From Promethearchaeota archaeon (lineage in GTDB: Archaea > Asgardarchaeota > Thorarchaeia > Thorarchaeales > Thorarchaeaceae): a DNA stretch of 32,000 bases. The stretch lies in the NCBI GenBank assembly GCA_027031765.1, contig JALVPN010000144.1, forward strand, positions 41,384-73,383, in the 5' to 3' direction. Positions 1 to 32,000 of the stretch are shown here, in pieces. A model generated the notes under the pieces. It searched no databases and was not told the DNA's origin. It worked only from the letters and a program-made list of their open reading frames with translations. Position 1 is the stretch's first letter. The number at the start of each line of letters is the position of its first letter. The position numbers and the translations under genes were made by a program.

Positions 1-2
1 TC

Positions 3-290
3 GGGCTCAAGTACAAGCTCCCGGAGGGCATTGCGGAAGTGCAGGAGGAGAACATGCGCCGGTGGGAAGTGATCATGAACTCAATGACTCGGGAGGAGCT
101 CGACAACCCAAAGATCATCAAGTCCTCAAGGATTAAGCGGATAGCGCGGGGTGCTGGGGTCACTGCTAAGGATGTCCGTGACCTGCTGAAGCAGCACCAG
201 CAGATGCAGAAGATGATAAAACAACTCACAAAGCAAAGACGTGGACGCAGAGGGGGAATACCCGGCATCCCGGGGTTCCCGGGGGTCTGA
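3..290 (+). CDS. srp54: Signal recognition particle protein SRP54, C-terminal M-domain (5' truncated by window edge)
   Basis: Frame is open from the window start (GLKYKLPEGIAEVQEENM...). IMNSMTREELDNP...SRIKRIARGAG is the SRP54 M-domain RNA-binding motif, followed by a G/P-rich tail. Confidence 0.95.
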   Translation, partial: GLKYKLPEGIAEVQEENMRRWEVIMNSMTREELDNPKIIKSSRIKRIARGAGVTAKDVRDLLKQHQQMQKMIKQLTKQRRGRRGGIPGIPGFPGV

Positions 291-293
291 TGG

Positions 294-899
294 GTGCTGG
301 GCCCAACCCCCCATAGCCGGCGTTTCGCCCTCACGTCCGGCAAGATACCAGTCACGCGCAGTACGGTGAAGTCCGGGTGGAACCATCCAGTTGTGGCACG
401 GGCCTGCAGGTGTATCAATGTCGCACTGTTTGTGTCCCACGACCTCAGACGAAACGTCGAAATCGAGATTGTCCAGATACTTGGTGACACTGTCGAGTCA
501 GTCCTCTTCGGTGGTGCCTCCCTCAGGCGGGTAACACCGGATGAGAGGTCGATTGCGTTCTTCCTGCTCAAGGCCTCGAACACTCTCCTTGACCTTGATG
601 TCGGCGGACAGACAACGCTCCCGAACGGCATAGTCGTGGCAAAGATGAGGTGGGAGGACATGGTGGGGCGCCTACAGGGGGGAAGGGCGGTCTATGTGGC
701 AAGGGGCAGGTCGCCAAGGAGTGTAGCAGTCAGTTGTTGTGGTGCAGTCTTCCTCTATGAACACGAGGAGGGAGTGTTTGCAGACCACCTTGAGGCCATG
801 CCAGTCCCACGACCGGCCCATCCGGAACGCTTCATCCTAGATGTGAACCTTGGATGTGACAGTGCACAGTTCGGGGCGCATCTCCTGCAGACCTGTTGA
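294..899 (+). CDS. trmY: TrmY-like SPOUT protein (tRNA pseudouridine-54 N1-methyltransferase family), divergent C-terminal half
   Basis: CRCINVALFVSHDLRR and RRVTPDERSIAFFL match TrmY motifs (CRC, FxSHDxRR, PDERxIA). The SAM-binding knot motifs are poorly conserved. GTG start. Confidence 0.72.
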   Translation: MLGPTPHSRRFALTSGKIPVTRSTVKSGWNHPVVARACRCINVALFVSHDLRRNVEIEIVQILGDTVESVLFGGASLRRVTPDERSIAFFLLKASNTLLDLDVGGQTTLPNGIVVAKMRWEDMVGRLQGGRAVYVARGRSPRSVAVSCCGAVFLYEHEEGVFADHLEAMPVPRPAHPERFILDVNLGCDSAQFGAHLLQTC

Positions 900-905
900 C
901 ACACG

Positions 906-912
906 TTTATAT
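906..912 (+). promoter_or_regulatory. Putative TATA box upstream of DRG GTPase
   Basis: TTTATAT in a short intergenic gap of a GC-rich window. Confidence 0.45.
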
Positions 913-1042
913 GTTGACAACACCAAGATGATGGCAGCTCGAGAAAGGGACTAACACTCAATGATGAGCCCCGCATTCGAGGAACATGCCAGTAGCGGGC
1001 CGCTGGCCCAGATGGGGACATGCAGACAAGGAACACAGGCGG

Positions 1043-2230
1043 GTGTCAGAGTTGTGTCCGACGAATGTGTCGCCGGAGTTTGACAGACAACGACAGATCT
1101 ATGAAGACACAGAGGACCTCGCGCAGCGGATAGTGGAACTGGAAAAGCTGCTGTCCCTAGCGCCGCGCCACAAAGGCGCAGAGAGGATGGTTGCTGACTA
1201 CCGCAAGAAGCTGGCAAAGCTCAAGGCCGAACTGGCGAAGCGTAGAGAACAGGAGAGGGCGCGGAGGAGCGGTGGGAGCGAAGAGGGTGCAGTAAGAAAG
1301 GAGGGCGCCGGTCAGGTCTGTTTCGTAGGGGTTGCCAACAGTGGCAAGTCGGCACTCATCAATGCAGTCACGAACGCAGACCTTACAGTCGCGGACTACC
1401 CATTGTCGACACCCAGTCCCACCCCAGCAATGATGCCGTTCGAGGACATCAAGATACAGCTTGTTGAGATACCGGGACTGTTCGAGGGTGCAACAGATAC
1501 CAGCATAGGAAGGCAGTCCCTGACAATAGCACGGAACACCGACTGCATCGCGCTGGTCGTTGACCTGTCACAGGACATAGAGTGGCAGATGCGCATCGTC
1601 CTCGGTGAGCTCGACAAGGCACGCATCCGACTCAACCGGGAGCCCACAGCAGTACGTATCGAACGTGTGGGGTCAGGTGGACTGGTGGTATATGGCAAGC
1701 AGTTCTATCAGGGAAACATTGACGAGGTCTACGAATACCTCAGGGCGCGTAGGATTACCAATGTCATCGTGCGCTTTCAGAAGCCGGCCACGTTCGACCA
1801 GCTGGTAGACGCGCTGGATGCGAGTGTTGCCTATGTCCGTGCACTGATCATTGCTACGAAGGGCGATGTCCCGGGCTCAGCAGAGGCGTTCGAGGAGTTG
1901 AGAAGGGAGTACGGAGACCGGTTTGAAATCGTACCCACATCCGCTGTGAAGGGTGAGAACCTCGACGCCATGAAGTGGGCACTCTACGACCACCTTGACA
2001 TCCTGAGAGTGTACACGAAGGTACCGGGCCGCAAGAGAGAGGACAGACCGCTCGTACTCCCGGAGGGCTCGGTAGTAGAGGATGCGGCTAGGAAAATACA
2101 CAAGGAGCTGTTTGTAAAGAGGTTCCGTGCAGCAGTCATATACCGGGAGGACGACCGCATAAAGCGGCGTCAGGTGGGACTGAGCTATCCCCTCCAAGAC
2201 GGTGATGTGCTGCAACTCATGCACAGATAG
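1043..2230 (+). CDS. OBG-family DRG-like GTPase with C-terminal TGS domain
   Basis: N-terminal PRHKGAE helical region, G1 GVANSGKS, G2 ADYPLST, G3 VEIPG, G4 TKGD, G5 SAV, and TGS domain (LRVYTKVPG...L.DGDVL). The ORF track starts at 986. GTG 1043 or TTG 1052 fits the family N-terminus (PTN..PE) better. Confidence 0.9.
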   Translation: MSELCPTNVSPEFDRQRQIYEDTEDLAQRIVELEKLLSLAPRHKGAERMVADYRKKLAKLKAELAKRREQERARRSGGSEEGAVRKEGAGQVCFVGVANSGKSALINAVTNADLTVADYPLSTPSPTPAMMPFEDIKIQLVEIPGLFEGATDTSIGRQSLTIARNTDCIALVVDLSQDIEWQMRIVLGELDKARIRLNREPTAVRIERVGSGGLVVYGKQFYQGNIDEVYEYLRARRITNVIVRFQKPATFDQLVDALDASVAYVRALIIATKGDVPGSAEAFEELRREYGDRFEIVPTSAVKGENLDAMKWALYDHLDILRVYTKVPGRKREDRPLVLPEGSVVEDAARKIHKELFVKRFRAAVIYREDDRIKRRQVGLSYPLQDGDVLQLMHR

Positions 2231-2253
2231 GGTGTGACGAGGGAGTCGTAGCC

Positions 2254-2988
2254 GTGAGCGCCCTCTCAAGGATTGTAGTAGTAGTGGTGGAGCCCGAAAC
2301 ACCCGGGAATGTCGGTTTCGTTGCACGTGCGATGGCGAACTTTGGGGTGAGCCGGCTCCGACTGGTCGGCAATGACTGTCGAAACGAGGAGGAGGCGAGG
2401 AGGTTCGCTGTCCATGCCGTGAACGTACTAGAGTCAGCCACGGTACACGAAGACCTCAGGGGGGCACTACATGACACCGTAGCCGCGTGGGCTGCAACAG
2501 CACGGGTGGGTAGCAACCTCAGCGTAACCAGGGCAGTTGTCCCACTCCAGAGGCTGCCAGACCCGACATCGCTCGTCGGAGATGTAGCGCTGGTCTTTGG
2601 TAGGGAGAGCTCTGGACTCACGAACAACGAGATCGACCTATGCGACCTTGCTTTTTCCATCCCGACCTCACCAGCATATGCGAGTATGAACCTGAGTCAT
2701 GCGGTAGCAGTGGTGTTGTACCACATCTACTCAAAGTATGCCCCACGACCACCGAGGAGGCCCACACAACAAAGGGCCGCCACAAGAGAAGAACGAGAGC
2801 AGGTCTGTAAGTTCTTCGACGAAGTTGTAGACATGTTGGGCTTCAAGGAGTTCAAGGTCCCGATTGCAAAGCGGGTGTTCAGAAACCTGGTCGGACGTGC
2901 GTATATGACGGGTCGTGAGGTCACGACACTGACAGGAACGGTGCGCAGGATTCGCGACACGGTGGCGGGGCGCAGGCCGCAGGACTAG
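2254..2988 (+). CDS. trmJ: tRNA (cytidine/uridine-32 2'-O)-methyltransferase TrmJ family (SPOUT)
   Basis: VVEPETPGNVGFVARAMANFG, ALVFGRESSGLTN, SIPTSPAYASMNLSHAV motifs. Confidence 0.9.
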   Translation: MSALSRIVVVVVEPETPGNVGFVARAMANFGVSRLRLVGNDCRNEEEARRFAVHAVNVLESATVHEDLRGALHDTVAAWAATARVGSNLSVTRAVVPLQRLPDPTSLVGDVALVFGRESSGLTNNEIDLCDLAFSIPTSPAYASMNLSHAVAVVLYHIYSKYAPRPPRRPTQQRAATREEREQVCKFFDEVVDMLGFKEFKVPIAKRVFRNLVGRAYMTGREVTTLTGTVRRIRDTVAGRRPQD

Positions 2989-3527
2989 TCTATCCCGTAG
3001 CCCAACCTGCGTTTCAGTTCAGGGTCGATTTTCTCGAAACGCAGCAGACATGGGGTCGGCATCTTGGGGGCAGCCTTCTTCAGGGCCCTGCGTGCAATCT
3101 CAACGTGCTCCCTGTTGCAACGGATGGTGATAAGTGGCTGACCTGCACGCACACGTGCAGCAAGGCCGATGGTCTTACCGAACGCCTTCCGCATCCCGTC
3201 CTGGACACGGTCGCTGCCGGCCCCGGTCAGCATCTTGTTCTCACGGAGATAGTGGAACGGCTTGACCCGGATCCGGAGGTGATACTTTGACCTCGGTACG
3301 CGCTTGCTCATATGTCGGTTCGATGCGATCCGTGCTGCCTCAAGCGCCTGATGTCGGATCTGACACTTCTCAAGTGCAACAAGTGAGATGGCAATCTCAA
3401 AGTCCCCTGCAGGGTTGCCCATGTCGAAGCTGACAATTCGGCTTGCTGGTTGACGGTGGATGTACTTCTTCCGAGTGTAGGGTGGACGGTCTTGCAGACG
3501 ATAACAGTGACCCGGTCGCTTTCCCAT
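2985..3527 (-). CDS. rpl10e: 50S ribosomal protein uL16 (L10e)
   Basis: RPGHCYR, PYTRKKY, QIRHQALEAARI, LRENKMLTGAGSDRVQDGMRKAFGK motifs. Confidence 0.98.
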   Translation of the reverse strand: MGKRPGHCYRLQDRPPYTRKKYIHRQPASRIVSFDMGNPAGDFEIAISLVALEKCQIRHQALEAARIASNRHMSKRVPRSKYHLRIRVKPFHYLRENKMLTGAGSDRVQDGMRKAFGKTIGLAARVRAGQPLITIRCNREHVEIARRALKKAAPKMPTPCLLRFEKIDPELKRRLGYGID

Positions 3528-3582
3528 TGCTCACCACCAAATCCGGCAGCTTGATGTGTTCTGTGGCAAGCCGGTCAGTGCG

Positions 3583-3609
3583 AATAAAAGGCTTGTGGCA
3601 TGGGCCACA
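3583..3609 (-). promoter_or_regulatory. Putative rpl10e promoter: TATA (CTTTTATT) with adjacent palindrome TGTGGC-N4-GCCACA
   Basis: CTTTTATT on the minus strand ~56 nt upstream of the ATG. Near-identical arrangement at 13521-13547. Confidence 0.5.
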
Positions 3610-3827
3610 GGTTGGAGCAATGGAGTATCGCCACTCGGACCGGGTAATCCCAGTGTATCGGTCACAGAGGCACTGAAAGCAGTCCATTCAACTCTTGTTA
3701 AGATAGTGTGTGGCACGGATTTGGGGCCACATCAAAGGCCCATGTCGCTGGCGGGTAGGAGTGGGGATCAGTCCTGAGGAAGACGCGGACTGACCAACAC
3801 GACTACAACACCGGACTGAGACCGCGT

Positions 3828-4745
3828 TCAACGGGGCATGCTTGCAAGCACAATCAGTGGAAATAGGGCTGTCGCATCACCAATCACGGTCTCGAAGTCC
3901 GCCCCGCTCTGGACTTTCTGCCATGAAACACCTTCTTGGAGAGGGGCACCACTCAGACTGCCCGCCTCCGGCCTGTCAAGAGTCATCTGGACAGCCAGGT
4001 CCAGTCCACCCTTGAGGATGGTGCTGCCCATGGTGAAGTGCTTGGTAAGACCACCCCCGAGGATTATGGCCCCGGTCTTCTTGGCCTCGGCCACCAAAGT
4101 GCCCAAGAAACGCAGGTCCTTGACAAAGTCGAGAGCGAAACGCTGCTGAGTGCTGAACGTGTAGAGGTGGAACCCGAGCATGGAGTCCATCAGGCCCGGG
4201 GAGAACACCGGGATGTCATTGAGAGAGGCCTGCCTGAGGATAGAGGAGTCATCGGAGAGGCTGGTGCCAAGTGCATGTAGGAACTCGCTTGGCGACATGC
4301 TGGTGCGCTGTTCGGACGAGAGGCTGTCAAGAAACCTGTAGATGTTCTCCTCAAGCACCTCAAAGTCATGGTTGTTAACAACGATGTCGGCTATCCGGCC
4401 CAGTCCGGCCGTACGGAGGGCCCCGTCACCAGTCATTGGTGGCACATGATAGTGTGCCCCCCCATATGCTTCTATGAGGTCATGTACTATGTTTGCGCCA
4501 CTTGTTACGACGACATCCACAAGGCGCTCCCGGACAAGGTGGCATATAATCCGACGCAGACCACCGGGCACCATGGGGCCAGATAGGGAGAGGAACGTCA
4601 GACAGTCCGGGTCGTCGAACATCCTCCGGACAATTGATGCTGCCCGGCCAATACGACCGCAACCAAGTACACCGACCTCAGACATCGCGGCAACCAAGTC
4701 GCCGATAGAGGTTATGGAGGGAGGGATGTGGGTCACGCGTTCCAT
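3828..4745 (-). CDS. dys: Deoxyhypusine synthase
   Basis: LSLSGPMVPGGLR, TSGANIVHDL, GAIILGGGLTKH, GSLSGAP..EGVSWQK (active-site Lys retained). Start moved to ATG 4745 (MERVTHI); the upstream part of the ORF-track ORF looks non-coding. Confidence 0.93.
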   Translation of the reverse strand: MERVTHIPPSITSIGDLVAAMSEVGVLGCGRIGRAASIVRRMFDDPDCLTFLSLSGPMVPGGLRRIICHLVRERLVDVVVTSGANIVHDLIEAYGGAHYHVPPMTGDGALRTAGLGRIADIVVNNHDFEVLEENIYRFLDSLSSEQRTSMSPSEFLHALGTSLSDDSSILRQASLNDIPVFSPGLMDSMLGFHLYTFSTQQRFALDFVKDLRFLGTLVAEAKKTGAIILGGGLTKHFTMGSTILKGGLDLAVQMTLDRPEAGSLSGAPLQEGVSWQKVQSGADFETVIGDATALFPLIVLASMPR

Positions 4746-5066
4746 GGGGCACCACGGCGCCCGCTGTGTGCCGGTACATAAGTCATTCGCAAGAAAGGAG
4801 GTGGGGAGGCTCAGGTCAGTTCCGGGAGGGCAAGACCCGAGCACCCAGGGCCGCAAACGACCCGAGAGTACACCGTAGTGTGTTGATTGATAGTTTTCTC
4901 TCGTTGACAGTCCGACCGGGAGTACGTCTGAGGCGTGGAGGGGGATGGCCGAAACTATTCGGCCGGTGATGTGGCCTCGCCAGCCCGTGATGACCACACC
5001 GGCTGGTGGGTGGCAGGAGCAAGTACCACCAGCATTAATAGAAAGGACACATAGAGTTGAAACGTT

Positions 5067-5648
5067 ATGGGGTCGCTGCTCGATGCTTTAGCATTTGAAG
5101 TGGTCATGATTGGGCTCCTGTTCCATTTCCTCTGGGTACTTGTGATGCGGTCAGCACGTGAGAAGTACCTACATGACCTGAAACTGCTCCGGCCCCCATC
5201 GTCTCGTCTTGCAAGGTACTACTCTTGGCGCATAGCTAGCAAGACAAACATTGTGATAGAGGCGGCTACATTTCTTGTGATGATGACGTCCTGCATCGTG
5301 GGAATAATGCAGCTGGTAGTCGGGTATGAGCGCATGGTGGAAGCATTCCATGTGGTGCTACTAGTGCTGGCGATATCGTGCCTTACAGTCATCCAGAACA
5401 TCCGTCAGGTTGCAGATGTTGCCACTGGCGAGTCGGAACTGTTGGCGGAGATTGAGGGGGGCGACACACAGGACGGAGTTGTACGGGGGCTGTTGGAGAG
5501 CCTTGGGAACATGACCGCCAGCGACAAGAAACGGGTGCTGTTCATACTGTTCAGGCTTGCTATGACAGACAGCAGGGCTGGTCGCGTGATCAGGGACGCC
5601 CTACGTGAGGCCATGCACCAACCAATGATTGACTGGGACAATCAGTAA
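5067..5648 (+). CDS. Hypothetical membrane protein (about 3 TM helices plus cytoplasmic helical C-terminus)
   Basis: 193-aa ORF with three hydrophobic segments. TTAATA lies ~27 nt upstream of the ATG, suggesting a leaderless transcript. Family not recognised. Confidence 0.65.
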   Translation: MGSLLDALAFEVVMIGLLFHFLWVLVMRSAREKYLHDLKLLRPPSSRLARYYSWRIASKTNIVIEAATFLVMMTSCIVGIMQLVVGYERMVEAFHVVLLVLAISCLTVIQNIRQVADVATGESELLAEIEGGDTQDGVVRGLLESLGNMTASDKKRVLFILFRLAMTDSRAGRVIRDALREAMHQPMIDWDNQ

Positions 5649-5709
5649 GTCTTATATGATGTCTGGGAGGCGTGAGTCCGAACCCAGTTACAAGTAGGAG
5701 TGACACTGC

Positions 5710-5994
5710 ATGTCGGAGAGCGAGGCCAAAAAGGGCCTAAAAGGCGTTGTGACCAGCTACCGTAGAGGAAAGCACAAACAGAACCCGAACCAAGTACTCC
5801 TTGTCTTCGATGGTGTCACGACTAGGGCACAGGCGGCAGCGCTCGCTGGACGGAGGGTGCGGTGGGTATCACCTGTAGGGCGTGAGGTGCTGGGAAAGAT
5901 CTTGGGGCCACATGGCAACAGTGGGGCAGTACGTGCCAAGTTCAGGACAAACCTCCCAGGACAGGCACTGGGGACACCGGTGTACATAGTCTAG
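5710..5994 (+). CDS. rpl35ae: 50S ribosomal protein eL33 (L35Ae)
   Basis: KGVVTSYRRGKHKQNPNQVLL...GKILGPHGNSGAVRAKFRTNLPGQALG signature. TTATAT at 5652-5657 upstream. Confidence 0.97.
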   Translation: MSESEAKKGLKGVVTSYRRGKHKQNPNQVLLVFDGVTTRAQAAALAGRRVRWVSPVGREVLGKILGPHGNSGAVRAKFRTNLPGQALGTPVYIV

Positions 5995-6020
5995 AGTAGA
6001 GGGGTCCGACGAGTAACAAC

Positions 6021-6027
6021 TTTTTAT
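6021..6027 (+). promoter_or_regulatory. Putative TATA box of the C/D box sRNA
   Basis: TTTTTAT ends 24 nt upstream of the predicted sRNA 5' end (6051), which is canonical archaeal spacing. Confidence 0.55.
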
Positions 6028-6050
6028 CCGGGTCTGCTGAGAGCTGATGT

Positions 6051-6123
6051 GGCTCCAATGATGGAGAATGGCTATCGTTAGGGCGTCAGGCCCGATGACG
6101 AGTCATAGTTAGACTGAGGGGCC
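6051..6123 (+). ncRNA. Box C/D guide sRNA; D guide complementary to LSU rRNA helix 69
   Basis: Terminal stem GGCTCC(6051-56)/GGGGCC(6118-23), C box ATGATGG (6058-64), C' ATGACGA (6095-6101), D box CTGA (6114-17). The segment GAGTCATAGTTA (6100-6111) is the reverse complement of UAACUAUGACUC. Confidence 0.8.
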
Positions 6124-6194
6124 CACCAGTGGTGACACATGTCCATGTCAAGCACACTCTGGGAGCACACTCTGAGTCTTGGGGCCAGCAATAG

Positions 6195-6743
6195 TTGAAC
6201 ACAGTAGTCTACACGTTGACATATCTGGTGGCCGGTCTGACGCTGAAGACCGGTGACGATGTACTCGACGAGCTCGACATGCCATGGCTAGCATGGACCC
6301 CGCTGGTCCTGTCAGGACTGATGTTCGGACTCATAATGACCGTTTCACAGTGGGATTTTGCACTGATGACCGCAATAGTGATAGGGGTCACACTCGCGGG
6401 CAAGGTGAACAGGGTGGAGTTCGCTGGCGGGTTCATTGCACTAGTGGCTGTGCTGGTCTTCGTCGGCCCGCCAACAGTCACCGACCTGGGGGGCTGGGTC
6501 ACCTTGGTCATTGTGCTGCTCATTGCAGCAGCTGCAGACGAGGCCGCTGGTAACTGGACCGAGGGGCGGGGTACTTCACCCCTCACATGGCTCCTTGAAC
6601 ACCGTTTCGTACTGAAAGCATGCGCATTGTCGGTCATACCAATATGGCCACAGTTCCTCCCAGCCGGTCTTGGACTCTGGGTGTTCGATGCAGGGTATGA
6701 GATGGCCGGGACACTGGTGAAACGGGCTCAGTCAAGGAGCTGA
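6195..6743 (+). CDS. Hypothetical polytopic membrane protein
   Basis: 182 aa with 5-6 hydrophobic helices and a TTG start. Contains GDDVLDE after the first helix. Family not recognised. Confidence 0.7.
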   Translation: MNTVVYTLTYLVAGLTLKTGDDVLDELDMPWLAWTPLVLSGLMFGLIMTVSQWDFALMTAIVIGVTLAGKVNRVEFAGGFIALVAVLVFVGPPTVTDLGGWVTLVIVLLIAAAADEAAGNWTEGRGTSPLTWLLEHRFVLKACALSVIPIWPQFLPAGLGLWVFDAGYEMAGTLVKRAQSRS

Positions 6744-7738
6744 TATGCCAGGCTGCAGCACACATCAAAGAACTCCGGTACAAGGCCCATCGCCACTGCG
6801 GTATCGACCCCCTCCTGGCTCACGTAGGCAATCCCGTTGACCCCGGCACGGACAGCAAACTTGTCGGTCTCGACCTTGTGTTGCCCGAGTGGCCGTGCAC
6901 AGCCCAAGAGTAGCGGGACATCGGCAAGGCCGAGACGTGCTATGACCATGAGGCGTGCAATGTCCTCAGGCGAAGGGGGGTTGACGTGCGCCATTGGAGT
7001 GTGACGGAGAGGGCTCAGTACAATCAGGACTACAGCAGCAGGATGGGTCTCGGATATGATGTGGAGGGCTTGGAGCTCGCCGTTCAGGCGACCATAGTCC
7101 AGGCCGACCAAGACATGTGGGACAACAGGGACACCAGCACGTTGCAGGTACAATAGTGACTCCCGCATCAGACGAGGGCCGTCATCCAAGTGGTACACAG
7201 AACGGGACACACTACTGCTGCCTATCACGTCGAGCATCGCTGCATCGACACCCGCCCTCGCAAGGCCCTCGGCAGTCTGGCGTGTGACCAGACCCGTATG
7301 TACGACTACCCTCAGGCCGAGTTCGTGTCTGGCCGCTGATATGGTATCGATGAAGCGTGCAAGCGGTACATGACCCGCAATGTCAGCCCCCCCACTGATT
7401 AGGACGCCCTCGCCGCCAGCCTCTGCGACCTGTCTGCAGGCCTCTAGGAGTTCCTTGGGAGTTGGCGCGGGTATCATGGCCCCTAGGAGGCGCCCTCTAC
7501 AGTGGTCACACTGGAGGGCACACGATGTACCAGTGATGCTCAGGGACACAAAGTTGTGGCGGCTCTTCTGCTGGTGTGATAGGATCTGATACGGATAGCC
7601 CGTGGGGCTGAAACAGAGGAGCCTGTGCCCATGACGCGAAGTGCGGAGAGAGAATGCTCGTTCCATCCATCGTTGGAAGTCTGTTGGAGAGGCGCCAAGG
7701 ACTAGGGGGCCCTGCTCAAGGATGTTGAAGCCGGTCAT
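6728..7738 (-). CDS. Radical SAM protein, LipS1-type (archaeal two-component lipoyl synthase subunit; often annotated biotin-synthase-like)
   Basis: SITGTSCALQCDHC (CxxxCxxC), ISGG, LLGCARP and a C-terminal CC motif, as described for Thermococcus LipS1. Confidence 0.78.
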   Translation of the reverse strand: MTGFNILEQGPLVLGASPTDFQRWMERAFSLRTSRHGHRLLCFSPTGYPYQILSHQQKSRHNFVSLSITGTSCALQCDHCRGRLLGAMIPAPTPKELLEACRQVAEAGGEGVLISGGADIAGHVPLARFIDTISAARHELGLRVVVHTGLVTRQTAEGLARAGVDAAMLDVIGSSSVSRSVYHLDDGPRLMRESLLYLQRAGVPVVPHVLVGLDYGRLNGELQALHIISETHPAAVVLIVLSPLRHTPMAHVNPPSPEDIARLMVIARLGLADVPLLLGCARPLGQHKVETDKFAVRAGVNGIAYVSQEGVDTAVAMGLVPEFFDVCCSLAYQLLD

Positions 7739-7806
7739 GGTGCGTGGGCTGCTGGTCTAAGAAACGCTATTAGGGTTATGATGTCAGTGTACGACAACTA
7801 CAAGTA

Positions 7807-9294
7807 GTGGTAGGAAAACGGGTCGGTGAACAACAACAGGAGGACGAACGCTTGTCTGGGTGTGACACTTCCGGCCTCGACGTGTTCTTCAATGCCAAGA
7901 GCGTAGCAGTCTACGGTGCATCAGCAACACCCAACAGTGTTGGTCAAGCAATCATCCAGAACTTCATCAAACCCCAGTATGAGGGCAAGGTCTTCGGTGT
8001 GAACCCGAAGTACAGGACAGTCCTGGGTGTGGACTGCTACCCGACACTGCAGGACATCCCGGACGAGGTCGACCTAGTGATAGTTGCAGTGCCGGCCAGG
8101 ATAACGCCACGGGTGTTCGAGGACATTGCAGCAAAGGGAGTGAGAGCGGCCATTGTAATATCAGGCGGGTTCTCGGAAACCGGCCCACGGGGTGCCATGC
8201 TTGAAGACGAGATTGTCAGGATTGGCAAAGAGCACGGGATCAGGATAATCGGGCCCAACTGCATAGGTGTTGTTGACACGCACACACATATTGACACGTT
8301 CTTTCTGCCGGAGTACCGCTGTGGGCGGCCCAAGGCCAGCAGTACTGCGAACATATCGTTGGTGTCACAGTCAGGTGCCTTTGCAGCAGCAATATCAGAC
8401 TGGACATCCGAACTCGGGATTGGTGTGAGCAAGATTATCAGTCTTGGCAACAAGTGCGATGTGGATGATGACGACCTCCTATGCTATCTGGGAAACGACC
8501 CGTCAACCCAGGTGATATGTTTCTATACGGAGGGCTATGACCTTGGGAAGGGACGCACCTTCTTCGAGACCGCAAGAAGGGTCACACAACAGAAGCCGGT
8601 GATTGTTGTCAAGTCAGGACGCAGTGAAAGAGCAAAGGAGGCCGCAAGCTCGCACACCGGGTCACTTGCTGGGCTGGACAGCATTGCTGACGCAGCATAT
8701 CGTCAGGCCGGGGTAATCCGGGCCACAGAGTTCGAGGAGATGTTTGTGATGGCGAAGGCACTGGCGATGCAACCACCAGCAAAAGGGGACCGGGTGCTCA
8801 TCGTCACAAACGGAGGGGGACTGGGAGTAATGACCACAGATGCGCTCGAGTCGCTGGGCCTGGCGGTGCCACACCCCTCGGGCGAGCTCAGGGCGCGACT
8901 GGAAGAACGGCTCCCCTCGTACTGCGCACTGGGAAACCCGTGCGATGTTGTGGGTGACACTGATGCTGGACGGTATGACGTAGTCTTCGAGGAGGCAATC
9001 CGCAGTGGAGAGTACGACCTCTTTGTGGTGGGAATGCTGCTACAGACACCAAGCCTCGGAATGGAGATTACGAACCACATTGCTAACTATCAGAAACAGT
9101 CTGGGCTCCCGTTCGTGGTGGTATCAATGGGTGGTAGCTTCACGAGGAAGGCCGGTGAAATCCTTGAGCTCATGGGTGTCCCCACCTATTCCACAGGCGA
9201 GAAGGGCGCGCTTGCAGCAAAGGCGCTCGTCAGATACGGTGAGATAAGGTACGGCAACGAGTTCCACAGGACTGTTACAAGCGAGAAACCATAA
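7807..9294 (+). CDS. acdA: Acetate/acyl-CoA ligase (ADP-forming) alpha subunit
   Basis: SVAVYGAS CoA-binding fold, IIGPNCIG, SQSGA, SLGNK, SHTGSLAG (phospho-His), TNGGGLG, GNPCDV. Confidence 0.93.
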   Translation: MVGKRVGEQQQEDERLSGCDTSGLDVFFNAKSVAVYGASATPNSVGQAIIQNFIKPQYEGKVFGVNPKYRTVLGVDCYPTLQDIPDEVDLVIVAVPARITPRVFEDIAAKGVRAAIVISGGFSETGPRGAMLEDEIVRIGKEHGIRIIGPNCIGVVDTHTHIDTFFLPEYRCGRPKASSTANISLVSQSGAFAAAISDWTSELGIGVSKIISLGNKCDVDDDDLLCYLGNDPSTQVICFYTEGYDLGKGRTFFETARRVTQQKPVIVVKSGRSERAKEAASSHTGSLAGLDSIADAAYRQAGVIRATEFEEMFVMAKALAMQPPAKGDRVLIVTNGGGLGVMTTDALESLGLAVPHPSGELRARLEERLPSYCALGNPCDVVGDTDAGRYDVVFEEAIRSGEYDLFVVGMLLQTPSLGMEITNHIANYQKQSGLPFVVVSMGGSFTRKAGEILELMGVPTYSTGEKGALAAKALVRYGEIRYGNEFHRTVTSEKP

Positions 9295-9338
9295 ATACGA
9301 GCGTCAGACCGACTATGCGCACACGAGGCCTGATATTC

Positions 9339-10070
9339 ATGAAGACCGTCAAGAAGATCTTCAAGACAGCCCTTGATGAAGGGCGGACATTCGTCCTGGA
9401 GGACGAGGCAAAGAGAGTAATGAGGGAGTATGGGATTCCGGTCCCACCATTCGCCCCGGCGGCGACGGAAGACGAGGCCGTAGCGAGAGCAAATGAGATT
9501 GGATACCCCGTCGTGCTCAAGATACTCTCGAAAGACATCATGCACAAGTCGGATGCCGGTGGTGTCAAAGTCAACCTGAACAGCGACGAGGAAGTGAGGA
9601 GGGCATTCCAGGAGATCATGGAAAATGCCACGCAGTATGGAAAGGAGAAAGGTATTGATGTCGACCTGAGCCGCGGGGTCATTGTCACACGTTTTGTTGA
9701 GATGGGGACAGAGACCATTGTTGGTGTGACGAAAGACCCTCAGTTTGGCCATGCGCTGATGTTTGGACTCGGCGGGATATTTGTCGAAGTGCTAAAAGAT
9801 GTCACATTCCGACTGATACCACTTACAGAAATCGATGCCCGCGAGATGGTCTACGAGATAAAGGCCAAGAAGATACTGGAGGGGATACGTGGACAGCCAC
9901 CACGCGACATTGACGCCCTCGTGGAGATAATGCTCACAGTATCAAAGATGGTCGAGGAAAACCCTGAGATTGTAGAGATGGACTGCAATCCCACCATCGT
10001 ATATGAACAGGGGAAGGGTGCGGTCGTTGTCGATGCACGCATGGTAATTGAGAGTGCCTCTAGTGACTGA
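9339..10070 (+). CDS. acdB: Acetate/acyl-CoA ligase (ADP-forming) beta subunit, ATP-grasp
   Basis: GYPVVLKI.S.DIMHKSDAGGV (phospho-His), DPQFG..LMFGLGGIFVEVLKDV, EMDCNP. Start set at ATG 9339 (alternative 9315). Confidence 0.93.
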   Translation: MKTVKKIFKTALDEGRTFVLEDEAKRVMREYGIPVPPFAPAATEDEAVARANEIGYPVVLKILSKDIMHKSDAGGVKVNLNSDEEVRRAFQEIMENATQYGKEKGIDVDLSRGVIVTRFVEMGTETIVGVTKDPQFGHALMFGLGGIFVEVLKDVTFRLIPLTEIDAREMVYEIKAKKILEGIRGQPPRDIDALVEIMLTVSKMVEENPEIVEMDCNPTIVYEQGKGAVVVDARMVIESASSD

Positions 10071-11247
10071 GCAGTGAGCCCAGCAGGCGGCTCAAGAGTA
10101 TCAGGCCTCTCCTCAAGTCTGATGGGCTGATGCGTCCGGACGCAGCGGGGCCCGTCGCGATGGCGAGCAGTAGGAGGAGCGACATGAGCCGAGTCACAAA
10201 CAGGGTGTGCTCTAGGTGGAAGTCGCGGTTGCCACTCGCATCGACTATCAGGAGTTCGAGGCGTCTCATCAGCGGCTCAAGGTAGTCTGCCAGCCCCGAG
10301 GTGTTGTGTAGTCTTTTCAGGGCCTGCGTCACAGCCTGCGGGTCTTGCAGGAAGTCCAGTGGGACTCCAACCGCCCCCAGCAGTGCGAGGCCCCTGTGGG
10401 TCACTCGCTCGTAGTCTGACGCGCCAAGCTGTTCCATGGCCGAGGCAGCCGCATGACATTGTGCGAGTATCCGGAGTGAGCCAGTGAGCACCTCCCGGAC
10501 GATGCGCGGTCGCGTCGGGACAACTGGTGAGATGTGGACTGCATGTGACCGTTCAAGATGAGCTGCCATTGAAGAGTCGAGCTGTGACTCGAAGTCTGGA
10601 GCCAGGATGACATCAGCAGCCTTGAGGAGTATGGGATGGGTGCCTACACGGCGGACGGCGACTAATGCCCTGAACTCGTCCGGGTCGACATGGAAGAGCA
10701 GGACGCGTGTGACATCATAGGCCCGTTCAAAGTCGTTCTCTGTAGTGGAGCTGCGTCCCCGGAGAAATGAGAGCAGAGAACACAGTATCGTCCAGATAGA
10801 TACCAGCGACTCGCACATACCATCACATGCTGCCCGGTCGTTGACCTCATGTTCATCAAGGAAACGGGCAAGCCGGTCGACCGCACCGCCGAGGCGGCTC
10901 ATGGTCGGCCCATCAATGGTGACCGCCGCGAGGGAGTCGAGGGACTCGCGAGGACTGCGTGTTGGCGGCCGCAGCACGAAGAACGGTTGGCGCCGGTCAA
11001 GTGACCACCACCTTGATGTCGAGGCGAAGTAGTCAAGGAGGTCTATGCTCGCGGTCAAGTCGTCCATGCCAGTGGTGTTGCGTCCGTCCAGATAGGCCAA
11101 GAGGCGTGAGAAGAGCGAGAGAAACCGTGCGACATGGACGCGGACCGGGGTGCCGGCCAGTTTTGCGTCTGTGAAGTGGCCCGAAATCGTATTGATATGG
11201 GCCAGACATCCTTCATCTAGGGAGGTCGCAATGATGCCACGGTACAC
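10060..11247 (-). CDS. Hypothetical helical protein with four ~105-aa repeats
   Basis: 395-aa Leu/Ala-rich ORF filling the gap between acdB and uppS. Recurring helix-GR/xx-x5-D-hydrophobic motif (see findings). Confidence 0.7.
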   Translation of the reverse strand: MYRGIIATSLDEGCLAHINTISGHFTDAKLAGTPVRVHVARFLSLFSRLLAYLDGRNTTGMDDLTASIDLLDYFASTSRWWSLDRRQPFFVLRPPTRSPRESLDSLAAVTIDGPTMSRLGGAVDRLARFLDEHEVNDRAACDGMCESLVSIWTILCSLLSFLRGRSSTTENDFERAYDVTRVLLFHVDPDEFRALVAVRRVGTHPILLKAADVILAPDFESQLDSSMAAHLERSHAVHISPVVPTRPRIVREVLTGSLRILAQCHAAASAMEQLGASDYERVTHRGLALLGAVGVPLDFLQDPQAVTQALKRLHNTSGLADYLEPLMRRLELLIVDASGNRDFHLEHTLFVTRLMSLLLLLAIATGPAASGRISPSDLRRGLILLSRLLGSLLSH

Positions 11248-11395
11248 ATCGATTGGTCTTCTAGCCAGCGTCTGTGCCTCCTAGAGTGGAGAGGTGATGC
11301 TCATGACGGACGCGCGAGGAGTGAACGGGGGGAGGGATAACAGTGTCCAGTAAAAACAGTGTGTATTGCGTGGGGTGGTGGGGACCGACCAGAAC

Positions 11396-12175
11396 CTACT
11401 TGCCAAAACGACGGGTCCTGTGCTCGTAGGACCGCAACGCACGCCAGATGTCAATCCGTCGGACTGCTGGCCAATAGACCTGGGCGAAGTACAGTTCGGA
11501 GTATGCAGACTGCCACAGGAGGAACCCGGAGAGGCGTTCCTCGCCGGATGTGCGGATGATCAGGTCGGGGTCGGGGATGCCACTTGTGTAGAGGTGGCGT
11601 TCAATGACCTGCTCGTCGATGTCGGAGGGAGCAAGCTCCCCAACGGCAATCTTCTCACCAATAGCCCTGACAGCATCGACCAGCTCAGTGCGTCCTGAGT
11701 AGCCAATGGCAACGTTGAGGATGTGGTCGCTGTAGGCCGCGGTCTCTGCTTCTGCCATCCGTATGGCCTCCTGCACATCGGGGGGGAGGAGGTCCACCCG
11801 ACCTATGGCATTGATACGGACGCGGTGCTTGTGTACATCAGGGTTTCCAACGACCTCTCTGAACTTCTCCTTTGCAATATGCATGATGTGAGAGACCTCT
11901 TCTCTGGAACGCCGGAAGTTCTCAACGGAGAAGGCATAGAGCGTGCAGACCTTGACGCCAGCTTCCCACAGGATACGGAGCACTTCCATGACCTTCTGAG
12001 CACCCTTCTGGTGACCGAACCATGGGGCGTCTACACCGTGCTCGCGGGCGTATCGTCTGTTGCCGTCGAGGATTATGCCCACATGCCGGGGCGCCCTTTC
12101 TTTGTTCAGTTGCCTGTGCAACCAGAACTCATAGAGCCGGTAGACCGGACCAGTGAGGTTCAATGCTCCGCGCAC
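11396..12175 (-). CDS. uppS: cis-prenyltransferase (undecaprenyl diphosphate synthase family)
   Basis: PRHVGIILDGNRR, GH..G, YAFSVENFRRS..EV, PDPDLIIRTSGEERLSGFLLWQSAYSELYF. The start may be TTG 12163 (GAGGTG SD 9 nt upstream). Confidence 0.96.
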   Translation of the reverse strand: MRGALNLTGPVYRLYEFWLHRQLNKERAPRHVGIILDGNRRYAREHGVDAPWFGHQKGAQKVMEVLRILWEAGVKVCTLYAFSVENFRRSREEVSHIMHIAKEKFREVVGNPDVHKHRVRINAIGRVDLLPPDVQEAIRMAEAETAAYSDHILNVAIGYSGRTELVDAVRAIGEKIAVGELAPSDIDEQVIERHLYTSGIPDPDLIIRTSGEERLSGFLLWQSAYSELYFAQVYWPAVRRIDIWRALRSYEHRTRRFGK

Positions 12176-12389
12176 CTCTCTTCATTCAAGATGTGAGTGC
12201 TCGACATCAGCAGCTGACTGGAAAACGGCTGGGCCTCCGAGGACGGGACTCGACACAGCCCGGCCGGCCTTCATTGAGAGGCCAAGGCAGTGGGAGCTGC
12301 CAGTTTCACGTCAGCACATGACAGCCACATCTCTCACAGAATAGGTTCCAATGATGCCCTAATAGGCTTGATGCTCCGGAAACGGCAGA

Positions 12390-12761
12390 CTATATCATCT
12401 TGGCAATCTTGTCGGCCGCCCGTTTCATGTCTAGGAAGATGAGGCCGAGCTTTGCATTTGCAGTTGTGGACACTGTAAGGCACGCATTCATCCCGGCCTG
12501 GACCACAAGCAGCCAGCCGTCGGCCCCCTTGATGTTCACCTGTTCAAGAGTGCCCTTGCCGAGTTCGATGGCAGCCTTCTCACCCAAGGTCAGCATGGCT
12601 GCCGTCATGGCGGCCACCTTTGCTTCGTCCACATCAGTGGGCAGGGCAGACACGATTGGCAGCCCCTCAACACTCACAATGGCACATGCCTCAATCTCAG
12701 GAATACTTCCCTGTAGCTCGTTGAGCACACCTTCAAGAGTATCTTCGCGTGTTTCACTCAA
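12390..12761 (-). CDS. Roadblock/LC7 domain protein (MglB-like)
   Basis: IEACAIVSVEGLPIVSALP...VAAMTAAMLTLGEKAAIELGKGTLEQVNIKG..G...NAKLGLIFLDMKRAA pattern. TTG start with GAGGTG SD. Confidence 0.92.
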   Translation of the reverse strand: MSETREDTLEGVLNELQGSIPEIEACAIVSVEGLPIVSALPTDVDEAKVAAMTAAMLTLGEKAAIELGKGTLEQVNIKGADGWLLVVQAGMNACLTVSTTANAKLGLIFLDMKRAADKIAKMI

Positions 12762-12772
12762 TTAGCCCCACC

Positions 12773-13345
12773 TCACTTGTACAACCGCTTGAGGATTACC
12801 TCGCGCGCTATCGCTTGGAATGCGCGCTTCACACCCACACCTTGGACAGCGATGGTCTCGTAGATTGGGACGTTCCCGCCAAGTCCCAGCAGGTCAAGCA
12901 TCTCCTCGCGGGACATCCGGTTTGGCAAGTCCCGCTTGTTGAGCATCACCACAATGGGGATTTCGCGCCCCAACGCATCCCCGAGGAACAGTTTGAGTTC
13001 CTCAAAGCTCTCGACGTTCTCCTCGCGTTGATCCGGGGACGAGTCGGCAACAAAGAGGATGCCATCCGCTCCTTGTAGGACGACCTTCCTCTGATGGCGG
13101 TGTCTCTTCTGACCGGCAACCGTGAACACATCAAAGAGCACGCGACCACCGGCACTCATCGGGACATAGTCAAAGAACAGAGTCCGGTTCGTTTCGTCCT
13201 CAATCGCAGTGAACTCGCCCTTCTGTAACCCCTCGACCTTGCCATACAGCCATCTCAGTGCAGTGGTCTTTCCACCCAGCGAGGGGCCATAGAAGACCAG
13301 TTTGAGATGGATGCGACCTTCGGTATCACGCCGTATTGTAAACAC
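12773..13345 (-). CDS. mglA: MglA-family small GTPase
   Basis: KLVFYGPSLGGKTT, ETNRTLFFDY, FTVAGQ, GADGILFVADS, NKRDL, ETIA. All match the MglA consensus (KIVYYGP..GKTT, DRTLFFD, TVPGQ). Confidence 0.9.
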   Translation of the reverse strand: MFTIRRDTEGRIHLKLVFYGPSLGGKTTALRWLYGKVEGLQKGEFTAIEDETNRTLFFDYVPMSAGGRVLFDVFTVAGQKRHRHQRKVVLQGADGILFVADSSPDQREENVESFEELKLFLGDALGREIPIVVMLNKRDLPNRMSREEMLDLLGLGGNVPIYETIAVQGVGVKRAFQAIAREVILKRLYK

Positions 13346-13520
13346 CTCACTGTTCCACTGCGTTGTTAGTCACCGGGACAGGGCCCGGAGAGATCATCGA
13401 GAGATGCGGACTCCATGCCACTAAGGACGCGCGACTGATACGGGCCTCGCGGCCCGGCAGGATGGTCAGGACCCAGTGTGATGGCCAGAGTCCGGGGTTG
13501 AGTGTTCTAGATTTCAGTCC

Positions 13521-13547
13521 AATAAAAGCCTTTGTGGCACAGGCCAC
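13521..13547 (-). promoter_or_regulatory. Putative mglA promoter: TATA (CTTTTATT) with adjacent palindrome GTGGC-N4-GCCAC
   Basis: Same TATA and palindrome as upstream of rpl10e; ~175 nt upstream of the mglA start. Confidence 0.45.
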
Positions 13548-13750
13548 TGTTGGTGTGTCGAACCAAGGACAGCTTGGGACAGACAGGGCCATTGTAAGTG
13601 GCAGGTGGAAGTTGACAGATGACTCGTTGGACATTGTTCCGGCCACACTATCGCATGCTCTCATCCGCCAGCAGTGGGCACTATGACCATATTGGGTAGC
13701 TGTGACCCGTACGGTCGGGACGATACCAGCGCCCCTACTGGAATAGAGGC

Positions 13751-14221
13751 TCACACGCGCTCCAACTTTGCCAGAGCTGACCGCAGGTCTTCCTCGTCGA
13801 TGTCCTTGTCCTTGCCAGGGGCCTCAACACCCTCGACCGAGAGGAACTCGTCCAGCTCGCGGGCAAGCTGTGCGCCCTGCTTCTTCATTACAAGACGGAT
13901 GAGCCCAATGTTGACCTCGGCTTCCGACACAACGCACAGCACACCTTTCCCGCAGGCGGAGGCGAAAATCTTGCCCTGAGAGAACTCTGAGGTGACAATC
14001 TCAAGCTCACCGATCTGTAGGTTCTTGCCCTGTTCCTCACTGGCACAGAAGACGGCACTGGCAATCGCACCGATAGAGTCAACATCAACGGGGTAGTAGC
14101 TCAACTTTGACACGTTGGCAATTGTGAGTCCCGTCTTGTCAACCAGGATTACTTTCTTGATACCTTTGTCTTGCTTGATTATCTCGGTAAGGATCTTGTC
14201 GAAAGCCTTTGGATCAGTCAT
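13751..14221 (-). CDS. mglB: Roadblock/LC7 protein, MglB-like, with acidic/helical C-terminal extension
   Basis: KVILVDKTGLTIA...IGAIASAVFCASEEQG..L..GELE....EFSQGKIF...EVNIGLIRLVMKK pattern. Upstream of mglA. Tail DKDIDEEDLRSALAKLERV. Confidence 0.85.
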   Translation of the reverse strand: MTDPKAFDKILTEIIKQDKGIKKVILVDKTGLTIANVSKLSYYPVDVDSIGAIASAVFCASEEQGKNLQIGELEIVTSEFSQGKIFASACGKGVLCVVSEAEVNIGLIRLVMKKQGAQLARELDEFLSVEGVEAPGKDKDIDEEDLRSALAKLERV

Positions 14222-14235
14222 GATGTCAACCCCAC

Positions 14236-14532
14236 TTATGCATTCTTCAGAACCACTAGTATCAGGCCTTCTCGTGGTTCCGGTGCGATGTTTATCTGTC
14301 CTTTGGAAGTGTCAAGAGTGAGGAACGAGAGGCTCCCCTCTTTCAACTCCCTCACGGCGTCAAGGGCCTTGCCGACCAGAGAAGTGATTATTGCAGCAAC
14401 ACTCTCGGTGGTCTCTGGGTCGAGGTCGCTACTCAAGGGTAGGCCTTCCATCGTGGTGACCACTACTCCACGGACGCCCTCTTGAGCCTTAATCTTGTTG
14501 AGGATTCCCTCAAGTTTCTCTTGGCTAATCAA
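14236..14532 (-). CDS. Small roadblock/LC7 domain protein
   Basis: [20 protein letters not shown]...[13 protein letters not shown]...[15 protein letters not shown]. Start reassigned to TTG 14532 (GGTGAT SD 7 nt upstream); the longer ORF-track start overlaps the upstream gene. Confidence 0.88.
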
Positions 14533-14692
14533 CGATGGTATCACCGCTGCTGTCAATGGTGCTTCCAACGCATTTTTCGTACTCTTTCTGGGTATTTGAG
14601 AGTTGTGATTATTATCTCTGCGTATCGGCTGCACGCTGCACGTAGTAGCAGCCTGTACACTGCAAAGGGAGTGGCCAGAAATAAAGCTGCTC

Positions 14693-16318
14693 CTACTCGT
14701 CGTCATCGTCCTCCTCGTCGTCCTCACGCACCAGTTCATCAAGTCGTGCACGCATCTTTGAGATGTTCATGGACGCCATCATATCCCTGGCCATTGCGGC
14801 CCGGAATGGTGGGGCTGCTGCAGCCTCTGCCTGCACCTGAATCTGCTCCTCAAGGTCTTCTTCCTGTTCGGCCATTATGCGGTCGGCCGTTTCAAAGGAC
14901 TCACGTGCATGAGAGGGCGCAGCAGCAGCCATGGCACGCAGGACATGTCGCAATTCCCGGATTTTTGATGCTCCGGCCTCTTGGTGCCCATGAAATGCCT
15001 CCTCCCCCGCCTTCTGTACAGCAAAGGCTGCTGAGAGGGTCGGGTCAAACGATGCGAGGAGTTCATCCTCCCGGCGTGCAACTTTCAGTTCCGTGGTGAC
15101 GGCCCGGAGATGGCGCGCACCCTCATCGTCGGTGTATTCGACCTGTATCTGGATTGGGACTGTTTCGGACTCGATTTCGTGTGTTGGTTCCATGGAGAGA
15201 TAGATCTCATGGGTATCGGCTACAGCACCGATACGGCTGCTCCGTGCCCCCGCCAGTGAGCGGGCCGCCTCAGGGGAAAGGCCGGACACTTCGCCAACAC
15301 GCACCCCGGGTGGTGTGATGACCCGGACTTCGACATCGCGACCGAGAATGCTGGCCCCAGACAGACGGGCCATGTACTTGTCCAGTTCCGAGGGCGTGAC
15401 GTAGTACATCTGTCCGCCCGTTATCTCAGGAATGAGTCCGATGGTCTGTAGTTCCATTCCTGACCCTGATGCGATGCCCACCACATCGAAGATGACACCC
15501 ACATCATTGAACATCCGGGCAATCTGCTCATAGAACTCCTTGGCCGGGGTGACCTGATAGCCCTCCAATGCGCCAACGCCCTCATTTGCAAGCCCATCGG
15601 TAAGGAGCACCACACGGCCCACTCCGCGGTGTTTCGCAATGACATATGCTGCGGCGACAGCGGGTCCAAGGGCTGTGCCACCCTTGTCACGCAGTTGCCG
15701 GACATGGTGCTTCAGGCGGTCTGCATTGGTACCCACAGGGATCATCTTCACACGGTCCAGGAGCCTGCGGGTGGCGTCCATGACCCGTTCCAAGCTGGCA
15801 TAACTGCCAGGGGGTATCTGGATGGGCGCCCCGGTCTCAAGGTCACGTATCACCACGCTGCTCTCGAACTCAATAAGACCGAACATGGTCTCGGGAGAGT
15901 TTGCGGCAAGGCTGTCAATGGAGTTACTTAGACTGCGCTTCACAGCTGCAAGATTGGCGCCGGCCATGGAACCAGAAACATCAATCACTGCAAGGAATGC
16001 CTTTCCAGCTGCGGGCGCAGGCTGTGTCTCAGTGGTAGTGGTCTCCTTGGGTGGCGGACTGACAACAAAGTCGGTATCGCTACCAGCCGAAACTATCTCG
16101 CCCTCTATCACGTTCAGCGTGCCACAGAAGGAGCACACAAAGTGACGCCCTATGCGTGAGTCTTCCTTTATCTGGTCTGCACTGAGCAGGACTGCGCCAC
16201 ATTTGTGACATGCAATCGGGCGGCCTACAATGCGGCGTGGCTCCCGGGCCAGTTCTGAGAAGTCGATACGGACTACGTAGGGGAGGCCACGGGTCACATC
16301 CCGGGATGCTGGAAACAT
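14693..16318 (-). CDS. Sec23/Sec24-like protein: Zn finger + vWA (trunk) + beta-sandwich + helical region
   Basis: [12 protein letters not shown]...[12 protein letters not shown] (Sec23/24-type Zn finger), IDVSGSM...GGTALG...LLTDG (vWA MIDAS), [25 protein letters not shown] (resembles the Sec23/24 beta-barrel end), acidic C-tail. Start set at ATG 16318 (ORF track 16357). Confidence 0.82.
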
Positions 16319-16705
16319 ATCCGAGCTTGTCCGTAGCATGGGCATATACAGAACCACCGTCAGTCCAATTGTCTGGAGAGCCTATACATGAACCGTATTA
16401 AGTGAATCGTAGATGGGGGAGGGTCAAAAGGCGAGTGGGTATGGGCTCGAAAGCCACAACGTCCACAGCTGGGGGAACACGGAAAGGGTGGGGACAGCGA
16501 GGTGTACACCGTGCATACCGGTCGGGCTCCATAACTAGCTGCGAACACTAGCCCACAGGAAACCAGACAAGGGGCAGGGACTGGACGAGTGAACTGTGGA
16601 ACAGCGTGCGGCACAGCACCAACGGCATGGAGGCCGCCCACCAACACAAGATATAAGGAGTGAGTAATCCAAACCTAGTAACGAATAGACCGCTACGGGG
16701 ACTGA

Positions 16706-17077
16706 TTGACAGTGGTTGACAAGGCCAAGATTGAGAAGATAGTTGCTGATACAATGGCAGCTAATACCGACCTCGAGGGAATTGTGGTCTGTGAGCCGAC
16801 CGGCAAAGTGATCTTTGGGCACATGATTGCCGGGGGCATAAGACATGTGGACGTCGCGGGTCTTGCAGTCAAGATAGCAGCTGACGCGTCCCAGCTTGTG
16901 AAGACTCTTGAGAAGGGCGGACTGAGAGAGGTCACAATTGCATCGGAGCTAGGAGTCGTTGTGATTCTTGGTGACGTGAAGATGGTCGTGGCAGGAATAG
17001 CCGGGAAGAGCGCGCACGAGTCCATAGGGCTACTACGGATGGCCCTCAAGCGTGCGTTGCTAGAGATGGTGGAGTAG
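16706..17077 (+). CDS. Roadblock/LC7 domain protein
   Basis: LEGIVVCEPTGKVI...VAGLA..IAADA......L.KGGLREVTIASELG.VV...SIGLLRMALKRA pattern. TTG start. Confidence 0.82.
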   Translation: MTVVDKAKIEKIVADTMAANTDLEGIVVCEPTGKVIFGHMIAGGIRHVDVAGLAVKIAADASQLVKTLEKGGLREVTIASELGVVVILGDVKMVVAGIAGKSAHESIGLLRMALKRALLEMVE

Positions 17078-17284
17078 GCAGTCAAGAAACTGTATGAGGG
17101 GCTATGGCGCAGTACAGCAGTGTATTGGCAGACCAAGACAGCACGCCGTCACCCACCCGTATTCCGACAGTATTATCTGGGTATTACCAATGATGATATT
17201 TAACCCAGTGTGTCTTCCGAATAATGTTGACACGCCAGCACATGGTATCAGTGATAACGCTCCAGAGGCAGAAGGGAGTCCGTC

Positions 17285-20200
17285 TTGGTCTACATTGAGA
17301 AGATTGTGGTCAAAGGGTTCAAGTCGTTTGGTCGCGAAACGGTGACCATCAGGCTGAGCCCGGGATTCACATGTGTTGTTGGACCTAACGGCTCCGGCAA
17401 GTCCAATGTGATTGATGCGATACTGTTCGTCTTGGGGCAACTCAGTGCAAAGACGCTGCGTGCTACTGTGTTCTCGGACCTGCTCTATAAGCCACCAAAA
17501 CCAGGTATGCCACCGGGCGCAAGGAAGGCGGTCGTGGAACTGCACTTCAACAACCAGGACCGCAAGCTGAAGGTCGATGCAGACAAGGTGGTCATTGCAA
17601 GAGAACTGGACGAGTCGGGCAAGTCGGTCTGCAGGGTTAACGGCAAGGTCGTTACAAGGGCGACTGTACTGGATGTGCTAGGGAGCATAGGTGTCGACCC
17701 AAACGGGTACAACCTTGTGCTGCAGGGTGAGATAGCACAGATGGTGAAGGTGAGCCCGAACGACCGTCGCAAGTTGATTGAAGAGATTGCTGGAATCTCG
17801 GCGTACGACGAACAGAAAGAACGTGCCCTGAAGAAGCTAGCGGAAAGCGAGGCTAATCTTGGCAAGGTGGAGGCACAGCTGCAAGAACGGCGCCGACAGC
17901 TCGAACGACTCGAGCTGGAGAGAGAGGATGCGCTCAAATATACCGAGATCCAGTCGAGGATGCAACAGATACGGGTTGACAGGCTGGCGTGGACCATCCT
18001 CAAGGCGCAGAGTAGGACTAGAACCATAAAGGAGAACCTCGTTGAGCGTGCGGAGAGGGCCAGACAGCTGGAGGAGAGGGTCAGGGAAGTCGAGAAGGCC
18101 ATAGACACCGCCGAAACAGAAATTGAAGAGATTGACCGGGCCATTGACCAGATCACAGGCAGCGAGTCTGCACGGGTGTCAGAACAACTGGGAAAGGCCT
18201 CAGCAGCACTCGAACATGTGAGAAGAGAGTTTGAGGGGCGAGCCAAGGAGCTTGAGGGCAAGAGGGCACTGCTCACCGTGACGCAGGAACAGATTGCCGG
18301 CTTGGGTCGCGAGATTGAGGAGGCCACCCGACAGATTGAGGAGAAGGAGAACAGGCTCAAAGAGGTGGTCGCCGAGGTCGAGGGCTGTGAGGACAGTATC
18401 CGACGACTTGAGACAGTTTCCGAACGGGAGCAAGCCCAGTTCCTCGAAACGACACAGAAGCTCCAAGAGCTCAACAGACTGGTCGCTGCGCTTGACGAAC
18501 AAATCTCAGAAGCCCGTTCCCAAGTCAGGTCGAACAAGAGGGACATAAGGCTCCTGTACGAGGACATAGAGGACGCCAAGGGCGCCCTTGAGAGGGCCGA
18601 GGCCGAGCGTGAGGAACTGGAGAGGACAGTTCCGGAGAAGCGCCAGGAGTTGGAAGTCCTTGAGCGTGAGGAGGAGGACACCCAGGACCAGCTGGTACGT
18701 GTCCGTGAGCAGCTGTCCAGAGTCGGTGCCGAGGTGGCCGAAACAAGCAAGATTGTCAGCGAGACCCGGGAGGAGCTCGTCAAGATACGTGCCCGGCAGG
18801 ATGCACTTAGAGAGGCTGAAGAGGCATTTCTGAGGAGGAAACGAGCTGTTGCACGAGTGCTACAGCTGAGGGACACGGGAGAAGTGGACGGGATCTATGG
18901 CACCGTTGCGGAGCTGGGCAAGATCAATCCAGACTACGCGGTCGCAATGGAGGTGGCCGGTGGAAACAGGCTCTCTTACATCGTCGTGGAAGACGAAGAT
19001 GTCGCGACCAAGTGCATAAGAGTCCTGAAACAGGAGCGTGTTGGTCGTGCGTCATTCATCCCGCTGAACAAGATCAGGACACGCGCGCCCGGAAAGCTGC
19101 CCGATGATGACGGTGTGATTGGTTTTGCACTAGACCTCGTCAGTTTCGACAAGCGACTACAGCCCGCATTCGAGTTCGTCTTCTCGGACACCATTGTTAC
19201 CGAGGACTTTGAGGCGGCCAAGCGCATCGGCTTCAGGGGCAACCGTGCGGTCTCGCTGGATGGGGACCTTGTTGAGCGTTCGGGACTGGTCACGGGAGGA
19301 CACTACCAGAGGCAGACGGCCGGGCTCACACTGCAGATTGAAGACACAACACCGGAGGTCATCACCCGCCTCGAAGGCCTTGAAAACATACTGGCTGGGC
19401 TGCTGCAGAAACAGGAGGAACTAGAAGCAACAAGACAACGTCTTGAGAAGCAGGCCCAAGACCTGTCGAAGAAGCTGTATGTTGGACGGATGGAACTCGA
19501 ACGGCTCGAGGAACGGCTTGGAGACCGTCAGACCCGTGTGTCTATGTTGACCGAGAGAATAGAGGAGAACGGACAACGTGTTGCAGCCCTAGAGAGAGAG
19601 ACCCACGAACTGGAAGAGGAGATGGACAGGCTAATAGCGGAGAAGGAACGTATTCAGGAGGAACGGGACGCCTGCAACGAGATACTTGCACGGTCGGATG
19701 TTGCAAGGGTCAACCAAGAGATACGCGATTTGAAAGTGGTGCTTGAACGCAAGGCCCGTGAGAGAGATGAGATAAAGGACGCGTTGTCTAGGCTGAGAAC
19801 CAGCGTTGAGGAGAGGTTTAGACCGCGTGTCCACGAACTCCAGAGAAGACTTGATGCCACGGAGAGAGAGATACCAACACTGGAGGCCCAAGTACGTGAG
19901 TTGGAGCAGGAACTTAAGGAAAAAGAGGCCCAGTACGAAACGCTCAGAAGCGAACATGCCCGGATAGAGGCTTCTGTGAAGGACAGACGTATCCGTCAGG
20001 CCGAGTTGAAGAGAAAACTTGCCGACCTGCGACGCGCGCTCGATGAAACAAAGGACGAGCGGACCCAGAACGACAAGGCGATATACCGGCTGCAGACCGA
20101 ACAGGCACGTCTGGAGAACGAGCTGGTCGGAGTGGAGGCCGAACTGGCCAACCTAGCCGATGTCAGAGAGGAACTGGAGAAGAGGCGGTCGATGCGGGAG

Positions 20201-20875
20201 GTGACATACAGGGAGCTCGACGAGATGACGGAGAAGATCAGGGAACTTGAGCGGGAACTCGATGAGATGGGGCCGGTCAACATGAAGTCGCTGACAGACT
20301 ATGAGGCTGAACGTGAGAGGTACGAGGAGATTGTTGACAGGAAGGTCAAACTGGAGGAGGAACACAAGGAAATCCTGCGGTTCATGGAGGAGCTGGAGGC
20401 TGAGAAGACGCGGAAGTTCCTCAGGGTGTATAATGAGATAGCGGACAACTTCTCAAGGGTGTTTGCCAAGCTCTCACCGGGTGGAGAAGCACATCTGATG
20501 CTTGAGAACCCTGAGCACCCGCTCATGGGGGGGATAATTGTAAAGTCAAAGCCGCAGGGCAAGGATGTCGTCACGCTGGATGCCATGAGCGGTGGGGAGA
20601 AGACGCTCACAGGGCTGGCCCTGATATTTGCAGTGCAGATGTACAGCCCCGCAAGCTTCTACGTCTTTGATGAGATTGATGCAGCCCTTGATGATGTAAA
20701 CGCACACAATGTTGCGACTCTCATCTCAGAGATGTCGAAGTCATCGCAGTTCATTGTGGTATCCCTGAGGGAGGCCACCGTTAGCAAGGCAGACCTGTTA
20801 ATCGGAGTTTCGAACCAAGACGGTATCTCACGGATCGTTTCGGTCGACCTGGAGGGGGTGACGAGCACTGCATGA
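17285..20875 (+). CDS. smc: Chromosome segregation protein SMC
   Basis: GFKSF, Walker A GPNGSGKSN, long coiled coils, hinge GX6GX3GG (GDLVERSGLVTGG), signature MSGGEK, Walker B/D-loop FDEIDAALD. Confidence 0.98.
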   Translation: MVYIEKIVVKGFKSFGRETVTIRLSPGFTCVVGPNGSGKSNVIDAILFVLGQLSAKTLRATVFSDLLYKPPKPGMPPGARKAVVELHFNNQDRKLKVDADKVVIARELDESGKSVCRVNGKVVTRATVLDVLGSIGVDPNGYNLVLQGEIAQMVKVSPNDRRKLIEEIAGISAYDEQKERALKKLAESEANLGKVEAQLQERRRQLERLELEREDALKYTEIQSRMQQIRVDRLAWTILKAQSRTRTIKENLVERAERARQLEERVREVEKAIDTAETEIEEIDRAIDQITGSESARVSEQLGKASAALEHVRREFEGRAKELEGKRALLTVTQEQIAGLGREIEEATRQIEEKENRLKEVVAEVEGCEDSIRRLETVSEREQAQFLETTQKLQELNRLVAALDEQISEARSQVRSNKRDIRLLYEDIEDAKGALERAEAEREELERTVPEKRQELEVLEREEEDTQDQLVRVREQLSRVGAEVAETSKIVSETREELVKIRARQDALREAEEAFLRRKRAVARVLQLRDTGEVDGIYGTVAELGKINPDYAVAMEVAGGNRLSYIVVEDEDVATKCIRVLKQERVGRASFIPLNKIRTRAPGKLPDDDGVIGFALDLVSFDKRLQPAFEFVFSDTIVTEDFEAAKRIGFRGNRAVSLDGDLVERSGLVTGGHYQRQTAGLTLQIEDTTPEVITRLEGLENILAGLLQKQEELEATRQRLEKQAQDLSKKLYVGRMELERLEERLGDRQTRVSMLTERIEENGQRVAALERETHELEEEMDRLIAEKERIQEERDACNEILARSDVARVNQEIRDLKVVLERKARERDEIKDALSRLRTSVEERFRPRVHELQRRLDATEREIPTLEAQVRELEQELKEKEAQYETLRSEHARIEASVKDRRIRQAELKRKLADLRRALDETKDERTQNDKAIYRLQTEQARLENELVGVEAELANLADVREELEKRRSMREVTYRELDEMTEKIRELERELDEMGPVNMKSLTDYEAERERYEEIVDRKVKLEEEHKEILRFMEELEAEKTRKFLRVYNEIADNFSRVFAKLSPGGEAHLMLENPEHPLMGGIIVKSKPQGKDVVTLDAMSGGEKTLTGLALIFAVQMYSPASFYVFDEIDAALDDVNAHNVATLISEMSKSSQFIVVSLREATVSKADLLIGVSNQDGISRIVSVDLEGVTSTA

Positions 20876-21585
20876 GTGATGACAACACCCCCTTCTGGGC
20901 CACGCCCCCGTATATACTGTTGACCGACGTGCTCCAACTTGACAAGGTCGACCCCTGGAACGTCGATGTCGGAAAGCTTGTGAGGGAGTTCCTTGAGGAG
21001 ATGAAACGACTTGGTGACATCGATTTCAGGGTCTCTGGCAGTGCGTTGTACTCTGCATCAGTCATATTCATGCGCAAGACACGGGATCTCGTGAAGATGG
21101 GGGTGCTACCACCGGAGGAGGACGAGGAGGAGGAGCTCGAAATCCCACTGATTAGACCCCCGTTCAGACTCACGAACCGGCGTGTGACCATTGAGGAACT
21201 GCTCGTCGCGATGGACAGAGTCCTCTCCCGAGGCATCAGAGGACGGCCGTCACCTAGCAGACGGAAGAGGGGCTCACAGGTGGCACCCCCGACCTTGAAG
21301 ATGGAGGTAAGCGAAACAAATGTGGAGGAAACAATAGCAGAAGTGTATGCAGACCTCCGGCAGATGATGGGAGTTGGCAGTACCTGTCGATTTGAAGACC
21401 TGCTCGTCAACAACACCAGACGTGAGATTGTACGTGTGTTCTTCTCCCTGCTGTACTTGTATGCAAGGGGGTACATTGACCTGTGGATGGACGAGGAGCA
21501 GACAATCTGGGTCAGGCTTCTCGCACCGCCAGTCAGCGGACACGAACAGCTCGCACAGGTCGAACAACAACACGGGCCCAGGTGA
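20872..21585 (+). CDS. scpA: Kleisin, segregation and condensation protein A
   Basis: DPWNVDV..L...F, SGSALYSAS..F.RK, acidic linker, RLTNRRVTIEELL, VRVFFSLLYL winged helix. ATGA overlap with smc. Confidence 0.93.
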   Translation: MSDDNTPFWATPPYILLTDVLQLDKVDPWNVDVGKLVREFLEEMKRLGDIDFRVSGSALYSASVIFMRKTRDLVKMGVLPPEEDEEEELEIPLIRPPFRLTNRRVTIEELLVAMDRVLSRGIRGRPSPSRRKRGSQVAPPTLKMEVSETNVEETIAEVYADLRQMMGVGSTCRFEDLLVNNTRREIVRVFFSLLYLYARGYIDLWMDEEQTIWVRLLAPPVSGHEQLAQVEQQHGPR

Positions 21586-21588
21586 GGA

Positions 21589-22131
21589 TTGTTGGACGAG
21601 GACATGGTGACACTTGAGGCTGCACTGTATGTCACCGGTCGGCCGATGGCCTTGGAGGAACTCGCATCGCTCATTGGGAAGGCCGAGTCCACGACCAGGA
21701 AGCTGCTTGAAGAGCTCGCATTCGAGTATGACAGGCGTGGCGGGGCTCTCGAGGTAGTTGCACTCCCGCGTGACCGCTACGTACTGCAACTGAAGCCAGA
21801 ACTGACGCCCCGTGTTGGAAAGCTGATCCCAGGTGGCCTGCTGTCATTTGCGACGCTGCAGACCCTCGTGTACATTGCGCTGAAGCAGCCAATCCTTCAG
21901 TCAGAACTTGTGTTGCAACGTGGGACACAGGCATACGAACATGTGAGAGAACTTGTAGACAAGAAGTTCGTACAGGCGACTCCCGAGCGGCGCACCCAAC
22001 GGCAGGAAACAACACCACTGTTTGCAGACTACTTTGGGTTTGACCACGACAAGGTGAAGATGAAAGCACAGCTGCGACATAGGATGAGGAAAATCCTTGA
22101 GGAGCAACGACTGGCAGAACAGAACTCCTAA
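21589..22131 (+). CDS. scpB: SMC-Scp complex subunit ScpB (kite)
   Basis: LEAALYV.G.P...L, L...TL.YIA.KQPI...L...RG...Y.HV.EL, TT.LFADYFG. Confidence 0.93.
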   Translation: MLDEDMVTLEAALYVTGRPMALEELASLIGKAESTTRKLLEELAFEYDRRGGALEVVALPRDRYVLQLKPELTPRVGKLIPGGLLSFATLQTLVYIALKQPILQSELVLQRGTQAYEHVRELVDKKFVQATPERRTQRQETTPLFADYFGFDHDKVKMKAQLRHRMRKILEEQRLAEQNS

Positions 22132-23144
22132 CACACACGGGGGACAGGCTCACCATAGGGGACTTGGATGAGCTTCCGACCACCAATGGCAGTCTTCATG
22201 GTGACACGTGGTGGGCCCTGACGGATAGTGCCTACTACACAGGCGTTTCTCGTAGTACTGTGCTCTGCGAGTGCCTCAAGTATGGCATCTGTCCTCTCAT
22301 GGTCGACTGCCATCACGGCAACCCCCTCACAGCTCATCTCGAACGGGTTCAGACCAAGGATTTCACACAGTGAGTAGACCTCAGGTCTGACTGGCACCTT
22401 GTCCTCTACGAGCTCGATTTCCACATGCGACTTGTAGGCAATCTCGTTCAGCGCAACTGCAGTGCCCCCACGGGTCGGGTCTTTCATCGCATGGACACCA
22501 CCGACATCCAGGCAGTCTTTGATGGGATGCCAGAGGGGGGCAACATCGCTTGTGAGGGACGTTGAGAACTCAAGCCCCTCACGGTGGGCAAGCAGTGTGG
22601 TGCCATGGCTCCCAATGGGGCCGGTCACTATGAGGTCGTCACCAATACAGGCCCCGCTATCGGTGACGGGTGCGTCGAGATAAAGACGACCAATCCCGGT
22701 GGTAGACATGATGAGGCCGTCAATAGTGCCGGGTGGCATGACCTTTGTATCGCCGGCAATCATGGCCACATCTAGACTCTCAAGGACACTGTTCAGCGAC
22801 TCCAAGATGCGACGCAGGGTGTCAATCTCAAAGCCCTCCTCCACCACGATTGTGTTGGTCATGGCGATGGGCTCAGCACCCATGACTGCAAGGTCGTTGA
22901 TGGTGCCACAGGCGGTCAGGGTACCGAGGTCGCCACCCGGAAAGAAGAGGGGCTGCACGGTATGAGCGTCGGTACAGACCACCAAGTGACCTGAAGGGGG
23001 GACTGGGAGTGTGGCGCCGTCATCCATCTCATCAAGACCGACCCGGCCCAAGGACCGCTTCGAGAAGGAGGGGATGACCACCTGTTCGAGTAGACGCTGC
23101 ATCAGCTTGCCGCCACCACCATGTGCGGCCTCAATCCGGTCCAT
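22128..23144 (-). CDS. hypE: Hydrogenase maturation carbamoyl dehydratase HypE
   Basis: AHGGGG, DDGA, TD.HTV.PLFFPGGDLG, NDLA, GDTKV, KDPTRGG, C-terminal PRVC. Confidence 0.97.
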   Translation of the reverse strand: MDRIEAAHGGGGKLMQRLLEQVVIPSFSKRSLGRVGLDEMDDGATLPVPPSGHLVVCTDAHTVQPLFFPGGDLGTLTACGTINDLAVMGAEPIAMTNTIVVEEGFEIDTLRRILESLNSVLESLDVAMIAGDTKVMPPGTIDGLIMSTTGIGRLYLDAPVTDSGACIGDDLIVTGPIGSHGTTLLAHREGLEFSTSLTSDVAPLWHPIKDCLDVGGVHAMKDPTRGGTAVALNEIAYKSHVEIELVEDKVPVRPEVYSLCEILGLNPFEMSCEGVAVMAVDHERTDAILEALAEHSTTRNACVVGTIRQGPPRVTMKTAIGGRKLIQVPYGEPVPRVC

Positions 23145-23417
23145 ATGACATATCTCCGAAGAGCACTATATGCTATCATCACCTCACGACCACTAGGGAG
23201 TATATGAAGTGGACGATAGGGTGGCAGACAACAGGGCTGCGGGCATCAGTCCGACAACAGTTCTGCCGGGCATGCGACCATGACCTGACGGGCTGTTGTG
23301 TACATGGTGTGACTCAGCGGTGCCCGGTACAGTTGGCCTAGCGTGCACTATTCTATTACATAATGCTTAAAACCACAGTACAGTGGTCGACATTGACTGA
23401 AAGATGAGGTCATAGAG

Positions 23418-23795
23418 ATGGGTGTATGGCACAGGAGATCTCGCCGGTCACCAACTGGGGCAAAACGAAAGCCCTTCCGGAGCAAGAGAAAGTTCGAGAT
23501 GGGACGTGTGCCCACTGAAACCCTTGTTGGCGAGCCCAAGCTGTTGAGGGTTGACAGTAAGGGCACACGGAAGAAGACGCCGGCGCTGAGGCTCAACATG
23601 GTGAATGTGACAGACCCGAAGAAGAACGTGACCTACCGGGCGGAAATCCTTGACGTTGAAGAGAACAAGGCGAACATGGACTATCAGCGCAGAAAGGTCA
23701 TTACACGGGGCACCATAATCAAGACATCAAAGGGTAGAGCGAGAGTCACCAGCAGGCCGGGACAGGACGGCGTGCTAAATGCAGTGCTCATCTAG
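23418..23795 (+). CDS. rps8e: 30S ribosomal protein eS8
   Basis: RS.R.PTG.KR...R.KRKFEMGR.P.ET, RRKVITRGTII, ARVTSRPGQDGVLNAVL. Confidence 0.98.
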   Translation: MGVWHRRSRRSPTGAKRKPFRSKRKFEMGRVPTETLVGEPKLLRVDSKGTRKKTPALRLNMVNVTDPKKNVTYRAEILDVEENKANMDYQRRKVITRGTIIKTSKGRARVTSRPGQDGVLNAVLI

Positions 23796-24232
23796 GTGTG
23801 GGCCTGTCCGCCGCACTGGGCTGGCTCTGTGGGGCATATCTGGTCGTCCGGCCCCTCCATCTCGACCTCTATGTTGGTCACAATAAACTCCTTGCCACCT
23901 ACAATCACAGTGGCACTGCTGCCGCAACTCGGGCACTGCATTGGCGCAAACATGGCAATCTCTGGTGATAGACCACCAGGTGTCTGTGCGACACCTTCGT
24001 AGCCGCACTCCTGACACTGGATACGACCATGGACGATATCAATGTTCAGCGTGGCGCCCTCCAGCAGGGTGCCCTTCGATGCAACTTCAAAGTTGAACTC
24101 CAGTTGTTCTGGTATTAGGAATGTGAACTCGCCCACCTGTACATTTACGGCAACGACACGTCGCACGTTGTGCTGTGTTGCAGTTTCCAGTGCGGCCTCC
24201 ACAATCGAACACGCAGCCGAGAACTCGTGCAT
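23792..24232 (-). CDS. hypA: Hydrogenase nickel metallochaperone HypA
   Basis: MHEFS N-terminus (start moved to 24232), VGEFTFL.PEQL.F.F, CQECG...CPSCGS Zn site, GGKEF. Confidence 0.95.
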   Translation of the reverse strand: MHEFSAACSIVEAALETATQHNVRRVVAVNVQVGEFTFLIPEQLEFNFEVASKGTLLEGATLNIDIVHGRIQCQECGYEGVAQTPGGLSPEIAMFAPMQCPSCGSSATVIVGGKEFIVTNIEVEMEGPDDQICPTEPAQCGGQAHT

Positions 24233-24303
24233 TGGGTACCGACCGTGTGACACCGGACGACTGGCATTAAGTGGTTTTTGATACAGGCTGGGCTGGTGCG
24301 ACC

Positions 24304-24311
24304 CTTTATAT
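24304..24311. promoter_or_regulatory. Putative TATA element between divergent hypA and HEAT-repeat genes
   Basis: CTTTATAT in the divergent intergenic region; direction uncertain. Confidence 0.4.
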
Positions 24312-24469
24312 GAACGTGCGGTGTCAATATAACGTGATGGCCGTGCCGCAACTTGACTGCAAGACGCAAATCGTCGACAACTTGTACGAAGAGCCGACCA
24401 AGGACTGGGTGCGAGTGTCTACTGTATCTGTCGCGGAAACCGGTGGTACGGAGCAAGCAGGTGAGGCCA

Positions 24470-24868
24470 TTGAGCAGGACGCATGACGAGGAGAGCCAGA
24501 CGCTGGAGCTCGAAGACCTCCTCAAGGAGCTCGAGAGCGACGACGAACAGGTACTGATTGGGGCAATAGACAGACTTGCGATGCTCGACGACCCGCGGGC
24601 CACAGAATACCTCATACGATGTTTGAAGGACGGACGCTACATTGTAAGGATATTTGCTGCGGCACAGCTTGGTGAACGGAAGGACGAGGCTGCAATCGAA
24701 CCCCTCATAGAAACGCTCAGGGATGAGTCCCTGTTTGTCCGGCAGACAGCAGCGGGTGCACTGGAGAACATAGGAGGGCAGAGGGCACTGGAGGCAGTGC
24801 GCAAGGCGGAGGAGGAAGGACGGCTCCTAGACGAGCTGCCGGAGGGCAAACGCCTCGACCCTGATTGA
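24470..24868 (+). CDS. PBS-lyase/HEAT-repeat protein
   Basis: Repeats of L...L.D....VR..AA..LG/LE. Start set at TTG 24470 after a GGTGAGG SD (ORF track start 24353). Confidence 0.85.
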   Translation: MSRTHDEESQTLELEDLLKELESDDEQVLIGAIDRLAMLDDPRATEYLIRCLKDGRYIVRIFAAAQLGERKDEAAIEPLIETLRDESLFVRQTAAGALENIGGQRALEAVRKAEEEGRLLDELPEGKRLDPD

Positions 24869-24884
24869 AATACAGCGTAGGGCA

Positions 24885-26021
24885 TCAGTCCTCAACTATG
24901 TACACGATGTTCTCGCGTCCTTCGCGGAACCGTTTGATGAGGCCGTGTGCTTCGAGAGCCGTCAGAATCATACTTACGCGGGACTGCGAGAGGCCCAGTC
25001 CGGTATACAGCTCCTTCTGGAAGCAGGAACCGCCCCGGTTGCGGATTGCACCAAGTACTTCCTGTTCATCTTCAGTCAGGCCAACAAGCCGTACTGGTCG
25101 GGCCCTCCGTGCAAGTCTAGTGATGCGGGGCCACGAAATGCCAAGTCCGACCCCCAGAGCGAAACAGATGGCGGCCAGTCCCAAGCTGACCGGCCCTATG
25201 ACTGGTGCTCCGGGAGTGCCAAGGTTGGGCACCTGATAGCGGACTATGAAGACGCGTTCCTGACCGGGCTCGAGGACTGGTATCCGCCACTCGAAGACTA
25301 GAGACATCCCATCCGTCGAGTTTTCATAGCCACGGGGATAGACCGGTGACACAGATGTCGGGGACAGAGTGGCCTCCGGAGGGAGCACGACCACAAGCGA
25401 CAGGTTTTGGACACTGGTTGTCGGACGTACATAGAACAGGAAGTCTACATGGGAGTGCGTCCCATCGGGGGTGAGTTGTGGCGGCGACTGGAGGTCGTCT
25501 GCGGAGAGCTCCAGGTGGACGGAGGCCATACCACCCGGGTCGATTGGACGGACAAGGTTGAGGAGGACGTCCGTCTGACGCCCAGCCATGACAACATTGG
25601 CCTCGGCTGCGGAGTTGTTCACAAGGGCACTCCGGAGGCGCAGCGACATGGAGTCTATACTGATTGCCACAGACTCCACCGGTTCGGCCCCGTGATTGAC
25701 AATGCGTGTGTCCACCGCCATTGTACTGTGACCATCGCTCTGGAGCCAGATACGGATGGTCAAGGGATTGAGCACAAGGGCCTGTCCAGTAGCCTCAGAA
25801 GGAACGATACGGACAGACGGTGGTGGGGATGCGACTATGGAGCGTGTGCGTGCTACTGCCCCCAGATCAGACCATGGGAGGGCCATTTGAGACCCGGGTT
25901 GTTGTACACCGCAGGATATGGGATAGAAAGCCCCAGCTGTTAGTATCTGAGAGAGGAGGAACAGGAACAGGGTGGCAGTGGCTGTGTGGAAAGAGGTATT
26001 GGGCCGTAGCACTGTTGTCAC
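24885..26021 (-). CDS. Membrane-anchored protein with extracellular beta-domain, TM helix and C-terminal winged HTH (COG2512-like regulator)
   Basis: N-terminal hydrophobic segment, beta-rich domain, TM (SLGLAAICFALGVGLGISW), then LTEDEQEVL..I...GG...QKEL....LSQSRVS.IL..LE..GLI.R.REGREN wHTH. Confidence 0.85.
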   Translation of the reverse strand: MTTVLRPNTSFHTATATLFLFLLSQILTAGAFYPISCGVQQPGSQMALPWSDLGAVARTRSIVASPPPSVRIVPSEATGQALVLNPLTIRIWLQSDGHSTMAVDTRIVNHGAEPVESVAISIDSMSLRLRSALVNNSAAEANVVMAGRQTDVLLNLVRPIDPGGMASVHLELSADDLQSPPQLTPDGTHSHVDFLFYVRPTTSVQNLSLVVVLPPEATLSPTSVSPVYPRGYENSTDGMSLVFEWRIPVLEPGQERVFIVRYQVPNLGTPGAPVIGPVSLGLAAICFALGVGLGISWPRITRLARRARPVRLVGLTEDEQEVLGAIRNRGGSCFQKELYTGLGLSQSRVSMILTALEAHGLIKRFREGRENIVYIVED

Positions 26022-26129
26022 CGGAACTGTTCATCTGAGGAGCAGGACACAGCAGGACAGTTGAGGGATATCACAAAATAAAGGAGATGGCGGGTGTTTC
26101 CGCCATCACCGTGCACTAGGCCAGACAGA

Positions 26130-27338
26130 CTACCTCCGACGTCGGACTGCACCGGCTATTGCAACAAGGACAACAACCACAACAATACCGCCGATGACCA
26201 GTGGACTGAGGAGTGGCTCCACGAGCGGGGCCCCATCTTCGAAGAGACCGATAGAGGGGTCATGCATCAGTGTGCCATCATCAAAGTGCGGGTACGCGAG
26301 GTACAGCACCAGTCCGTTGTCAGACGGGGTATACGAGGCTGTGACGTTGACTATTTCCGAGGCGCCACCCGGCCAAGTAATGAGCGCCTTGTCGACCCAC
26401 CTGAAGAAGCCTTGGGTCACATTTGACTCGTCAATCAGGTCGACTTGCTGCAAATGGGCTTCGTGTCTGCGCTCAAAACGCGTTTCGGACTGGTTGTGAT
26501 CGGGCCACGCGGAGGAGTCGCCGATGAATGTCCGGTTGTGCTCTCGAGTCATGTATCGGTGCCGGTTGTGAGACTGATCCATGTGGGCCACGTTCTCTCG
26601 CAGGAGCGTCTGAAGGGCGACCATTGATGTGTTCGTTGAGAACGGGAAGTTGCCGATGATGATGTCCATCTTCAGCTCGCTTCCGCCCGCCACCGTGTAG
26701 TTCAGGTGGACACCGCGTGAGTCAGAAACATTGCCGTGATAGTCATTGAGGTAGATGTGGGCTAGGACTTGGATACTGACATCCTCGAAGGCCTTGGGCG
26801 TGCCATGCCGGTAGAGGGCAGGGGTAGGTGCACCCGGGACTGGCCCTTCTGTACGCAGGCCACCCTTAGTGTAGGAGATCCACACCTCGGTTGTTACACC
26901 GTCCTCCACAACACTCCCGGTCTGGACAACCCACTCATATGTTGCAAGAGAGGCAAACCGCAGGGTCTCGTTCCGCTGGAACGCACCATCACCGTTCAGG
27001 TCTTCGAACTCGGCAATGCCCGGATAGGCGAGAATGAACCGCGCCATGGAACCGTTATTGTCAGTGGTGTACCAGAAGTGGAACATTGGGAACTGCGGAG
27101 TGGCCATGACCGTGATGATGTCCGTACTTATCCAGACAACACCCTGGTTGTCAACAGTACGATGGGGCATGCGTCTCGGGTCATGCGTTGTGGTCGGCAT
27201 TGACGGGTGTTCTGTTGGCTCTGTGTGCCCTGGAGACCCCGGCGCAGAGGTGCCTTGGGCACTCACATTGGAGACCATCGGTATGGCAAGTGCCAGCACA
27301 ATAATCAGGCTGAGTGCAAGGCGTGTCTTTACTTTCAT
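26130..27338 (-). CDS. Secreted/cell-surface glycoprotein with C-terminal membrane anchor
   Basis: Start ATG 27338 with GGTGAT SD. Sec signal (MKVKTR-hydrophobic-VSA|Q), nine N-x-S/T sequons in the mature part, C-terminal TM plus RRRR. TTATAA at 27374-27379 upstream. Confidence 0.85.
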   Translation of the reverse strand: MKVKTRLALSLIIVLALAIPMVSNVSAQGTSAPGSPGHTEPTEHPSMPTTTHDPRRMPHRTVDNQGVVWISTDIITVMATPQFPMFHFWYTTDNNGSMARFILAYPGIAEFEDLNGDGAFQRNETLRFASLATYEWVVQTGSVVEDGVTTEVWISYTKGGLRTEGPVPGAPTPALYRHGTPKAFEDVSIQVLAHIYLNDYHGNVSDSRGVHLNYTVAGGSELKMDIIIGNFPFSTNTSMVALQTLLRENVAHMDQSHNRHRYMTREHNRTFIGDSSAWPDHNQSETRFERRHEAHLQQVDLIDESNVTQGFFRWVDKALITWPGGASEIVNVTASYTPSDNGLVLYLAYPHFDDGTLMHDPSIGLFEDGAPLVEPLLSPLVIGGIVVVVVLVAIAGAVRRRR

Positions 27339-27653
27339 TCGTATATCACCGAAAACCATCACGCAACGTGTGCTTATAATGAGTCTTGAAAACGGTGTGC
27401 CCGGCGTGATATGATAGCCGATATGCATGCCGGGAGGTGCCCGGAAATATTTATGGACGCTTTGAACGGTGCTACAAGGAGGAATACGTGCCAGACCCAT
27501 GTCCGGGAGGGGGCGGACATGCTGGCCACGGTGGCACATAGTGCACATGATGCTGGACTGCAATACAGGGGACGGGAGAGGCCTCACGGGTGCGCACTGC
27601 CACTGACCAGAAAGGAGAAGTAATGGAAAGGTGTAAGAAGGATGTGATTGTAG

Positions 27654-28862
27654 ATGACGTACGATGTGATAGTGGTCGGCGGAGGGCCGGCTGGGGCAAC
27701 CTGTGCACGGCATGCAGCAAGACTTGGGCTTGATGTCCTGCTCATTGAGAAGAGGGTACACCCGCGCAGAAAGGCCTGCGGTGGGGGTATCACTCTCCGT
27801 GTGGTCGATGTACTTGATTTTAGCATCGGCTCCGTAATCGAGCGTGAACAGTGCGGGCTGAGATTACACGCACCATCTGGGATAGAAGTGGTTGAGAAGA
27901 GGAGCACACCCACAGGATACACGATTCGCAGAGAAGACTTTGACAACCTGCTACTCCGCCAAGCGGAGAGTGCGGACGCAGAGGTGATTGAGGGGGTGCG
28001 AGTGGTGGACGTGATAGAGGGGAGTGATGCCGTCGAGGTAATCACGGATGACCGAAACTACCGCGGGCAAGTGCTTGTAGGTGCCGATGGCGTCAATAGC
28101 ACTGTCGCACGGAAGACGGGCATCAAGACCCGATGGGAGGACGATGAGGTCTGCCTCTGCATTGAGGCATCAGTGCCGATGGGCCCTGAGGACATAGTAC
28201 GCCTGTTTGGTGACCCTGAGGAGCATGGCAACAGAATCCTCATTGAGATCTACTTTGGTGCACTGGTACACGGGTATGCATGGGCCTTCGCTAAGAGAGC
28301 GGAGGTGAGCCTCGGAATCGGTGCACTTGTCAGCGAGTTGCACGACTTGCGTGGTGCGTGGAAGAAGTTCGTCGGGGTCATTGAGGAGCGTGGTGGAGTG
28401 AAGTGCGACCTCTCATCCGAGACCGCAGCACGGGTGCCACTTGCAGGGCCTATCAAGAGGATGTACTCATCACATACGCTCCTTGCAGGCGATGCTGCGG
28501 GCTTTGTTTCGCCGGCCACCGGGGAGGGGATATACTATGCCATAGAGTCAGGGAGGATTGCAGCCGAGACCGCCAACGACATTGTTTCTGGCATCCGTGG
28601 AGTTGACACCAGGACGTACCAAGAGCGGTGTGACAAGGCCCTCGGAAAGGACCTGAGGGTTGCAAAGTCGCTTGCGGACATGATGTTCCACTCCATTGAG
28701 AACATGGAACGCGTGTGTCAGATGGCCTACGATGACGAAGTGATGAGACATTACACGATGGAACTGGTCATGGGCCTAAGGTCATACAGGGAGTCGAGGA
28801 ACAGGGTAATCAGGAGGATGTTGAGAAAGCACCTGCGTACTGCACTCAGAATGGTGTTCTGA
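27654..28862 (+). CDS. Geranylgeranyl reductase family FAD-dependent oxidoreductase
   Basis: YDVIVVGGGPAG, KACGGG, R..FD..L, GADGVNS, GYAWAF, LLAGDAAGFVSPATGEGIYYAI. Confidence 0.9.
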   Translation: MTYDVIVVGGGPAGATCARHAARLGLDVLLIEKRVHPRRKACGGGITLRVVDVLDFSIGSVIEREQCGLRLHAPSGIEVVEKRSTPTGYTIRREDFDNLLLRQAESADAEVIEGVRVVDVIEGSDAVEVITDDRNYRGQVLVGADGVNSTVARKTGIKTRWEDDEVCLCIEASVPMGPEDIVRLFGDPEEHGNRILIEIYFGALVHGYAWAFAKRAEVSLGIGALVSELHDLRGAWKKFVGVIEERGGVKCDLSSETAARVPLAGPIKRMYSSHTLLAGDAAGFVSPATGEGIYYAIESGRIAAETANDIVSGIRGVDTRTYQERCDKALGKDLRVAKSLADMMFHSIENMERVCQMAYDDEVMRHYTMELVMGLRSYRESRNRVIRRMLRKHLRTALRMVF

Positions 28863-29128
28863 GCAGCGGGAGGCAGTCCACACAGGGAGGGCTGACACCC
28901 CCGCAGGCGGCCTGCCATTTCGAGGACAGCGGACAACAGGGCAGTCCTCACCCCCGGGCGGGCCCGACAGTCACGCAGGCACCACCAGCACCCAAGTGCT
29001 CCTTAGAGGGAGCGGTTGCCGCGGGCGGAAAGGCATGCATTCACGATGTCCGCACTGGCCTCACATTGCTGTGGGGGTGTGACAGTGATAGGGGGCGACT
29101 GGGTGGTGGAGTGCGAACAACTACCCGG

Positions 29129-30700
29129 CTACGTCTCTTCGTCGCCCTTCCTGTACGACTCTGCGAGTAGGTCGGGCAGGTATCGCACCTTCACGTCGAG
29201 GCCCTTCATCATGTCACCAATCTGGATGGTACAGAACGGACACTCTGTTGCGACCATGTCCGCACCAGTGGCGAGTATCTGCTCCTTGCGAGTTGTTGCA
29301 ATCTTCATTGAGAGGTCGCGTCTTCCAGCACGGACGCCACCACCAGCACCACAGCATCGGTTCTTGTAGGGGTCATCTATGTACTTCACACCCGGAATCA
29401 TCTTGAGGAGTTCGATGGGCTGGTCGACAACGCCCTGTCCGCGGCCGAGATGACATGGCTCATGGTAGGTGACTTCAAGGTCAAGCTCGCCCTTTGGCGG
29501 GACTATGTTCTCCTTGCCTATGACATCAATCAGGTACTCGGCCAGGTCGTACACCTTGAAACGTGGTGGCTCACCTCGTTCCTCAGCGATGAAGGGTCGG
29601 TGATCCTCACGGAGAGTCTTGCCACAGCCAGCACAGGCGACCACAACCGTATCCAGGCCGTACTTGTCAGCCACATCCTCGAATATCTTCGTGACACGCC
29701 TAGCAGCATCGTGTGCGGTCTTCAAATCACCAGTCCTGAATGCAGGGCTCGCACAGCACCACTGCTGCTTGGGCACGATTACGTCAATGCCATTCCGGTT
29801 TAGCACCTCGATGAGAGAGCGTCCGGTCCCCTGCATGCGGTAGTCAATAAGACAGCCGGTGAAGAATGCCACGCGTCCACGGGGGTTATCTACCAAGAAC
29901 TCTTCGGACTCCAGACTCCTCAGTAGAGGGGTGTCCTTCTCCGGGACTGACCGACCAGTCTTGTTAATCTGGTCTATGAACCCCTGCTGACCCTCGGCCA
30001 GCGGGTATCCGGCCTCGACAGCCTTTGCACGCAACAGCTCTACTGCGAGGGCGGGGATCTTTATACTCTTTGGACAGATGTCCTCACACATCTTACAGGT
30101 CGTACAAGCATAGACAGACTCGTCCAGTGCAATTGCAATACGATCCTCGACATCACGGGGATCGAGCTCGAGACGGGCAATCTGGCGGATTATCATCGGC
30201 CCAGCATAGTCCCAGGTCTCACGGAGGGCCGGGCAGTTTGACAGACAAGCATAGCACTCTATGCACTTCCGGATTTCGCGTAGTGTTTCAATCTCCTCAG
30301 CGTGTACAATCTCCGGACGTGGGGCAGGCTTGTCCCGTACAACATATGGACGGATCCGACGAACCCGCTCTTTCACACGGCTCATATCGGTGACGAGGTC
30401 TTTGATGACGGGCATCTTCTCGAGGGGTTCAAGTACAAGGGGGCCGTCGTCCGGGTCGACCTTGGCCCGGCAGGCAATCCTAGCGGTGCCATTCACTTTG
30501 ACCGCACAGGAACCGCACTGGCCGCCCCGGCACTCCCATCTGAAGGCAAGACTCGAGTCATACTTGTCCTGGATATACAGGAGCGTATCGAGCACTGTCA
30601 TGCCGGGCTCGTAAGCGACATCGAACTCTTCGAAGTGTGGTGCATCATCAGTGTCCGGGTTGTACCTGAACACGCGGGCCTTGAACATCTTTGTAGCCAT
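29129..30700 (-). CDS. tfrB: Thiol:fumarate reductase iron-sulfur subunit TfrB (SdhB/FrdB domain fused to HdrD-like CCG domains)
   Basis: CRGGQCGSC [2Fe-2S], CIECYACLSNCP and CTTCKMCEDICP [4Fe-4S], two CCG domains (FFTGC..WCC..CAGC; YHEPCHL..RCCGAGGG..ECPFC). Start ATG 30700 with GAGG SD. Confidence 0.9.
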   Translation of the reverse strand: MATKMFKARVFRYNPDTDDAPHFEEFDVAYEPGMTVLDTLLYIQDKYDSSLAFRWECRGGQCGSCAVKVNGTARIACRAKVDPDDGPLVLEPLEKMPVIKDLVTDMSRVKERVRRIRPYVVRDKPAPRPEIVHAEEIETLREIRKCIECYACLSNCPALRETWDYAGPMIIRQIARLELDPRDVEDRIAIALDESVYACTTCKMCEDICPKSIKIPALAVELLRAKAVEAGYPLAEGQQGFIDQINKTGRSVPEKDTPLLRSLESEEFLVDNPRGRVAFFTGCLIDYRMQGTGRSLIEVLNRNGIDVIVPKQQWCCASPAFRTGDLKTAHDAARRVTKIFEDVADKYGLDTVVVACAGCGKTLREDHRPFIAEERGEPPRFKVYDLAEYLIDVIGKENIVPPKGELDLEVTYHEPCHLGRGQGVVDQPIELLKMIPGVKYIDDPYKNRCCGAGGGVRAGRRDLSMKIATTRKEQILATGADMVATECPFCTIQIGDMMKGLDVKVRYLPDLLAESYRKGDEET

Positions 30701-30713
30701 CGTATCGACCTCC

Positions 30714-32000
30714 TCATGGTGGCGGGATCTTGGTGATGACCAGGTCACGCTTCTCGAGCACCATCTCCCCGTCGTCGCCTTTCCGAATGACGATGTTGTA
30801 GAGACCGTCATCATTTGGATCAGCATCTGTCCGGAAGTGCGCGCCTCTGCTACCCTTCCGCATGAGGGCGGCCTCCGCCACCATCCGGGCTGTTATGACC
30901 ATATGTCCGAACTCAATGGCCTGGTGCCAGCCGGGGTTGAACCGCTTCACCTGGATGTCCACTTTGATGTTCGGTACGACCTCCTTCTCAATCCGGCGGA
31001 GCTCCTTCACGGCACGAGAAAGACCCTCCTCATTCCTGAAAATCTGTACATCGTTCCACATCAGCGTGGTGAGCTCTTCACGGGCATCTGCAGGGGAGAT
31101 GCCAGACTCCCGCAACAGCATCGCCTCTAGGCGTACGAACTCGTCCCGGATTTCGTCGCGGTCAACTGGTGGGAGACCGTGTTCCTTGGCGAACTCGGCT
31201 GCATTCTTCCCGGCCAGTGCCCCAAACACTTGGGTATCTGCGAGCGCGTTGCCCCCCAGTCTGTTGCCGCCATGCACACCACCAGTGCACTCACCTGCAG
31301 CAAACAGCCCCGGGATTGTTGACTGGGCATCCGTATCAATCAAGATACCACCCATGAAGTGATGGGCGGTCGGTGAAACCTGCATCGGCTCGTTGCGGAT
31401 GTCAACACCAGCATCTGCGAACTGCTCAATCATGCTCTCAAGCCTAAACTCTATGACAGACCGGGGCAGGTGTGCAATGCTGAGGTACACACCCCCATCA
31501 GGTGAGCCGCGGCCCTCAAGTACCTCGGTCATGATTGACCTTGCAACCTGGTCGCGACCGGCAAGCTCCATCACTTGAGGGTAGTACCTTGCCATGAAGC
31601 GTTCGCCACGGTTATTCAGGAGGATACCGCCCTCACCACGGACTGCCTCTGTTACCAGCCGACCCCTAGCAGACTCGGGACGTACCATGCCAGTTGGATG
31701 GAACTGTATCATCTCCATGTCGATGAGTGCGGCCCCGGCCTCATAGGCCATTGCATAGCCGTCACCAACATCGAGCTGCGCATTACTGGTTACCTTGAAG
31801 ATCCGACCGGCCCCGCCAGTTGCCATGACAACGGCCTTGGCACGGAAAACAAGGTAATCACCATACTTGAGGTCAACAGCACACACACCGGCAGCACGGC
31901 CATCATGTACGAGGATCTTGGTCGCAAAGACCTCATCAAAGACTCTAACTGAGGACTTGCGTATTGCCTCAGTCAGTGTGACCATAATCTCAGACCCGGT
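30714..32000 (-). CDS. tfrA: Fumarate reductase flavoprotein subunit TfrA (5' truncated by window edge)
   Basis: MATGGAG, MEMIQFHPTG, EAVRGEGG, LAGRD.VAR, PTAHHFMGG, GVHGGNRLGGNAL, SRGAH. Frame is open to the window end. Adjacent to tfrB. Confidence 0.92.
   Translation of the reverse strand, partial: TGSEIMVTLTEAIRKSSVRVFDEVFATKILVHDGRAAGVCAVDLKYGDYLVFRAKAVVMATGGAGRIFKVTSNAQLDVGDGYAMAYEAGAALIDMEMIQFHPTGMVRPESARGRLVTEAVRGEGGILLNNRGERFMARYYPQVMELAGRDQVARSIMTEVLEGRGSPDGGVYLSIAHLPRSVIEFRLESMIEQFADAGVDIRNEPMQVSPTAHHFMGGILIDTDAQSTIPGLFAAGECTGGVHGGNRLGGNALADTQVFGALAGKNAAEFAKEHGLPPVDRDEIRDEFVRLEAMLLRESGISPADAREELTTLMWNDVQIFRNEEGLSRAVKELRRIEKEVVPNIKVDIQVKRFNPGWHQAIEFGHMVITARMVAEAALMRKGSRGAHFRTDADPNDDGLYNIVIRKGDDGEMVLEKRDLVITKIPPP

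Follow-up and report, generated by a model that had tools for sequence, protein, structure and literature searches.

A probable box C/D sRNA gene beside rpl35ae in a Thorarchaeales genome, predicted to guide methylation of 23S rRNA A1913

Positions 6051-6123 on the forward strand of the window (the whole stretch of 32,000 nucleotides analysed here, from contig JALVPN010000144.1 of the Thorarchaeales assembly GCA_027031765.1) are very probably, judging from the sequence, the gene of a box C/D sRNA of approximately 73 nt. There is good reason for confidence in the fuller reading, that of a box C/D sRNA predicted to guide the methylation of 23S rRNA A1913, with its own promoter and a D′ half that has decayed in this genome; transcription, ribonucleoprotein (RNP) assembly and methylation are the deduced steps of this reading. 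The RNA and its homologues belong to a genuine, conserved family of C/D sRNAs that had not been catalogued before, and the RNA is typical of archaeal double guides, directed at a known hotspot. An earlier note on the window had proposed that a box C/D guide RNA is encoded here under a promoter of its own, and this proposal is supported by the anatomy of the element, its conservation and covariation, and the conserved TATA box.

The gene lies 57 nt downstream of rpl35ae (5710-5994, forward strand; L35Ae, Pfam PF01247, 80.1 bits), its upstream neighbour and synteny partner. The TATA box TTTTTATC (6021-6028), the putative promoter of the sRNA itself, stands in front of the gene and ends 23 nt before the first nucleotide of the stem. 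The terminal stem consists of 6 bp, one of them U-G, formed by the 5′ arm GGCUCC (6051-6056) and the 3′ arm GGGGCC (6118-6123). A single unpaired A separates the 5′ arm from the C box AUGAUGG (6058-6064), which agrees with the consensus RUGAUGA at 6 of 7 positions. The family varies at the seventh position of this box: most Thor-type sequences keep AUGAUG and follow it with G, C, U or A. Next come a D′ guide remnant, AGAAUGGCUAU (6065-6075), whose core GGCUA is invariant in an alignment of 19 genomes, and a degenerate D′ box. The D′ box, left open earlier, is located by homology as CGUUA at 6076-6080, aligned with the CUGA, CCGA, CCUA or CGUA of the relatives; the G of its G.A pair is gone. 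A hairpin with a 4-bp helix, GGGC-GUCAG-GCCC (6081-6093), followed by a G, leads from the D′ box to the C′ box AUGACGA (6095-6101; 6 of 7), where homologues keep NNNGA(C/U/A)G(A/U). The D guide GUCAUAGUUAGA (6102-6113) and the D box CUGA (6114-6117) complete the element, all of it on the forward strand; relatives have CUGA or, in a few cases, CCGA, CAGA or AUGA as the D box. Thus, the TATA box, the 6-bp terminal stem and the C, C′ and D boxes reported earlier are all present, with two departures from the consensus boxes, a G at position 7 of the C box and a C at position 5 of the C′ box.

The optimum spacer length in C/D sRNAs is 12 nt. The D spacer is exactly 12 nt long (6102-6113) and the D′ spacer is 11 nt in the window and 10-11 nt in relatives. 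It is the placement of the C′ box at 6095-6101 that gives the D spacer its canonical length, so that 6100-6101 are box and not guide nucleotides. A C′ box at 6092-6098 (CCGAUGA) was considered and rejected, as the spacer would be 15 nt and homologues keep GA(C/U)GA at 6097-6101. In the minimum-energy fold, both the 6-bp terminal stem and the internal hairpin form (z = -2.2 against shuffles). In the same fold, AUGGCU of the D′ guide remnant (6068-6073) can pair with AGUCAU of the D guide region (6101-6106). This modelled self-pairing could compete with target binding, and it may be a simple by-product of the two target sequences. No open reading frame of at least 40 amino acids overlaps the element, and no oligo-T terminator is evident downstream of it.

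The predicted target was examined in the rRNA of the host itself. The host assembly (2.95 Mb, 229 contigs, 95% complete) contains a 23S fragment on contig C103, covering model positions 1-2135, and a 16S fragment on contig C48, covering positions 4-828. Both fragments lie at contig ends, and targets within the missing parts were checked in relatives only. Helix 69 (H69) of the host reads GGGAC-UAACUAUGA-GUCUC, followed by UUAAGGUAGCCAAAUGCC, with C1910-G1920 as its closing pair. Nucleotides 6103-6112 of the D guide (+2 to +11) form ten Watson-Crick pairs with C1910-A1919 of the 23S rRNA (CUAACUAUGA). Counted back from the D box, the N+5 position is T6109, which faces A1913 (E. coli numbering), the second A of UAAC; the pairing assigned earlier by the N+5 rule is upheld with the host's own 23S rRNA. 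Position +12 (G6102) is opposite G1920 and makes a G.G mismatch. The working duplex of a C/D RNP is approximately 10 bp, and this mismatch falls outside it and leaves the A1913 prediction unaffected. When the 12-nt guide was scanned against the rRNAs of the host and relatives, H69 scored 20 of 20 in the 23S rRNAs of the host and the relative G002 and was the single perfect match, the runner-up scoring 13-14. By our own arithmetic, the chance of a fixed 10-mer matching an rRNA of approximately 3 kb is about 0.003. From this pairing, the D guide should direct the 2′-O-methylation of 23S A1913. This nucleotide forms part of intersubunit bridge B2a, at the tip of helix 69 and beside the decoding centre.

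Some details of the target given in the earlier note did not stand. It had described a complementarity of 12 nt, and 6100-6111 (GAGTCATAGTTA) does match UAACUAUGACUC letter for letter as its reverse complement, but the real duplex is 10 bp in the frame +2 to +11 (6103-6112). It had also expected an H69 of the eukaryotic type in the host (UAACUAUGAC; GUAACUAUGACUC; ...GAC), whereas the host has the closing pair C1910-G1920 instead. A host sequence other than UAACUAUGAC, with a mismatch near position +5, had been held to count against the guide; the sequence does differ from UAACUAUGAC, but the mismatch occurs at +12. The host rRNA contig could be mis-binned, but this is unlikely to matter since 14 genomes of the family show the same H69 as the host, save for one with a different 1910-1920 closing pair.

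Across the family, the guide follows changes in its target. Both Thor-type genomes and Heimdallarchaeum have C1910 in H69, and their guides mostly carry G at +2, the exceptions being an unpaired A in G019, G024 and G025. The H69 of G048 is GUAACUAUAA (GUAACUAUAAC), and its guide, AUUAUAGUUACA, differs at +2 (C for G1910) and at +10 (U for A1918), retaining ten pairs and A1913 at +5. G025 has C1920, so that pairing is possible for the G at +12 of its guide. On the D′ side, the 23S rRNA change A1937U in genus g13 is accompanied by an A at D′ position +8. A1913 is found at +5 in every lineage, those with a changed H69 included. In three other Asgard genomes, G025 (L051/L054), G026 (L052/L055) and G036 (L053), the 23S rRNA gene contains an insert directly after H69, before GGUAGCC resumes. 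The insert is preceded by ...GACUCUC in G025 and by ...CUCUUAA in G026 and G036, and it interrupts the H69-H70 junction. These inserts are likely to be rRNA introns, placed at or next to the sRNA target region.

A DNA search of 40 relatives recovered the region comprising rpl35ae and the sRNA in 19 of the 24 genomes of the same family. The 19 aligned copies have a mean column identity of 79%, with UCAUAGUUA and GGCUA invariant. A covariance model, R1, found a single copy per genome in 24 of 26 genomes of the host's family (f1), in the one genome of the sister family f2 and in 12 of 13 genomes of f5. Its total was 44 of the 151 genomes sampled across the Asgard phylum, with sporadic occurrence beyond these three families, and it found no second copy in the host genome. 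An exact pattern spanning the C′ box, guide and D box, GAYGANTCATAGTTARNCTGA, was then matched against one genome per species for 185,579 prokaryote species. This gave 75 matches: 35 Thorarchaeota, 21 Heimdallarchaeota (including the closed genomes of Ca. Heimdallarchaeum aukensis and endolithica), 1 Hermodarchaeota, 7 Promethearchaeota/Promethearchaeati and 11 labelled “archaeon” or “uncultured archaeon”. Apart from those 11, which are labelled archaeon only, every match carries an Asgard label, with none of the 75 labelled outside the group. R1 matches all 88 loci searched, the 75 pattern loci among them. The family is spread across the Asgard archaea, with Thorarchaeia and Heimdallarchaeia types and others. 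The Asgard origin of the guide RNA, proposed before the source of the DNA was disclosed, agrees with relatives labelled Thorarchaeota, and the named relative with the most similar L35Ae (79.8% identity) is a Thorarchaeota MAG. Among public sequencing runs, no RNA run was listed for queries of 801 nt and 106 nt, a result that carries no weight for or against expression; the stretch occurs in a single hydrothermal-vent metagenome DNA run. One Thorarchaeota-labelled MAG contig (L154, JBHLQZ010000146.1) has a Heimdall-type sRNA, with the C box AGGAUGA and the D′ guide ACAAGGCAUUG; the label or binning of this contig may be wrong.

The structure of the RNA is maintained by compensatory change. In an alignment of 88 sequences (65 distinct rows) fitted to the model, a procedure that favours the structure, standard pairs occupy 95.4% of cells against 74.5% after shuffling, and 114 cells are changed on both sides against 25.3. 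All ten pairs covary; when the partners were slid as a control, 21-54% were paired. Even allowing for the way the alignment was made, the margin is large. The terminal stem is paired in 94% of cells, with both-side changes at 6 of 6 pairs among the 65 distinct homologues. For the internal hairpin, the figure is 97.3%, with both-side changes at 4 of 4 pairs, seen in one sequence at the outermost pair and in 16 to 21 at the other three. Compensatory changes had already been seen in an independent MAFFT/RNAalifold run. The usual internal motif of archaeal sRNAs is a short loop. With the hairpin between the D′ and C′ boxes, the internal motif of this RNA would instead be a closed kink-turn. The sister-family copy (G025) has no hairpin and takes a compact form of 63 nt.

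Upstream of the gene, in most Thor-type loci, (A/C)(G/C)TTTTATC ends 23 nt before the stem, within flanks that are otherwise unalignable, and Heimdall-type loci have a conserved upstream motif of their own, AAAAAGATAATTAT. These putative promoter motifs support an independent transcription unit. It had been suggested that copies downstream of rpl35ae be sought in related genomes, and they were found: by tblastn, every Thor-type locus that has upstream sequence is directly preceded by rpl35ae in the same orientation, as are the loci of G025 (f2) and G048 (f18). Heimdall-type loci are without rpl35ae adjacency. A family member in G007 also lies away from rpl35ae (L085; C120:7328-7401, minus strand). 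Its stem is ACCUUC/GAAGGU and its guide, AUCAUGGUUAGG, would need one G.U for H69 pairing; it is a relocated or diverging copy.

The D′ half is the variable part of the RNA. In most Thor-type relatives, (A/U)UUGGCUAU stands before a canonical CUGA. Paired with G1930-A1937/8 of the 23S rRNA (GUAGCCAA; UAGCCAA), this guide has C1934 at +5, 21 nt downstream of the D target. The Heimdall-type D′ guide, ACAAGGCAUU(A/G) before CUGA, pairs with A1937-U1946 and has G1940 at +5, and the D′ guide of G048 is aimed at G1945. The D′ sites thus lie 21 to 32 nt downstream of A1913, at C1934, G1940 or G1945 by lineage. The remnant in the window genome makes only 7 pairs with the H70 site, one of them G.U. No convincing D′ rRNA target was found for it when three box registers were compared with the partial 16S and 23S rRNAs of the host and the full-length rRNAs of G002; the best matches scored 13-15 of 20, all of them mismatched. 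In the window genome, the D′ half is probably inactive or decayed, and the RNA would act as a single guide. Without a CUGA at D′, the internal kink-turn may be a poor binding site for L7Ae, which puts the symmetric assembly of the RNP in doubt. The replacement of the D′ box G by U (CCUA, CUUA, CGUA) recurs in other Thor lineages. The common Thor-type D′ guide, GCAAUUGGCUAU, can also form 10 bp, one of them G.U, with positions 2533-2544 of the G002 23S rRNA (CUGGCCAAUUGU, L170), a better match than with UAGCCAAA. In G002, G003 and G011, this match lies in domain V of the 23S rRNA, within a variable hairpin loop. It was rejected as the D′ target of the family, as the loop differs in several family genomes (e.g., G009, G019, G020 and G022) while the guide core GGCUA is invariant. 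It could be a lineage-specific second target or chance.

The proteins that a C/D RNP requires are encoded in the host genome. The genes for Nop5 (PF01798, 221.8 bits) and fibrillarin (PF01269, 295.6 bits) are adjacent on C217, and that for L7Ae (PF01248, 94.9 bits) is on C40. It is proposed that the sRNA of approximately 73 nt would be transcribed from its own TATA promoter just past rpl35ae. As in the established archaeal C/D RNP, L7Ae would bind the terminal C/D kink-turn and the internal C′/D′ motif, the latter closed by the 4-bp hairpin, and Nop5 and fibrillarin would then assemble on the RNA. Positions +2 to +11 of the D spacer would pair with C1910-A1919 in the helix 69 loop, and fibrillarin would 2′-O-methylate the nucleotide opposite +5, A1913 of bridge B2a. 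For the family as a whole, a D guide fixed on A1913 and a D′ guide aimed nearby would make up a typical archaeal double guide, which may also help the H69-H71 region to fold.

A search of the whole window against Rfam at gathering thresholds gave no match, and permissive E-values gave sub-threshold C/D matches only. One of the archaeal families, sR22 (RF01275), shares common box C/D motifs and aligns to the C′/D half of the RNA with 17.9 bits. The archaeal sRNA families (sR22 RF01275, sR11 RF01150 and others) all remain below their gathering scores, and no family covers the Asgard RNA. Among eukaryotes, yeast 25S Am2256 in the H69 loop is guided by snR63, and the human site is tabulated as Am3749 (PMC2794176). 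Yeast pseudouridines 2258 and 2260 correspond to E. coli 1915 and 1917, which makes Am2256 the equivalent of A1913 (PMC2794176). The identification of A1913 with the snR63 site, made at the outset, is borne out by this numbering and by the register of SNORD46. SNORD46 (Rfam RF00218) and yeast snR63 share with the Asgard RNA the target nucleotide and the D-guide core GUCAUAGUUA in the same register; the Rfam consensus guide is GUCAUAGUUACACUGA, and the consensus ends in UGUCAUAGUUACACUGA. The two differ at +2, where SNORD46 has C (for G1910) and the Asgard RNA has G (for C1910 of the host). The SNORD46 model has 104 positions against the 73 nt of the Asgard RNA, which is an independent gene with a TATA promoter. 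Likeness past the boxes and guide consists of scattered low-confidence positions.

Parallels are also seen in other archaea. Dennis et al. (2015) predicted H69 to be a methylation hotspot in hyperthermophilic archaea (PMC4644070). Their supplement gives the 23S target of S. acidocaldarius sR113 as “A21779”, which appears to be a misprint of A2179, and lists A2179 and G2211 as targets of sR91 (PMC4644070). The D guides of S. acidocaldarius sR113, CUCAGAGUUACU followed by CUGA (CTCAGAGTTACT-CTGA), and of I. hospitalis sR91, AUCAGAGUUACG followed by CUGA (ATCAGAGTTACG-CTGA), both place the same adenosine at N+5 (PMC4644070). In both sequences it is the second A of GUAAC, and alignment position A2179 is E. 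coli A1913. The second guide of sR91 is directed to G2211 (= G1945), which gives the same site pair as in the Asgard G048 copy, and M. kandleri sR43 (G2173 and C2200) has a D′ guide to C2200 (= C1934), the D′ site of Thor-type copies (PMC4644070). These three sRNAs and the Asgard RNA belong to one class and share a compact architecture. In Crenarchaeota, the H69 loop is UAACUCUGA, and the guide sequences differ accordingly from the Asgard ones; outside the boxes, no sequence similarity is detectable between the Asgard RNA and the crenarchaeal and M. kandleri sRNAs. The covarying 4-bp D′-C′ hairpin and, in Thor-type genomes, the fixed rpl35ae synteny are features of the Asgard family. Of the rRNA-directed sRNAs in Pyrobaculum, 72% have both guides within 100 nt of each other, and dual guides to sites less than 100 nt apart are the rule in archaea (Lui et al. 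2018, PMC6009581).

These parallels bear on the origin and the role of the RNA. It is improbable that the Asgard family is the direct ancestor (orthologue) of snR63/SNORD46. In favour of such ancestry, the RNA agrees with the SNORD46 consensus in target nucleotide, 10-nt guide core and register, and the family is widespread in Asgard archaea, Heimdallarchaeia included. However, the SNORD46 model gives 13.4 bits to the Asgard RNA (E = 1.6) against a gathering score of 40, and the aligned identity lies in the boxes and the target-dictated guide. The same adenosine is the target of sR113 and sR91, so the site either predates the Asgard archaea or has been hit repeatedly, and convergent evolution of guide sequences was reported by Dennis et al. 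(2015, PMC4644070). RNAs of approximately 70 nt carry too little signal to tell descent from convergence; orthology with snR63/SNORD46 is undecidable from them, as the target imposes all the sequence that they share. The possible ancestry raised in the earlier note is therefore unsupported. Its wider suggestion, an Asgard guide for a modification conserved in eukaryotes, holds as far as the site is concerned, but the special link between Asgard archaea and eukaryotes is weakened by the crenarchaeal guides. There is also a small probability that the RNA, although real, acts mainly as an rRNA folding chaperone through transient pairing with H69 and H70/71 during 50S assembly, the methylation being dispensable or substoichiometric. 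The family's two guides are directed at sites 21 to 32 nt from each other, a spacing proposed as a chaperone pattern by Dennis 2015 (PMC4644070) and Lui 2018 (PMC6009581), and in yeast the loss of Am2256 alone has little effect (PMC2794176, PMC8393311). Against this, the decayed D′ half makes two-site bridging unlikely in the window genome, and the strict register, which keeps A1913 at +5 throughout the lineages, speaks for selection acting on the methylation site itself. The chaperone and methylation roles are compatible and neither excludes the other.

Two further explanations would remove the trans-acting guide altogether. The element could be a cis-acting kink-turn of the rpl35ae transcript, such as an L7Ae site in its 3′-UTR for regulation or processing. 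Tight synteny with rpl35ae across Thor-type genomes and two further families would suit such an element, as would the fact that no terminator is evident between rpl35ae and the RNA. It is nonetheless very unlikely: a conserved TATA box intervenes between the rpl35ae stop codon and the RNA, Heimdall-type copies apart from rpl35ae keep the same guide, the G007 copy lies elsewhere in its genome, and the invariant 9-nt antisense match to H69 would be left unexplained. Least probable is a chance set of short motifs with no RNA gene. C/D motifs are short, and a crude genome scan yields mostly spurious-looking candidates on other contigs, but the element is conserved and covaries, its promoter is conserved and its taxonomic range is restricted, and together these findings effectively refute this explanation. 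The reading of the element as a box C/D guide RNA aimed at A1913 is retained.

Box C/D guide RNAs of Asgard archaea have barely been described, and a literature search found no paper cataloguing them. The present family is a well-supported example from this group: it has a covariance model, a defined promoter and conserved synteny, and its target is functionally important. Together with the published crenarchaeal predictions, it points to an A1913 methylation site common to archaea and eukaryotes. It also provides a case in which one guide is kept constant and its partner drifts or decays. The picture of C/D RNP function is unchanged, and the descent of eukaryotic snoRNAs from particular Asgard sRNAs is not thereby established. 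Going by their guides, the G048 and Ignicoccus sR91 copies would aim at exactly two positions that are methylated in yeast by separate snoRNAs. The second of these, by our own numbering, would be Gm2288. It may be speculated, at rather long odds, that the A1913 guide is one ancient lineage that predates the TACK/Asgard split and was inherited as snR63/SNORD46, with a second guide that drifted along H70-H71 (C1934, G1940, G1945). If so, one snoRNA could be traced from archaea into eukaryotes, which is rarely possible.

The crude genome-wide C/D scan of the host, which accepted only elements with a canonical C box, a CTGA, at least 4 bp of stem and a perfect rRNA 9-mer, returned 12 candidates. 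Of these, only the window sRNA and one on C124 look credible, so the scan is no measure of the sRNA repertoire. The candidate C/D sRNA on C124 (8113-8173, forward strand) has the stem GGCGG/CCGCC, the C box AUGAUGA and the D box CUGA. Its D guide, CUAAACCGCAAU, matches the 16S rRNA of G002 perfectly over at least 9 nt (positions 946-947).

Follow-up and report, generated by a model that had tools for sequence, protein, structure and literature searches.

The locus occupies positions 12390-17077 of the window (the whole 32,000-nucleotide stretch of a Thorarchaeota genome that was analysed) and comprises six genes, in the places and orientations given in the original prediction: a Sec23/24-like gene, three roadblock genes (RB1, RB2 and RB3) and the gene for an MglA-type GTPase on the minus strand, and a fourth, divergently transcribed roadblock gene (RB4). 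It is flanked on one side by a cis-prenyltransferase of the UPP synthase (UPPS) family (11396..12175, minus strand; Pfam Prenyltransf 4.3e-77), which follows RB1 in Thorarchaeota and several other families, and on the other by SMC (17285..20875, plus strand; Pfam SMC_N 1.5e-69 and SMC_hinge), after which comes ScpA (20872-21585). Synteny between SMC and the cluster is found in Thorarchaeota and in the Asgard families f2 and f12.

The GTPase (190 aa; 12773..13345, minus strand) is an MglA-type (group 1) small Ras-like protein, whose closest solved relatives by phmmer against the PDB are MglA of Myxococcus xanthus and Thermus thermophilus, matched end to end (residues 11-185, E ~2e-39). Its catalytic motifs are intact, including the P-loop GPSLGGKT, R54/T55 of switch I, the G3 motif TVAGQ, in which Thr replaces Asp, and NKRD, all conserved in alignment A3. 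Orthologues are present in 26 of the 27 Asgard families sampled, and identity across Thorarchaeota genera is 88-96%, against 57-63% for SMC.

RB1 (123 aa; 12390..12761, minus strand) is a roadblock/LC7 protein (Pfam Robl_LC7, E 5.6e-17) matching the solved roadblock of Thorarchaeota SMTZ1-45 (PDB 7f8m, E 5.8e-24), and is encoded 12 nt downstream of MglA, which it also follows in many Asgard families. RB2 (156 aa; 13751..14221, minus strand) is an MglB/LAMTOR2-like roadblock (Pfam Robl_LC7 6.7e-10, MAPKK1_Int 1.6e-7), for which the top solved match in a profile search of the PDB is MglB (2.5e-6). Its AlphaFold2 model (pLDDT 77) has a roadblock fold followed by a flexible, low-confidence linker (residues 130-141) and a helix (143-154) that is conserved across families (alignment A5); the Foldseek matches to MK-D1 Roadblock3, LAMTOR2 and MglB all fall at about 1e-9 to 1e-10. 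RB3 (~100 aa; 14236..~14544, minus strand) is a short roadblock of DYNLRB/LC7 type (Pfam Robl_LC7 4.2e-15, LAMTOR5 2.5e-6), with a top solved match to the 94-aa 7f8f (E 4.5e-26) and a match of ~1e-13 to the eukaryotic dynein light chain roadblock. An open reading frame extending RB3 to 14751 was rejected as over-extended; alignments with relatives begin at residues 2-6, and the start is placed, with some uncertainty, near 14544-14568, at a GTG at 14544 or a TTG up to 14568. RB4 (123 aa; 16706..17077, plus strand) has no Pfam match and was recognised through solved roadblocks, with 9jq8 matched at 1.5e-5 by single-sequence phmmer and at 1.3e-19 by a profile of its orthologues, which also matches 7f8m, 9jue and the dynein roadblock. 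Identity across Thorarchaeota genera is 80-94% for RB1, 79-90% for RB2, 77-90% for RB3 and 51-68% for RB4.

The 405-nt spacer between RB2 and MglA (13346..13750, minus strand) is non-coding and single copy in the genome, with no Rfam family and no tRNA. A 135-aa open reading frame covering it (13347-13754, minus strand) was rejected as a gene, being without a family and without a homologue in any relative. Spacer length ranges from 132 to 3916 nt in Thorarchaeota, compared with 40-42 nt in outgroups, and the genes inserted here in relatives (a TetR regulator, a methyltransferase, a ClC channel and a NosD-like gene) are unrelated to the cluster, indicating that the cluster tolerates neutral insertions. 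Median spacers are 226 nt from the Sec23/24-like gene to RB3, 27 nt from RB3 to RB2, 230 nt from RB2 to MglA and 19 nt from MglA to RB1. BRE/TATA-like promoter motifs lie upstream of MglA (13521-13536, with a conserved core at about 13520-13543, minus strand), where conservation extends to ~35 relatives, and upstream of RB3 (14593..14607, minus strand), where the motif is kept in nearly all Thorarchaeota relatives ~50 nt before the RB3 start. A pattern derived from these two sites is matched three times in the window, where 0.06 matches are expected; the third match lies 56-70 nt upstream of another open reading frame start. A T-rich, terminator-like stretch (14672-14690) directly follows the Sec23/24-like stop codon. 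Read as sequence motifs, which is what these promoter and terminator calls are, they give RB3-RB2 and MglA-RB1 each a conserved promoter-like element of their own, and the Sec23/24-like gene is most likely transcribed by itself.

The Sec23/24-like protein (550 aa; 14693..16345, minus strand) most likely starts at the ATG at 16345 and carries a Sec23_trunk domain above the Pfam cut-off (4.9e-10) together with a VWA match and weak Sec23_BS and zf-Sec23_Sec24 matches. N-terminal strands are followed by a CxxC...CxxC zinc finger, a vWA trunk with a complete MIDAS motif, a beta-sandwich, a helical C-terminus and an acidic tail; C46, C49, C71, C74, D122, S124, S126, T224 and D250 are invariant in 32 sequences. 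The profile of 32 homologues matches yeast Sec24 (4e-17), Sec24A (4.6e-13) and Sec23 (2.4e-5) in the PDB, and the best 46 PDB matches that Foldseek returns for the AlphaFold2 model (pLDDT 82.5, pTM 0.80) are all Sec23 or Sec24 (E ~1e-26). Identity across Thorarchaeota genera is 45-64%.

The protein has the fold of COPII Sec23/Sec24, and its domains come in the same order (zinc finger, vWA trunk, beta-sandwich, helical part); the complete MIDAS and the acidic tail set it apart. The Sar1 GAP arginine of Sec23 sits in the gelsolin domain. As this domain is absent here, the protein has no Sec23-type arginine finger, and as the gene is single copy in the window's genome, with one copy per genome in general, there is no Sec23/Sec24 paralogue pair. 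The gene is also unlinked to a GTPase in most lineages. Its intact MIDAS suggests that the protein binds an acidic ligand on a partner through a metal, rather than acting as a coat or a Sar1-type GAP.

MglA and the four roadblocks form an old, Asgard-wide cluster, with RB4 diverging from RB3-RB2-MglA-RB1; at least eight Asgard families besides that of the window have all or nearly all of it. The full RB4/RB3-RB2-MglA-RB1 arrangement is found in f4, f8, f15, f16 and f19, the RB3-RB2-MglA-RB1 run without a detected RB4 in f7, f13 and f18, and a partial cluster in f5, f14, f22, f25 and f26; RB4 and RB3 are head-to-head in f2, f4, f8, f12, f15, f16 and f19. In two genomes of the window's own family (G003 and G004), one of its sister family (G025) and one Hermod-like genome (G035), SMC and RB4 read away from RB3, RB2, MglA, RB1 and UPPS with no Sec23/24-like gene in the cluster, so that RB4 diverges directly from RB3 rather than from the Sec23/24-like gene as in the window. 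The recurrence of this order across many families, and a conservation of MglA, RB1, RB2 and RB3 far above that of their neighbours, support the proposal that MglA and the four roadblocks act as one system.

The same proposal, that physical linkage indicates a single GTPase-regulated coat-like system, is not supported for the Sec23/24-like protein. Its gene occurs in 7 of the 27 Asgard families sampled and lies between RB4 and RB3, adjacent to the MglA cluster, only in the window's family, being located elsewhere in the other six. This lack of conserved linkage outside one family is one of the outcomes that the original prediction had itself named as speaking against it. Gene and MglA are 860 kb apart on one contig in G060 and on separate contigs in G088, G063 and G135, and no roadblock or MglA was found within 8 kb of the gene in 13 of 13 Hermod-type or distant loci. 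Annotated neighbours in four contexts outside the family are unrelated metabolic genes, including NAD kinase, a G1PDH-like Fe-ADH, PHO4, PhoU, acyl-CoA dehydrogenase and OPT. Three genomes within the family have also parted with the arrangement while retaining an intact GTPase cluster with an MglA 88-93% identical: G003 by in-situ deletion, with the last 31 codons remaining, G012 by disruption, with the first 41 codons remaining, and G004 by relocation to another contig. MAG assemblies could misplace genes, but what remains of the deleted gene sits within uninterrupted sequence.

These patterns favour, with a probability of roughly 0.6, a conserved MglA/multi-roadblock switch lying beside a probably independent vWA/MIDAS Sec23/24-like protein. 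The ancestor of the window's Thorarchaeota family would have acquired the Sec23/24-like gene by insertion between the divergently transcribed RB4 and RB3, and the switch would not require its product. As the gene entered the old cluster in only one Thorarchaeota family, a proto-coat function common to both is an unsupported possibility.

It is considerably less probable that, in line with the original prediction, MglA-GTP recruits the Thorarchaeota Sec23/24-like protein as effector or adaptor in a GTPase-controlled proto-coat, with roadblock heteromers acting as GAP, GEF or scaffold, and that this function drove the gene into the cluster. The homology of the protein to Sec23/24 is genuine, its conserved C-terminal motif and acidic tail could be docking elements, and in 55 Thorarchaeota loci from many genera that contain both the gene and MglA, the gene stands immediately upstream of RB3 and reads in the same direction. 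However, adjacency within the family says little, because the whole neighbourhood including SMC and UPPS is syntenic and the linkage is no better conserved than this background. The unlinked families, the three losses or moves, the intervening promoter- and terminator-like motifs and the missing gelsolin domain also count against recruitment, and Asgard Sec23-like proteins are reported to lack the Sar1-contact residues and not to have bound an Asgard Arf in a nucleotide-sensitive manner (PMC11914678). Other small GTPases do adjoin the gene in family f9, where a Ras/Rab-like GTPase is encoded one or two genes upstream in genus g24 and a different small GTPase 125 nt upstream in G053 (g31), the latter having an MglA-like Thr in G3 but best solved matches to Asgard 'Arf GTPase' entries; all belong to families other than MglA. 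A small GTPase lies within three genes in 4 of ~15 independent contexts against ~1.15 expected, a weak enrichment by rough count (Poisson P ~0.03, a post hoc estimate).

Somewhat more doubtful still is that the protein works in the manner of the crenarchaeal ArnB/ArnA module, as a vWA/MIDAS, beta-sandwich and helical scaffold in which phosphorylation or metal controls partner binding, in a regulatory pathway that involves neither small GTPases nor membrane coats. After the Sec23/24 chains, Foldseek returns Sulfolobus ArnA-ArnB (8s05, E 2e-15), the bacterial vWA protein 4fx5 and the ArnB paralogue 5a8j. ArnB, which is archaeal too, likewise combines a MIDAS-bearing vWA domain with a beta-sandwich and a helical C-terminal part, the Sec23/24 core being described as common to ArnB by the ArnA-ArnB authors, and the MIDAS pattern DxSxS...T...D, invariant in the 32 homologues, is as in ArnB (PMC12852372). 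The missing gelsolin domain and the varied contexts outside Thorarchaeota, unrelated to trafficking, also fit such a role. Sequence and fold are nevertheless clearly nearer to Sec24/Sec23, ArnB being shorter and a weaker match, and the zinc finger belongs to the protein itself, as it does in Sec23/24, while in the Arn module a separate ZnF/FHA partner, ArnA, supplies it in trans. ArnA-ArnB is controlled by kinases and a phosphatase, none of which is seen here, and no FHA protein or kinase is among the annotated neighbours. That the whole block is a frozen syntenic stretch, in which roadblocks and MglA form not even a functional unit, is very improbable: Thorarchaeota synteny does extend to SMC, UPPS and orf395, but the RB3-RB2-MglA-RB1 order survives in many Asgard families without adjacent SMC, the 12-27 nt spacers fit operons, four of the proteins are exceptionally conserved, and bacterial MglA-MglB pairing is biochemically established (PDB 3t12, 6h5b, 6izw).

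For the conserved MglA/multi-roadblock switch, solved MglA-MglB complexes suggest by analogy that a roadblock dimer containing the MglB-like RB2 would dock on the switch regions of MglA-GTP and stimulate hydrolysis via R54 and Q79 of MglA itself, with the tethered C-terminal helix of RB2 possibly modulating the nucleotide state. RB1, RB3 and RB4 could pair up as additional homo- or heterodimers with a scaffolding or tuning role in the complex, comparable to that of MglC towards MglB or of the LAMTOR2/3 and LAMTOR4/5 pairs within Ragulator. The output of such a switch may be polarity, or the positioning of membrane or cytoskeleton.

The system resembles the MglA-MglB polarity switch of M. xanthus and T. 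thermophilus, with its accessory roadblock MglC, in the G3 Thr for Asp, the intrinsic switch-I arginine, ~40% full-length identity, a neighbouring MglB-like roadblock whose C-terminal helix is tethered, and the presence of more than one roadblock paralogue. It differs in its archaeal host and in having four distinct roadblock paralogues together, one of them short and DYNLRB-like; no RomR/RomX or Frz genes were seen nearby, and RB2 scores 22 bits against the NCBIfam MglB equivalog cut-off of 200, far below it. The Streptomyces conservon (CvnA-D) is likewise a prokaryotic operon pairing an MglA-family GTPase and a roadblock with extra components (a histidine kinase and a protein of unknown kind), but its GTPase is of another group, it has only one roadblock, and it includes a sensor kinase absent from the Thorarchaeota cluster. 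Compared with the Ragulator (LAMTOR1-5)/Rag system, the GTPase is of MglA type without the C-terminal roadblock domain of Rag GTPases, and no LAMTOR1-like wrapping subunit was identified. Long (LAMTOR2/3-like) and short (LAMTOR4/5-like) roadblock classes nevertheless accompany a small GTPase in both, RB2 resembling LAMTOR2 and LAMTOR3 in fold and Pfam matches, and RB3 matching LAMTOR5 weakly.

The host is a Thorarchaeota (Asgard) metagenome-assembled genome of 95% completeness in 229 contigs. In order of transcription on the minus strand, its cluster comprises the Sec23/24-like gene (14693-16345), the roadblock genes RB3 (14236-~14544) and RB2 (13751-14221), a 405-nt spacer (13346-13750), the gene of a 190-aa MglA-type GTPase (12773-13345) and RB1 (12390-12761), with RB4 (16706-17077, plus strand) divergent. 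The flanks hold a UPP-synthase-family prenyltransferase (UPPS; 11396-12175), the 395-aa reading frame orf395 (10060-11247, minus strand), which has no Pfam family, and SMC-ScpA (17285-21585). The original prediction had inventoried the six cluster genes correctly, three gene-model corrections aside. The likely start of the Sec23/24-like gene is the ATG at 16345, since its relatives begin MP(M/L)... and the recorded protein has 550 aa; that of RB3 lies near 14544-14568 instead of 14751. The 135-aa open frame at 13347-13754 (minus strand) was rejected as a fifth gene or MglB-like protein, having no Pfam or NCBIfam match and no tblastn homologue in any relative. The 405-nt spacer was likewise rejected as a structured RNA or repeat, as it is single copy in the genome and contains no tRNA or tmRNA, and no Rfam family reached the gathering threshold anywhere in the window.

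The GTPase can be assigned from its sequence as a bona fide group-1 MglA. Residues 11-185 match the solved MglA structures 6hjh, 6h17, 5ymx and 3t12, from Myxococcus and Thermus, at E 2.2e-39, the next-best solved match being Arf (1.4e-11). Across 27 orthologues, the P-loop GPSLGGKT (GxxxxGKT) and the NKRD motif (NKxD) are invariant, the G3 motif TVAGQ (TxxGQ, with Thr for the usual Asp) has an invariant T75 and a nearly invariant Q79, and the intrinsic switch-I Arg before the G2 Thr is nearly invariant (R54) and the Thr itself invariant (T55); these motifs align with ETDRTLFFD and TVPGQ of M. xanthus MglA. A second MglA paralogue, 55% identical, lies elsewhere in the same genome inside a longer 286-aa open frame (C31:30533-31075), and equivalent long paralogues are present in other Thorarchaeota genomes.

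RB1-RB4 are four different roadblock/LC7 paralogues. Three of them exceed the Robl_LC7 cut-off of 23 bits (RB1 61.7, RB2 39.0 and RB3 55.7), and RB4 has no Pfam match; its orthologue profile matched the solved roadblock 9jq8 at 1.3e-19, as well as 7f8m, 9jue and dynein roadblock. A literature search for structures 9JUE and 9JQ8 returned unrelated papers only. RB1 resembles the solved Thorarchaeota SMTZ1-45 roadblock 7f8m (5.8e-24) without being its orthologue, and RB3 is a short LC7/DYNLRB-type protein (7f8f, 4.5e-26; dynein light chain roadblock, ~1e-13). The best solved sequence matches of RB2 are MglB, its fold being about equally close to an MK-D1 roadblock, LAMTOR2 and MglB. RB2 has the MglB-type layout, being encoded next to MglA, on its upstream side, and adding to the roadblock fold a C-terminal helix on a flexible linker. 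In the AlphaFold2 model this helix (143-154) follows a low-confidence linker (130-141); it is amphipathic and kept across Asgard families, the linker before it being disordered, and we take it to be reminiscent of the MglB C-terminal helix. Against the curated MglB equivalog NF052242, RB2 scored 22 bits with a cut-off of 200, and RB2 is an MglB/LAMTOR2-like member of the family, not an MglB equivalog.

Conservation of the cluster was followed across the Asgard families sampled. In the window's own family (f1), both the Sec23/24-like gene and MglA are present in 55 loci from many genera, in an order in which RB4 is followed by SMC on one side and, divergently, the Sec23/24-like gene is followed by RB3, RB2, MglA, RB1, UPPS and orf395 on the other. 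This conservation does not set the Sec23/24-like gene apart, because SMC, UPPS and orf395 are equally syntenic. In the sister family (G025) and a Hermodarchaeota-like family (G035), RB4/RB3-RB2-MglA-RB1-UPPS and SMC occur without the Sec23/24-like gene, with RB4 and RB3 directly head to head. The roadblock and MglA genes (RB4/RB3-RB2-MglA-RB1) are also intact in families f4, f8, f15, f16 and f19, occur without a detected RB4 in f7, f13 and f18, and are partial in five further families. MglA orthologues were found in 26 of the 27 families sampled and Sec23/24-like genes in seven (f1, f2, f9, f12, f16, f19 and f27). A prenyltransferase of the UPP-synthase family also lies beside or near RB1 in f4, f8, f13, f15, f19 and f25 (L164-L167, L172, L181), and the RB1-UPPS adjacency is as old as the cluster. 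Downstream of UPPS, orf395 is syntenic in all Thorarchaeota relatives, yet only 37-42% identical.

The original prediction read the Sec23/24-like protein, the GTPase and the roadblocks as one system, a GTPase-regulated effector or coat-like complex. The conserved association with a recruiting small GTPase that would mark a COPII-like coat was not recovered, the gene adjoining MglA in one of the seven families that carry it. The synteny comparison confined the Sec23/24-like linkage to f1, the MglA/roadblock cluster itself being widespread, and this comparative evidence argues against reading coat control from gene order. Outside f1 the Sec23/24-like gene never adjoins the MglA cluster, the two lie 860 kb apart on the single contig of one relative (G060), and no roadblock or MglA occurs within 8 kb of the gene at any of 13 Hermodarchaeota-type or distant loci. 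Its annotated neighbours elsewhere are NAD kinase, G1PDH-like Fe-ADH, a phosphate transporter, PhoU, acyl-CoA dehydrogenase, OPT, threonine synthase, enoyl-CoA hydratase and alike. The adjacency of the Sec23/24-like gene and MglA is a family-specific insertion into an older cluster.

A neutral origin of this insertion is plausible, because neutral insertions into the cluster occur within the family, as evidenced by unrelated genes in the RB2-MglA spacer of relatives, namely a TetR regulator, a methyltransferase, a ClC channel and a NosD-like protein (L060, L071, L097, L100, L059, L092, L110). This spacer is an insertion hotspot in Thorarchaeota, measuring 40-42 nt in outgroups against 132-3916 nt in Thorarchaeota.

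The Sec23/24-like gene has also been lost and moved within the family. In one genome (G003; L046:6355-7068) the last 31 codons of the gene are left exactly between RB4 and RB3, followed by the usual T-run and RB3 promoter, and in another (G012; L051:8003-8119) the first 41 codons are left beside RB4 and the cluster is split by ~32 kb; these remnants are two independent losses. In a third (G004) RB4 and RB3 are directly adjacent, the gene being intact on a different contig with unrelated genes around it. MglA (88-93%) and the roadblocks are intact in all three. Across Thorarchaeota genera, identity is 88-96% for MglA, 80-94% for RB1, 79-90% for RB2, 77-90% for RB3, 51-68% for RB4, 45-64% for the Sec23/24-like protein and 57-63% for SMC. 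The extreme constraint on MglA and RB1-RB3 is compatible with a multi-partner complex, and the Sec23/24-like protein evolves at the background rate.

The Sec23/24-like protein is a true Sec23/Sec24 homologue. A profile of 32 sequences matched yeast Sec24 (4e-17), human Sec24A (4.6e-13) and Sec23 (2.4e-5), aligning to Sec24 across positions 45-476 with the finger included, and the best 46 PDB matches of its AlphaFold2 model (pLDDT 82.5, pTM 0.80) were all Sec23 or Sec24 chains (E ~1e-26, query TM 0.62-0.71). N-terminal to the trunk is a four-cysteine finger, CxxC...CxxC, with C46, C49, C71 and C74 invariant, although its zf-Sec23_Sec24 Pfam match is weak (17.8 vs 25 bits). The vWA-type trunk scores 39.8 bits against a Sec23_trunk cut-off of 27 and carries a complete MIDAS motif (DxSxS...T...D), and the beta-sandwich, weak by sequence (Sec23_BS, 22.3 vs 33.5 bits), and the helical domains have the order and packing of Sec23/24. 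The gelsolin-like C-terminal domain, which in Sec23 bears the arginine finger for Sar1, is absent, there being no Pfam match and the modelled chain closing with long helices (435-547) and then an acidic tail; this absence agrees with an earlier report (PMC11914678). Sec23 and Sec24 form a paralogous heterodimer pair, whereas the 95%-complete genome contains a single Sec23_trunk match and no second paralogue. After Sec23/24, the nearest structures are those of Sulfolobus ArnAB (8s05), likened by its authors to the Sec23/24 core (PMC12852372). At the C-terminus of the Sec23/24-like proteins, the short conserved sequence LAQMR.SSK.LF precedes a poly-acidic tail (14693-14800, alignment A2), and this end may serve in docking or be bound by the MIDAS site of the same protein.

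Coupling of the Sec23/24-like protein to a GTPase switch would, if real, give a first hint from prokaryotes of coat assembly under GTPase control, a matter central to the origin of endomembranes. Complex prediction of the Sec23/24-like protein (32-row alignment) with MglA (27 rows), GTP and Mg returned 0.00 in both runs and, carried out without controls, speaks neither for nor against binding. A different lead came from family f9, whose genomes have 72-93 Ras-family matches each. In its genus g24, a co-oriented Ras/Rab-type GTPase (Pfam Ras, 3.4e-45) precedes the Sec23/24-like gene by one or two genes at all eight loci with extended flanks (L214-L220 and L223; for example, L215:5699-6223 followed by L215:7013-8662), and a small open frame between the two was rejected as a roadblock or longin protein, being an AhpC/TSA fragment. 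In a genome of genus g31 (G053), a different GTPase (L188:6194-6865) lies 125 nt upstream of the Sec23/24-like gene (L188:6991-8655), with best solved matches to 8ouk and 8oul, entries named 'Arf GTPase', the latter cited as a deposited Asgard Arf structure (PMC11914678). The two genera have different flanks around the Sec23/24-like gene. Of ~15 independent contexts, 4 place a small GTPase no more than three genes from it, against ~1.15 expected, a weak enrichment (Poisson P ~0.03, a rough, post hoc value that takes no account of GTPase gene clustering). These observations keep a general GTPase link alive without pointing to MglA specifically. They would accord with Asgard Sec23/24-like proteins being effectors of small GTPases generally, three lineages having independently placed different GTPases beside the gene (MglA with roadblock regulators in Thorarchaeota, Ras/Rab-like in g24 and Asgard-'Arf'-like in g31); the Thorarchaeota locus would then encode an adaptor for membrane or cargo, gated by a GTPase and dependent on MIDAS, that was a functional precursor of the COPII inner coat and older than the gelsolin/Sar1 GAP mechanism. 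We consider this reading unlikely.

The preferred reading, an MglA/roadblock system from which the Sec23/24-like protein is independent, is given a probability of about 0.6, and its first part, a single system of MglA and the roadblocks, is highly probable. Gene content, conservation and motifs are the established part of the proposed mechanism, the rest being drawn by analogy with solved MglA-MglB complexes (3t12, 6h5b, 6izw). By this analogy, a dimer containing RB2 would dock on the switch face of MglA-GTP and speed hydrolysis via MglA's own R54 and Q79, with the RB2 C-terminal helix modulating nucleotide state and RB1, RB3 and RB4 pairing into further dimers with a scaffolding or tuning role. 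A separate action, via MIDAS-dependent partner binding, would be most likely for the Sec23/24-like protein.

With a group-1 MglA and four distinct roadblock paralogues, including one DYNLRB-like and one MglB/LAMTOR2-like member, the cluster is among the most conserved over the Asgard families sampled and, as a specific candidate that can be expressed, may represent the prokaryotic precursor of GTPase platforms built on roadblock scaffolds (Ragulator-Rag, for example). The RB proteins show only weak Pfam resemblances to Ragulator (MAPKK1_Int, LAMTOR5), a scaffold that combines roadblock heterodimers with a LAMTOR1-like wrapping subunit and serves Rag GTPases; these carry a roadblock C-terminal domain, unlike the 190-aa MglA. 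The GTPase of the Haloferax Arco oscillator (preprint) belongs to another family than this MglA. MglA/MglB pairing, Asgard roadblocks and Asgard Sec23-like proteins were already known individually (PMC4316618, PMC10933270, PMC11914678, 10.1101/2024.02.28.582541), and Liu et al. (10.1101/2020.10.19.343400) counted three roadblock/longin and two GTPase families in the Asgard core gene set, highlighting other operons. Neither the conserved four-roadblock MglA cluster nor the Thorarchaeota-specific Sec23/24-like insertion was found described in the literature searched. Thorarchaeota genomes lacking the Sec23/24-like gene, and others with a relocated copy, offer experimenters natural controls.

The spacing of the genes is uneven, with tight median spacers between RB3 and RB2 (27 nt) and between MglA and RB1 (19 nt), and long ones between the Sec23/24-like gene and RB3 (226 nt) and between RB2 and MglA (230 nt, range 43-3919). 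Upstream of MglA is a conserved BRE/TATA-like motif (13521-13536), with a similar one ~50 nt ahead of RB3 (14593-14607), and the stop codon of the Sec23/24-like gene is followed by a T-rich run; the pattern search of the window revealed no such motif upstream of the Sec23/24-like gene or RB4. We infer separate transcription units within the cluster. A scan for sigma-70 promoters and intrinsic terminators, a method ill-suited to archaea, gave counts no different from those of shuffled sequences. The window has three copies of the BRE/TATA-like pattern where 0.06 would be expected; as the first two sites served to define it, the third copy alone is independent. This third copy, CACAAGCCTTTTATT (3583-3597, minus strand), lies 56-70 nt upstream of the ATG of an unrelated open frame (2985-3527, minus strand) and is consistent with a general strong-promoter consensus for the genome. 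In nearly all Thorarchaeota relatives, a palindromic TTGCGCAA-type box (AATGCGCAAA), sometimes duplicated, lies ~40 nt upstream of the RB3 promoter motif (for example, in the Sec23/24-RB3 spacers of L077, L086, L090 and L099) and could be a transcription-factor operator; in the window it is degenerate or absent (~14620-14650).
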